A stretch of 60,674 nt of DNA, the filler included, from Sanchytrium tribonematis (Eukaryota), in assembly GCA_018985235.1 (NCBI GenBank). It is 4 parts of 4 records of this genome, joined end to end, with 100 filler letters (N's around TTAATTAATTAA, not from the genome) between each part and the next. Parts side by side here need not be neighbours in the genome. Positions count along the whole stretch, not along the records: positions 15,259 to 30,366 come from JADGIG010000156.1; 3 more parts are not named here. One strand, given 5' to 3'. Below, piece by piece: positions 1 to 60,674 of the stretch. The translations under genes and the position numbers were made by a program. The notes beneath the pieces are model-generated. The model had not been told where the DNA came from, did not search any database, and worked only from the letters and a program-made list of their open reading frames with translations. Position 1 is the first letter of the stretch. The number at the start of each line of letters is the position of its first letter.

Positions 1-261
1 TTTGACGCAAAGTCCCAGTCCGGAATTTTTCTCTCGTTTAATTTCTACTGGTTCAAATACAGGCTTTCTAAATGATCCAAGTCCAGCCAGCGCATTTACT
101 GAGTTACCCCGATTAGCAAACTTTACTTTTGATTTTTCGTCCAGTAGTTTTTGTTCTGCTTCGACTCGTTGTTCATAGTCGTCAGCAATATGATTTCCTA
201 CTGGGACGATATTTTTCTGTAAAATGATCCTGTTGTTATTTTTTAGTATTGTGGAAAGCAT
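1..261 (-). CDS. Hypothetical protein, 5' part only (MLSTILKNNNRIILQKNIVPVGNH...), runs off the window start
   Basis: Hand translation gives a stop-free frame of 87 codons from the ATG at 261 to position 1. It is absent from the ORF track because it has no stop. It lies head-to-head with the gene at 271. Confidence 0.6.
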   Translation of the reverse strand, partial: MLSTILKNNNRIILQKNIVPVGNHIADDYEQRVEAEQKLLDEKSKVKFANRGNSVNALAGLGSFRKPVFEPVEIKREKNSGLGLCVK

Positions 262-270
262 ACAAAGGAG

Positions 271-1446
271 ATGTTGCAAAATGAAAGTTTAAAAAAGATA
301 TTGTCACAATTGTCAAATCCTCAAAACAATCTCAAAATTATTCATATAGCTGGTACAAATGGCAAGGGAACGACTGGATACATTATGAACAAAATTTTAA
401 TAGAAATGCTAAACCAAGCTATTTCCGAAAAATCGAATTGTGTGGGATGGTTTCATAGTCCAGCGATTTTGCCAGACCATGACATTCTCATTAACTTGAA
501 GCCTGTTAGTAATGATGTTGTTGCTGCTGCAGTAATGGAATATTCAGAATATCAATTTTCGTTAAGCCCATTTGAATTTAGAGTGCTTCTGGCAATTGTA
601 ATATTTAAGGAGCTTAAATGTGACTATTGTATCTTTGAATGTGGCTTAGGTGGTTTAAATGATGCTACAAATATATTTTTTGAAAAGGAAATCGCGATTA
701 TCACTCAAATTGGATTGGATCATCAAGATCAACTTGGAAACACATTAACTGATATTGCAACTCATAAACTTGGCATCATCAAAAACAGTAAGCATGTTTT
801 TACAACCAAGGTTCAGAACCAAGAAGTGTTAAAATTATTTGCGCAATACCCACACATACAAGAAATACCAGCTGCAACGTTAATCGGATTCAACAAGTAT
901 GAATACATGTGGAGCTATAAAAATATTGAAATCAAGTCAAAAATACTCGGTCATCATCAAGGGATCAACATTGCTCTGGCATTAGAGGCTATATTTTTAT
1001 TAATTGGATCGGAGATTAGAAGTTTTCAGATTGAGAAAGCATGGCCGGGTAGACTGCAATATATTAAATACAAAGATAGGGAACTTTTGCTAGATGGCGC
1101 ACACAATATTGATTCCATTTTGGCATTAAGGAAATACTTAGATTTGGTCAAATTTGGAAATTGTTCATTCATATTTTCTTGTACTGGCAACAAAGATATT
1201 GAAAATCTAATAGACACTCTCATCAAAAATCAAGATCAGATTATTTTATTTCAATTCGAAATTCCCAAGCATAGTCCTTGGATCAAATTACCTAGTAACG
1301 AAAATTACGGAAAATATAGGAATTTACAGACTTGTTCGGTGCTAGATGAAGCAATAGAATTGTGTAAACATAATATTGTTATTTGTGGATCTCTTTATAT
1401 GGTTTATGATTGTTTGTTAAAAACAAACGCAGGTCCATTTTTTTGA
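271..1446 (+). CDS. Dihydrofolate synthase / folylpolyglutamate synthase (FolC/Fol3 family)
   Basis: IHIAGTNGKGT P-loop, ECGLGGLNDATN, IGLDHQDQLG, WPGRLQ, LLDGAHN and CGSLY motifs. Confidence 0.92.
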   Translation: MLQNESLKKILSQLSNPQNNLKIIHIAGTNGKGTTGYIMNKILIEMLNQAISEKSNCVGWFHSPAILPDHDILINLKPVSNDVVAAAVMEYSEYQFSLSPFEFRVLLAIVIFKELKCDYCIFECGLGGLNDATNIFFEKEIAIITQIGLDHQDQLGNTLTDIATHKLGIIKNSKHVFTTKVQNQEVLKLFAQYPHIQEIPAATLIGFNKYEYMWSYKNIEIKSKILGHHQGINIALALEAIFLLIGSEIRSFQIEKAWPGRLQYIKYKDRELLLDGAHNIDSILALRKYLDLVKFGNCSFIFSCTGNKDIENLIDTLIKNQDQIILFQFEIPKHSPWIKLPSNENYGKYRNLQTCSVLDEAIELCKHNIVICGSLYMVYDCLLKTNAGPFF

Positions 1447-2012
1447 GATCAATTCGCCGTGACTAGTTATTAATTAAACAGATATATCGCCACAAGTTAC
1501 CCTAAGGCGTTTATTGGCTTGGACTCATATCATTTGTTGAGAATTAATCATTTGCACCAATCAAATGAATTTCACAAAACCAAAAACTAATATCACGAAA
1601 AGGCAAGGAATCATTTTCAGTATAAATTAAAGCAAATCCCTGAAGAATATGTCTCTTGCAAATCAAAGACGTGAATGCCATGTATGTTGTACAACCTTTA
1701 AAACACAGATAGATTTCAAGAACCATTTGAAAAATCACAATAAAAAAGAGCGCAAATTTAATGAAGCCGTTATTCTTCTTTTTCAGGCTAGTTCTAGCGA
1801 TGTGTGAATAAATATCTACCACCTGCGTCTTAATTGTCGCCACTCTCTTACACTTTAGGACCGTCGCAGCATTAGGGGTCAAACGTAGCTTATGGCGTAG
1901 CTTATCAGTGAAATCTGATGCTCATGATAGGGCTAAAACGTATACTTGTGGTCGTTATCTATCACGCGAGTCTTGAACGCCACCTATAAATAGAAGAGGA
2001 TCCTTGCTATAT

Positions 2013-2303
2013 ATGCACATTAATTTATTGTTAAATCCAACTCCATCATTCTGCTGCCAAGTCTGCTCAAAAGATTTTAAAACGAGAGAGTCATTGTATA
2101 AGCATTTACGAGGTGTCCATACTTGCAAGGATCCATGTCCTTTCTGCCAAAGAGTGCTTAAGTTTAGGACTCGACCTGACAACTTCAGGAAGCATCTTCT
2201 AAAGTGCCAACCATTCTTGGAGCAAACGCATTCGCTAAGCAACTTCAAAAACGTAGTAGATCATACGATCAGGCATGTACTTACAGAAATTCGAAGTAAA
2301 TAA
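2013..2303 (+). CDS. Small C2H2 zinc-finger protein (two fingers)
   Basis: CQVC-x12-HLRGVH and CPFC...HLLKC. TATAAATA at about 1985 upstream. First ATG at 2013. Confidence 0.7.
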   Translation: MHINLLLNPTPSFCCQVCSKDFKTRESLYKHLRGVHTCKDPCPFCQRVLKFRTRPDNFRKHLLKCQPFLEQTHSLSNFKNVVDHTIRHVLTEIRSK

Positions 2304-2409
2304 ATGTCCATAGCTCACAACTAATATATTTGTTAAGGATTGGCGGAAAATTCATTTCGAAACAAAAATCCTTGAAATTTATAAAAGGAGAAGCGTTTCG
2401 ACATTGAAA

Positions 2410-3033
2410 ATGCTGACTGACAGCGAGCAGCTCCTGACCCTGAATGATGCTCAAATCAGAACTGAATTTAACGATTATTTGGCATTGAATTTGCAAGAGG
2501 ATTCTATTATAGAGTATCAAGCTGAGCTGCTCTGTGATTTCATTGAAAAATATTATTTATACTGCAAGGATATGAATTTGCCTTTATTAGAAGTTATTCA
2601 GCTTCTATCTATTAAATTACATCTAATGCCAGTTCAGAAACTCTTATGCACATATTTGGCATTTATTAATTTCTATGACGAAGACAATGTTAGAGATATC
2701 AAGAAAGCGTGGTGTAATCCATTCAAATATGATATGGATTTTAATGTGGAACTGGATAATACCTATAATGTTCTTCTTGCAAACGAAATTAACAAATATG
2801 GCATGCAGGATGTCATTCTTGCTTACAATAGAGCAACTTATTTAAAACCCGCATATTTGCATTTAATTTATCACTCAAATGTGGATGATTACTTCACAAA
2901 CGATGCCATTGTTTTGATGGAAGTATTAAATCGAGATTATGGTGCAGAAGAGAATGAAAAAATGCACAAATGGATATGCGATACCTTGAGTAAATTCAAT
3001 GAGACTGAAATTGTAAATATACTAAACAGATAA
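2410..3033 (+). CDS. Hypothetical protein (about 207 aa)
   Basis: Long ORF with protein-like composition; the stop overlaps AATAAA. No family recognised. Confidence 0.65.
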   Translation: MLTDSEQLLTLNDAQIRTEFNDYLALNLQEDSIIEYQAELLCDFIEKYYLYCKDMNLPLLEVIQLLSIKLHLMPVQKLLCTYLAFINFYDEDNVRDIKKAWCNPFKYDMDFNVELDNTYNVLLANEINKYGMQDVILAYNRATYLKPAYLHLIYHSNVDDYFTNDAIVLMEVLNRDYGAEENEKMHKWICDTLSKFNETEIVNILNR

Positions 3034-3040
3034 TAAATAT

Positions 3041-4454
3041 TTAATCCAATAACCTTAAGATTTTACCAATTCCTTTCGTTCTTCCCTCTCTAAACAATAT
3101 TTTCATATCAATATTGAGATACTCAGGGTGACTAATAAATCTCATTCTGACGATGCTCTTATCGCCATTGCGTATAAGCGCCTTGCTCATGTCCAAAATT
3201 TGTACAGTTTGACGAACATTTCCTAAATAAGAGAATTTTACGAGCATGTAACATCGTCTGATAATTTACCGCAATTGTGGTTGAATGGTGAAGAACTAAT
3301 ATCTCAGCTTCAAATTCACGGGTGACGTGACTTGAGATATCTACTTCTTTTGATACCAAGACCATGCCTTTACGGATTTGACTCCGCTTTATCTTTTTCA
3401 AGGCCAAAGAAACACTTTGACCTGGATGAGCAATATTGATAGGAACCCTCTTGCGATGGATTCCTTTTACTTGTGTATTGAAGAATTGACCATTCTTATC
3501 TGGTCCTAAAAGTAAGTTATCTCCAATTTTGATGACTCCGCTCAATATTTGACCGGAAACAACGCATCCAACACCTGGAACGCTAAATGATTCAGTAATT
3601 TCATATTCCACAGATTCTCCATTTGAGAATTGTTGACGACTAGGTAAAACATTTAAAAATAATCTTAAAAGCTCGATACCATCGCCGGTCACATTACTGA
3701 CCATAAAAACAGGACAAATTCTTTCTCCTGATAAATTCATTGCCACTTTAATGACATCTTCTTTAGTTCGAATAAAAATGGGCATTTTACGACAACCGGA
3801 ACTCTTCAATATCTTTTGAAGTTGATTCACAGTTGACTTGAGCACATTAGGGGGCGCCATATCAATTTTCGTAACAACAATCATGGAAGGAATATTTAAC
3901 AAAAGTGTTAAACCCAAATGTTCTTTGGTCATTCCGATCATTCCCGCATTGGCGCCAACCATTAACATGGCATAGTCTGGTTGAGAACTACTTAGTCCAT
4001 AGACTGTGGTCTTAAGGTACTTTTCGTGTCCTGCTAAGTCGATAAATGTTATCATTTTGCTGCTGTTTAACGCAATCTGATCCCAAGTCATCTTATGATG
4101 CTCATTTTTTATTACCTGTGCTCCAAATTCGTCAAAACCCATGCACTCCATACCAACACTTGAGGTTCTACCTGTCAAGAGTTCATGTTTGTGTTTAAAC
4201 AAAACTTGTCGAGCCTTTCCCCTACCGTCATCCAGGCTCCCTTTCGTAAGAACACCCAATATGGTGCTCTTACCTGCATCGACGTTGCCTATTACAGCCA
4301 CTCTTACGTCTTCTAAAGTATGAATGTCTGCACGGTTTCGTATCAGACAATGATCTTCAGAGATTGGCGTGATTATGTCATCTTCAATTTTGGTGGATTC
4401 GTTAAAGGTGTAAGTGGGATACTTTAATGCCAATTGACTTTTTTCTACGATCAT
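3041..4454 (-). CDS. GTPBP1: GTP-binding protein 1/2 (GTPBP1 family translational GTPase), 2 exons: 4454-3242 and 3222-3041
   Basis: GNVDAGKST, GRTSSVG, DLAGHEKYLKTT, TKID motifs and the C-terminal FREGRTKGIG. The frames join after removing the 19-nt intron (..MLHA-R-NVRQTV..). Confidence 0.9.
3223..3241 (-). other. 19-nt spliceosomal intron GTAAAATTCTCTTATTTAG (phase 1)
   Basis: Removal restores the conserved GTPBP1 C-terminal domain frame. Confidence 0.9.
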
Positions 4455-4713
4455 GATTTGATAGCGTCAAAATTTGTTTCAAAATATTGGGGCAACACTA
4501 TAATAATGACTTTTACAGGAAGAATAAAGTAGAATGTGTTTGAGTAAGTAGAGGAACTCTGCTTGAACCTAAATTAGTATGAAGGTAACAAGAAAAGGGA
4601 TCTGCCTTGGAGTTAAGTTGCCTAAATCGACAGTTGCTATGACTTCATGTGGGCAGCAAAAGTAAATACTAATGAGAACTACATAATTCTACTGTGTTTA
4701 GCTTAAAATAACA

Positions 4714-6105
4714 TTGGAAGTTACATTGACCATAGGGCCTTATATGGGCATTGAACTCGTTCCTAGAAAAGGGGTAATCGTACCGGATTTATATTTAAGG
4801 GAAATCTCCTTCACCGCCTTGAAACTAAAAATGAGCTACTTTTTCGAATCTCAGAAAAATTTAAAATGTTTGGAAAATGCCACTTATATTGATGTTGATG
4901 GTGATATGTCATCTTTTTGTACTGAAGATGAGTACGAAGAAGAGAATATGTATAAATTGGCGCAAAATTCTTTTTCCGAGATAAAAATCTGTAAAGAATA
5001 CTATGATAAAGAAACTGACTTTGAATTAGTGCAAAATGCATGTTTGGGGTTGAAGGAAGGTGAAGCCTTTATTGAGAATGGCGAAAATACATATATTACA
5101 GTAGAAGATTTAAAATTTGAGGTAAAAGAATGTGAAAATGACTTTGAAAAGAAAAGTGACTGCGAACTAGCGCAATCCCCTCTTCATTTTGTACTTGATG
5201 CAAATGGGAGTGATAAAATACAAGTGGAAAAAGGAGATATTTTTGAATTTGTGCAACATGCATTGGAATGTGGTCTGGAAGGCCACAGAATCGAAAAAGA
5301 GGGCAAAGTACAAAAAAATGATTGTGTATCAATTCAAATTGAATTGGAATCGGTTGCGGAAGGAAATGAAAATAGATTATTGAATAAAATTAAAAAAGAC
5401 ACATTCGGCGAGGCCACTTTTGTTAAATACAGGTCTTATTCTGATTTTCTTGGTGGGGATGACGATGTAGTAATCGAATACAAGCCTCGAAGCGACTCTG
5501 GCGATTCTGTTCGGGTGCCACGAGACGTAAGTGGACTCGGCAACCTCAACATATATGACCTTGAGCAAGAATTGATTAAAAGTGAATTTTTGGAGGTTGA
5601 AAACGATGAAGAAAATTATCCGGAAAAGTACACAAGAAGAAAGAGAGTAATTTCAGCTGATAACCAACTAATAAACATACAGCCTTCTAAAAAGATGAGA
5701 ATCGAAATGATTGTAGAATCAGCTTCATTCACCGACTTAGAATCCAATGAAATTAGAGATTTTGAAAAACTGCCAATCGAGCGGGACTTATTTAATTGCA
5801 CCTCGCTTGAAGTGCTTTCTCATTGCTGTTGTAACAGTTATTTTGAACATTCCCAAGTGAACGAATTGTCAACACAAGGCTTAAGAAGAAAATTACCCGA
5901 ATTTGAGAATGACTGGAAACCTTCTAAAAAAATGAGATTAGAAACGATTATGGGAACCGAATTACCATCAATTTCAATGAAAAACAAGGAAAATACCGTA
6001 ACCCACTCTTCTTCTTTTATGAAGGTCGTCCTAGGAGATGGGCCAGTCGACTGGATGGCTCAAGAGTCGCAGCAAGAGAAGTGGGCAGCAATTTTAATTC
6101 ATTGA
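4714..6105 (+). CDS. Acidic hypothetical protein with a possible N-terminal PB1-like motif and internal repeats; start uncertain (TTG 4714 or ATG 4744)
   Basis: 463-codon ORF. YIDVDGD...EDEYEE resembles the PB1 OPCA motif. PSKKMR(I/L)E occurs twice and (F/C)E(L/F)(V/A)Q is repeated. Confidence 0.65.
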   Translation: MEVTLTIGPYMGIELVPRKGVIVPDLYLREISFTALKLKMSYFFESQKNLKCLENATYIDVDGDMSSFCTEDEYEEENMYKLAQNSFSEIKICKEYYDKETDFELVQNACLGLKEGEAFIENGENTYITVEDLKFEVKECENDFEKKSDCELAQSPLHFVLDANGSDKIQVEKGDIFEFVQHALECGLEGHRIEKEGKVQKNDCVSIQIELESVAEGNENRLLNKIKKDTFGEATFVKYRSYSDFLGGDDDVVIEYKPRSDSGDSVRVPRDVSGLGNLNIYDLEQELIKSEFLEVENDEENYPEKYTRRKRVISADNQLINIQPSKKMRIEMIVESASFTDLESNEIRDFEKLPIERDLFNCTSLEVLSHCCCNSYFEHSQVNELSTQGLRRKLPEFENDWKPSKKMRLETIMGTELPSISMKNKENTVTHSSSFMKVVLGDGPVDWMAQESQQEKWAAILIH

Positions 6106-6405
6106 ATAATAAATCTATTTTATTAAATTTTAAAAGTCGCCTGTGGTAGATTTGTCGATAATCTCAATATCACTTCGCCAAATCTAAGGAAAAATCAAAG
6201 TTTCAGAGCCTGTACCATCTTATTTTACGCAAATCTTCGAGATAAAATTCACGATATTTTTCTTGCGTCGTACTTTCTCGAGACAGAGTTGTCAAAACTG
6301 ACTTGCTCATTTGATTGGCCATCCCCACATTGCAAAAGGATTATTGGGCATTGTGATTGGATTGAAACTTCATATTAAATGTAGAGACTCTAAGTAACTA
6401 AATTG

Positions 6406-8943
6406 ATGATCCAGTTTTTATTCTTTTCAATATTTGTAATGGGGCAGCAGCAACCATCTGCATCCGATTTTAACAACATGAGTTTAGAAGATTTAAAGAA
6501 AGAATTTAAAAAAGTTCAATTCCCACCTTCAGATCAACCACCGATTAATGGTAAAAGATGTACAATGGCTGGATGGGCAAACTATAAAGTTCCTGCTGGT
6601 TATTTTGCAGTCACTCCTACTTCCACACCAGTGGCTTGTACTGCTGGATTTTGGTGCCCGGGTGACACAGCCCAACCTTTTTATTGTTGTGAGGGATTTT
6701 ATTGTCCTACGCCAGACGTTATAACGCCATGTCCAGATAATTATTATTGTCCAAATGGAGCAATTAAGCCTGAGCACTGCTGGAGTTTGGCTTATTGTCC
6801 AGCTGGTACTGTTAAACCAGTGAGATATGGTATGTTGGGAGTCATTATTGCAACTCTAGTACTATTGGTAATTGGATTCAGCGTCAAAAATAGACTGGAT
6901 ATTCAAAATGCAATCAGAAATAGAATGCAAGTTGAGATGATAAAACAGAGCAAATCAAAAGCTGCAATAACTACCCAATCAAAATACAAGATTAAGTCTA
7001 TTGACATTGAATTTGATAATCTAGAGTTTAAGCTTCCGGATGGAAACGTAATTATGGAAAGTGTGTCTGGATTTTTTACTTCAGGGAAAATGACAGCAGT
7101 CATGGGTCCTTCTGGTGCTGGTAAAACAACCTTATTTTCATTGTTGACTGGCAAAGCCAAGAAGAGTAGAGGAACCGTTTTATTAAACGGCAAAAGGGAA
7201 GATTTATCAAAATACCAAAAATTAGTCGGCTATGTTCCTCAGGACGATATCATGTTGAGAGAATTGACCGTTAATAATGTTTTATCGCATTCTGCAAGCA
7301 TGCGATTGCCTACCAGTATGTCTTCGGTAGAAAAGAGAAGGAAAGTCGTGCAAACTGTTGAATTTTTAGGTCTTGGGCACGTAATTAATACCGTTATCGG
7401 AGATGAAGAAACCCGTGGTATCTCTGGTGGTCAGAGAAAAAGAGTCAACATCGGGATGGAAATTGTTGCAGATCCTTCAGTTTTATTTTTAGATGAACCA
7501 ACCAGTGGATTAGACAGTAGCACAAGTTTAGAATTATGCCAAATATTAAGACAATTGGCTCAAGCACAAAAAATGTGTATCGCTGCAGTTATTCACTCTC
7601 CATCGCCACAAACCTTGATGGAATTCAATGACATTTTATTGTTGGGTAAAGGAGGTAAAGTCGTTTACTTTGGGCCGACCAAAGGTCTTTCTCACTATTT
7701 TAGAGAATTGGGCTTTGATGCACCAAGAGATATTAATCCAGCTGATTTTGCCATGGATATTGTATCCGGTAAAATTGCTTGTAATTGGGATTCTGACTTT
7801 AGACCTGCAGATTTATTTGATTATTGGGAATGTTATCAACGTGGTACAGCCATCAATAAGATTAGACATGACGAAAATGCGATGAGAATGAGAACTATTC
7901 GTCGTAAAAAGAGAGATGACAAATCATTTATTACAAGATTGGTGACATCATTTTTCACAATTATTATTGATTCATTCGAGTGGACCACGGATGTTATTGG
8001 TGAATTTGTTGCTACTTGTTTTGAGTTGGTCAGATTTCTCACATGTATGAGTCACCCTGTCAGAAATACTCCAAATATCTTTGTACAATATTTTCTTCTA
8101 TTGAAAAGAGCATTTCAACAACAGTTCAGAAGTAGCAAGCGTTTTATATTTGATTCTGTTATCCACTTTGTAGCGGGATTGATTGTCAGTATTGCCATTC
8201 AACAATTTACGTATTTGGGTAAACAACCCAAAGAAGTCTGTGATATTTCGCCCTTTATGTTGAGATTAACTTGTAATAATCCACAAGATTTCTTAAATCA
8301 AGCAGGTATGTTGGTTTGTGTCGGTATTTTTTTCGCTGGCCAGGCAACTGCTGCGCACACATTTGGAGATGAAAAAGTAGTTTATTGGCGTGACACTTCT
8401 GCAGGTATGCCAACTACAGCCTACTTTTTAGCAAAGTTTACGGCTGATCTGCCAAGAATTATTATTGCATCATTCTTTTACACATTATCATTGACTGTTT
8501 ATTTTGATTACAGATCTGATTTTGGTAGTTTGATGCTGGTCAATTTGTCGCTTTACTTTGTGGCATTTAATTTTGGTTACATTTTAAGTATTTTATTTGA
8601 CAAATCAAGTGTTGGTTTACTAACTGCGGCAAATGCTTTGCTTTGGGGATTTTTATTTGGCGGTGTCTCTCCGGATTTAGAGGATGTTAAAAGTGGTTAT
8701 GGTCCTCTTCAAATCATTTGGCAATTATCTGCACCAAGATGGGCTATAGAAGCATTTTACATAAAAGAAACCAATGCTCGCCCTTGGGCAGAATTATCTC
8801 CTTCCTCAGGAACTCCGTTATCGCATAGCTATAATAGAAACAATTTTACGACATGTTTATCAATGATGTTTGGAATTGGATTAGCATGGGCATTTTTTTC
8901 ATTCTTGGCTTTAAAATTATCAAACAGAAGAAAACAAAAATAA
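6406..8943 (+). CDS. ABCG half-transporter with a signal peptide and Cys-rich extracellular N-terminus (Adp1/ABCG24-28-like architecture)
   Basis: GPSGAGKTT Walker A, ISGGQRKRV signature, LFLDEPTSGLD, C-terminal TM helices and N-terminal C-x-x-G-F-Y-C-P repeats. Confidence 0.9.
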   Translation: MIQFLFFSIFVMGQQQPSASDFNNMSLEDLKKEFKKVQFPPSDQPPINGKRCTMAGWANYKVPAGYFAVTPTSTPVACTAGFWCPGDTAQPFYCCEGFYCPTPDVITPCPDNYYCPNGAIKPEHCWSLAYCPAGTVKPVRYGMLGVIIATLVLLVIGFSVKNRLDIQNAIRNRMQVEMIKQSKSKAAITTQSKYKIKSIDIEFDNLEFKLPDGNVIMESVSGFFTSGKMTAVMGPSGAGKTTLFSLLTGKAKKSRGTVLLNGKREDLSKYQKLVGYVPQDDIMLRELTVNNVLSHSASMRLPTSMSSVEKRRKVVQTVEFLGLGHVINTVIGDEETRGISGGQRKRVNIGMEIVADPSVLFLDEPTSGLDSSTSLELCQILRQLAQAQKMCIAAVIHSPSPQTLMEFNDILLLGKGGKVVYFGPTKGLSHYFRELGFDAPRDINPADFAMDIVSGKIACNWDSDFRPADLFDYWECYQRGTAINKIRHDENAMRMRTIRRKKRDDKSFITRLVTSFFTIIIDSFEWTTDVIGEFVATCFELVRFLTCMSHPVRNTPNIFVQYFLLLKRAFQQQFRSSKRFIFDSVIHFVAGLIVSIAIQQFTYLGKQPKEVCDISPFMLRLTCNNPQDFLNQAGMLVCVGIFFAGQATAAHTFGDEKVVYWRDTSAGMPTTAYFLAKFTADLPRIIIASFFYTLSLTVYFDYRSDFGSLMLVNLSLYFVAFNFGYILSILFDKSSVGLLTAANALLWGFLFGGVSPDLEDVKSGYGPLQIIWQLSAPRWAIEAFYIKETNARPWAELSPSSGTPLSHSYNRNNFTTCLSMMFGIGLAWAFFSFLALKLSNRRKQK

Positions 8944-8961
8944 ATCTTTTTGCTTTCATGT

Positions 8962-9285
8962 TTATTGTAAATGCACTTTTTCAGCGAGCCTTGTAATCAC
9001 GTCTACATTAGCCGAACACCCTTTCATTAAAATATCGTCTTTCACTTTTATAATTAGGTCGAACTCGTTGGTTTTAAATTCTCTTCCCATGTCACAAGCC
9101 CACCATATCATCGATAATCCTTGTCCCCATGATTTTAATTCGTACCACTTTAAGTTAAGCCTGACAGCAGTAGATATATATTCGATATCTTTATAATATA
9201 TAGTTTTATTTCCACCGGTAGGGAAATAAAACCATTTGATGACAATACGGTCGTCAAACAAAATAAGAAAATCGTTCTCAATCAT
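8962..9285 (-). CDS. Small hypothetical protein (107 aa)
   Basis: ATG-started ORF filling the gap between flanking genes. YFPTG..K.I and KSWG.G...IWWACD motifs look conserved. CCTTG element upstream. Confidence 0.65.
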   Translation of the reverse strand: MIENDFLILFDDRIVIKWFYFPTGGNKTIYYKDIEYISTAVRLNLKWYELKSWGQGLSMIWWACDMGREFKTNEFDLIIKVKDDILMKGCSANVDVITRLAEKVHLQ

Positions 9286-9319
9286 GTTTCAAGGAAACTG
9301 CAAAAGCCTTAATATACAT

Positions 9320-12300
9320 TTATTCGTTTAGTAAAATAGTACTGGTTTGTACGTGTGTCACGTCTACATGCTCAATATCCTTTCGAACAGGTTTTCTGAA
9401 TAATTTACAGATTAAGCGCACAATCAAAACAAACACAATTTGCAACCCAGCAAATCCGCAGCACACACCCCATTCGGTAGAAGACAAGGGTACTGTTCCC
9501 AATATGGTACCAAATTGTACCATCAATACCTGAACTATGCCGATTAACAGCATAATGACCAGAAAATATAAATTATGAAATATTCCCTTGAAGATGTTTA
9601 ATTCGCCATAAAGTTGTCTAGCTGTAAATTCATTGCTAATTTGCATTAACACAAACTGAGTAAAAATCATGGTTTCCTGATTTTTAATGCTAGGAGAAGT
9701 ACCAGGTACAATTGGGTAAATTGCCATAAAACAAATTAAGACTGCCAATTGATAAATTGTTTGCGTGCCTACGTAAACCATCATAGTTCCACTTAAGACG
9801 CTTGAGTTCTTTTTCATGGGCTTTTCCAGCAAAATGTCATTTTGTGGCGTGTCAGTTGCAAGAGCCAATGCGCCCAATGTATCCATAATTAAATTAACCC
9901 ATAATAATTGTACTGTATTCAAGGGTTCGGCATCAAGCACGCAGGATCCTATAATGGTGACTAAAATGGCAACTAAATTTACGCTTAATTGGAATTGAAG
10001 AAACTTTCTCACCACTTTCAGGACATTTCTACCCCATTTTATAGCATTCACAATTGAAGCAAAATTGTCATCCAATAAAATAATGTCACAACTATTAATC
10101 GCAATTTGGGTGCCGTTAATTCCCATAGCAAAACCAATATCACTTGATTTTAAAGCAGGAGCATCATTTGTGCCATCTCCCGTAACAGCAACTGTCTCTT
10201 TCAATTCTTTCAGTATATTTACCAATGAATGTTTATCAGCTGGACTTGAACGGCTTAATATAGCCAATCGAGGAGCAATGGCGATGCTTTGATCTCGAGA
10301 CAATTTTCTAAATATGGGACCCTCCATTACTATTTGTTTGTACCTATTTTCTTCCAACAAGCATTCCAGATTTTTACAGTAAGAGCTATGTAATATATTA
10401 CACTCAGTCGCTACATTAATGGCTGTCAACATATTATCACCTGTCACCATTTTAACCTGAATTCCGGCTCGCTGGCATTGAACAACAGCCAATGGTACTT
10501 GTTTTCTGACTGGATCACGAATAGCGAATAAGCCCAGCAAAACCATATCATGCTCCAAGTGACTCATTTCCTCAGAATTTACGAATGTAGGATAATTTTT
10601 GAAAGCAAGTGCTAATGTCCTGAATCCGTGTTGCGCCCACTCTTCGATTACATATCTCAATTGTTGCTTTTCTACATCTGATAATCCATTGATCTCATTA
10701 TTTGAAAATTGAAATTGGCAATTTTGAATAACTTGCTCTGGGGCGCCTTTGCAATGTAATCTGGCCAAAGGATACGAATTGTCGAAATCGAAAAGATTCA
10801 GTGGCTTTATGACAGTTGACATGGATTTCTTTTCGCTATTAAATAAATGCTGTTCCATGATTTCAAGAGATTTTCGAGCTTCTAAATAATCCACATCAAA
10901 AATTTTCAAAAACATCAGCAAAGCACCTTCTGTAGCACTACCAATAAAAGACACTTGATTATTTTTAAAAGTCAAAAGTGCCGTGGTGTTGATTGATATG
11001 GCTTCGGTCAAAATAGGGAGGTATCGGTTTGGCAAATCTTCGTGTTCAAAGACCCTCCCATCAATGAAGCACTTGGATACACTCATTCTATTTTCAGTCA
11101 ATGTACCTGTTTTATCTGTGCAAATGACAGTTGCTTGTCCCATTGTCTCTGAGGCTCGCAAATGGCGAACAAAACATTTGTCATTTATCATTTTGAACAT
11201 CGAAAAGGCCAAAGAAATGGTCACTGCCAATGGTAAACCTTCTGGGACTGCTACCACAACCATAGTTACACCAATTACAAAGTAGTGAGCAAGATGAAAT
11301 AAAATTGCATCCGCGCCATCGTAAAAATGACTACCCTGGGCCAAGTATTTTATCAGTAATACTAAAAAAGTTGTTATTCCTGCAATGAATCCAAATCTCC
11401 CTATTAAATTGGCTAACTGACTCAATTGTTCCTGTAATGGTGTTTCACTGTTTTGATCTGCATTTAGCAATTGCTGGATTTTCCCGCCACAACTTTGGAC
11501 GCCCACAGCTGTAACTAACATTTTACATTTCCCTTCAGTTACAAGGCATCCACTAAACAAAAAAGGAGACCTGTTGCTTTTTTTGACAGGAAAGGATTCA
11601 CCAGTCAGGGGCGATTCATCGACGACGATAATCTGGTTATTAAACAATAAACCGTCTCCTGGAATTTCATCACCAGGCTCCAAAACTACAATATCTCCAA
11701 CAAGTAAATCCCAAGAACTAATTTGTTCAATCTCTCCATCTCGAAAAACTTTACATTTTTTGTCACTTTGAAGAACCAACAACTTTCTGAATTTCTTGTC
11801 CTTGAAAAAGTCATTTCCAGCTGTTACAGTCAAAACGATTATAACAGCAATTAATATGGCAACTCCTTCACTCCACCCATAAAGCGGATCTTGAATCAGT
11901 CCAAGGATTAAAATCACTACACTGCCGAGTATAAGTATCTTCAAAATAGGGTCTTCGGTAGCAGTGTGGTACACAATTCCAAAAACAGTCAAGGCTGGCG
12001 GCAAAGGAATAATATTTTGTCCGTACTTTGTGACTCTCTGGTTACCGTCAATTGGAAGTTTTTGGAGTCTGTTAATTTTTAAATCCGTATGAAATAGCGT
12101 TTTTTGCAGCAAATTGCGTTTGATGTGAGATCCTCTTCGATGTTCTACTTTTTTAAAATTCAAGCTTACATTTGACTCTTTTAGTCCTCCATATTCAAGA
12201 CCCATATTAATGTTGACACGCAGCAAGTTGCAAATACCTTCTACCCCATCATAACTAAGAGTTAGCATGTTCAATAATTCAATATTTGTTCTCTCATCAA

Positions 12301-12415
12301 AATTAACTATTTTTTGCAAATCTTCCGCTGATAGTACAAATTGGGATGTTAAATTTGACAATTCAAATATTGAATTTCTTTTTCTTTGCATTTTACTCAT
12401 TATTTCTGCATCCAT
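9320..12415 (-). CDS. PMC1: P2B-type Ca2+-ATPase (PMCA/Pmc1 family)
   Basis: DESPLTGES, VVAVPEGLPLAVT, DKTGTLTEN, VTGDN, TGDGTNDAPAL, KFLQFQLSVN and QLLWVNLIMDT. Confidence 0.93.
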   Translation of the reverse strand: MDAEIMSKMQRKRNSIFELSNLTSQFVLSAEDLQKIVNFDERTNIELLNMLTLSYDGVEGICNLLRVNINMGLEYGGLKESNVSLNFKKVEHRRGSHIKRNLLQKTLFHTDLKINRLQKLPIDGNQRVTKYGQNIIPLPPALTVFGIVYHTATEDPILKILILGSVVILILGLIQDPLYGWSEGVAILIAVIIVLTVTAGNDFFKDKKFRKLLVLQSDKKCKVFRDGEIEQISSWDLLVGDIVVLEPGDEIPGDGLLFNNQIIVVDESPLTGESFPVKKSNRSPFLFSGCLVTEGKCKMLVTAVGVQSCGGKIQQLLNADQNSETPLQEQLSQLANLIGRFGFIAGITTFLVLLIKYLAQGSHFYDGADAILFHLAHYFVIGVTMVVVAVPEGLPLAVTISLAFSMFKMINDKCFVRHLRASETMGQATVICTDKTGTLTENRMSVSKCFIDGRVFEHEDLPNRYLPILTEAISINTTALLTFKNNQVSFIGSATEGALLMFLKIFDVDYLEARKSLEIMEQHLFNSEKKSMSTVIKPLNLFDFDNSYPLARLHCKGAPEQVIQNCQFQFSNNEINGLSDVEKQQLRYVIEEWAQHGFRTLALAFKNYPTFVNSEEMSHLEHDMVLLGLFAIRDPVRKQVPLAVVQCQRAGIQVKMVTGDNMLTAINVATECNILHSSYCKNLECLLEENRYKQIVMEGPIFRKLSRDQSIAIAPRLAILSRSSPADKHSLVNILKELKETVAVTGDGTNDAPALKSSDIGFAMGINGTQIAINSCDIILLDDNFASIVNAIKWGRNVLKVVRKFLQFQLSVNLVAILVTIIGSCVLDAEPLNTVQLLWVNLIMDTLGALALATDTPQNDILLEKPMKKNSSVLSGTMMVYVGTQTIYQLAVLICFMAIYPIVPGTSPSIKNQETMIFTQFVLMQISNEFTARQLYGELNIFKGIFHNLYFLVIMLLIGIVQVLMVQFGTILGTVPLSSTEWGVCCGFAGLQIVFVLIVRLICKLFRKPVRKDIEHVDVTHVQTSTILLNE

Positions 12416-12819
12416 CACTAAAACAAAGAATTAAAACAAAGAAACTGGCCTTGAAGAAGGATTAAGTCACAATTTTAGAACAATATTACAAACCTAATGA
12501 TTTATATTTATCACAAAAATTAAAAATGAAGTCGCCAAATAATGATTATGTGCGAAGACGTCATTTTGATGATTTTAAGTCATATAAACAATAGCTGGAA
12601 AATTTTAAGACATATTGTAGCATGTAAATCGTCTAGCAAGTATTGCTGGAAATTTTGACCTTAAGAAAAAGTTTCAAGGAAAGAGTTTTTTCATAATATT
12701 GTTTTGTATTTAATCCTAATCGTTTAAAAGGCACCGACGCTGCTATTACATTCTAAATTAATAGTTCATCTGTATGACTACTTTAAAGACCTTAATATTA
12801 AATTGGCTGAATAATTTAT

Positions 12820-13497
12820 TTAATTTGATTCTTCATAATCGATGGCGTAAGAAATTACACTATCTAAACTATCGAGATCTAGCGTCATCAATTCCAAAAC
12901 GAGATCGTTGTTGTTCAAGTGTGAAATGAATTTTTTACAGCAATCAATAGTTGTCATTTTATAAATGTTTAAAAATTTTAGGCGATTTCTCAGAAATCTA
13001 TATTGACTAGCATACTCTCGAACACTCAGATCACCTTGCGTAAGCTCAGAAAATTTTCTTAAACTTTTTAGCTTGTATAATGTCGTCAAAGTTTTTGAAA
13101 AATAAATTTTTTTGAGATCATTCCAAAGCTCAAAGTCGGTCTTGTTGCGTTCTTCTCCTGTTCTTAAGTCGATGTAAGAAGGCTTCAACTTTGCCGCTTT
13201 GCACATGGTATCGTGGTGATAATCTTTAAATAAAATATCAAAATAATAAAAAACGCAATCACCATAAGACCCTCCATACCCTAAAATGACATTTTCATAG
13301 TGGTTAATGAAGTTAATGGGATCAGTGAGTTTATCAAAAGGCTTCAGAAGCCCTTTAGGGATCATTGTCAAATGAAAACGATTTGATTCGAAGTCGCTGC
13401 GCCTTATAACAGTTGTCAAACTGCCATCTGCTTCTATTTTAGAAACTATATTTATAAAATTTGTTCGAGCAGCTACAAACATTTCGGAAGACACCAT
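12820..13497 (-). CDS. Stand-alone Ty3/gypsy-like Gag capsid-domain protein (retrotransposon-derived)
   Basis: W.DLKK.Y....., L.QGDLSVREY..QY..L (MHR-like) and F.SHL...L...L.....SLD.VI..A..YE match the Retrotrans_gag/capsid pattern. No pol ORF nearby. Confidence 0.7.
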   Translation of the reverse strand: MVSSEMFVAARTNFINIVSKIEADGSLTTVIRRSDFESNRFHLTMIPKGLLKPFDKLTDPINFINHYENVILGYGGSYGDCVFYYFDILFKDYHHDTMCKAAKLKPSYIDLRTGEERNKTDFELWNDLKKIYFSKTLTTLYKLKSLRKFSELTQGDLSVREYASQYRFLRNRLKFLNIYKMTTIDCCKKFISHLNNNDLVLELMTLDLDSLDSVISYAIDYEESN

Positions 13498-13733
13498 ACT
13501 TTGTTTGAATCATTATCTTTAAAAGAAAACTTTTATTAAATTATTGCAAATCAAAAACTCTTAAATTGCTTGCACGTCTGAGACATACATCGTATTATTC
13601 CTGTACTCTTAGTTTAATACTCGAGTAAAATTATTGAAATCTTTATCTTAACGTTGTTCGAAACGCCTCAACAATTGTTTCAAAAGATACAACAAAAAGA
13701 AATTAAAATAATCATAATTTACTAATCACATAC

Positions 13734-13910
13734 TTACCACCAGCCTCCCCAACCGCCGTACCAGCTACCCATACCTCCCCAGCCTCCCCAACCACCGTAT
13801 CCATATCCGCCGTATCCGCCGTATCCACCGTATCCACCGTATCCACCATAATACGGATAACCATAGTAGTATGGAAGCGCTATCGTTGTAACTGTAATCA
13901 AAGGATTCAT
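13734..13910 (-). CDS. 58-aa Gly/Tyr/Trp-rich peptide MNPLITVTTIALPYYYGYPYYGGYGGYGGYGGYGGYGYGGWGGWGGMGSWYGGWGGWW
   Basis: Hand translation; below the ORF-track cutoff. GGY/GGW repeats vary at synonymous sites. TATAAAA lies about 25 nt upstream. Confidence 0.8.
   Translation of the reverse strand: MNPLITVTTIALPYYYGYPYYGGYGGYGGYGGYGGYGYGGWGGWGGMGSWYGGWGGWW
13795..13850. repeat. 9-bp tandem repeat (CCGTATCC[A/G]) encoding GGY units
   Basis: Directly visible; lies inside the 13734-13910 CDS. Confidence 0.85.
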
Positions 13911-14237
13911 CCCTGCTTCTCCGTTGGGTTTCTTTTATAACGCAGGTCAGAAATTGATTGGTGCCCTTTTTGACAGAAGAGTCCCCGAGTTAAATTGACG
14001 TTTGTTCCATGATAAATAAGGTTTTCCTTTCGATTTGATGATTATTGAATGTCGATGATTCACATAAAGAATTATCCTATTTGAAATTGAGTACTGTTCC
14101 TACAACTTTTGCTCTGAATTCCTAAATGGATAAACTTGTACGAAATGTCAAGCTCTTTTTATTACGTATTTAGTAAGAGAAATTAAGTCGTTATCCCAAA
14201 TAAACTTAACCCAACTCCTTGTCGTGTTACAACGGCA

Positions 14238-14819
14238 ATGAAACAATGTCGAATTTGCTACGATTCTGAGAATCAAGAGGAATTAATTAGCCCTTGTCTT
14301 TGTAAAGGATCCCAGAAGTGGGTTCACGTAGAATGTCTCAATGAATGGAGAGCAACCTCGCAGCAAAGTTTTTATAAATGCCCAACCTGTAAATATGAAT
14401 ATAGGGTGGAAAGAACACAATGGGCGAAATATGTCCATCATCCATATACATTGGTAGCTTTGACTTTGATTATTATCATTTTGATTATATTATTTATTGC
14501 ATATTTTCTCAACTTTTTTCTTTATATTTTAGGATCTGGGTTCGTCCAAAATGCATGGCAAATTAGCAGACAAGTTGTTTGGTGGGCAACAATTGCTGTA
14601 GGCATTGCCGCATTTGTATTTCTCACTGATCGTGAAGATTTCAATTTCAATTTTGACAGTCTTTATTTCTTTTCGTTTTCTAATTTAATGTATTATGCTT
14701 CATTCGCCGGGCTGTCTGCTCTATTTGCGTTAGTTTATGCGGTAGTCAAGCACTATTGTATGCAACTTTTAAACATACTTGGAGAAAAAATTTTGCAAGT
14801 CAACCCAGATGAAGAATAG
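14238..14819 (+). CDS. Membrane-associated RING-CH (MARCH-type) E3 ubiquitin ligase
   Basis: CRICY...LISPCLCKGSQKWVHVECLNEW...CPTC, followed by TM helices. Confidence 0.88.
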   Translation: MKQCRICYDSENQEELISPCLCKGSQKWVHVECLNEWRATSQQSFYKCPTCKYEYRVERTQWAKYVHHPYTLVALTLIIIILIILFIAYFLNFFLYILGSGFVQNAWQISRQVVWWATIAVGIAAFVFLTDREDFNFNFDSLYFFSFSNLMYYASFAGLSALFALVYAVVKHYCMQLLNILGEKILQVNPDEE

Positions 14820-15158
14820 ATTTATTATTAAAGACAGAATCATATTTAATTCCGGATTTATTATGGGGAGCAACTATTGTCAAGCTCCTACAGTTGACGA
14901 TGACCTTCAAATAACTAAAAATATATGCTAAATGTCGTTCTCGACAAAATAGATCGATTTGAAGCTAAAGTGGCTCACATGCAAAAGTAACCACGCATTA
15001 TCTATGTCAGCAAATCACTACTCTTTACTTAATTATCCTCCTTGTGTAATCACTATCAGTACCTCAAAACTTTGCTGTCAGGAACATAACTTACAAATGC
15101 TTTCAAGTGAGCACTCCTCTGCTAGATAATTAGCTATGAAATTGAATTATATGTCTTA

Positions 15159-15258
15159 NNNNNNNNNNNNNNNNNNNNNNNNNNNNNNNNNNNNNNNNNN
15201 NNTTAATTAATTAANNNNNNNNNNNNNNNNNNNNNNNNNNNNNNNNNNNNNNNNNNNN
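15159..15258. other. Artificial contig spacer (N44-TTAATTAATTAA-N44)
   Basis: 100-nt spacer with stops in all six frames, repeated identically three times. Confidence 0.97.
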
Positions 15259-15530
15259 CAGGCTGGAGTTTGTCAAATGAGCAAGAAAAATATCCTAGAA
15301 TGACATTTTGGAGATATTTTAGCACCAGTGTTCTTAGTAAGTTTGTATTCCCTTGGCAAACGAAGCTGGATGAATTGCTACTGAAAGTTAAGCAGCGGAA
15401 TTTTAAAGATAGTGCCACATTATGTTCAGATCTACCATTCTGGCCCAAGAAGTTGTTGTCGGAGTGGCACCGAGATGTTGCTGATCACGAAAAAGTAAAA
15501 GAATTAAGTTTGGTACTGGAAACTAACTAA
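15259..15530 (+). CDS. 3' fragment of a gene truncated by the contig edge
   Basis: Open frame from the contig start to TAA at 15530. Family not recognised. Confidence 0.45.
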
Positions 15531-15592
15531 GGTTCTTGAGAGGTATACTTTGTCACAGTTATCAACACAGAATGAATGAGTAAAACCATTTA

Positions 15593-17384
15593 TTAGACTT
15601 CAATGAATCTGATATAATTTTTGAGCCAAATTGCAGTGCTCTCGTCTAATATGGGAGTTAACTCTTCCAAACATCTTTTTTGATATGCATTAAACCATTG
15701 TTTTTCTGTCTTTGTTAGGATTTCGCAATCCAACAAATTGAAGTCCAAAGGGAAAACAGTAATATTTTCAAAGTGAAGCCAATTTTGCTGTGGTTTAGAA
15801 TAGCCCTTCAAATACGGTTGTATTAGAAGAATAGTCTCAATTCTGATTCCAAATTCGTTTGTTTCATAATAGCCTGGTTCATTCGTGATTGTCATACCGG
15901 ATTTGAGTGGGAAATTTGCAAATTCTTGCCTACGTTAAATTCAAATACCTAAATCCAATACCGTGAGGACCTTCGTGAACGTTGAGAAAAAATCCAACAC
16001 CGTGACCCGTACCATGCCGATAATCAAGCCCGGCTGCCCAAAGATGTTGTCTAGCTATAGCATCAATTTGAAATCCAGATAAGCCTTCAGGAAATACCAA
16101 GCTATCAATTGCAATATGGCCCTTTAATACTCTAGTGTATGCTTCTTTTACAAAGTCCGAAGGTTTTTCGGTTCCAAGCCAAACTGTCCTAGTAATATCG
16201 GTAGTGCCGTCAAGATATTGTCCTCCGCTGTCGACCAACAAGCATCCATCTACAATCACAGAAGAAGCTGATTGTTCCGGCTTGTAATGAATTATTGCCC
16301 CATTTTTCCCCATTCCGATAATAGAGTCAAATGATTCACCCTGAAAAAAGTCTTGATGAGCTCTAAATTCCCTTAATTTTTTAGATGCCGAAAATTCTGA
16401 AATATTTTCCTTTTTGTAGGTTGAAAAAAGCCATTGAAAGAACGATGCTAGTGCAGCACCATCTCTTAAATGACAATTTCTGAATCCTTGCTGTTCTTCT
16501 TTCGTCTTGATTGACTTGAGGTGATATGCAGACGATTTCTCTGTTATTACCAACTCTTTTTCTCTAGAAATTGCAATCTTGGCATTTAAGCGACTATCGA
16601 TTAAAACTTTTCCTGGAATGGTCTTCAAAATTTTGACGACCATGTCGCTGTCATAGGGATGTATTTGAATTTCCATTTTTTTCAAATATTTATCGACTTC
16701 ATGACTTAGTTTTGATGCATCAATGAAGAGATGGCAAGAATTTTTACCCAGAATTAAATAGGAGAAAAAAACCGGATTAAAAGGCACATCTTTTCCTCTC
16801 AAATTGAGGATATATGCAATATCATCAAGGATTGCATAAACGGCGGAATTGCAACCCTTTTTTTCGATATCCTGACGAAGAGCTTTTAGTTTGTCATCAG
16901 AGCTTCTTCCAGTGTTGCTGCATAATATTAATTGAAAATTCTCCCCAGTAGGTCGTTCGGGGCGTGCGGTCCATACGGAATCGATTAAGTTTTCAGTCAG
17001 TTCCAGACGCAAAGGCTCGATAGTGCTTTTCAATTTCAGATACTCTGAATAGGGTACGGTAAGTGGGTCAATTGCAACAGTACCGCTTACAGAATTTAAA
17101 AGCCACTCTTCTTTAGAAAGGCAATCCACAGTTCCCATTTTCATTAATTTGATTTCGGCTGGTAATTGATTTTCGGCCTGCAGAAAATAGCGCCCATCAG
17201 TCCACAAAGCTGCATTTTCTTGAGCAATAATTGCAAATCCTGCACTTCCTGTGAAATTCGTAATAAAGGCTCTTCTCCCATCACATGGATGAACATACTC
17301 ACTGAAATGTGCGTCTTCTGAAGGGACAATAAATGCAGAAATTTGCTTTTTGCGCAGCAACTGACGCAACGAGGCTAGTGACAT
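15593..17384 (-). CDS. Xaa-Pro aminopeptidase (aminopeptidase P, XPNPEP1/Fra1 family), 2 exons: 17384-15949 and 15929-15593
   Basis: PSEDAHFSEY, FTGSAG, WTDGRY, DSGGQYLDGTTDITRT, HGTGHGVG, VHEGP, and after splicing GMTITNEPGYY..FGIRIE. Confidence 0.93.
15930..15948 (-). other. 19-nt intron GTATTTGAATTTAACGTAG (phase 2)
   Basis: Removal joins HEGPHGIGFR to QEFANFPLKSGMTITNEPGYY in frame. Confidence 0.92.
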
Positions 17385-17399
17385 TTTCCAAGGGGAACC

Positions 17400-17801
17400 A
17401 TGTTTAAGCATTTCTTTCGCCGAGCAAGCAGGATCGAGACTTCAGAACTGCATTCTAAAGAGCATATTGATAGAATTGCCAAAGAATTGAGTGAGGCACA
17501 AAAGTTATGGGATAATGGCGAATCTGTCAAATTTAAGCATCTAGCAATGATTTCCGCTTCAGCTGTTATTGTTTTTGGTATCTTTTATCTGAAAAACGAT
17601 AAAGAAAATGCAATTTCACAATATATAGTTCATAAAATGACTCCAGAGTCAATAAATGATAAGAAACAGTTGAAAACACTACTCACTCACCAAGAATTGA
17701 GTGAAAATCGATTGATCATTGACAAACTGGTAACACCTCAATTTTCAACCAAGGATCCTTATCTTCAAGAAAGAGGATCTCCTTTCAATACACATTATTG
17801 A
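17400..17801 (+). CDS. Probable mitochondrial single-TM protein (possibly a complex I accessory subunit)
   Basis: Arg/Phe-rich N-terminus, one hydrophobic segment and a C-terminal GSPFN. The family assignment is tentative. Confidence 0.55.
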   Translation: MFKHFFRRASRIETSELHSKEHIDRIAKELSEAQKLWDNGESVKFKHLAMISASAVIVFGIFYLKNDKENAISQYIVHKMTPESINDKKQLKTLLTHQELSENRLIIDKLVTPQFSTKDPYLQERGSPFNTHY

Positions 17802-17841
17802 ATAAATTTACTTCAGAAATCCATTATATTGAGCCAACTGC

Positions 17842-18795
17842 TTAGAAAAAAATGTCCTCCTCCTCTAAAATTGTTTCTACATCTCTATCGCCAACTTTAC
17901 CCGGAATAACAGCGTTTCCCGTGAAATCTGAATCAGACTGCTCAGTGTAAGTGTTAATAGCACCACTAGAATTGTCATCTCCATTCTGTGCTGAATTGTC
18001 ATAAAACTTCATTTCAAGCCATTCTACATTTTTAATCCTAGTTACATATTTAGTATATAGATCCATTAACTCGCTCTCTAACTTTTCAAATTCATCCATA
18101 TAGGCTGGCCGAATATGCTTCAAACTTTTCAATCGCTCTGACCTTCTTTCCAATTCGGATTCTTTGTTTTCAATTTTCAACCTTATATTTTTAGACTCTT
18201 GTTGTACACTTCTTAAGTCATCTACTGTAGCGCTGTACGCAGAAGCAAATTTGTTACACTCTTCCTGTATATGGCCAGACATGCGATTTAAGTCAATAGA
18301 TTCAGATAAGACTTTTTTTCTTCGAAGATCAAGCTCATTTTCATTTTGTAATTGAAAGTACAATGCCTTGCCGCTATCAGCTATGTTATCGCACAATGAA
18401 CGAAATTGTTTCGTTTCAATTCTATTAATTGCAGAAGAGACATGGCTTTTATCGCTAATTGTTTCCAATGCGCTCTTTATATACTTTGATATTTTTAAAA
18501 GTTCTCTTACACTTGAAATATCACTCCTGTAGAGATTTGCTATATTAATTATCGAAAGTTGTGGAACTAATTGGAAAAGATGTGCTACATATGCTTTAAA
18601 AAAGGTGATTCTCTCCTTGGAAGTCGATATATTGAGCTTTATGTTAAAGTTGGGATCCAATTGATTGGTCATATACACCAAAACATCAGCCATCATATCA
18701 AACCGAGGTTCTATTCTTAACTGGTCAAGGAAAATGCTCTGATACCCCAGTTCTATTAAATTAAATTCAAGTAATTGAATTTCCTTGAAACTCAT
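17842..18795 (-). CDS. CLUAP1: Clusterin-associated protein 1 / intraflagellar transport protein IFT38
   Basis: LY.SD...VRELLKI, KIENKESELER...RLKSLK.IRPAYMDEFEKLE.EL..LY..YV.R..N..WLE, and an acidic tail. Confidence 0.85.
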   Translation of the reverse strand: MSFKEIQLLEFNLIELGYQSIFLDQLRIEPRFDMMADVLVYMTNQLDPNFNIKLNISTSKERITFFKAYVAHLFQLVPQLSIINIANLYRSDISSVRELLKISKYIKSALETISDKSHVSSAINRIETKQFRSLCDNIADSGKALYFQLQNENELDLRRKKVLSESIDLNRMSGHIQEECNKFASAYSATVDDLRSVQQESKNIRLKIENKESELERRSERLKSLKHIRPAYMDEFEKLESELMDLYTKYVTRIKNVEWLEMKFYDNSAQNGDDNSSGAINTYTEQSDSDFTGNAVIPGKVGDRDVETILEEEDIFF

Positions 18796-18822
18796 GTAGT
18801 ATTCAAAACAAGGGATTTATTT

Positions 18823-19707
18823 TTACGAATCATTATTTGCAAATTCGCTTATCGACTGATCAATTGGAACTGCAATCTGCATTTCAGCAAAACTACTTCT
18901 TCTCTTTCGACATTGAAGTATTTTTCCATAATTATTTTTAGGGGAATCTGCCTCGTGATAAAAAATCTTCTCAATCTCATCCTTTAATTCATGAATATCC
19001 CTAGAACTTGAGGCATTTGATCTGCTATTATACTTAGGCGCACTTTTATCATGAGCAAAAGATATTCTTGTACTGTTTTGTTTAAATAGTCCTTTCAAAG
19101 TATTATTTCGGCTTACCGCAGAGCTGGAATTTTTTCTTCGCTGGGAACTATCTGCCAACGATGCTCTTCTCATCAGCAATTCAATGTTCGCACCAGGTGA
19201 ACTATCATTAGAATTTATAATTCTTTGACTCAATGATTCGCTGACGACGTTAAGCATTTGTCGATATGTCCGAATTAAATCAGAATCTCGATTGAACTCT
19301 GCGTCATTTTGCTTTCTGGTGAAAAATTCAACAAGCTTCAAATGATGCGGGTGAATGACTGTATATCCAAATGACCTAATAGCGAGAGTTCTCACGCTCT
19401 CATCCAAGATTTGATCTAAGTTATACAAAAGTCCTTGGACAATTGGTAAAAGTTTAGTATAAAAGTATACCCACACGTCAGATAACTTTAAAATTAAATT
19501 TTCAATCTCTAAATCCTTTAATTTTGCAGCAATATTTTCCATTGACTGTTCTAGCAACAATTTTGACTGCTTATTTAAAAGATCAACTTCTTGCTGTAAT
19601 ATTTCAGGCTTGAACAAGTCATTGAGAATCTCAATTGAATTCAAGTTATTGGGATCGGAAATATAAGTTGAAATATGAGCAGCAACAGTTATAAATGGTT
19701 CATTCAT
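18823..19707 (-). CDS. HbrB-domain protein (Bit61/Protor-like TORC2 subunit)
   Basis: LILKLSDVWVYFYTKLLPIVQGLLYNL...VRTLAIRSF..VIHP matches the HbrB pattern; low-complexity Ser-rich tail. Confidence 0.7.
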   Translation of the reverse strand: MNEPFITVAAHISTYISDPNNLNSIEILNDLFKPEILQQEVDLLNKQSKLLLEQSMENIAAKLKDLEIENLILKLSDVWVYFYTKLLPIVQGLLYNLDQILDESVRTLAIRSFGYTVIHPHHLKLVEFFTRKQNDAEFNRDSDLIRTYRQMLNVVSESLSQRIINSNDSSPGANIELLMRRASLADSSQRRKNSSSAVSRNNTLKGLFKQNSTRISFAHDKSAPKYNSRSNASSSRDIHELKDEIEKIFYHEADSPKNNYGKILQCRKRRSSFAEMQIAVPIDQSISEFANNDS

Positions 19708-19770
19708 TTTCTTTGATTTTATATGTGAAACTAAGAAACAAAAAAAATTAAGTTATCGTTCAATTTGTAT

Positions 19771-20247
19771 TTATTCAATATCATTGACATATGCCCATTC
19801 ACGTAAATCGCAATAAAACAAAATGGAGAAACAAGCTGCAATGATTTTTTCTTCCCAAAAATGAAAATTAATTAATGTCCAAACCAGCACAATCGACCAT
19901 AAAAATAAGAATACATTGGCAACAACATGTGCTTTTTTAGTATGTGTCATACTTGCGTAACCCAATAACGTAATGTAAACATGCCCACTTATATCGATAC
20001 TAGTGAGATTCATAAAAAGATCGGTAGCATAGTATATGAATGTGTAGAATGCGGTGTAATAAAGATATATTTTTGCATTTCCAAATATCAGATGTATGAT
20101 GGAAACATAGTACCACGTTAACTTAACAGTATAAACATTCATCATTTTCATCCATATCGGGGTATTGTATGTGATTTTGTTCAGGGACAACAAACAGATA
20201 ACGAGAAGGATTAGAGTAAAAATATTGTGGAATTGATTGTCAAACAT
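19771..20247 (-). CDS. FIT-family (FIT2/Scs3/Yft2) membrane protein, minimal size
   Basis: NVYTVKLTW, DISGHVY and T.INFHFWEEK correspond to the FIT motifs NVYFVK..W, DISGH and YFHT..EK. Confidence 0.7.
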   Translation of the reverse strand: MFDNQFHNIFTLILLVICLLSLNKITYNTPIWMKMMNVYTVKLTWYYVSIIHLIFGNAKIYLYYTAFYTFIYYATDLFMNLTSIDISGHVYITLLGYASMTHTKKAHVVANVFLFLWSIVLVWTLINFHFWEEKIIAACFSILFYCDLREWAYVNDIE

Positions 20248-20256
20248 TGGGAGAAA

Positions 20257-21106
20257 ATGTTCACCAAATATTTGGATTACCTACATTATTGGATCTATAA
20301 CAGAGATATCTCAAAATTTCAATTTAATGAAACAATTGCACTAGGATCTACTTCTAGCGGAATTACTATATGCATTTTATATTTGACGACGTTGTATGTG
20401 CTAAATTTGAGAAAAGCTCCGTTGAATATTCCAACTTGGATCCCGGCATTGCATAATTTGTTATTGACAGCCTTAAGCGCTGTTTTGTTTCTTTGGATGT
20501 CCGAAAACGCGGCGTACTTTCTCTTTAAAAAGGGCTTATTATTTAGTGTTTGTGCGGAGGAATCATATTCCCCAAGGGTTGAATTCATAATGTATCTTAA
20601 CTACCTGACCAAGTATTATGAATTAGTTGACACCCTGTTCTTGGTTTTGAAGAAAAAAAAGTTAGAGTTCCTCCATGTTTATCATCATAGTAGAAAATTT
20701 TAATTTAGGTATGACTTTACTACTTTGTTTGTTTGAACTTCAAGGTCGGCCTCCTGTATCCTGGGTTATAGTGTACCTAAATCTTGCTGTTCATGTCGTA
20801 ATGTACTTTTATTACTTTTTGGCAGCGCTTAAAATTAAGGTCTGGTGGAAAATGGCAGTGACAATACTTCAAATTGTACAGTTTGTAATCGATTTAATGT
20901 TTGTGTACGGTTGCTCTTCCATTTTGATTTTACAATATTTCCATTTAACTGACATTCAATGCGCAGGGACAACCTTTGCGGCGGTTTTTGGTTGTTCATT
21001 ATTAACAAGCTATTTATTCTTATTTGTTTTGTTCTTTGGAAAAACTTACAAGAGTAAAAAAGAAACTAGCACTGGCAAAAGCAATAAAACAAAGAAGAAT
21101 AAATAA
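20257..21106 (+). CDS. Fatty-acid elongase (ELO/GNS1-SUR4 family), 2 exons: 20257-20689 and 20709-21106
   Basis: YLNYLTKYYELVDT, FLHVYHH, NLAVHVVMYFYY, TILQIVQF and a C-terminal dilysine ER motif. Confidence 0.92.
20690..20708 (+). other. 19-nt intron GTAGAAAATTTTAATTTAG (phase 1)
   Basis: Removal gives HVYHH-S-MTLLLC in frame. Confidence 0.92.
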
Positions 21107-21114
21107 AATTGAAT

Positions 21115-21486
21115 TCATTCTGCGTCTTTTGGAGTCAATTGAACAGAAACTAAATATGGGCTATCTTTCTTACTTGAGCTTTTAAAATACGATTTCAAGG
21201 TATCTAATGATTTCTCAATAATACGAATTTTTGCATCATTATCGCGGATCCACCCAACGTTTTGATTCGGAGGCTCATTTTTTTCTTTTGAAATTCGTTC
21301 CCATCTTCTTTTGTGTTTTGTATCGAAGTGTTCAAAGTTAATTTGAACTATAAGGCCCTTTTCTAAAAACCGCTTCGACTGATTGAGTTTTATATTCAAA
21401 TCATGTTCCCCAATTTGCGATTTAATTACAAGAGTTTTAACCTTGGTAGCAGTTTTGACAATTCTTCGAAAAAAGAAATGTATCAT
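21115..21486 (-). CDS. Mitochondrial translation initiation factor IF3-like protein (C-terminal domain only)
   Basis: Short transit-like N-terminus, then KTLVIKSQIGEHDLNIKLNQSKRFLEKGLIVQI. Confidence 0.7.
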   Translation of the reverse strand: MIHFFFRRIVKTATKVKTLVIKSQIGEHDLNIKLNQSKRFLEKGLIVQINFEHFDTKHKRRWERISKEKNEPPNQNVGWIRDNDAKIRIIEKSLDTLKSYFKSSSKKDSPYLVSVQLTPKDAE

Positions 21487-21491
21487 CCTGT

Positions 21492-22491
21492 TTATTGTGG
21501 AAAGTGTTTTAATGCATATTTGACTGTACCAATTATTGCGCCTAATTGAACACGGTCAGTTGATCCTTGCCCGATATTACCCTCAATTTTACCAAAACTT
21601 TCTAAGATGTAGGATTTCTGTGAGTAGTCCATTTTTTCTAGTAAAAATCTATCGAAAAGCCTCTGAAAAACACCTAGGAGCAGGTAACCTCTTGACTTCA
21701 TTAAAGAATGGACATCTAAATAAGTTGTTATTACGAGAATACGCGGATGTGAAGTCTTTGGTTATAATGTTTAAGTAAATTTCTTCAAGATGGTCCTCAT
21801 TTGGCAGTCCCATCATCTCATAAACATCTTCTACTGCTATGAATTTATCTCTGATGCACAGTCCTTGTAAAACATTTAAGATACACCGCATATCGCCCTG
21901 GCTTACTTTTATAAGTGCATCGGTGGCATCATTAGCAATACTTATTTTCTCATTCACGCAAACTTCTTTAAGCTTTTGTTTTATGTCTGTGCTCTCTAGT
22001 GGCATAAAGCGGAATCTGGTACATCTACTTTGTAAAGCGGGAATTATTTTGGAGGAGAAATTGCAAATCAAAATAAAACGAACATTTGATGTATATTGCT
22101 CAATAATACGCCTCAGAGCTCCTTGAGCCACCTGAGTTAAATGATCAGCTTCGTCCAAAATGATCAATTTATAAGGCTTTCCAAAAGCTTTAGTTCCACT
22201 AAATTCTTTAATTCTTTCACGAACAACATCTATACCACGATCATCACTAGCATTCAATTCTAGTACGTAAGGTGCCATATTATTGCCGTATATTCTGCGA
22301 GCGATGTTGATGGCCATTGTAGACTACATGAATTATATAACTACCTTTCCTGTACCAGCTGTACCGTAAAACAAAAGATGAGGCAGGCTATTTTTGGAAA
22401 GGAATCTTTGGATTGTCGCCAATATGTCATCTTGGGAAATAATGGTGTCCAAGGAAGTTGGACGGTATTTCTCGACAAATGGTAAACTCAT
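21492..22491 (-). CDS. Replication factor C small subunit (yeast Rfc3/human RFC5-like), 3 exons: 22491-22345, 22323-21735, 21715-21492
   Basis: PFVEKYRP, PHLLFYGTAGTGK|ST, LELNASDDRGIDVVR, LDEAD, AQGALRR and SRC. Exon 1 is missing from the ORF track. Confidence 0.92.
21716..21734 (-). other. 19-nt intron GTAATAACAACTTATTTAG (phase 1)
   Basis: Joins KDFTSAYS-H-VHSLMKSRGY to the RFC C-terminal domain. Confidence 0.85.
22324..22344 (-). other. 21-nt intron GTAGTTATATAATTCATGTAG (phase 0, contains an in-frame TAA)
   Basis: Splits the Walker A motif GTGK|ST; removal restores it. Confidence 0.92.
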
Positions 22492-22506
22492 ACAAGAACG
22501 GAGAAA

Positions 22507-24523
22507 TTAAGCAACATATTTATATAAATTCATATCCGATGTATCACGCACTAAGTAATCTCTTTCAATCAAGTTGTTTATACGAGTTTTGAATAGCGTA
22601 TTGTCTAGTGGAAACTTTAAGTCTAGAATTGTTTGATTAAACAGGTCATCATGGGAAATACATTTCCTGGATTTCATTAGGCGGACGATAACAGCTTCCA
22701 CTTGATGTTGTCGATCTTGAAAAACCTTGGCTTTAGTCTCTGCATCCTCTTTAACAGTCTCTTTCAGAGCCATATTCGCTAACGAAATCCTGACTAGTTT
22801 ATGCGTAAAATTTAAATTTAAGCTATAAACCTCGGTAGAATCATACATAGGAGGCTATATAAAATGGAAATACGTTATTTGAGGATAGCAATATCTGGAC
22901 TTTTGAATTTAGTAAACTAGAAAGAGTGCTGCAAAGATCGAAATGTTCCATTTCCAGCTCAATCTGAAGACTCTCGAACGAGGCACTTTGGCGATTTCCA
23001 ATAATTATTAGCACGGAAGCCTGTAACGTATTGCATATTAATTCCTTCTTACCAAGTGGGAACTCGCTGGACAAGACACAGCGTGATAAAAGAGGAACTA
23101 AATGTAGTGCTTTTCGCTTGTTTCTATCAGTATAAAAATCGGTAAATCTTCTGTAAGTATCTGACAACGGTTCTGGTAGATTGATTTTACTTTGAGGATA
23201 TGTAGGCCACTTGGAAGAAGTTAAAATTTGACAGCTAAAATCAAACTCAGCAATATGCTTGGCTCTTCCAAGGGCTAGAAAAGATGCTGATTCTTCTATG
23301 CTGGTAGAGATATCCTTAAACATTTCTGAAAGAGGATCTGATCCAATTTCCTCTTTTACATAATTCACAATAATTCTTTCATAATCTACACTTACGCTTT
23401 TTTGAAGCAGCAATCTTCGGGCTAGAGACACTTTATAGAAAGCTATGTATATATCCTTTTCGGATATGCATCTAAAAAATAAAATGGTTTTTTTCGCAAA
23501 ACTTTCAAAAGTTGTTTTATCTAATAAAAGTGGGTGCTGACCTCTCATTACTGCGTCAACGTACTTGACAAGAAGTTCAGAAACTGGTTTACCATTTCTC
23601 TGTCTATTTACGTAAATTTCAAGCCCCTTTTTGTAATGTGGGATCCAATTGATGTTTTTTGGTAAAATTTTTTGACATTTTGAAATTAGATCCATCCATT
23701 GGAAAATGACTTGATTATCCAATAAGTCTACAATTATTGAGGATTGCGCCTTGATATAATTTTCAAGTATCTTACCAAATTTGGGGAAAATTTTTGACTC
23801 ATCAATCAATAGAAATAGAAATTCACGTTGACTCTCTTGCAATCGAAATAAATCATTAAAGTGGCTTTCAATAAAATTGAGTCTCTGCTCAAATAGACAT
23901 TCTCTTAATAAGTTTCTGACCTCGCACTTAATGTCGTGATAAAATTCAATTGCAACTTTCTCTTCTATTTCAAATGATTTTTGAATGCATTCTAAAAACT
24001 CTTTAATTGAATAGGGATTAGACTGATTAATGTATATGTTGTGTAAATTTGCCAAAACATGATTATTAAAAGATACTGTTAGTCTTAATTTTCCAAACAT
24101 GCGAACAGATTCTAACGACTTATTATCGACAAAATACTCGATTATAGGATTGGGCAAAATATTTCTATATATCATTATTAATTCCGTATAAATATTTCGT
24201 TGCTTACTATTCATATAGGCTAAACAAGTCGAAATTACCTTGACTTTTTCTTCATATTTAGCAAAACTCTGACAATTTTTAGCGTTTAATGTTTGCACAT
24301 AATTTGAGCATTGGACAAATGTCCAATTATAGAGCTCGTCTTCTTTGTGAAATAAAACAAGCTCTTTGACCAAAAGATATGATTCATGGCCATTGTACCC
24401 TATATTTTTAATAATATTAGATATAGATTCTTTCACCTTTTCCAGTGAGTCCTCTACATAGTTGCTGTCAACTTCTGGCATGGCAGTAAAATTGATTTTA
24501 ATCTGTTTTCTTTTACTTAGCAT
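22507..24523 (-). CDS. Cullin, CUL4-like, 2 exons: 24523-22874 and 22854-22507
   Basis: KDIY.AFYK.SLARRLLLQKSVSVDYE, neddylation domain DRQHQVEAVIVRLMKSRK, LKFP, and LIERDYLVRD..YKYVA. Confidence 0.88.
22855..22873 (-). other. 19-nt intron GTATTTCCATTTTATATAG (phase 0)
   Basis: Joins the cullin body to the neddylation domain in frame. Confidence 0.9.
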
Positions 24524-24549
24524 CTCCACTCGCAAAACACAGGAGTAAG

Positions 24550-25509
24550 ATGGAATTTGCTTTCAATCCAGGTTTTTTGGAGTCCAAAATCAAGCTTGAA
24601 GGTAGAGAGCGTATTATTCTCCAGGCGGATAACGTTGGCTTATATAATCAAGAAGAAAGACTCTATGATCATGACAAGGGAACAATTTGTTTAAGTAATT
24701 TTTGTATCTATTGGCAAAATGAAGTCAAATGTATTGCGTTCTACTTAGAACAGATAACCCACGTTGATTATTCGCCAAATTTGTTCCTGAGGCATGCAAA
24801 AATCAAAATTTATTTCGGAGATAGATTTTTACAATTATCTTTCAGGGGTGCTAAGGAAGATGGGGTCATCATGTTTGGCGAATTAAAAATAGCACTAAAC
24901 AAAAGGGAATGGGCCCTTTTAGGTGGTTTACAATTTATATTGATTACTAAAAAAGCCACCTTTGATAATGCAAAAGATTTAATGAACGATGCACTATCTG
25001 GAATTGATTTGCTGCAAGAGAAAGCAGATAAATTGCTTGAGCTTTTCAAAGATCGTCCTCATTTTTTCGATACGTCGCAAAGAACGGATAATTTAGATTC
25101 AAAAATTCAAATATTAATTAAAAAGTCACTTAAATCTTCGCAGATCGTTCCACTAATTGATCTGTATTATGCCATAAATCGTTCAGATCAATATAATATG
25201 ACTTCCCCAAAAGAATTTTTAGAAAGCATTTTGTTTTTGCAGTCAAAAAATGAATTGGTTTTCAGAAGGCTTGAAGGGAGCGGTATGGTACAGTCGATAG
25301 ATTTTACTGACGATATGTTTAGCGCGACTGTAATCTCTCTTTTGGAGAAGCATGAGAGTGTTGATGCTCATCTCGTTGCAACTATAATTAATCTTGACTT
25401 GGCATCGACTTTTCAAATGATGGATTATATTTGCGCCTCTTATCAAAAAATTGTCAAAGATGAGAATATCGAAAATTGTAGGTTTTTTTTAAACTCCGAA
25501 TTTATTTGA
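24550..25509 (+). CDS. VPS36: ESCRT-II subunit Vps36 (GLUE domain plus winged helices)
   Basis: QADNVGLYNQ..G...LSNFCIYW, LQLSFRG, LIDLYYAINR, SPKE and a C-terminal DE..E..RFF.N.F. Confidence 0.75.
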   Translation: MEFAFNPGFLESKIKLEGRERIILQADNVGLYNQEERLYDHDKGTICLSNFCIYWQNEVKCIAFYLEQITHVDYSPNLFLRHAKIKIYFGDRFLQLSFRGAKEDGVIMFGELKIALNKREWALLGGLQFILITKKATFDNAKDLMNDALSGIDLLQEKADKLLELFKDRPHFFDTSQRTDNLDSKIQILIKKSLKSSQIVPLIDLYYAINRSDQYNMTSPKEFLESILFLQSKNELVFRRLEGSGMVQSIDFTDDMFSATVISLLEKHESVDAHLVATIINLDLASTFQMMDYICASYQKIVKDENIENCRFFLNSEFI

Positions 25510-25518
25510 TGACGAATG

Positions 25519-28500
25519 CTACGACAAAACGAACGAACCTCGTTTTGTATTTTCGAGCTCATAACCTTCATAAAGTCTTCGATAATAATCGAGACCCCTC
25601 ATCCACATGTTTTTTTCCTCTATTGTATTAGTAAAAAAGTATAAAGTATTTGCATTTTGAAGGTTTTTGACATCGTGACAGGTCAAAGAAACTAGTTTCT
25701 GACATTCTGGATGGACGATCATGCGACATGGTTCGCATTGGCTGATCTGGACCGGATTTCCAGAGATGAGTTCCAAACAAAGCTCGCAAATTACCTCTTG
25801 TTTTATGTAACCTTCTTTGAAGTAGTGTCCATTTTCTGGAATTTTAGCAGAATCTAATTCCTGAATGGAAGCTAATACATTATCATTCTAAATTATCATT
25901 ATCTACCTCTTTTTTCCATTTTTCCAGTTCCAGCCTCAAGTGAGCCAGTCTTTTTAAAGAGTTTTGCAATTCTTTGTTAAGATCATCGCCAGATTTCTTC
26001 CAAAAATTGGCGTTCGTCATTTTTTTGACGCCTTGTATGAATTGCTCTTCCCTTTCAATTGCTTTTTCTACTTTTTCTATATAGGATACATGTTGGCTAG
26101 TTTTTTCCTCGATTTCTGCATCAGGATCTTTTTCTAAAATCGCCGATATTTCTTGGTGGAGATTCTGAATTAATTCTCTAGCTTTCTCAAGCTCCCCCAA
26201 GACAGCTGGCCTTGCACCTTCTGCTGCAAATTTTAGGTATTTTTCTGCAGCTAACTGCATTCTTTCTTCTGCAGCCAATCGTCTCTTCAATTGTAGCAAT
26301 TTTTGACCGCTATTTAATTTTCCCGGAGCAAGGTTAGCGATGCTATCTTTTTGCGTTGCAACACCAGGAAGCTTCATAAATTGTATCTTGAGTCCCACTT
26401 CAAATTCCTTTTGAGAAATTCCGCCAAGGTCATGGTAGTTAACATGCCCAACAACAAAGATTTCAGATTTCATATCAGACAAAACCATTCCTTTGCCTTC
26501 ATCATTAAGATCCTTTTCCCTTTCGTACCCCCAAATCTGAAAGTCCTTAAGCACCAAAAACTTTTTCTTAAGTCCCTTGTTGATCTTTTCGGCTTTAGGA
26601 CAATGAACCCATCCTCTTAGAAACAATTCGCCTTTGGGATCAACTGTTATGCTAGCAGAGACAGTCAATTTTTTCTTTGGCTTTGTTACTAGCGGAGATT
26701 TAATTGCACTCTGAATCTCATAGCTAGATCTTCTCCGCTCGTTGTTTCTGGGATTCAATCTTGTAGGTTGTTCTTCCGCCATCATGAAGAGCTGATTAAC
26801 ATCATTATCTTGCGATTCCGTAAATTTTTGATTCATAATTGAATTGGAGTCCTGAGAAGTTTTGCCTTCCAATTCTTTTATTCTTTTATTAGCTTGTTCA
26901 AGTTGTTGCAAGAGCTCTCTTATTTCTCCTCTTTCCCTCTTCCCAGATGTAATTGTTTTATCTTTGGATGTTTTATTTTCTTTCTCTAAAGCTGATAATC
27001 TTAGAAAAAGTCCTTCCTGCTCGGAATACATCGCGTCAGCCCTTCGTTTTTCAGCATCTCTCGCATGGATTAGCTCTATAATTCGCTTTTCATTGTTTTC
27101 AAAATCTGATTTTATTTTCAAAAAATCAGCGTTCACAATTTTGAGGTCTTCTGATAATTTCGAAATTTCAGAGTCTTGAAATCTCACAAATTCGTCTTTT
27201 GATTTAACTACTCTATTTAAATCTTCTATGTTATTTTCTAGCTCAAAGTTTTGAGTGTCTTTTTCGGCCAGTTTTGCTTTGATTATCAAAATTTCTTTAT
27301 CCTTGGATCTCAGTCTCTCCTCAAACTCATGTCTTATTTTTGTTTCGTTATTGGTGTTATGTTTCAATGAATGAATTTCCTTTTGTAAAATGTTTTTTTC
27401 CGATTTTAGCGTTTCTAAGAATTGTGCTAGCTCATCTCTATCCTTAGATATTTTTTCAAGTCTTTCATTCAGCTCTTTGTACAAAAATTCCTTCATCGAA
27501 AAGTCATTTTGCACCATTATTAAGTTCTGACGTTCATCCTTTAATGCTGCTTCTTTTTCTATTATTAATTTTTCCAAATCTAGTCTTATAGATTGCTGGG
27601 CCTTCAATTTGTCTTCCAGCATTCTAATGTCGGCTTGAAGTCCACTCTTTTGTGACTCTGACTTTGATAATAGACGCACCATAGCTTCCTTTTCGTCCTC
27701 GCTTGATCTTAACTTTTCAGCAAGGCTGTCTATTTTGCTTCTAAAATGTTGGTCCTCGTTTTCTACTTTTTGAGAATTTTTGTCTTCAGATGCCTTTTGA
27801 GTCAATAATTGCATTATTTGATCTTCAAGGCTTTTGTTTTTTGCCTTGAATTCTTCCAACTTTAAAACTTGGTTTCTGGACTCGTGTTCAACCATCGCTA
27901 ATTTCTTTTCTAATTCAAATTTCGAGCCGAGAAGATTTTCCAATTCGATTGTTTTCTTTTCAAACGATTCTCTGAGACTTTTGTTTTCGTCCGATTGAGA
28001 AAGGTTGAGAGTCTCAACTGTTAAAATTTTTTGCTCTAATTCCGCTGTAAGCTTAGAAGAATTAAAAAACTTTGTATTTAATTCGGAAAGTTCAGTCAGC
28101 AATTTGTCTTTTATCTGGACTTCCTCTGAAAGTCTAAATCTCAACTTTTCGAATTCTCCATTAGAATCTGAGCTTTCAGACATTACCTTTAAAATCTTTT
28201 TGCGCTCGTCATCCAATTCTAAATCTCTTTGTTTTAAAACGAGTTCCAGACTGTCTAATTGAATTTTAGTTGTCTCATATGATCTATTCGCTTCTCTGAA
28301 TTTATTTTCGACATCGTCCTTCTCCGCTTTAAGAGATTTGATGATTTTCTCCAGCTCCGCAATTTTAACGTGATTTCTGTCTAAAAAAGCAACCATATCT
28401 TTGAGTTCTTTTCTTGATTCCTTTAGCGACTTGTCAAGTTTCTCTTTTTCTGCAATGATATCCTGCAAATCTTTAGAAGACTTTTGAGCCTTTTCGACTT

Positions 28501-29867
28501 CCTTTTTCAAATTTGAAATTTCTGAAGAAATTTGCGCATTTAATAACTGCAGTTCTGTAATCTCTTGATTTTTTGACTCTAATTCCTTATTATTGCCATT
28601 ATGTCTTGGCAAATCCGGCAATCCAAGAGTTATCCGGGAGTCATTAAGCATGTTTCCACGATTGAAATAGAAACCGATGAAAGGTAGTTGAATCCCAACT
28701 TGGGGCTTACCTCTTTGAAGGTCTTGTCCTAGAATTTCATCGTCAAACTCAGGAAAGTTGGATGTGTCATCTTCTGATTCTAAATTTGGTATGAACGGTG
28801 GCTTCATATTGCGAATATTTTTAAAGTCCAATTTCCTAAAAAAAGGATGCTTCCTTATCTCTTCTGCACCGTTTCTTCCTAATCGTTTCTCTGCAGGAAG
28901 CAATAGCTTAAACAATAGATCTTTTAATTCTGTTGAGAGAGTAACATCCTCTGGCCATTGTAATGAATTTGGAGAGCTCATAATTCTACCATATGTGGTG
29001 CTTAAATTTTCTGCGTAAAAAGGAGGGTCTCCGCAAACAATTTCATACAGGATTGTACCGAAAGACCACCAATCGCACTCCTTACCGTATGATGTATTAC
29101 CATCCTGAGCTTTCAATATTTCCGGGCAAATGTAATCAGGAGTCCCAACTGATATCTTTGAACGACACTTGCCATCGGAATCGAGTTGAATGGCCGCCCC
29201 AAAATCCGCCAATTTGATATGCCCATTTTTTTTAATTAGAATATTGTGTGGTTTAAGATCTCTATGTATAAAGTTCATGTTGTGCAATTCTTCTAAAGCA
29301 AGTAAAATTTCAGCGCCGTAAAATCTGGCAACATCTTCTGTATTCATATTCTGAAAAGCTTCATTTTCCAATAAATTTATAAGGTCTCCTCCAGGAATAT
29401 ATTCCATAACTAGGTATAAATTTCCCGCATCTTGAAATGCTGCCATTAAAGTTGTAATCCATTCACATTCTTTTCCTTTTGCCATGACATTTCTTTCTTC
29501 AAAATAAAATACGTTTTCCTGTCTTAAGACTATTTGCTTATTGAGTGTTTTCAAAGCATACAATTGCTTGTCAACTTTAGATCTTATAAGGGAAACTGTT
29601 CCAAAAGCTCCTTGAGCTAAAATTTTGATAAATTCATAATCTTGCAAACCAACTCGAAGCTCTTGTATTCTTTTAACCGCAGGTCCAACTAAATTAGTAT
29701 ATTATACATTTTTGAACAAATTTTTGAGTGTGGTCTGATTTAATATGCTGAAAGTCTTCATATAAGGCTGTTAACGCGTCAATTAAAGCTTCAAGGTGAA
29801 TTGGAGGATCTTGCAATGGATTGTCTTCATAAATTTGTTTCTTTATGGTTTCTATTCGTGTTTCCAT
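25519..29867 (-). CDS. ROCK/MRCK/citron (DMPK-family) Ser/Thr kinase with a long coiled coil, PH, HR1-like segments and C1 domain; 3 exons: 29867-29708, 29688-25907, 25887-25519
   Basis: N-terminal LEALIDALTALY cap, GAFGTV, FEERNVM, HRDLKP, SVGTPDYICPEILKAQ, ECDWWS and QLPFIGF. After splicing there is a complete C1 domain H..CELC..C..C...HPEC..C. Confidence 0.9.
25888..25906 (-). other. 19-nt intron GTAGATAATGATAATTTAG (phase 0)
   Basis: Joins the kinase ORF to the C1-domain exon in frame. Confidence 0.88.
29689..29707 (-). other. 19-nt intron GTATAATATACTAATTTAG (phase 1)
   Basis: Joins the ATG-bearing exon (METRIETIKK...QKFVQK) to F-GPAVKRIQELRVGLQDYEF. The kinase ORF otherwise lacks an ATG upstream of subdomain I. 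Confidence 0.9.
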
Positions 29868-29928
29868 TCAATGATGATTTGTGGCTTGAGAGTTTTAGTG
29901 CCAAGATTTTATCAAAATTCCAACAAAT

Positions 29929-30366
29929 TTACTTAAATATGGTCTCAAGGCTGTGTATAAATGGATCAAAAAGAGCTTCAAATGTGTCATAAATTAAAAA
30001 TGAAATGCTTAGTCTTTCAAAACTAAGAAGTTCCGTATCACTACTTGACTTGATATTAGATGATAGTAGTAAACAATTTTTTATGCTTCTTAAAAAAAAG
30101 TCCCCTCTTTTGAGCAAGGACTCTATATCGGAAGATGTCAAAGATTTTCTTTGCTGCCGGTACGGAGTTAAAAAAGAAGGAAACACAATCGACTTGATAT
30201 TATTTTTGTTGCAAAATGACAAGATTTGTTCAACAGCTTGTATAATCGAGTCTTTGGGTTTCAAATCGTAGTCTGTGTCTTCACAGATTACATGGAAAAC
30301 AATGTGTGTGGTGGGAAGGTTGGAATGAATTGTATAGAAAAAGTCACCTTCGTTAAAATTATTTCG
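29929..30366 (-). CDS. C12orf4/FERRY3 (DUF2362)-like protein, 3' fragment truncated at the contig edge
   Basis: The upstream in-frame translation GDFFYTIHSNLPTTHIVFHV and LLKRGDFFLRSIKNCL resemble C12orf4 motifs. Confidence 0.65.
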   Translation of the reverse strand, partial: RNNFNEGDFFYTIHSNLPTTHIVFHVICEDTDYDLKPKDSIIQAVEQILSFCNKNNIKSIVFPSFLTPYRQQRKSLTSSDIESLLKRGDFFLRSIKNCLLLSSNIKSSSDTELLSFERLSISFLIYDTFEALFDPFIHSLETIFK

Positions 30367-30466
30367 NNNNNNNNNNNNNNNNNNNNNNNNNNNNNNNNNN
30401 NNNNNNNNNNTTAATTAATTAANNNNNNNNNNNNNNNNNNNNNNNNNNNNNNNNNNNNNNNNNNNN
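30367..30466. other. Artificial contig spacer
   Basis: N44-TTAATTAATTAA-N44. Confidence 0.97.
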
Positions 30467-30577
30467 TATAGGCATATAGAGATATTAAATGGATATTATC
30501 ATTATTATAAAGATGGGGCACATGATTTATTTCATAAATATACACAAGAAATGTATTTAAATGAAAAATAAGTAGAT

Positions 30578-31678
30578 TTATTGTTGCTGAATCATATATC
30601 GATAAAGCATATCCATATTTTCTTGAGTTGCTTGAGTGATGGCTTGTAAATTAATTTTAAATTTGCCCCAAATTACGAGAATGTTGGAATCTGACCAGAT
30701 GAAATATGGAAATGCCTCTTGTTGTATTTGAATCAGCCAATAAATTCTTTGTAAATTATTTTCTTGAATGGCTGTAGATAATTTTAAATCAAATAATCCC
30801 ATTAAATCTTCTTCTTTTTTCAAAATGAAACCTGGTTGCATCAACACCTCATATAAATGAGTGAAATTATGTGTTTTTAATGATGTTTTCACTGCTTCCT
30901 GTAAAGCATTTGGATATTTCACAAATCGTTCAAAATATCTCATTACAATTTTTTTTACGCCAAAAGTCATTTTCCAATTGTAATTATTAAACAAACATGC
31001 ATGAATCCAATTGTATCCTCTATATGATTTTACTACATTATAGATGTAGATTTTATTCTTTCCAAGCATTTTAATACATTTATCAATTGTAAAATGTCGT
31101 TTGTAAACATCATAAACTGGTTGGAGCACATTATCTGTTACAAATAGACTCGACTCTTCGTACATTGGAATATTGAAGAGTAACTCTTTAGCTTTATCTA
31201 CTTCTTTATATTGACTACCATTTTCACCAATCAAGTTTTTAAAGAAATAAGCAAATTGATTTTTACATGTGTAAAAATTGTTCGTCATACCATGTTTTAA
31301 TGCACCTAATACATTTATATCCATAAAATTGTCTTGGTAATGTTCAAATACCTCACAATCATAAATAAATCCATGCATTTTCAACAATTCCCCGGCAATT
31401 TTCAAGAATCTAAAACTGTCTAAAAAATTAAGTAAATTTTTCATCTCTTCTCTAATATCTACTTTCAATTTATGTTCTACTGAATTCAATGTATTTAATC
31501 CAAAAACAACTGCATTTACAATGTATTGAAAAGGCACATTTTGATGACTTTTAATAAAGTTGGAATTTGCAATAAATTCATCAACATATTCAACTGGATT
31601 TTCACTGACTGGAATGAAATTGGTTTTAAATTGGATAGGCGTCAAAGTTGCGAATGCATTCCAAAATAAAATCAACAT
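30578..31678 (-). CDS. Putative secreted protein, tandem family copy 1 (likely start MLILFWNAFA)
   Basis: Shares ALKHGMT.NF..CK.QF..FF.NLI, Y.GY.WI..CL, L..PGFIL and RIYWL with copies 2 and 3. The ATG follows CTCCTTGAA as in copy 2. Confidence 0.75.
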   Translation of the reverse strand: MLILFWNAFATLTPIQFKTNFIPVSENPVEYVDEFIANSNFIKSHQNVPFQYIVNAVVFGLNTLNSVEHKLKVDIREEMKNLLNFLDSFRFLKIAGELLKMHGFIYDCEVFEHYQDNFMDINVLGALKHGMTNNFYTCKNQFAYFFKNLIGENGSQYKEVDKAKELLFNIPMYEESSLFVTDNVLQPVYDVYKRHFTIDKCIKMLGKNKIYIYNVVKSYRGYNWIHACLFNNYNWKMTFGVKKIVMRYFERFVKYPNALQEAVKTSLKTHNFTHLYEVLMQPGFILKKEEDLMGLFDLKLSTAIQENNLQRIYWLIQIQQEAFPYFIWSDSNILVIWGKFKINLQAITQATQENMDMLYRYMIQQQ

Positions 31679-31878
31679 TTCAAGGAGAATAGACCTTTGC
31701 TTTTGATTTGCCAAATTTCTCCTTGTACAACGATTTAAAACAGCATTGTGTGACAAAATTGATTCGATCTGATTGCTCATTTGATACAGAATCGGAATGA
31801 TGCAATTTGCATCAAGATATTTGATTTCTCGATCATAAATTGTTGCAGCACAAACTAAATCAATTTGATTGAATTTAT

Positions 31879-32988
31879 TTAAGCTACCTGCATGACGGAA
31901 CCCCAAAAATTAGCCAACATCATTTGTTTTAAGTTAATCCAGTCGAGACTGCTGATTTGATTCACACTAATTTGCAGTCGATTCTTTATAACTTTCACAG
32001 TGATCTTAGATAGTACAGAAACACCAAAATACTCATCAACAATTCGCATTAACCAGTACACTCGCTGATAATCTGTCTTTGCAATTGCTTGTTGCAATTT
32101 TTCATCAATTCGATCTTTCAACCCCTCTTTTCTCATTAAAATAAATCCTGGCTCTGTCAACACAATCAATAAAGGCGTAAAATCATTAAATTCCTTAGAT
32201 AAACTATAAGCATCGATTAAAACATTTTCGTATTTCATCATAAATTGCAAATATCTGCTTAATACATAATAGACATCTCGAATCATTTCATTATTATTTG
32301 GATTCCCTACTAAACAATTATAAATCCAATCATAGCCATTATAGACTTTCAGCAGATTAAAGAAATAAGTTCTAGTGTAAAGAGCACCATTTAAACGCAT
32401 GCTGCAAATATTTGTAATTTTAGAGCGATAATATGAATATACTTCGTCTAATGCATCTTCTTTAGCCAAAAAATGATGTTTATGATGTAAGGGAATGTAT
32501 TGTATGATGTAATTGGCAAATTTATCGATATCGGTGGATGGTCTGGCATTTTTAATCAAATTTTTAAAATATATTACAAATTGATTCTTACAATTTTTAA
32601 AATCAGTAGTCATACCATGTTCAAGTGCCCTAAACACCTTAAATTGATTAAAATATATTTGGAACCCTCTGAACACTTTACAATCCAGGTGAAATTGATC
32701 ATTGTCTAATAAATGATCAGAAACAGATTTCATTAATCCATCCGCCATTAAATGATGTAATACCTTGACAATAGTATTTCTGATGACTATCTTGTCTTCT
32801 AATGAAAATTCAGTGTTTGGATCAACTCCATTAATTCCATTCATAGCGTAAATAATGGATTTGGCAATTACATATGGATTGGTTTGTTGACCGAAGAGAA
32901 TCGCATTCATTTCCGCATTAGATTTGATTAAATAGTTGTCATTTGCTACAGATGCAATTACGAATCCAAAAAAGAATGATAGAAGCAT
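31879..32988 (-). CDS. Putative secreted protein, tandem family copy 2 (likely start MLLSFFFGFVIA)
   Basis: Same family motifs and a hydrophobic N-terminus. Confidence 0.75.
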   Translation of the reverse strand: MLLSFFFGFVIASVANDNYLIKSNAEMNAILFGQQTNPYVIAKSIIYAMNGINGVDPNTEFSLEDKIVIRNTIVKVLHHLMADGLMKSVSDHLLDNDQFHLDCKVFRGFQIYFNQFKVFRALEHGMTTDFKNCKNQFVIYFKNLIKNARPSTDIDKFANYIIQYIPLHHKHHFLAKEDALDEVYSYYRSKITNICSMRLNGALYTRTYFFNLLKVYNGYDWIYNCLVGNPNNNEMIRDVYYVLSRYLQFMMKYENVLIDAYSLSKEFNDFTPLLIVLTEPGFILMRKEGLKDRIDEKLQQAIAKTDYQRVYWLMRIVDEYFGVSVLSKITVKVIKNRLQISVNQISSLDWINLKQMMLANFWGSVMQVA

Positions 32989-33084
32989 TTCAAGGAGAAC
33001 AACATCGCACTTTGTGATTAGCCGAACACCCCTTTGTACAACAATGTGAGACATTTGAAATCAATCTAAAGAAATTCAATTGAT

Positions 33085-34101
33085 TTATTTACTTCCAAGC
33101 GTGTTGTCTTTAAATGAATTCATTTCTTCATTTGTAAAAGTATGAACACTTTTTCCAAAAAATCGAGACAAATGAATATTTGTAAACACTTCTCTGACGA
33201 TTCTAACTAGCCAATAAATTCTCAAATTATCTCCCTTTTTAATTGCAAGACTCATTCGATCATTTACTAGATTCTCTAAATGCTCATATGTCATTAAAAT
33301 GAAACCTGGTTCTGTGAGCACCACATACAAATGCATGTAATTATCTCTATTTTTAGAAATATCTCTTGCAGCTTGTAAAACTTTCCAATAAGTGACAAAC
33401 CGGTGAAAATAGTTAAATATTAAACTATGGACTGTAAGAATCATTTTCTTGTTCTTGTTATCCGCTAAACATTTAATAATCCATTCATATCCTTTGTAAA
33501 CTTTTACGAGATTGTACAATTGAATCATTTGCAAACCTGCCAGTTTTTGACAAGGAGGTGAAAAATGTTTGTAAAATGAAAGGGCATTTTCGAGAGATTT
33601 TTCAGGTTGAAATAGACTACCAAGGTCGTTCTTTAATTGGTACATTGGTACATGAATCAATATATACGCAGCAGTAGTCAGTTGATCCTGGTTGTCCGCT
33701 ATTGGTTTTTCACCAATTATACTTTCGAAAAAATAGGCAAATGTATCTTTACATGAATCGAAATGGTTTGTCATACCATGTTTTAACGCTTGAAATACTT
33801 TAGAATTAATAAAGTGATCTCTATATGGTTCAAATAGATTGCAATCGTATTTAAAATCAGGATTCTTTAATAGCTCTAACGCTACTGATCTCATCAATTG
33901 GTGTTTTTCTAGACGTGATAGAATGGTTTTAAGTAAGTTCGGGATCTGATCTGATGTGCTTGATTTAACATTTGACTCATATATCCCAATGAATCTAATA
34001 ATAGTCTGAGAAGCGAGAACTGGATTTAATAATGGAACAGATTCTGACTGTGGGAGAGAAGCAGTGACAGATAGAACAACAAAAAACAGAAGTACAGACT
34101 T
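33085..34101 (-). pseudogene. Tandem family copy 3: open frame with signal-peptide-like N-terminus but no in-frame ATG ahead of it
   Basis: The frame is open from 34101 (KSVLLFFVVLSVTASLPQ...) to 33085. The first in-frame ATG is at 33894. Family motifs are intact. Confidence 0.5.
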
Positions 34102-34247
34102 TCAGTATGTGATTTGTCGAATATCCCCCGTGTACTACGATTTGAGACATGACAATTTGATCTTTTAATGGTTAGACACAATTACTGATTGCAATTTAAT
34201 ACTCTCATCTCTTCCATTCAAAAAATAATTTCCAGGAGAAGCGACGT

Positions 34248-35810
34248 ATGTCACAAATATTTCAAATTGCATTTGCCCTCTCTCTTCTACTCTTTTTGAC
34301 CATTATAAATTACCAATCCACAACTCATCATAGCATGGAAATGGAATTGCCCACTATCAAACCCCCTTTATGTCCATTTATCAAAAATGCATTTTCATTC
34401 CATTTCCCAGATTTAAATTATTATCAGCATGAACCCTATAGTAATATCCACATGCAACCCACTCATGAACCACATACCATGACAATGGCACTCAGACAAC
34501 CACTTATTCGCGCTCAAATGCAATTTACTGCACTTTTACCCAAAGAAATGCCATTTGAATGCCATTTTAATCCATTAAATATGACTAGCAAGGTATCTAT
34601 TTGGAATAGTCATCATCATGAACGCATATTTACTGCTGTAATCACTTGTGAATTGCATATTTTATTAGTAAATGCCACCATGAAAATCAACAATGATGTG
34701 GTCAAATATACATTTGATGAAGAGTATGAGATGCCTGAACATGTCATGACATTTAATGACTTAATTAAATTGACTGAAATGCATTTAAATGACTGTTTAA
34801 TAGAAATTCCAAAATTGCCAATGACCACTTATCATTTCTTAATTCATCAAATATTCCCATATAAAGTAGTAGAACATTCTATTAAATCTCCATTTATTCA
34901 TGATATCAGTATTTGCATGTCCCCATTACGCGGATTAATCCCATATTTAGCAGAATTCTTTGAATATTATTTATTAATGGGAATTGATCATTTCTACATT
35001 TACAATCATGAACTAGTACCGGAAACACTAAATCTCATTCAATTTTATGTCGATAGAGGTCTAGCCACCCTCATTGAATGGGAAGCAGATCGAAAAGGAT
35101 GGTATTTTTATCAAGCAGCAGCCAATAATGAATGTATCTTCAATTATCGACATTATAGTAAATATCTCATGTTTGTAGACCCTGATGAATTCATTAAATT
35201 AGAGAATATGGATCTTAAACAATTATTACGCCAATTTGAAAAGAATTCTAGATTTGATATTTTAGTTGAAATTGAGTTTCTAAATTGGTTTTATTCTACT
35301 CAAATTGATGTCAAATATCAACAACAACATATGTCATTGGATATTCAGTCCATTCATGGCTATAAACAAGTAATTGAGAAATCATTAATTCATGCATCTT
35401 CAAACAGTGTCACAAATACAAAATGGACACGATTTAAATCAATTGTGACTCTAATGAGCTATAAATTAAAAGAACCAATGAAAAATAGAAAGAAATTCAT
35501 TGCCAAATCCATGTTAGTTCATGAAACACAAATTCATAAAGCATTGCCTTATCATTACACGCGTAAATATGAATTACCCGTAGAAATGGGATATATTATG
35601 CATTTTAGAGAATTAAATGGGGGTCAATTTGGTAGTAAATATGCAGAAATGAAGGATTATATGAAAATTATTCAACATGTGGATAATTTAGAGTCATTTG
35701 AATTGGGGAATATAAAGACATTGGAACATACTTGGTTATTTAGTAAAAGAAAGACATTAATGGAGAGATTAATGGCCGTGCAACAAGCTTATACAAAGTG
35801 GGTTCAATAA
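34248..35810 (+). CDS. Glycosyltransferase family 92 (DUF23)-like type II membrane protein
   Basis: N-terminal TM segment, ISICMSPL....YLAEFFEYYLLMGIDHFYIYN, QAAANNECI, MFVDPDEFI (DxD) and K.I...IH. Confidence 0.8.
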   Translation: MSQIFQIAFALSLLLFLTIINYQSTTHHSMEMELPTIKPPLCPFIKNAFSFHFPDLNYYQHEPYSNIHMQPTHEPHTMTMALRQPLIRAQMQFTALLPKEMPFECHFNPLNMTSKVSIWNSHHHERIFTAVITCELHILLVNATMKINNDVVKYTFDEEYEMPEHVMTFNDLIKLTEMHLNDCLIEIPKLPMTTYHFLIHQIFPYKVVEHSIKSPFIHDISICMSPLRGLIPYLAEFFEYYLLMGIDHFYIYNHELVPETLNLIQFYVDRGLATLIEWEADRKGWYFYQAAANNECIFNYRHYSKYLMFVDPDEFIKLENMDLKQLLRQFEKNSRFDILVEIEFLNWFYSTQIDVKYQQQHMSLDIQSIHGYKQVIEKSLIHASSNSVTNTKWTRFKSIVTLMSYKLKEPMKNRKKFIAKSMLVHETQIHKALPYHYTRKYELPVEMGYIMHFRELNGGQFGSKYAEMKDYMKIIQHVDNLESFELGNIKTLEHTWLFSKRKTLMERLMAVQQAYTKWVQ

Positions 35811-35820
35811 AATATTTAAT

Positions 35821-36201
35821 TTATAATCTTCCGGATTTAAGAAGTTCATAGTAACGAGGATGATCTATGCGATATTGGTCCAGATCAACAATCAACTGCT
35901 TAATTACTTGATTCCACGTCTTTTTCTGCCCTGTAATTTCATCCTCATGAGTCAGATCAATTAGATATTTTGATTGATGAACAACTTGCACATAAAACAA
36001 GTTCTTAGCAAATTGACTTGTTTCTTTTATCAAATTTTCCATGGTAAGTGAGTTTTTTTCAGTGACTGTTTTTCTTGTTGTATCAACTAGTTGAAATGAC
36101 CAACTTCGTTCATCCGAGCGGCTCGGATGAAAACTCAGACGTTGTTTCTTGGATCCAAAGATGAATGTATTTATAAGCATCCGTGATTGTAATATCAGCA
36201 T
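35821..36201 (-). CDS. Hypothetical protein
   Basis: ORF of about 126 codons converging 10 nt from the GT92 stop. Start uncertain. Confidence 0.45.
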   Translation of the reverse strand: MLILQSRMLINTFIFGSKKQRLSFHPSRSDERSWSFQLVDTTRKTVTEKNSLTMENLIKETSQFAKNLFYVQVVHQSKYLIDLTHEDEITGQKKTWNQVIKQLIVDLDQYRIDHPRYYELLKSGRL

Positions 36202-36449
36202 AAGCAAAAAACAAACTCAACAATGCAAACAACATACAGAAATTGGTTCGATGGCTATTTATGTCTTTGATTATCCCCCTATATCTCCAAGGAGTACAAT
36301 CGAGCCAATAGATAGTATTTGACTATTTAGCAGCGGTGACACAAGCAAATGAATACAATACATGGGTCAAATCCATTCCCATTTGACTCGTATTATTCTG
36401 TTGCAAGTAGGAGAAGATTTCAAATCAAAACTATTCCATATATTCTAAT

Positions 36450-37304
36450 TTATTGCAATGTAGCAGTACTCATTCGACCATCCTTAATCACTACAGTCAC
36501 TGTATCTCCATTTAATGCCATATTTTGCATTTTGCCATTTGTGTGATACCAATTTTGACCATTTTCATCTCCACAAATTAATACGCCTTTTAATGACACA
36601 CCGCATAAATGAACATTGCTTAATGCAATATCCGTAAATTTGAATTTGAGAGTATCAATGGATTTCCATGATGGGGCATCATCAGTCACATTTTCAGTAC
36701 ATACCAATTGAGATCCCATTGTAGAGACTGCACAGGCACGATTTTGATAAATAGCAACACTAGTCATATATCCCTGTTGTTTTTTAAAGTCGGATGATCC
36801 AAATTTGGCAGTATAAAGCTCATTATTGGAATTAATGGCAATGATAAAACTATTTGAGATTTCTACGGATTTGTAGTTGCTGTCTATTTTAGACCATTGC
36901 GCATCATTGATATCATCAGCATATACCAAATGATCATCTCTATCGATTCCGACTACTTTTTTGCCATCAGAATCCAATGAAATGTATTTTAAATAACCTG
37001 TTTTAAGATCCCATTTTTTGGATTCTTTACATAAGCAATAAATGCAGCCATCTTGAGTGATACCACATTGTAAATCACCACCTGATGTGACTTGTTTAAA
37101 TGTATTTGGGGGTGTTTGAATGTGCCATCCAACTTGCTTCTTTTCAGTTGCATTTGCTTCTGGATCATCCGCATATGCATTTGGATCATATGCATTGTCT
37201 ACTTTAGGAGCATACGCATTCTTGACATCGGGCACATAAGCATTGTCTACGTTTGGGACGTATGAGTTGTCTACTGGAGCTGAGAAAATTGTAGTAAAGA
37301 TCAT
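36450..37304 (-). CDS. Tectonin-like beta-propeller lectin with an N-terminal 8-aa repeat, putatively secreted
   Basis: Repeating W..I.G.LK.IS...V.G(I/V)...(L/I)Y blades and VDN(S/A)Y(V/A/D)P(N/D/K) x4. Confidence 0.7.
   Translation of the reverse strand: MIFTTIFSAPVDNSYVPNVDNAYVPDVKNAYAPKVDNAYDPNAYADDPEANATEKKQVGWHIQTPPNTFKQVTSGGDLQCGITQDGCIYCLCKESKKWDLKTGYLKYISLDSDGKKVVGIDRDDHLVYADDINDAQWSKIDSNYKSVEISNSFIIAINSNNELYTAKFGSSDFKKQQGYMTSVAIYQNRACAVSTMGSQLVCTENVTDDAPSWKSIDTLKFKFTDIALSNVHLCGVSLKGVLICGDENGQNWYHTNGKMQNMALNGDTVTVVIKDGRMSTATLQ
37170..37275. repeat. Degenerate 24-bp tandem repeat encoding VDNAYVPx units
   Basis: Four units are visible in the DNA and in the protein. Confidence 0.75.
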
Positions 37305-37495
37305 CTTTTATTGTAAAAGGAATAGAGGGAATTTATAGTCTGATAATTTACTGTGATTGGTCATCATAGGATCCGTAGACCTGTTTGTTAAACTCCATTG
37401 GATTCTAAGCAATTGATTTCCTTGGGGATTCTGAGTTTGATCTTGAGTTTTGAAAATTATTTTGCCAAATTTGCCATGATCTCTCCAAGTTTCGT

Positions 37496-38674
37496 ATGAC
37501 ATCCCCACCAGTGAATGACAAAGATCCAATGTATTTTGGATATTATGGTCAAATGCAACATCAACAAAACATGTTATCAGATCATATTAGAACATCCACG
37601 TATCACAATGCCATTTTAAGCAACAAAGCAGTCTTTCAAGATGCCATTGTAATGGATTTGGGTGCTGGTAGTGGCATATTGAGCTATTTTGCAGTACAAG
37701 CAGGTGCTAAAATGGTATATGCTGTAGAAGCTAGCCCATCCCATCACAAAATACAAGCCATGTTGGACTGTAAAGATAAAAATGAATATTTACAGAATAA
37801 AATCACCATTATCCCATGTAAAATAGAAGATGCACAAAAATACAATATTCCTCAAGTAGATGTTCTCATTAGTGAACCCATTGGCGTCTTAATCTTCCAT
37901 GAAAGAATGATTGAATCGTATTTATTTGCGCGTGATCATTATTTGAAATCTGATGGTCATATCCTCCCAAATCAATCCAATCTATTCTTTAGTCCGTATA
38001 CAGATGCCACATTATATAGTGAGACCCTCCAAAAAGCACGATTTTGGGAGAATTCCAATTTTTACAATGTTGATTTCTCACCATTATTCAATGATGCCAA
38101 ATTAGAATCATTTAGAATGCCAGTCGTAGGCGCATTTGACTCTAAATGTCTATTAAGTGACTCACAATCTACTCTTTTTGATTTCAAATCCATGAAATCC
38201 CCATTAAACCTCCAATTTAAATTACAATTTAAAATGAATTATACGGGGTTATGCCATGGTATTTCTAGCTGGTTTGACTTGGTATTTCATCCCACCAATG
38301 GCCAATACATCCACATGAATACTGGTCCACAATACGCCACCACACACTGGCAACAAATCAGATTCCAATTCCAATCCCCAATCGCAGTCAATAAAAATCA
38401 AGTATTACACGGATGGATTAGAATGAGAGTCAATGAACATCGATCCTATACAATGATTGGTCAATTCGGATTAGATGCATCTGAATTAGAAGATCCAGAT
38501 TGTTTTGAAATTGAGAATTTGAGTATTTCTCATAAATCTCATAAATCTAGTAAAACTAGTGAACATACGCAGCGTACACAAGTATGGTATTTGCATGAAC
38601 AGAATTTTAATTATTCATTTAATTATTCACAGCCACCAGAGTATTTTCCAGAATATCAATGCATGTATGAATAA
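37496..38674 (+). CDS. CARM1: Protein arginine methyltransferase, CARM1/PRMT4 type
   Basis: YFGYYGQMQHQQNMLSDHIRT..Y..AIL, DLGAGSGILS, ISEPIG..IFHERMIESY and THWQQIR. Confidence 0.85.
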   Translation: MTSPPVNDKDPMYFGYYGQMQHQQNMLSDHIRTSTYHNAILSNKAVFQDAIVMDLGAGSGILSYFAVQAGAKMVYAVEASPSHHKIQAMLDCKDKNEYLQNKITIIPCKIEDAQKYNIPQVDVLISEPIGVLIFHERMIESYLFARDHYLKSDGHILPNQSNLFFSPYTDATLYSETLQKARFWENSNFYNVDFSPLFNDAKLESFRMPVVGAFDSKCLLSDSQSTLFDFKSMKSPLNLQFKLQFKMNYTGLCHGISSWFDLVFHPTNGQYIHMNTGPQYATTHWQQIRFQFQSPIAVNKNQVLHGWIRMRVNEHRSYTMIGQFGLDASELEDPDCFEIENLSISHKSHKSSKTSEHTQRTQVWYLHEQNFNYSFNYSQPPEYFPEYQCMYE

Positions 38675-38693
38675 ATTTCAATTTGATATTTTA

Positions 38694-38933
38694 TTAATTT
38701 GGTTTACATGGCGAATCGCAAGTAGTATTTGCACCAGAACCATGACAATTCTGATAACTATTAATGAGGTTACAACTATGAGCATACTTTGTATTGAAAG
38801 TACAACGGCCTGCAATATTATTGATCATGACACAATATGGTGTAGATTTTGGACATTGTGGTTGACAATTTCCACAAACTGGACCAGATGGTTGAAATGC
38901 AGCAGCAAATGTAAATAATAATGTGAAAATCAT
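38694..38933 (-). CDS. Small secreted cysteine-rich peptide (79 aa, 9 Cys)
   Basis: MIFTLLFTFAAA signal-like segment followed by a Cys-rich mature region. Confidence 0.7.
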   Translation of the reverse strand: MIFTLLFTFAAAFQPSGPVCGNCQPQCPKSTPYCVMINNIAGRCTFNTKYAHSCNLINSYQNCHGSGANTTCDSPCKPN

Positions 38934-39220
38934 TTTGCATTGAGATGAGATTTGGTTTAAATACGCTTTGAAATGACTTTGTACAAAAGTCATTGGCTGA
39001 TAAATTAATTTAAAATTAAATTTAAGTGGAGATTGGTACTTATTATAGTACTGATGATCACAAGACTTGTGATTGTCCCATTTAGCAGTTACTACTAGAC
39101 TGTCTCAACACGTGTCTTTTTACTTCCGATCTAAAGCCACTTTGAGCCATTAATCCAGCGTGGACCAATAGATGATTGAATTCTATGTATAAATTTGACG
39201 CGCTACTTTTGATTGCGTAA

Positions 39221-40402
39221 ATGCTCGTCATGTCATTCATTCAAATGACCCATGGTATCACAGATTGCGATTTATTGACTCAATTTGCATCCAATTTGAA
39301 TGTATCCAGTGCATTAATGACTCAAATCAATAACAATTGCTGTACGGGTATTGTGACAGGTGTTACATGCAATAGTGGTCAAATTACAGTAATTGACTGG
39401 TCCAATAAGAATTTAACTGGATTTATTGATGGAAATATGATTCCACGTGGTTTGACGACATTAAACTTGAAATTGAATAAAATACAGGGATTATATCCAG
39501 TCAATGTACCAGATACGATTAGAAATTTAGATTTATCTCACAATCAATTGGTTGGTCCTGTTTCAAAGATTCCAAATTCAATCGTGACTTTATTTTTGAG
39601 TCAAAACAAATTGAATGGGTCATTTCCAGTGATTACAGGGCCATTGGTAAATACAGATTGCTCTGATAATCAATTTACGGGTCCATTACCTGCTATTCCT
39701 GCGTCTGTCACCAATTTTGCCATTTCACGCACTTTTATTACTGGCCATATCCCATTTCTTCCAAATATCAATTATTTGTATTTAGCAGATAATTTGATGT
39801 CTGGTGATGTATCTGTGATTCGAGCAGGAATAACAGAGTTTTGGATCCAAAATAATAAATTTGTGGGTGTTTTGACCCTTTCTAGACCCACCAAATTCCA
39901 TGTAGAGTCGAATTTGATTCATGAAATCGTTGTAAGTGATACGACTGCCATTACAGTGTGTAATATTAGCAATAATCCATTGTTAAATAGCACAAGTATT
40001 TTGAATTTGGGTATTTGTACTAAAATCAACTTGTTTGCGTATGTGCCACCACCAGAGATGTCCATGACTGACTCTACTTTGCTGGAAATGCAGACAAATG
40101 CGCCAATTGCAACTCGAAATGTGTTTTACCCTTTGAAATCAACTTCAACTCAAAAAGCAAGCACAAAAACAACACTTACTACGCAGTTACCAGAAATTAC
40201 CACAGAATCATCTGAATCCATTCATCTCGTCAAAATGAATCCAAATGGTCAAGTATTGATTCTATCAGTTGATTATTTAGTGGTCATTATCATTCATGTG
40301 CTGGTAAATGGCTTCTTTTTAGGTATTGTGACTTTGAAGATGCTTCCATTGACTGCAAAAACACGAGTGACTTCAATGGCAATGAAGCGAATGTCGTTGT
40401 GA
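39221..40402 (+). CDS. LRR receptor-like membrane protein
   Basis: Cys-containing N-cap (NCC..GVTC), LxxLxLxxNxLxGxxP repeats, Thr/Ser stalk, C-terminal TM and short tail. Confidence 0.82.
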   Translation: MLVMSFIQMTHGITDCDLLTQFASNLNVSSALMTQINNNCCTGIVTGVTCNSGQITVIDWSNKNLTGFIDGNMIPRGLTTLNLKLNKIQGLYPVNVPDTIRNLDLSHNQLVGPVSKIPNSIVTLFLSQNKLNGSFPVITGPLVNTDCSDNQFTGPLPAIPASVTNFAISRTFITGHIPFLPNINYLYLADNLMSGDVSVIRAGITEFWIQNNKFVGVLTLSRPTKFHVESNLIHEIVVSDTTAITVCNISNNPLLNSTSILNLGICTKINLFAYVPPPEMSMTDSTLLEMQTNAPIATRNVFYPLKSTSTQKASTKTTLTTQLPEITTESSESIHLVKMNPNGQVLILSVDYLVVIIIHVLVNGFFLGIVTLKMLPLTAKTRVTSMAMKRMSL

Positions 40403-40510
40403 AATAAATATCTCTACAATTTTTCTTTTAATTTACAAGCTCTTGCAGTTATTTTGATTGGATCACCAAGCATTCTAAATCTATTTAGTCGTGATCAATC
40501 ATTTTCACAA

Positions 40511-40897
40511 ATGCTGCTCATCTCACTCTTTTTCGCAATTACTTCCAGAATTCCCTTGTACAAACATAAATTAAGTATTTCTTTATATCAAGGCTCTACG
40601 TATTTGTTCTTTATTGACGATAAGCCACAATTGAAAATTCAAAAGAAATCATGGACATTATCAGGACAAACTGACCGCAAAGATCTTGAATTCAAGGCAG
40701 CGTATAATTTTGGGATTTATAAATTTAAAAAGTATTTCAGAGAATATTTACTGGTAAATGACGATGATGTCGTATTTTATACATTCGGATGTCCTAGGAT
40801 TCGTATTTCGACCATTGGAATTGATTTGCATACATTGGTTGATACCGTCTTCGACACAATGATTTCAAAAATGAATTGTTTAGAAAAAATAAAATGA
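40511..40897 (+). CDS. Small putative secreted protein (MLLISLFFAITS...)
   Basis: First ATG followed by a hydrophobic leader. The 3' end overlaps the convergent kinase ORF. Confidence 0.55.
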   Translation: MLLISLFFAITSRIPLYKHKLSISLYQGSTYLFFIDDKPQLKIQKKSWTLSGQTDRKDLEFKAAYNFGIYKFKKYFREYLLVNDDDVVFYTFGCPRIRISTIGIDLHTLVDTVFDTMISKMNCLEKIK

Positions 40898-41859
40898 TTT
40901 ATTGATTTAATGGACTGAATCCATGGATGCTGTAATGCATTTGACGATGTCAGTCTATATTTAAAGTCTAATTTTGTCATTTTCATGATAAAATCAAGAA
41001 ATATGCTATATTTGTTGTAATCTTGTAAATATTTCCCAATATATTGTAAATGCTTAGCATCAAAATACTGTAAATAATCCAACATGACTCCATCCATCTC
41101 CAAATGACCATTTTTATTATGTTTTATCCAAATTAATATTAATTTGCCAAGGGTGGCTCCCAATTCATAAATATCTGCGTTAGATGGATGTAATATTGGA
41201 TGATCCCTCATTTGATACCCATTTTCATGATATTCAAGCATTTCCAATGGCATATATTTCACAGTACCCCGATTTCCAATCTTTTGATCCGTATTGGCTA
41301 TATATTCAAGATCAATTAATATGAATTTAGATGGTATATGATTGATATCATATGACTCAATGACGATATTACTTGGTTTAACTTCTAAATGAGCCAGTCT
41401 ATTCACTGTTAAATAATAAAGGGCATTTAACATTTGAAACGCAACTCTTTCTATAAATCGCATATAATTATGAATAATTAGTACTTTGATGTTGCTATAA
41501 GCATATTCTAATATATTAAAATGGTATAATGGCATATTAAATTGATAACATTGGTAATATAATTGGAGATTTGTTTCACTCATTTTAAATATTTGTTGAG
41601 TGATTAATGGATGGATACCATGAATTATATTAGGGTGATTTAGTGTGGTTGTATAAGTTAGTTCATTATGTGCCATTTCCATGTACATTGAAGTATCAAA
41701 ATAAAATTGATTTTGAGGATGTAGAGCAATGCATGTCTTTTTAATAACTTGTTTGGCATCTTTATTGTATTCTAGTATCGTGATTTTGGATTGTTTGGAG
41801 GTTATGGATGACTGGAATGGCATCCAATTTGCAAAAAGGAATAATGATAGAAAATGCAT
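40777..41859 (-). CDS. Divergent protein kinase or pseudokinase with a hydrophobic leader
   Basis: HPNII, AHLEVKPSNI (HRD replaced by HLE), LIDLE (DFG replaced by DLE), GTVKYMPLE, ADIYELG and RLTS..ALQHPW. Confidence 0.8.
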   Translation of the reverse strand: MHFLSLFLFANWMPFQSSITSKQSKITILEYNKDAKQVIKKTCIALHPQNQFYFDTSMYMEMAHNELTYTTTLNHPNIIHGIHPLITQQIFKMSETNLQLYYQCYQFNMPLYHFNILEYAYSNIKVLIIHNYMRFIERVAFQMLNALYYLTVNRLAHLEVKPSNIVIESYDINHIPSKFILIDLEYIANTDQKIGNRGTVKYMPLEMLEYHENGYQMRDHPILHPSNADIYELGATLGKLILIWIKHNKNGHLEMDGVMLDYLQYFDAKHLQYIGKYLQDYNKYSIFLDFIMKMTKLDFKYRLTSSNALQHPWIQSIKSINHFIFSKQFIFEIIVSKTVSTNVCKSIPMVEIRILGHPNV

Positions 41860-42009
41860 CGCGGGGATTCTCCTTTGTACAACGACAACAAATTATGTGA
41901 CTTATAGTGTCAATCTATAATCATATGTTAAACATTCAAGTTAATGGCATCATGATGGCACCATATGGATGTGTTTGTTGTATTTAAAACTTTTTGATAG
42001 CCCCCTTGA

Positions 42010-43674
42010 ATGTATTTTCTGATCCTCATCTGTATAGCAGAAGAATTGCAAGCTATTCATAAGAGTATTATTAAAAATGATTTGGATGCATTTAAATCAC
42101 TGGTGTCTCCGGAAACTATCAATTTAATGACGCCTATTGAGGCATTCATTCGGAAGCCAAAACGACAAAGATTATATCACTTCAATGGGGCTACGCCATT
42201 ACACATAGCAGTGAAATATATGAGAATAGCTTGTATTTATTATTTATTGCTAAATGGTGCTGAATTGTTGCAAAATGGAAATGGGGAATATCCAAAAGAT
42301 CTTGTCCCCGCAAATGATAAAAATTATGATTTCTTAAAAGAATGGCTAGGAGGTGACATTGTAAATGTTAGATTAAGAGGATTGGCAGCCTTGAGTGGTA
42401 GTAATTCGAATTATTGCTTGAATTTATTGATCGAGCAATCCAATTACAAAGAAGCTCAATTTCTATTTGAGAATGGATATAATCCATACGCATCCGTAAA
42501 TCAAGGCGTAACAGCAGAAGATGCGTGGATTATGATATCTCAGACTGATGATGAGAAATGGCTTCAAATTTACAGCAAATATGGATATTTGTCAAATTGC
42601 ATTTTGAATGCATGGAAGTGCAATGTAAAAAAAGTGATTGCAAATTACATCAAATATAAGTTGGATTTTACTGTGTTATACAAAGGATCTTCTGTTTATC
42701 ACTCTATTTTTCAACAAAGTGAAATTTCTGCAAATGTGTTGTTAGATTTAATTTGGGGCCATGCTGATCATAAACTGATCAAACTTGAATATCAAAATGG
42801 CAATATATTGCATTTAGCAGCAGTGAAATCAGAATATCATGTTTCTCTAGAATGGTTTCAAAAAATATTAATATTTTGCCAAGCTCTGGATGAAATTAAT
42901 GCGGATGGTGATACTCCCGTATTTCAACTGATTCACCATATGAGATGGGATGTACTGAAATATATTACTGGTAAATATCCATTTGATCTCAATTTAAAAT
43001 GCCACGACATACATTATTTGCAAAAAATGGCCATGCTTAATGTTTACTGGGAATTCTTTCAATATTTTACAAGTCACACACACGGTATTATACTAGATAG
43101 TGATACAATCAATGAATTGACTGATTACGCCCAATTCCAAATGCTGCATTATTATTTGATAAATGCTCAAAAACAAGGGCATTCTGTTGATAAAAATGGA
43201 AATATTAAAAATAAGATTGCCGCACAATGGATATCGCAATATTTAAATGGCAATACAATTCAAATCTATGCTGTAGATGGTAAAGGAAATACAGTTTTAC
43301 ATCGTTGCGCTACCAACAATAATATCAATTGCTTGGAATACTTTTATTCAATTGGATTTGATTTATTTCAATTAAATCATCAAAGCGCGAGTGTACTTTA
43401 TATTGCAGTAGAGAATCAATCCTTTGAATTTGTGAGTCAATTAATTATCTATTTAAAAAGAGAAATTAAAAAATTTATTTCCAGTGTAAAAGATTGTAAT
43501 CAGGGAATGATGATGGAAATTCCAAGGATTCGGTATGATATTCATAGAACATTATTACAATTTGATGGAAAATGGAGTGTCATGGAGATTCGCACGGGAG
43601 AGGGCATCAAAGCACTTTTAATTCAATTGGAAGCTGAATTAAAATATGAATATGGGATTTGTGAGGGAAAATAA
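42010..43674 (+). CDS. Ankyrin-repeat protein with a short hydrophobic leader
   Basis: GATPLHIAV, GNILHLAA, GDTPV, GNTVLHRCA and SVLYIAV. N-terminus MYFLILICIA. Confidence 0.8.
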   Translation: MYFLILICIAEELQAIHKSIIKNDLDAFKSLVSPETINLMTPIEAFIRKPKRQRLYHFNGATPLHIAVKYMRIACIYYLLLNGAELLQNGNGEYPKDLVPANDKNYDFLKEWLGGDIVNVRLRGLAALSGSNSNYCLNLLIEQSNYKEAQFLFENGYNPYASVNQGVTAEDAWIMISQTDDEKWLQIYSKYGYLSNCILNAWKCNVKKVIANYIKYKLDFTVLYKGSSVYHSIFQQSEISANVLLDLIWGHADHKLIKLEYQNGNILHLAAVKSEYHVSLEWFQKILIFCQALDEINADGDTPVFQLIHHMRWDVLKYITGKYPFDLNLKCHDIHYLQKMAMLNVYWEFFQYFTSHTHGIILDSDTINELTDYAQFQMLHYYLINAQKQGHSVDKNGNIKNKIAAQWISQYLNGNTIQIYAVDGKGNTVLHRCATNNNINCLEYFYSIGFDLFQLNHQSASVLYIAVENQSFEFVSQLIIYLKREIKKFISSVKDCNQGMMMEIPRIRYDIHRTLLQFDGKWSVMEIRTGEGIKALLIQLEAELKYEYGICEGK

Positions 43675-43702
43675 ATAGAGATTTAAAGTAAGATAAAATT
43701 TA

Positions 43703-44098
43703 TTACTTATATAACGCTCTTCCGCATATCGCAACAAATTCATTCAAGGCATCCGAATTTTCCGGATTAGTACATTCCGCTAGAGTCAGTGACATTTCTA
43801 TGATTTTTTTGAGGCTTTGAAATACATTAATTGTCCATGAAAGTCGATTTTGGCCATTCAATTTCATAATAATATTGCCTTTTCCAATCTTATATTCATT
43901 TGCGACTGATTGAATTATTTGTTCTTTACTCATAGGTCCATTGGTAGTCATAAAATTTGAGTCTTTGTTGGGATCTATTACGGAATATTTCCATTCTTGA
44001 CTAGTTATTTCAAAAGCAAAAGTTACATCTAATTCGAAAGCACCTTGAAAAACTATTACTAACTCTGTAACAGCAAACAAAAAATTAAACAGCAACAT
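43703..44098 (-). CDS. Small putative secreted protein (likely start MLLFNFLFA)
   Basis: An internal ATG of the 208-aa ORF is followed by a hydrophobic leader like its neighbours. Confidence 0.55.
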   Translation of the reverse strand: MLLFNFLFAVTELVIVFQGAFELDVTFAFEITSQEWKYSVIDPNKDSNFMTTNGPMSKEQIIQSVANEYKIGKGNIIMKLNGQNRLSWTINVFQSLKKIIEMSLTLAECTNPENSDALNEFVAICGRALYK

Positions 44099-44400
44099 AC
44101 AAAAAGATGAGTGTATCCCTCTTGTGATATTTAAATCCCCCAAGGGAGTCAATTTGGCCAATGATCGTCTTTGTAATACTCCTCTTTGCGACACAGAAAC
44201 TTGTGGAACAATGCTGCAGTGATATGGGTCAAATAAATGCCCATACAGAGTGATTTTAACATTATCACATGGGGTAACTTTGAAGAAGAAAAAGAAGTTA
44301 TTAACATACTGAAGCAGTAAATTGTGCATCCAATCTCTCTAAAAAATCAAACTTCCTCGATAGTGGAAGATATTTCTCTGTCCAGAAAATAAATAGAGAT

Positions 44401-45531
44401 TTACTTTTTATGGTTTCTGGAAATGGTACCTGCCCTATTTAAGAACCTCGATTTCTCTTTCTTTTCTTCTTCTATGGATTCATTGCTGCCAATCTCCATG
44501 GACTCTAATTTTGGAATAATAATTTCTTCATTTTTAGACAATTTATAATTGGCGGGTGGCTCTTCAAAAGAGGGTGCTTTACCAAATGGCTTTAATATGT
44601 CTAAATGAATGTCATTTTACCTTCTAATGTCTTTTTATTCTTTTCATAATCTTCATCTTCATCGTCTAACAAATCAATTAAAGATTCATCGTCACCTGTG
44701 AAGACGTGTACTTTGATTTTAGGATCTTTTATGAGTAATTTCACGATATCTATTTGTGCATTGGCTGCTGCAGAGTGTAGAGGCGTCCAACATTCGAAAT
44801 CTCTTGCATTCAAATCTGCCCCTTTTTTGATCAAATATTTTACAATTTCAGCATGTCCTTCTGCACACGCGATGTGTAATGGTGTTTGCTCTTTCCCTAG
44901 GTCATTATAATTCACGGGTATATTTTGATGTTCGATTAATTGTTTAACCAGCTCAAAATCACCTTCTCTGCAGGCTTCTAATAAAACAGCTTCATAATGG
45001 AATTTAACAGTCTTTTTTATTGGTGATTTCTTTGATGATATGGCGGATTTTCTTTTTTGTTGGGTAGTCATGTTTATTTGCGTGTTACTTGGTTGTTTTC
45101 TTAAAGTGCCATAATTTGGCATGGGTGGGTTACTTGAGCTTCTAGAACGCGTCCTTATTTCTGCTACTAACTCATCTGTGCTTAGATCTTTTATTTTATC
45201 AGTATTTGGGATTATAGATGGATCTGTGAATAATTTGGAAGTATCTGCATCTGCGCAGCAATCTATTGCCGTGTACTTTTTCTGGTTCTTTTTAGTAGGT
45301 GATGCTCCTAATTCTAATAATTTACGTACTATTGGGGTCATTCCATGGAAACTAGCGAGATGTAATGTCGTATTTCCATTTCCCCACATCATACCCAAAA
45401 ATGCCAATAATACCATTTTAGAGCCCAATTTAATACTTTCCTTCTCTACATAACTCAGTATATCCATGGCCATGTCCTCATCCATTAAAAATAACGCGAT
45501 TTGTATCGCATTTAAATTATTCACACTTGGA
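44401..45531 (-). CDS. Ankyrin-repeat protein with an RVxF-like motif (PP1-regulatory, MYPT/PPP1R16-like); 5' truncated; exons ..45531-44621 and 44600-44401
   Basis: KTVKF...VLLEACREGD followed by TPLHIAC and WTPLHSAA ankyrins. Splicing extends the frame about 66 codons to TAA at 44401. Confidence 0.78.
44601..44620 (-). other. 20-nt intron GTAAAATGACATTCATTTAG (phase 1)
   Basis: Matches the intron consensus (T-8, A-6) and opens a long downstream frame. No homology support for the last exon. Confidence 0.7.
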
Positions 45532-45631
45532 NNNNNNNNNNNNNNNNNNNNNNNNNNNNNNNNNNNNNNNNNNNNTTAATTAATTAANNNNNNNNNNNNN
45601 NNNNNNNNNNNNNNNNNNNNNNNNNNNNNNN
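45532..45631. other. Artificial contig spacer
   Basis: N44-TTAATTAATTAA-N44. Confidence 0.97.
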
Positions 45632-46350
45632 ATGCAAATAACACAATCATCTAATTCTCCTTCACCATTTTCTACACCATAAATGTCATTCATGTATATC
45701 CAGATTCCATCAAAATTGACTTTTTGATAAACATTATTGAAGGAACCATCTATTAAATTGACATTAAAGAGTGACATCTGAGAATTTGCATGGAAGGGGG
45801 CCTTGTCTTCATCTATACTTGCCAATATATGAACGTATATGGCATCTGACTTATCAAGATTAGAGATATCAACTTTGCAATCAAATTGTTTCTCAATATT
45901 TTGACTTGTTATGATAAAAGTTGAATTGTTACATTTTGGACTAATCTTTTGCGAGTCTTTTATAATTAAATTAGAAATTATAACTGTTATGTGTATGGAA
46001 TCATAATTTGATAATATTTCTGCATTAATTTCTACTTGATTTTGGTTTTTTATAAGTTTAAATTTATTATTTAAACAGAGATCTACATTTAATTGAACAA
46101 TTCCAGTTGAATAGACATCATGATTAGATAATTTCTCTTGAATAAAGTCGAGATAAATTGATTCATCTTTGTTGGCCAAAATACATTCCTCTGCCAAATA
46201 ATTCGTAAATTTTATATTTCTTGATTTATCTACAGCTGGGACATGTGTAACTGGTCCAAAATACAAAGAATTTTCTTTGGCCTCTTCCATGAATATATCT
46301 AACGGTAATATTGGATCAATCTGTTGATTTTTGGAGTAAAAATTTCCCAT
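45632..46350 (-). CDS. MGRN1/RNF157/LOG2-like RING E3 ligase, truncated at the start of the RING
   Basis: MGN myristoylation-type start, YFGP, QKV..DG...M.DIYG.E and D.CVIC at the contig edge. Confidence 0.75.
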
Positions 46351-46489
46351 TACGATATAATGTTTGATATTCTAGGTCAAAATTTTAATTAAAATTTTCG
46401 GGTACATTATTCAAGGCATTACAATTTCAAAATTAAAATCAAATGGTTTTGATTTTGTTCAAATAAATTTGTTATAAAACGAGGGTTAA

Positions 46490-47869
46490 ATGTTCAGCAC
46501 AACGAAGCTTACCTCGAAAGCAGTAACTGCAGCTTACATCCCGGGAGTCAAAGGATTTGCACCAGGATATCCTAAAATTGGTCCGTATAGATCTGCTGAT
46601 TTAACAAATATTGAGCGTAAGCTTCCTAGTCCACCTAAAATAAAAGAAGTGAATTTGAGTAGTCCTATTAAATTGGTCCGATATAACGAAGAATTGAAAG
46701 CTTTAAGATATAAATATCTGGAGGAAACTTTCAATTTGAACAAACCTAGCCAAAAAGAATTAAAGATAGAAAATGTAGATGGTTTGGCGGGACCAAGACG
46801 ATTAAGAAAGCAAATTTTGCTGCAATATCCAGAAGAGCAAATGTCTATTCCGAAAAGAAATGCTTTGGCCATACATAAATTATTTGAAGAACGTATTAAA
46901 GTTTTGCAAAGTGAGCGGAATTTGCTGCTTCTACGATATAAAGAAATTGATGAGAACGGAAATTTTTTATTAAGCAAGAAAAATGAAGCAAAGATACTGG
47001 ATTTTTTAAAAGTACAAATTGGAACTGCTCCCGAACTTCTCAAACATCACTTAGGTCTGTCATATGATCTGAATGAACTTCTATATAACGACGTTCTTAC
47101 ACCAAGATGGGATCACTTAACTAGCAAAAAAACAATCCAAAAAGAGAATATGCTTGAGGAAGACAGCAAAAAGCTTGAAAATTTACTGGAATTATTTCAT
47201 TCATCAGCGAGCTTTGTATGTCCATCAAATGTTGAAGATGTTTGCAGCGAGTTTGTAAAAAATGTAGAATTGAAAATCGATTCTACACCTAATTTTCAAA
47301 CGCAAGTTCCAAACAAGCTAATGGAAGAGCTTTTTGATCGAGTCATAGAAGATGGTGTGGTACCGGACAATGTGGATAACCATGTTGGAGGACAAGATAA
47401 TCCTTCGATCAAGTTTCGGTCACAGAAAATGAAAGAAAGAGCTCAGAATCTTTTCAAAGAAGAGACTTTGCAAACGGGAAAAAATTTGGCCTCCATTTCG
47501 GCATTCACACCGGATACTTCAAACCCGTCAACTTTCCGTCAGGATAATTTAGAAATCCCAAATGTTTCTTCCTCTGCATCTTCGGTTCCTTTACATAGAC
47601 AAAGACACCCCCGTGCTGAAAAGTATGCTTATAATGAAGAAGATGTAATGAATAGAAGATTAGCGGCCTCAAGTGACATCCCCTCAACAAAAGAAGATCA
47701 TAATTTTACTGAGCTTAAATATGCAGATATAAATTTGTTAAAAAGAGAGAGAGAGAATGAGCTAATTGATTCATACCGAGGTACTGTTAATGGGAAATTT
47801 GGAGTCGAACAAGTTTTGGTTATGATGAGCGAAATTGAAAAAAATGATCTACTTACAATAAAAAAATAA
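46490..47869 (+). CDS. Probable mitochondrial protein of unknown family (possibly a mitoribosomal protein)
   Basis: 459-aa ORF with a transit-peptide-like N-terminus (Ser/Thr/Lys-rich, no acidic residues). Confidence 0.65.
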   Translation: MFSTTKLTSKAVTAAYIPGVKGFAPGYPKIGPYRSADLTNIERKLPSPPKIKEVNLSSPIKLVRYNEELKALRYKYLEETFNLNKPSQKELKIENVDGLAGPRRLRKQILLQYPEEQMSIPKRNALAIHKLFEERIKVLQSERNLLLLRYKEIDENGNFLLSKKNEAKILDFLKVQIGTAPELLKHHLGLSYDLNELLYNDVLTPRWDHLTSKKTIQKENMLEEDSKKLENLLELFHSSASFVCPSNVEDVCSEFVKNVELKIDSTPNFQTQVPNKLMEELFDRVIEDGVVPDNVDNHVGGQDNPSIKFRSQKMKERAQNLFKEETLQTGKNLASISAFTPDTSNPSTFRQDNLEIPNVSSSASSVPLHRQRHPRAEKYAYNEEDVMNRRLAASSDIPSTKEDHNFTELKYADINLLKRERENELIDSYRGTVNGKFGVEQVLVMMSEIEKNDLLTIKK

Positions 47870-47897
47870 ATTGTCCCTTAAAACTTTTAAAAGAAGG

Positions 47898-48146
47898 ATG
47901 CTCTCTCGAATTTTATTTCAATGGAACCCTCCTAAAAAAATTACTAGGCAAAGAATGATTGAACTACGTGCAAAAAATGCAAATGGAACCACCATTGAGG
48001 AATTGCAAAAAATTTACAAGATCTCTGTCAATTCAATTAACAGAATTTTAAAATCAAAATACCAGCCCGATGAAGCTGTGAGATTAAGACAGGAGAAAGC
48101 GAGAAAATTATCGAAAATAACGCATTTTAAAAATGTCACGAAATAA
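47898..48146 (+). CDS. RRG9: Neugrin/Rrg9-like mitochondrial protein, minimal size
   Basis: WNPPKKIT...M..LR....T..EL...YKIS..SINRILKSKYQP. Confidence 0.75.
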   Translation: MLSRILFQWNPPKKITRQRMIELRAKNANGTTIEELQKIYKISVNSINRILKSKYQPDEAVRLRQEKARKLSKITHFKNVTK

Positions 48147-48154
48147 TACAGTAT

Positions 48155-48562
48155 TTATTCCTTGTCGCTTTCAATGTTCAAGGACTTAGCTAATTTTTTC
48201 AGCCTATTCAGTAAATATCCGTCGACTCGTTTTGAAGCTAACAAAAATCCAGGCCTCACACCAATAATTACTATTTTTCCTTCATCATTCTCAATTATTA
48301 TCTCTTGAATGTTCGATCTTTGATGAAAATTTCTGTTAGGTGAGCAGGTTGGAATTTTGATAGAAGATGCCTCAAGCTGTGTGGTATCAATTGTTGGAAA
48401 TTGCAAATATAAGCTCCAAATATGACTTACGAGAGAAGCAAATTTAGCGGGCATCTCTACACCAGAGCTGCATATCAACTCCCCTTCTAAGTTACACATA
48501 ATTGAGCTTGTTATATCGTTATTTTCGAATAGCGATTGCGTTTCTTTGACTTTAAGAAACAT
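48155..48562 (-). CDS. LAMTOR2: Ragulator subunit LAMTOR2-like roadblock protein
   Basis: MFLKVK..., IMCNLEGELICSSG, ASLVSHIWSLY and IIIENDEGKIVI align with LAMTOR2, which places the start at the ATG at 48562. Confidence 0.72.
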   Translation of the reverse strand: MFLKVKETQSLFENNDITSSIMCNLEGELICSSGVEMPAKFASLVSHIWSLYLQFPTIDTTQLEASSIKIPTCSPNRNFHQRSNIQEIIIENDEGKIVIIGVRPGFLLASKRVDGYLLNRLKKLAKSLNIESDKE

Positions 48563-49151
48563 GGAGGGAACTAACCTAAATTTGGATGTTTTGACTGTGA
48601 TAGCATCATACTCATTTCCTGTGGCCTCTGCTCTCAAATATTGGAAATCATGTACAAAATTGAGAGAAGTACATCCAGTCATATTGATCTTGAGGAATCA
48701 GGATTCTAAATTTCAAATTCAATACACTAATTACAAATGGGAATGCAAGAGAAATGGCGATCATACTTGGCTCCAATTTCAAGATTTGAACCACTTTAAG
48801 AAATATGTTAAGATAAAATTAGTCGAAGTTTTTGGATATTCCAGCCTTGGCATTGATGTTGTTTTTCCCGAGTTACGGTTATCAATTCAACCTCTTGTCT
48901 ATCCGCCCTCTGATTTTGTTGATTTTTACTGCACCATAGACTGCCCTAGGCTATATAATATAGAATTTTTAATGAAGAAATTTCGTTTTGTGGATAGAAG
49001 GATTCAAGCAGAAAATGGTGTGACTATTCGATTTACGGATGTTGGTGAAGCTGTGGTAATTCTAAAAGTTCTTGCTGAGCATTATGTGATAATACAAGAG
49101 ATATCAGAATATTATTTGGAAAACATTATATTTGGCAATCTCAATTTATAA
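48561..49151 (+). CDS. Hypothetical protein with an F-box-like N-terminus
   Basis: 196-codon ORF. LNLDVLTVIASY resembles an F-box helix. Confidence 0.55.
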   Translation: MEGTNLNLDVLTVIASYSFPVASALKYWKSCTKLREVHPVILILRNQDSKFQIQYTNYKWECKRNGDHTWLQFQDLNHFKKYVKIKLVEVFGYSSLGIDVVFPELRLSIQPLVYPPSDFVDFYCTIDCPRLYNIEFLMKKFRFVDRRIQAENGVTIRFTDVGEAVVILKVLAEHYVIIQEISEYYLENIIFGNLNL

Positions 49152-49206
49152 TGCAATTTATAACTTATCATATAGAATTAATTTCTCCGAGTTTCAATAA
49201 AATATT

Positions 49207-52200
49207 ATGTCTCATTTGCTGCTATTACATCACTTAGAAATTTTATATACGGAGCTTAGAAAAACTGACAAGACTATTATATACCATCCTATCCGACAAA
49301 ATGAACTTAATTTTATGTTTTCAACAATTAAAAAGTGGTATCAAAGCCAGCACTCTTATCCAGATCCATTTTGTTTGGATCAGTTGAATTCAACATTTGA
49401 TATACACCAAAAACAAAAGAAAAACATGTCCTTGTTAGCAATGACACATCCAAGATCTTTTCATGTCTACACTTCGAACAATTCCACAGAATCTCCGGAA
49501 ATACCGCAGGTAGATCCTATAGATACATGCATCGGAATGTTGAGATATTTAAACTACGAAAAATACAATACGTTATCAGCACATCATGTTTTAATGCCAT
49601 TTATTCAAGCTATTGTTGGTAACTCCAAGGTTTGTTTGATATCTCTAAGAGCTATTCATGAATTGTTGCCAAAATTAATTGAATTAGATGAATTCGAATA
49701 CTGTGTCAAAATCATTTCTAGAAATTTAACAAAACTTGTACCGAAAGGCAATGAAGATGTTTTGGGGATATTGCAACTATTATTAGATATCTTCAAATTA
49801 CTTCTTGATTTCAATATGGACTCAGAGCAGTACACCTGGTGGATATCTACCTTACTCGGATATATAGTGGGGAAGTTACCAGATGGCTTGAAATTTCAAG
49901 CTGAACAATGTATTCTAGATTTGGTTGATCGATCTTGGAATGATCCTGCTTCAATTTCTAACATACTTCGAATGCTATTAAGTCCTATTTTACCTAAAGC
50001 ACCCTTTCAAGTTTGTTTTTCTCAAAATTCCAAGTTAAAGACATTATATTTGGACTACCAACAATACAAAGAAGCCATTGAAAATCATTTAATGTCACCT
50101 GTCATTATAAGTGGTGAGCCCTTGGGTTTTGAATCTGAAGGGCTCCAAAACTATGTAATGAGGCTGCTTGAGAAGCTCAACATCACCTTTTATATTAAAA
50201 ATCCTTTAGTCTCTTTAGAATACTCTGAGGCTTGGCAAAAATCATTAAAGCAAGAAGAATTTGTGGAAGTTTGCTTAAGAGTCAATGGACTTAGGTCTGT
50301 ATTCAGGCTCTTATATCACCCTACAACTTCTTTTCCAATTCGTTTTCAAGCATTTAAGACTTTATCATTTATAATCTTAAATAATTATAAAAACCCGAAT
50401 TACAAGACTGAAATATACGTTTTTTTTAGCTTCTTGATTGACGCAATTGGTCTCTTAGGACCAAACCCTGCTACTCTCACCCACCCTCGTGTGTCACAAT
50501 CAAAATTCAAGCCAAAGCAAGTTCCGTCTTATTTACCAAACTCTAACATGTCTAGTTCTTTATCCACTTTCTTTTCTCCCTTCACTACATATAGTCAACC
50601 TATTGAAGACGAAGAAGAAGCTAAACATATGCTTTTCCCATCCACGATGCCCAGAACATACCCTTTATGGGTTTCCATGCAAGCTGTGGAAAGTGGCGAC
50701 ACCGTCAGGACTTGGTCGTACACTAATATATTTTTGCATTGGTTTGACATTATAAATGAGCAAGAAAATAAGTTAAATACACTCAACGATGCTCGTTCAA
50801 GAGCTGGAAAAGTTGAAGTATCATTAAAAAGTTTTTCTAAGCCCGCGGAAATACCCAACTCTTTGTACAAAAGAATGTGGCATTCCCATGGAATTTTTCA
50901 CAGGTGCTTTAAGCAGAGCCATTATTTTGGACCTTTCACTTACTTTGGTAGTGGTGTTGTTCATCTTCCTGATAAATTAGAATCAAACCGCCTAGAATTT
51001 TTCGATAGCAATGGTCCGTTCCCAGCAGCCAGCTTTTTGAAAAGTTTTATTATATCGACAATTAAAGACCAACCTAAATCTCAAGAGGCAAATATTGCAT
51101 TAAGTGATGGAAAATATCAATATTTCAAAGACCCTTTGACAGAAAAGACATATGATGATCGCATAGCAGTATCAAACGAGGTTGTAGAATGGCGTAATGC
51201 TATAATGGAAACTATTGAGACAATTTTTGTCGACTCAGAACTAATATTGGCAGTCCTGAGTAATTTCGACTACAATGGAAACGACAACCTGTTCCAAAGA
51301 TTTTTAGTTGCTGTTAGCAAATTTTGCGTACCAGATTATATGTCAGTTTGTTCTAGATCGTTTTGCGCCGTGGCACTAAGCAGTATTTTTAGACTTTTAA
51401 AGCAGTTCACTACATTAATTGACCCTGCAGAGGCATATGACGAAAGCTTATCAAAGCAACTATACAGGAAGCAAATTGTCAAAACTTGTAGCAAGGTTTT
51501 TGACAGAGACATTAAAAAAGGACTTGAATTGTTTCAAGCTTATGGGTTTCTACCTGAAAACTTGATTGAAAATTCAAGTGAAACAGCTATTTTTTTAAAA
51601 TCTTGTAAAAATTTGAGCAAATCGAAGTTAGGGGAATTTCTTGGGAAGCCGCAAAATTTGCCAATATTGAAGGAATTCGTGAACACTTTTGATTTCTCTC
51701 ACGACCGTGTTGACGAAGCTCTGAGAGACTTTCTAACATCTTTTAGACTACCAGGAGAAAGCCAACAAATAGAGAGAATACTAGAATGCTTTGCTGCAAG
51801 ATATTTTGGAACAAAGCCAAAATTTATTGCAAATCAAGATGCCGTATTAATATTGGCATATAGCATTGTCATGTTGAACACTGACTCACATAGTCCACAA
51901 ATCAAGCAAAAGATGACTTTATCTGGATTTCAAAATAATCTCAGAGGAACGAATAATAATGAGAATTTCGATCCTGAATTTTTAAAATCAATCTATGAAG
52001 CCATTAAAATGAATGAGATTATTATGCCTGGTGAAAAAGATAACGATCAAACATATTTTCTCTTTTGGGATGAGGTGCAGCAAGACACTTCTCGCTTCGA
52101 GCAGTCGAAAAACAAATCCAACTTAATCCAGTCATTTTTTAGAGACAATTGGGGACTTTGGCTTTCTGTATTTGTTAATGGTTTTTATTTCTAATTTAGT

Positions 52201-54115
52201 TTTTGATTTCACAGATGATGAATTTTCAATGAGGTGCTTATTCGATGGCATATCTGACTTTTGTCAGGTCGCTCATAATAGTGACTTTTCCGAGCCCATA
52301 GATGCTCTTGTGATTTGTCTTTGTTGTATGACTGGCCTTTACCAAGGATACAACATTAATAGCTTACAAGATCTTTTTGACATCAAGGTTAATGAAAACG
52401 AACAGCCATTTTTTACTAAAACAAACCCAGTATCGGTCGAGTTTGGAAGTTACTTTAAAGGCCAAATCGCGCTGCACCAGCTTTGCAAAATCGTTCAAGA
52501 GTATTCCAGGCATCTTAGTCATTCCTGGTACCATTTCTGTAATTTGCTTAAGAAAGTTTTCAATGCTCAACTTCTTCATCCAAATTTGACAACAGTTATA
52601 GATTTTGTTGGGATTGAAACCAGCTTGTATTCTTTTTTTCCAAAGGTGGAGGAAAAATCAGAGTCTCAACAATCTAGTATTTTTTCAACTTTAAGTAGCT
52701 ATTTTGCTATTTCTGCGAATGCGTCCCCCATGGATTCTAACGCTGTACCAACTTTGCAGCAAGAAAAATTTATGAATCGAACCTTAGAATGTCTACAAGA
52801 ATCCAAAATACTCTATGTAATAGAAAGTTTGGATGCACTAGAAGCTTCAGATTTAGTTGTATCACTTTTAAAAAGTAGCGCCGAAATTTTGAGTATAGAT
52901 GATCCGGAACATGTGGTACCATTCTCTGCTCTCGCTTTCAAGGTTATCATTACGATATTAGAGCATTCGGAAGCCGTTGAAATGAAAGTTCTGCAACCTT
53001 TGAGCCGCTTCTGCAAAAGGCTTGGTTATGGAAGTTTATCATGTAAAAAATTATTATTATGGGTTGGTTCTAGACTAATTAAATGTCCTAATCAGGCTGT
53101 GCAAGATATTGCGTTGCATGCTTTCAGCTCAATAATATCCGACTCAGACTTTTCGAAGAAGCATTTTTTAACTTTATTGACAGGCTTCAAGCTAGTTCTG
53201 TGTGCCCGACTACTTGATAGCCAATGGTTTTTGGACTTTTTCAAACAATTGCCAGAGCTAGCTAATCTTAGCTCTAATGCTCACTTGAAAGCGTTACAAG
53301 AAATAATATTTAAAACTGTACCATTTACGAAAAGCAGCATCATATCTAATTCTGACATAATAAGTATAACGGAGCGAATATTGTACGCTATGATGGAATC
53401 AAATATCTCTGAAAATTCAAAAATTTGTGGTCAAATGCTCGATTTATTGTACCATTCTGCAGTTAATTGCATTGAGAATGAGAATCAAATACAATTAATG
53501 TGGGATTCTACGGCGTTAAATGTCATTGATTGTTTAAGCAAATGCATATATTGTCACGATTCTGATGTGAGACAAAAATCTTTCTTTTACCTTCAAAGAT
53601 TAGTCAACATTGAGAATTTGAATGATGAAAATGCTGAGTTTTGGTCCGACAAAATTTTTTACAAATCCCTATTTCCATTCTTCAAATTCGAAAATGTAGA
53701 CGATGAAGATCTTCTGGATGAGCTAAGAATGCGGGCCACTGCAATTCTAACCAAAATATACCTTAATTTTTTCAATCAAATCACTAATTGGAATCAAATG
53801 GAAAGCATTTTGATAGACATCGTCAAAGTCATGCGATCTTTCTATCAAACTTCGAGTTCCACCATGATCGAAATAATACCAGAAGCATTAAAAAATATTA
53901 TACTAGTGATGGTCGATGCCTCGAAACTGGATGAAAGTGAAGAAATTTGTCCAAATATTTGGATAGAATTAGAGTTTCTTCCAAATTTAAAGTCAGAAAT
54001 TTTTAAACCAGAGAAAAGCTCTGCTAGCCAATATAATTCTAATGAAAATCTGAGAAATGAAGAGCCCGAAAAGGAAAATCCAGACATGGATCCTTCTAGG
54101 CCTGTTATGATATGA
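49207..54115 (+). CDS. Large Sec7-domain ARF guanine-nucleotide exchange factor (GBF1/Gea-like), 2 exons: 49207-52180 and 52200-54115
   Basis: Sec7 motifs LGEFLG, ALRDFL.SFRLPGESQQIERILE.FA and LAYSIVMLNTD.H. HDS regions include FG...KGQ.A and IPEALKNIILVM. Confidence 0.9.
52181..52199 (+). other. 19-nt intron GTTTTTATTTCTAATTTAG (phase 1)
   Basis: Joins the 995-aa and 647-aa ORFs (..LSVFVN-V-FDFTDD..). Confidence 0.88.
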
Positions 54116-54139
54116 CTAATTTAATAAATATTGAAAATG

Positions 54140-55160
54140 TCACTTATAAACATTTACTAGGTTATTCAATTCCTTAATATTTTGGGTATGGAAAACGATG
54201 CGTTGAAAACCATCTGATGGTGGCAGTAAACTGAAGTTTTGAGATTCATTATGCACCATTTCTTTCGGGACATTTTTCAAAAAAACAATATTTGTATCTG
54301 GTCTGTGAAGTCTATACTTTGGATTTATACCATCGTAAAACATCGACGCTGCCAAATGTGTAAGTTTTAATTGCTGGTAATTATTCTCAAATCCGTAATC
54401 ACAAAGGGTAGTAAGAACTTTATAAATATTAAATACCGCTTGATTGCCTAATTCCGCCACCGAGCAACTTCCTGTAATATTTAGCACGTTCAATGAACGG
54501 CTCCGTACCCAAAAGCAGAGCACCAACTGGAGCGCCGAGTCCCTTTGAGAAACACAGCGAAATGGAATCAGCTACTCTACCGTAAGAATTAAAAGGTTTA
54601 TCTTCAACAATGGCAGCATGCCATATTCTACAACCATCCAAGTGAACATGTACTTTTTCCATTTGGGCTTTTTCGTATATTTTTCTAAACTCTACCATAT
54701 TTTGAATTTGACCATCAAGAGTATTCTCTAAAATACAGATCTTAGTCTCTGAGACGTGGGTGTCCTGAATAAAATTTGCAGCTTTTTCAAAGCTATCGTA
54801 ATTGTATTTAGAAATTGTAATTGGTAAGACCCGACTCAGAAACGAAATTCCAGATGATTCCCATCTAAGCAAATGGCAATTCTTATGACCAATAGCACTA
54901 ATTGGTTTGGAATAGTTTGCAGAAGCAGACAGCATCCCAACCTGGTTCGCCATAGTCCCAGACAACATAAAAAGTCCTTTTTCTTTTCCAAATAATTTTG
55001 CAAATTTGTTTTCAAACCGTAAAACATTGTCGTCTGTACCCAAAACACAATCTTGGAAATCTTTGATCTTTAAAAGAGATTGTAGCATCGGTTGAGTAGG
55101 CTGAGTAACTGTATCACTTCGAAAGTCGGGTTTAAATAACGGGCGACGAGATAGTTTCAT
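54140..55160 (-). CDS. GLY1: Low-specificity L-threonine aldolase, 2 exons: 55160-54437 and 54417-54140
   Basis: DFRSDTVT.PT, SGTMANQ, LENT, HLDGCR.W, SLCFSKGLGAPVG, RK.LGGG.RQ, and TNIVF in exon 2. Confidence 0.9.
54418..54436 (-). other. 19-nt intron GTATTTAATATTTATAAAG (phase 1)
   Basis: Removal gives GGGIRQSS-V-LTTLCDYG in frame. Confidence 0.88.
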
Positions 55161-55174
55161 AAATTAGATATTTA

Positions 55175-58100
55175 TTAGGGTCGTCGTTGTTGGTCAGTAA
55201 TGTCATTGAGGACTTGAGCCACAACAAATTCCTGCTCCTTGATGTTATTTATAGCTTTATATACTTTTCTCTTCGCAAGAATAAGTAATACCGTAGATGC
55301 CACAATAAATCCAAAAAATGGAAAACTAGCACGGTGTATTATTTGATGATGAATTTTAGAGCCTTCATTTGTACTGAGAATTAATTTTGGATTCAAAGAG
55401 AGAAAATAATCTAAAGAAACATAATTATGGTCAAGTAAAGTTTCTAAGTTAGATGAAAGTACGAAGCATTTGACTACTTAAAATTGCAAAAGCGTAAGGA
55501 ATTAAATGAGCTAATACTAGTTTGCTGATATATGGAAACACAATTGCCTTATTAAAATACCCGAAATCGAAACTAGTCCACCCAGTATTAAGTATTCTAT
55601 TGATTACTGGTCTAAGTTGATTGTTAGGTCCCAACTCAATGAAAACGTATATAACTCGCACATAAATGATTCCAATAGCCCATTCGTGGAGATAAAATCG
55701 CACCAGATTTTTCTCATTGTGAATCTGACCAGGCATCATAAAATACAAACTAAAAACTGACATTGATAGGAATGGCAAAACTACCAGGACCATTAATATG
55801 ACATACGATATTGCTGATGCGCCTCGAACGGAGCTAGTGAAATCGTAACTAAATATTGAAAAAATCTCCTTAAACTTTGTGACTAAAATGATTAGGCTAG
55901 CAACCAAACCAGAGCCGAAAAGTAGAGAATATAGATCGTGAGCAACTCCTTTGCTAAATGTAAAATCTAGCAAAATTCGGCCTAATTTTAAAGAAGCAGA
56001 TGAAAAGATCGTACAAAGTGTTAGTAGGATGATCCAAAACATAAAAAAGAATATCCACAGTCGTAATCTCAAATAAGATGGAGTTACAACAAATGTCCAT
56101 TGTTCTTTGATAAACCCATCACTTGTAGCAATAGCATTTCCTTCGTCGATGTCCTTAATAACATGAAACGATTTACGATTTGTCTTGGGGAGCTTCATCG
56201 AATCTTTTGCAGGAACAAGAGTTAAATTAGCATGTAAAGATTTAGAACTAAAAATGGAATCATCTCTCTCAATTTGCTTGCGAGGAAGATTTTGAAATAG
56301 AGACTTAATTGACCCGAGTATACGGCTCAAGGTAAATGGTATTTCTTCATTTTCGAATCTACCCCCAAACATAAATGAAGTAAGTTGCAACAAATAAGAC
56401 AATGAAGCAATAATACGATGAGTGAGTATTCGGATTTTATCTTTGGGTTGTAGTAATTTGTAAATAACCGGGAGAAAAAAATGAAAGACTAATAGATCCA
56501 ATGGAAATTCGGTTAAAGTCCCAAAATCTGTTCTAAAAGGCGTCAGCTTCAGCGGAGAGTACTTGCTAGAGATGGCAGTCAAAAACCCACCATATCCAAT
56601 TACTATAAAGCCGGAATACATAACTGCACTGACGGCCAATTTTTTAAATTGCTTTATAACAGGCTGCTCTATTATTTCTTTTATGGGTTTAAATTCAGCA
56701 TCATTTGGGTCGCGTAGAAACCACAAAACTCCTGGTCTTATCACTTGTCTAATTTTATCTACAACTGTGGAAAAGTTGAACATAAACACGGTTCCGACAA
56801 ACCAATGTAAAAAGAAGGAAACTATTGGATATCTATAATGGAATGCAATTCTGTCAATCATTGATTGCTCCAGAACATATATTGTGACGATGTCCAACAT
56901 CACCCCAGAAAACAAAGGAAACACAACTAATTCTATGCTCAAAAATAATGCGATTTTGAAAAAGTGCTTCAATTTGCTGTCCACCAATTTCACAGCTCTC
57001 GCTAAAAATGATCTATTATTATTGCTTGAAACAACGATCGCTAAGAAAATTACTGACAATATGGTAATCCAGCCATATCCCACACCAATTACAAAAAATC
57101 TCGGTGACCAGGAATTTGAATTCAAAAGTTTCGATTCGATCCAATTGCTACTTAAAGGTACAATGCTGTTTAAATCGTGACCAAGAAGATTTGAAAAAAT
57201 GTGCTGCAAACTGACCAACTTCTGGAAGTATTTTGAAAAAACATCTACTTTCGTAAGTGAATAAAGTGAGAAATAACCCAAAGCATAAGGCAGGTATCCA
57301 GCAATAAAAACCAAACCGATGAGACAAGCCAAAACAATTCCCGAGGTATAAAACACATGATATAGAGGGCCTGAATATCCCAATAGCTCCGAAATACTTT
57401 CAGGATTATTGTCTTCATGTTGAGGCAAAGGAATTTCCACTCTTATAGGTTCAGGAGCTACAATTGGATCCGGAACTTGTCGCTCAATTTCTGACGTACT
57501 ATTACTTCCTTCTGAAGAAGAACTGTCTTCACTGTCGGCTTCTGATTCAGATGAAGCAAGCTGTGCCGTGGCTTGTGCCCTTAATCTTTCCTCGAGTCTC
57601 TCTATCCGCAATCGGGCAAGCTCTCTTCTTTCCTCGATTGAGAGAAGCCTCGGTTCATCCGTACCCTCATTTGTGTGGTTATTTTCATTCAAAGGAACGA
57701 TTGGTTGGGCGAGATCAACCCCATTCTCTTGTCTCAAAAGCTGAGCGCGTATTTGCTCTCGCATAACCCTTTGTCTCTCTCTTTCACGCTCTAATCTATT
57801 TGGATTATCCAATTGTTCTAGCCCCAACAATTCTTTCGCAAAGAATAAGATAAGAGCGACGCTAATCAGTGATATATATATAATTTGACCTTCTAATACT
57901 TCAGCAGCTACCTCTGAATTTGGAAATAAAGAGGCAAGAGCCAGCCTTTCAACTGGATGAGATATGCTACTAATTGTATTGAACAAAGAAAAGGTAACCA
58001 AAAATAAAATCCATGGAATTAAAACAAGCCAGAGAATTGATATTGTCGTGAATCTAGTAAATTTGATAAAGTGGGATCCAAAGTTTAGAAACACGCGCCT

Positions 58101-58328
58101 GCAGACCACTAATATAGGAATTCTATCAGGAGCATTATCGGCATAAACTGGAGTAAATACAAACTCAAAGTGACAGAGTTCACAATTTCTTTTTTGACTC
58201 ACGGTTAGCCACTGCTGCAAGCAGGATTGATGTATAAATCGAACAGACCCATTGCATTTGCATGGCTGATAAAGTATCTCTTCTTCATCTGATCCTCTAC
58301 AAATTCTGCAAAAAGGTTGATTCTCCAT
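55175..58328 (-). CDS. DOA10: ERAD E3 ligase Doa10/MARCH6, 2 exons: 58328-55463 and 55443-55175
   Basis: RING-CH CRICR..PCKC.GS..IHQ.CL..W..CELC, ELVVFP..G..LD, HW.VG..FM, RPGVLWFLRDPND and many TMs. Confidence 0.9.
55444..55462 (-). other. 19-nt intron GTACTTTCATCTAACTTAG (phase 1)
   Basis: Joins the main ORF to the last-TM exon (..IKEQEFVV..L.D, Doa10 C-terminal element-like). Confidence 0.87.
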
Positions 58329-58714
58329 GTTACAAATCAAATTGTAAGTCCGACATACGACTACTTTAGAACGAACATACGACCTATATTTTCATCATAA
58401 GAATAATAGATAAAAAGCGCGAGCTTCTTGAGAGTGAGTGATGAGGACATTCAGATGCTACCAGTTTGGCACAATATGCAATGAACCACTAATTTAAATT
58501 TTATTTACAAATTGAACTCGAACAAAATAATCCAGATTGCTTTTTTTCTTTACTCATATTTCTCACAAGATGTGCTATAAAAACCGTGCAATCCATTATA
58601 GGCCAAAGGCCAAAGTCATTCAAATGGATGATTTGCTGAATCAAGCCATTTTGATCAAATGATGGGGTAGATGAGATAACCTGTGATTCATTGTTTAGTG
58701 GCTTAGATACAGAA

Positions 58715-59212
58715 ATGATCTCGCAAGTTTTGGTAACATTTTTTAAGATACCGAACCTGTACCTATTAGTTGAATCAGCTTTAAGATATGTACCAATTGG
58801 AGTGGTATTTCTTGCATGCATACAAATGACAACGCAGTTAAAGAAAAAGCCATCTTGTTTTTTAGGTTGCCTATTACTTCAAATGAAGGTTTCTAGTGAT
58901 CGATATATAACTGCTAGAATGTTATCTCAGTGGTTGAGAATCCCTATCAAAATTATTTTAACAAGTGAGAACAGTTGTCTTAAATCTTTAAAATTTTCAG
59001 TTCACATATCGAAAAATCGTCACTTGCTATGGATATCAAAATTTAATGTGTATTTGCGCAAGCTATATTTAGAGGAGGATTTTAAACAGTGGCTGAGCTG
59101 CTCCATGTTAATAATTCCTACTGATTATGATTGTTATTTTGAACCCGCAAGTTATCCAAAACAATTTGGTTCATTTGATCCGTTTGACCCTCAAGGTTTT
59201 GTTGTAAAATAG
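58715..59212 (+). CDS. Hypothetical protein
   Basis: ORF of about 165 codons, followed by AATAAA. No family recognised. Confidence 0.45.
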   Translation: MISQVLVTFFKIPNLYLLVESALRYVPIGVVFLACIQMTTQLKKKPSCFLGCLLLQMKVSSDRYITARMLSQWLRIPIKIILTSENSCLKSLKFSVHISKNRHLLWISKFNVYLRKLYLEEDFKQWLSCSMLIIPTDYDCYFEPASYPKQFGSFDPFDPQGFVVK

Positions 59213-59347
59213 ATTTGTATCTTTAATAAAATTTTTTGTGTATTGTGAATTCGACTGATTATCTGTTTTTTCATATAGATTTGGGGTCAAATTTGATGGT
59301 CTTCCCAACAGGCAAAGTGTTTAAAAAATGCTGAGTAAAACGGGGTA

Positions 59348-60433
59348 ATGAGTTCTAAAAAGCAAACATCATCTAAATGGGATACTGATGCCCAAGAGAT
59401 ACACGGTGGCCAAGAATGGGCTGATCTTGTAAATTTTGTTGAAGACTTTTCAGTAACAACAAATTTTATGAATACACCAGAGAGTGGCTTGAACGCTATT
59501 AAAAACAGCATAAAAAATGTCAGCCATTATCCAAGTGCTGACCAAGAACCTGCGAAATCCGATCTGGCGAAGTTTCTTAACGTCGAAAGCTCCAGGCTAT
59601 TATTAGGAAACGGAGCTTCGGAAGTCATAGACCTTGTGACAAGATTTGCCTACAGCAAGTCTGAGGACAAAACTTGCCTCCCAGGATACAATCCTCAATA
59701 TAAGGAATATGAGAGAAGCGCCACTACCTCGGGATTCGAGATAGTTGAAAAGGGATCAGGTGCTGATTTACTTGCTATAGTAAATCCATGCAACCCAACT
59801 GGACAGTATAAGAACCTGAAAGATCTTAAGGAATTTATATTAGAAAATGTTAATGATAATGGCTTCGTGATAGTGGATGAATCTATGCAGCCTTGGGTGG
59901 GCAAAGACTTCTTAAAAGATTCACTCTTGTCTGCACAAAATTGGGTCGAGTCGATTTTTGAAAGCAAAGGAATATCCGTATACGTTATTCACTCTTGGAC
60001 AAAACTTTGGAGTTGCACTGGACTACGCATTGGAAGTATTGTTTGTCCCACCACAAAACATGCATCGTTACTAAAGAAAATGCAAGTCCCTTGGAGTGTC
60101 AATTGCTTTGCGTTAGATTTTATATCAGCAGTAGTGAAAGATCACAAATATTTAGCGGATACTTGGACTAAGACACCGATTTTGAGGAAAAATGCAATTG
60201 ATAAATTAAAATCTTTGAAACCACATTGGAAATTTTTCGGAGAATCATTTTTATCGTGGATTTGGGTATCAATAGGCAGCGAGGAAGAAGCAATTGAAGT
60301 AGCAAAACTTTGCAAAAACGCTGGAGTTCCGATAAGAGTCGGATCCTACGGGTATAAGGCCAATGGTTACGTAAGGTTTGCAGTCAGAGAATCGCATCAA
60401 TTTGATCATATTTTAAAAGCTATTAAAAAGTAA
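59348..60433 (+). CDS. PLP-dependent class I/II aminotransferase-fold enzyme (HisC/CobD-like)
   Basis: HGG..DFS..N, HYP, LGNGASEVI, VNPCNPTG, VDES, HSWTKLWSCTGLRIG (PLP lysine), PWSVN and YVRFAVR. Confidence 0.85.
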   Translation: MSSKKQTSSKWDTDAQEIHGGQEWADLVNFVEDFSVTTNFMNTPESGLNAIKNSIKNVSHYPSADQEPAKSDLAKFLNVESSRLLLGNGASEVIDLVTRFAYSKSEDKTCLPGYNPQYKEYERSATTSGFEIVEKGSGADLLAIVNPCNPTGQYKNLKDLKEFILENVNDNGFVIVDESMQPWVGKDFLKDSLLSAQNWVESIFESKGISVYVIHSWTKLWSCTGLRIGSIVCPTTKHASLLKKMQVPWSVNCFALDFISAVVKDHKYLADTWTKTPILRKNAIDKLKSLKPHWKFFGESFLSWIWVSIGSEEEAIEVAKLCKNAGVPIRVGSYGYKANGYVRFAVRESHQFDHILKAIKK

Positions 60434-60674
60434 ATTCATGTCAGATCTTAGGCTAACTTTGTTTAAAAGAGAATTTTCTAATCTAGCCTAATCAATATTG
60501 CGCTGAATATCAATTAGATAAAAGTTACATTCTACTTCAAAAAACTAACCCATTAGATTTTTTTATGCAATTTTCAAATGGCTTTGAGAGCAAGTTGAGA
60601 AAACTGAAATAAAAATAAAGTTATTTTTTTTGAAACAATTTTTTTCGATTGACATGCAAGTATGTTTTCAAAAG

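Follow-up and report, generated by a model that had tools for sequence, protein, structure and literature searches.

Twelve short GT-AG inserts interrupt genes in the window, as we call the whole 60,674-nucleotide stretch of DNA analyzed here. From their sequences we consider them, with good confidence, to be U2-type spliceosomal introns whose branch point is an invariant adenosine six nucleotides from the 3' end (A-6), with a lariat predicted to measure about 14 nt. Ten inserts are 19 nt long and the other two 20 and 21 nt, and they occur at a density of about 12 per 44 gene models. The window itself is gene-dense, has a G+C content of about 34% and is made up of four pieces, each about 15 kb long, with identical N-flanked spacers between them. 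The inserts match all 12 of the 3' ends quoted in a preliminary description of this DNA, which had placed the whole set at 15930..29707. Seven do lie in that range (XPNPEP, ELO, two in RFC, cullin and two in ROCK), but the other five (GTPBP1, ankyrin, GBF1-like, threonine aldolase and MARCH6-like) fall outside it. By position, the inserts are:

3223..3241, minus strand: intron in GTPBP1, 19 nt, phase 1, placed by homology
15930..15948, minus strand: intron in XPNPEP (Xaa-Pro aminopeptidase), 19 nt, GT-AG, phase 2, placed by homology
20690..20708, plus strand: intron in ELO (fatty-acid elongase), 19 nt, phase 1, placed by homology
21716..21734, minus strand: intron 2 of an RFC3/5 subunit, 19 nt, phase 1, placed by homology
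22324..22344, minus strand: RFC intron 1, in the P-loop, 21 nt, phase 0, with in-frame stops, placed by homology; the key test of 3' anchoring
22855..22873, minus strand: intron in a cullin (CUL4-like), 19 nt, phase 0, placed by homology
25888..25906, minus strand: intron 2 of a ROCK-type kinase, 19 nt, phase 0, placed by homology
29689..29707, minus strand: intron 1 of the ROCK-type kinase, 19 nt, phase 1, with a TACTAAT branch motif, placed by homology
44601..44620, minus strand: candidate intron 3' of an ankyrin-repeat ORF, 20 nt, placed by frame join and motif only
52181..52199, plus strand: candidate intron in a Sec7/GBF1-like gene, 19 nt, GTT donor, placed by ORF join
54418..54436, minus strand: intron in L-threonine aldolase, 19 nt, AAG acceptor, placed by profile positions
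55444..55462, minus strand: intron in a MARCH6/Doa10-like ligase, 19 nt, with a CTAAC branch motif, placed by profile position

A search of the window for further frame-break junctions with protein-family support returned none beyond these 12; stop-free in-frame introns in genes without homologs escape such a search.

Placement of the inserts without the motif

Cuts were placed blind to the motif by scoring, against homologs, every frame-restoring deletion of 1-60 nt, whatever its ends. In 6 of 6 junctions the test picked either the proposed cut or one of its slides. The cut in ROCK intron 1 was the single best of 705 deletions, and tied best scores were obtained for ROCK intron 2 (of 794 deletions), for XPNPEP (of 683, the ties being slides of the same cut), for RFC intron 1 (of 480, an 18-nt GT alternative coming only 12th) and for ELO (of 1,249), where the Pfam ELO profile runs on across the junction at 123|123. 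The cut in RFC intron 2 ranked sixth of 2,271, behind five non-canonical 19-nt slides. In the cullin gene, matches to CUL4B stop at residue 607 and restart at 621, and the 19-nt splice supplies exactly the 13 missing residues. The GTPBP1 exons are colinear with mammalian GTPBP1, like CUL4B a homolog of solved structure, over the junction, the canonical cut producing an Arg where the homolog has Gly.

In all, 12 of 12 inserts are GT-AG and eight are placed by homology with no use of the motif; placement is weaker in the remaining four, where the alignment does not fix the cut. Two of these, the aldolase and MARCH6-like joins, are backed by profile positions rather than by an alignment across the cut: aldolase exon 1 aligns up to no more than two codons short of the donor, where about 100 model positions are still uncovered, and exon 2 has a length of about 92 aa; the Pfam MARCHF6_C match breaks off at the junction, having reached position 135 of the 180 in the profile. 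The GBF1-like insert lies between two ORFs, of 997 and 662 aa, that its removal joins; the motif is also fitted by an alternative GT-AG cut of 28 nt. No homolog supports the 20-nt ankyrin insert, whose TAG may be nothing more than the stop codon, and the ORF downstream of it has no credible family match. Aldolase exon 2, GBF1 exon 2 and the end of MARCH6 exon 1 gave no match when searched against the PDB, and four downstream exons had no credible match in Pfam/NCBIfam. In the DNA contigs of run X1, all 10 inserts covered are present gap-free, the ankyrin and GTPBP1 inserts lying outside the comparison; as X1 may be the source run, this argues against assembly error only.

A 3' motif at a fixed position

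All 12 inserts have T at -8, A at -6 and a pyrimidine at -5, as the preliminary description had it. Our counts also agree with it on CTAAY (3 of 12 introns), on GTA donors (11 of 12) and on the lack of a polypyrimidine tract: the putative branch motif stands at a fixed distance, at -6 in every intron, with just 3 nt from Y-5 to the AG. When intron interiors were shuffled 200,000 times, TNAY never occurred at one common 3' offset in all 12 introns (best 8), nor did it in the eight homology-placed introns taken separately (0 of 200,000; best 7). The motif is present at 277 of the 6,256 AGs of the window (4.4%). Measured against intron composition, a pyrimidine is enriched at -9, where it stands in 11 of 12 introns (p 0.014), and in five of the 12 it is a C (p ~0.002), an enrichment that fits the branch reading because pairing with the G of U2 GUAGUA predicts it. 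Among the 12 introns no enrichment is seen at positions -7, -10 and -11.

Donors are nearly featureless, with G+5 in 0 of 12 and almost nothing conserved after GTA. Matches to a 19-nt GTA..TNAYNTAG pattern are all on the sense strand and at frame breaks (8 of 8), with none antisense. Matches to the same motif at 16, 17, 24 and 33 nt all lie within unbroken reading frames, which points to an intron length window. CARM1 (24 nt), ELO and cullin (33 nt) contain in-frame matches that we considered as introns and rejected, since they align as coding sequence.

Related introns in other sanchytrids

The nearest named relatives of the RFC, XPNPEP, ROCK and ELO proteins of the window are those of Amoeboradix gromovi, at 64-82% identity. 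Trees unite the window with A. gromovi and a few other records with support of 100/100 (RFC, XPNPEP) and 100 (ROCK, a quick tree). Judged by this fully supported grouping of proteins, the window is that of a sanchytrid, an algal parasite of the phylum Sanchytriomycota. The branching order among sanchytrids is not resolved by the RFC, XPNPEP and ROCK trees. The A. gromovi orthologs of four window genes sit on one contig. A metagenome scan with the relative P0003 gave five loci, all distant (26-49% identity), which were not used.

The ORFs of these relatives were called without introns, and for this reason they run into them. Six of nine such read-throughs fit a 19-20-nt intron with the same 3' motif, as back-inferred from protein, where codons are ambiguous (a stop there could be TAG). 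Three of the six are intron-blind ORFs of A. gromovi, which read into matching 19-nt introns in 3 of 3 cases and thereby make it likely that the intron design is lineage-wide in sanchytrids. All seven phase-1 read-throughs start with residues compatible with N|GT A. Three proteins (P0004, P0245 and P0246) have their stop exactly at the codon that spans -8 to -6 of a 19-mer, and P0005 reads S-F-R at that point. At the position of the window intron in ELO, A. gromovi P0363 reads a 19-nt insert as V-L-H-T-Y-I-G; at the site of ROCK intron 1, P0243 reads a probable 20-nt intron ending I-N-L-V, which would correspond to a 3' end AAY-YTAG. Both keep a NAY codon at -7 to -5, and the rest of the insert diverges. 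Two read-throughs stop earlier and are uninformative, and P0003/P0122 fits an intron of 22 nt only, not 19-21.

At the site of RFC intron 2, the ORFs of 4 of 4 relatives stop just past the same position. The XPNPEP intron is absent from 3 of 3 sanchytrid relatives (gapless alignment), RFC intron 1 from 4 of 4 and ROCK intron 2 from 3 of 3, and three relatives carry a ROCK intron missing from the window. Intron positions, as read from these proteins, turn over among sanchytrids.

Splicing machinery

Spliceosome proteins were looked up by identifier in the A. gromovi annotation. The annotation is the eggNOG supplement of PMC8371127, in which about 3,755 of 7,220 A. gromovi proteins are annotated from intron-blind gene calls. 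It lists U1-70K, a U1A/U2B''-type protein and Prp40; U2AF65, U2AF35 and BBP (as two adjacent ORFs); and SF3B1, PHF5A, PRP8, BRR2, CWC25 and DBR1. The loss of U2AF65 suggested earlier is thus not seen at the gene level in this relative. Slu7, Prp18, Yju2 and U1C have no rows in the same annotation, an absence that is weak evidence because about half of the proteins are unannotated. An Rfam scan of the window gave no match and no snRNA.

We also considered a reduced spliceosome lacking U1, of the Cyanidioschyzon type, for which the annotated proteins give no support: U1-70K is present in both published sanchytrid annotation sheets, and Prp40 is among the rows listed for A. gromovi. A U1-free route is disfavored by these annotated U1 protein genes, and the annotated U1 and U2AF genes taken together argue against a system lacking either U1 or U2AF.

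Alternative readings of the inserts and of the motif

Could the inserts be something other than spliceosomal introns, namely assembly errors, pseudogene lesions, frameshift or bypass sites, or introns cut by an endonuclease? They are known here from DNA and protein sequence alone, which leaves some room for such a reading; we consider it very improbable, however. All the inserts are GT-AG and lie within essential genes, several contain stops, and the gap-free copies in X1, possibly the source run, speak against it as well. Relatives with 70-83% protein identity share the insert positions while the interiors have diverged, and A. gromovi has annotated genes for the core spliceosome and the debranching enzyme. 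The minor class of introns is another matter: U12-type introns have an RTATCCTT donor and a TCCTTAAC branch site, and this assignment was rejected on donor positions +4 to +8, which are variable and A/T-rich. No more credible than non-spliceosomal inserts is a signal counted from the 5' end (T12 and A14 of a 19-mer), whose 3' anchoring would be an illusion of uniform length. With ten of the 12 introns at 19 nt, the two anchorings are indistinguishable in those ten, but the homology-placed 21-nt RFC intron fails the 5' pattern and fits the 3' one, and the 20-nt intron deduced in P0243 likewise keeps its motif at the 3' end. The earlier claim of 3' anchoring, which had called on both the 20- and the 21-nt introns, thus stands firmly in the window on the RFC intron, the only homology-placed length variant, and loses the ankyrin insert.

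A third reading deserves more weight, although we still judge it unlikely. The introns would be real and U2AF would read TNAYNTAG as an extended 3' splice-site word, as it does UUUCAG in nematodes, with branching at variable upstream adenosines. Both U2AF subunits are annotated in A. gromovi, a second TNAY occurs further upstream in 8 of the 12 introns, and -6 often merely shares the top score for U2 pairing: with canonical U2 GUAGUA as the measure, it comes out alone at the top in five introns, ties in six and is beaten in one. Yet the other four introns have no second TNAY, and the upstream alternatives would give loops of at most 11 nt. The bases around the A (T-2, Y+1, Y-3) are those of a branch consensus, which one intron spells out as TACTAAT, and Yarrowia has a full branch consensus at the identical offset (PMC2483917). 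The branch point at A-6 therefore remains our preferred reading. The preliminary description had called TNAY the branch-point core; with T-8 and Y-5 flanking the A as in the CTRAY family and a pyrimidine at -9, this is the best reading of the motif, qualified by the upstream copies and the tied pairings.

A possible mechanism

With A-6 as the predicted branch, the 5' splice site lies 13 nt from the branch in 19-nt introns (13-15 nt overall) and the AG lies 5 nt beyond it. The loop of about 14 nt proposed earlier follows by simple arithmetic for a 19-nt intron, the range over all lengths being 14-16 nt. In human, the minimum distance from 5' splice site to branch is about 50 nt, apparently for simultaneous snRNP binding (PMC6692369 and PMC4463651), and on this comparison the steric problem for U1 and U2 at 13 nt is a real one.

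We propose that recognition would proceed 3'-first, with (Y)TNAYNTAG as the single 3' module that holds most of the information. This module would first be bound by BBP/SF1 and U2AF, and U2 would then pair with -9, -8 and -5 around a bulged A-6. Distance would likely select the donor, which is reduced to GTA and lies 13-15 nt before the predicted branch A. As this is far less than the human value, U1 and U2 would probably bind the intron in succession, or else with a footprint looser than usual. The second step would take the AG 5 nt downstream without scanning, and with so close an AG Slu7 and Prp18 would be dispensable. In budding yeast, the shortest natural distance from branch to 3' splice site is 10 nt, a minimum that Prp18 has been proposed to impose, and splicing over short distances can dispense with Slu7 and Prp18 (PMC10711555, PMC10158995).

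We may also entertain a wider hypothesis, which is speculative and which we would not expect to hold in full: that sanchytrid introns are the shortest in Fungi; that they are served by a conventional spliceosome that keeps U1 and U2AF, has dispensed with Slu7 and Prp18, works 3'-first and measures 13-15 nt to a bare GTA; and that the lineage is still gaining 19-21-nt introns at exonic AG sites. If true, this would provide a fungal case, comparable to yeast, of a spliceosome closing a 14-nt lariat.

Consequences for sanchytrid gene catalogs

The literature we searched, which included few subscription papers, held no description of sanchytrid introns or of 19-nt introns in any fungus. In the main text of the sanchytrid genome paper (PMC8371127), the word 'intron' occurs in a reference title only, and in PMC10459994 it occurs only in a reference. 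According to PMC8371127, the published sanchytrid proteomes come from TransDecoder run on genomic contigs; intron-containing sanchytrid genes such as those for RFC, ROCK and ELO are truncated or split as a result. Sanchytrid gene counts and claims of gene loss need re-annotation with a 19-nt intron model. Beyond annotation, these introns bear on how spliceosomes handle distances from 5' splice site to branch that fall far short of about 50 nt. With a fungal example, yeast structures can serve for a protein-by-protein comparison, something less feasible for ciliates and rhizarians.

Comparison with known systems

The 3' geometry is not new, as both Yarrowia and Stentor are known to place the branch A at -6. 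What looks new is the 19-nt length in a fungus (microsporidian introns are of about 25 nt), the bare GTA donors and the 13-nt distance from donor to branch. That a known, convergent geometry should occur together with bare donors and a length of 19 nt, and this in a fungal phylum whose introns were overlooked, appears to be undescribed.

Yarrowia, Trichomonas and Giardia are reported to lack a pyrimidine tract and to keep the branch-to-AG distance fixed (PMC2483917). Yarrowia lipolytica resembles the window in being a fungus without a polypyrimidine tract, and its ACTAAC-AC-AG corresponds to T-8, branch A-6 and C-5. However, its introns measure about 200-270 nt and carry a strong ACTAAC, whereas those of the window have 19-21 nt and a degenerate TNAY (PMC2483917). 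The strong WCTRAY consensus of the fixed-distance class is indeed not found here, given the few CTAAY motifs and a purine at -7 in 6 of 12 introns.

The preliminary description was correct in stating that Stentor tiny introns have an A six nucleotides from the 3' end (PMC9505925). Its proposal of convergence with ciliates holds in that the -6 geometry is the same, but the convergence is not specific to ciliates, since a fixed branch distance, and the same one, was already known in the fungus Yarrowia (PMC2483917). Introns of Stentor and Blepharisma share with the window a GTA start, AU-richness, near-fixed length and A at -6, as well as a similar density, 0.26-0.50 introns per gene (PMC9505925, PMC13685798); the commonest Stentor intron ends TTATATAG, as does the cullin intron of the window (PMC9505925). 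In both ciliates U1 and U2 components are intact and snRNAs are conserved. They differ in belonging to another supergroup and in having introns of 15-16 nt, mostly multiples of three, with a 10-11-nt loop (PMC9505925, PMC13685798). Compared with these heterotrichs, the 19 nt of the window is not a multiple of three, and T-8 and Y-9 are stricter.

Among reduced parasites of the fungal lineage, Encephalitozoon cuniculi also has very short GT-AG introns, with TAAYTT as branch motif, but these are of about 25 nt, number about 36 per genome, have conserved donors and are served by a strongly reduced spliceosome (PMC6349667, PMC2483917). Sanchytrids form a lineage separate from microsporidia, with shorter introns, bare GTA donors and, extrapolating from the window, many more introns. 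Median lengths of 22-27 nt are reported for myxozoan introns (PMC13644364). The 16-17-nt introns of Mikrocytos and the 19-nt introns of the Bigelowiella nucleomorph fall in the same size class and narrow length range as those of the window, but are of rhizarian or green-algal origin (PMC10245619, PMC2483917). Mikrocytos has a very reduced spliceosome (PMC10245619), and the Bigelowiella nucleomorph introns are described without a branch signature (PMC2483917). More generally, short-intron, intron-rich lineages show no branch signal in the account of PMC2483917, a pattern that the sanchytrid short introns, with their clear branch signal, break. With them the GTA...A(-6)...TAG design gains a further, independent origin, an indication that -6 is near a physical lower limit for the second step.

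Exonic AG at intron positions

Three of the tiny introns in the window, in XPNPEP (15930-15948), RFC (intron 1, 22324-22344) and ROCK (intron 2, 25888-25906), are missing from all sanchytrid relatives examined. Each comes after an AG in the exon, which forms part of a direct repeat of 2-4 nt. No exonic AG precedes any of the three introns common to the window and its relatives (RFC intron 2, ROCK intron 1 and the elongase intron). The AG before the three window-only introns may reflect recent intron gain. Compared with window ROCK (25519-29867), the ORFs of relatives P0243, P0245 and P0246 end within the C1 domain, where they probably run into an intron that is not present in the window.

Two further intron-like motifs lie outside called coding regions:

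4569-4589, minus strand, intron-like motif (20-21 nt)
15002-15021, minus strand, intron-like motif (20-21 nt)

One of the two carries CTGAC at the branch position. They are possible untranslated-region introns, or chance occurrences.

Window structure and sequence variation

The window is divided into four pieces, each about 15 kb and in descending length, by three identical spacers that are flanked by N's and hold stop codons in every reading frame. Because these spacers separate its pieces, the window is a set of concatenated contigs, and adjacency across spacers is meaningless. Comparison with contigs of X1, a DNA sequencing run that is possibly the source of the window, revealed 32 single-base differences in 15500-30300 and 39 in 45700-60600, together with local two-path bubbles and no indels, which suggests two alleles or strains. 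None of these 32 and 39 differences falls within an intron.

Other features of the window include:

12820-13509, minus strand, retrotransposon gag (weak match)
17842-18816, minus strand, CLUAP1 (intraflagellar transport), intronless
34200-35810, plus strand, GT92 glycosyltransferase
36450-37307, minus strand, secreted protein with tectonin domain

The lineage bearing this CLUAP1 has a reduced, non-motile flagellum.

Comparison with known proteins

In Amoeboradix gromovi, a single contig carries two ORFs annotated as branchpoint-binding protein (rows 1135-1136 in supplement file 4 of PMC8371127), probably one gene divided by an unannotated tiny intron. In GTPBP1, canonical excision of the intron at 3223-3241 (minus strand) yields Arg where mammalian GTPBP1 has Gly; a non-canonical slide of the junction by 1 nt would yield Gly instead.
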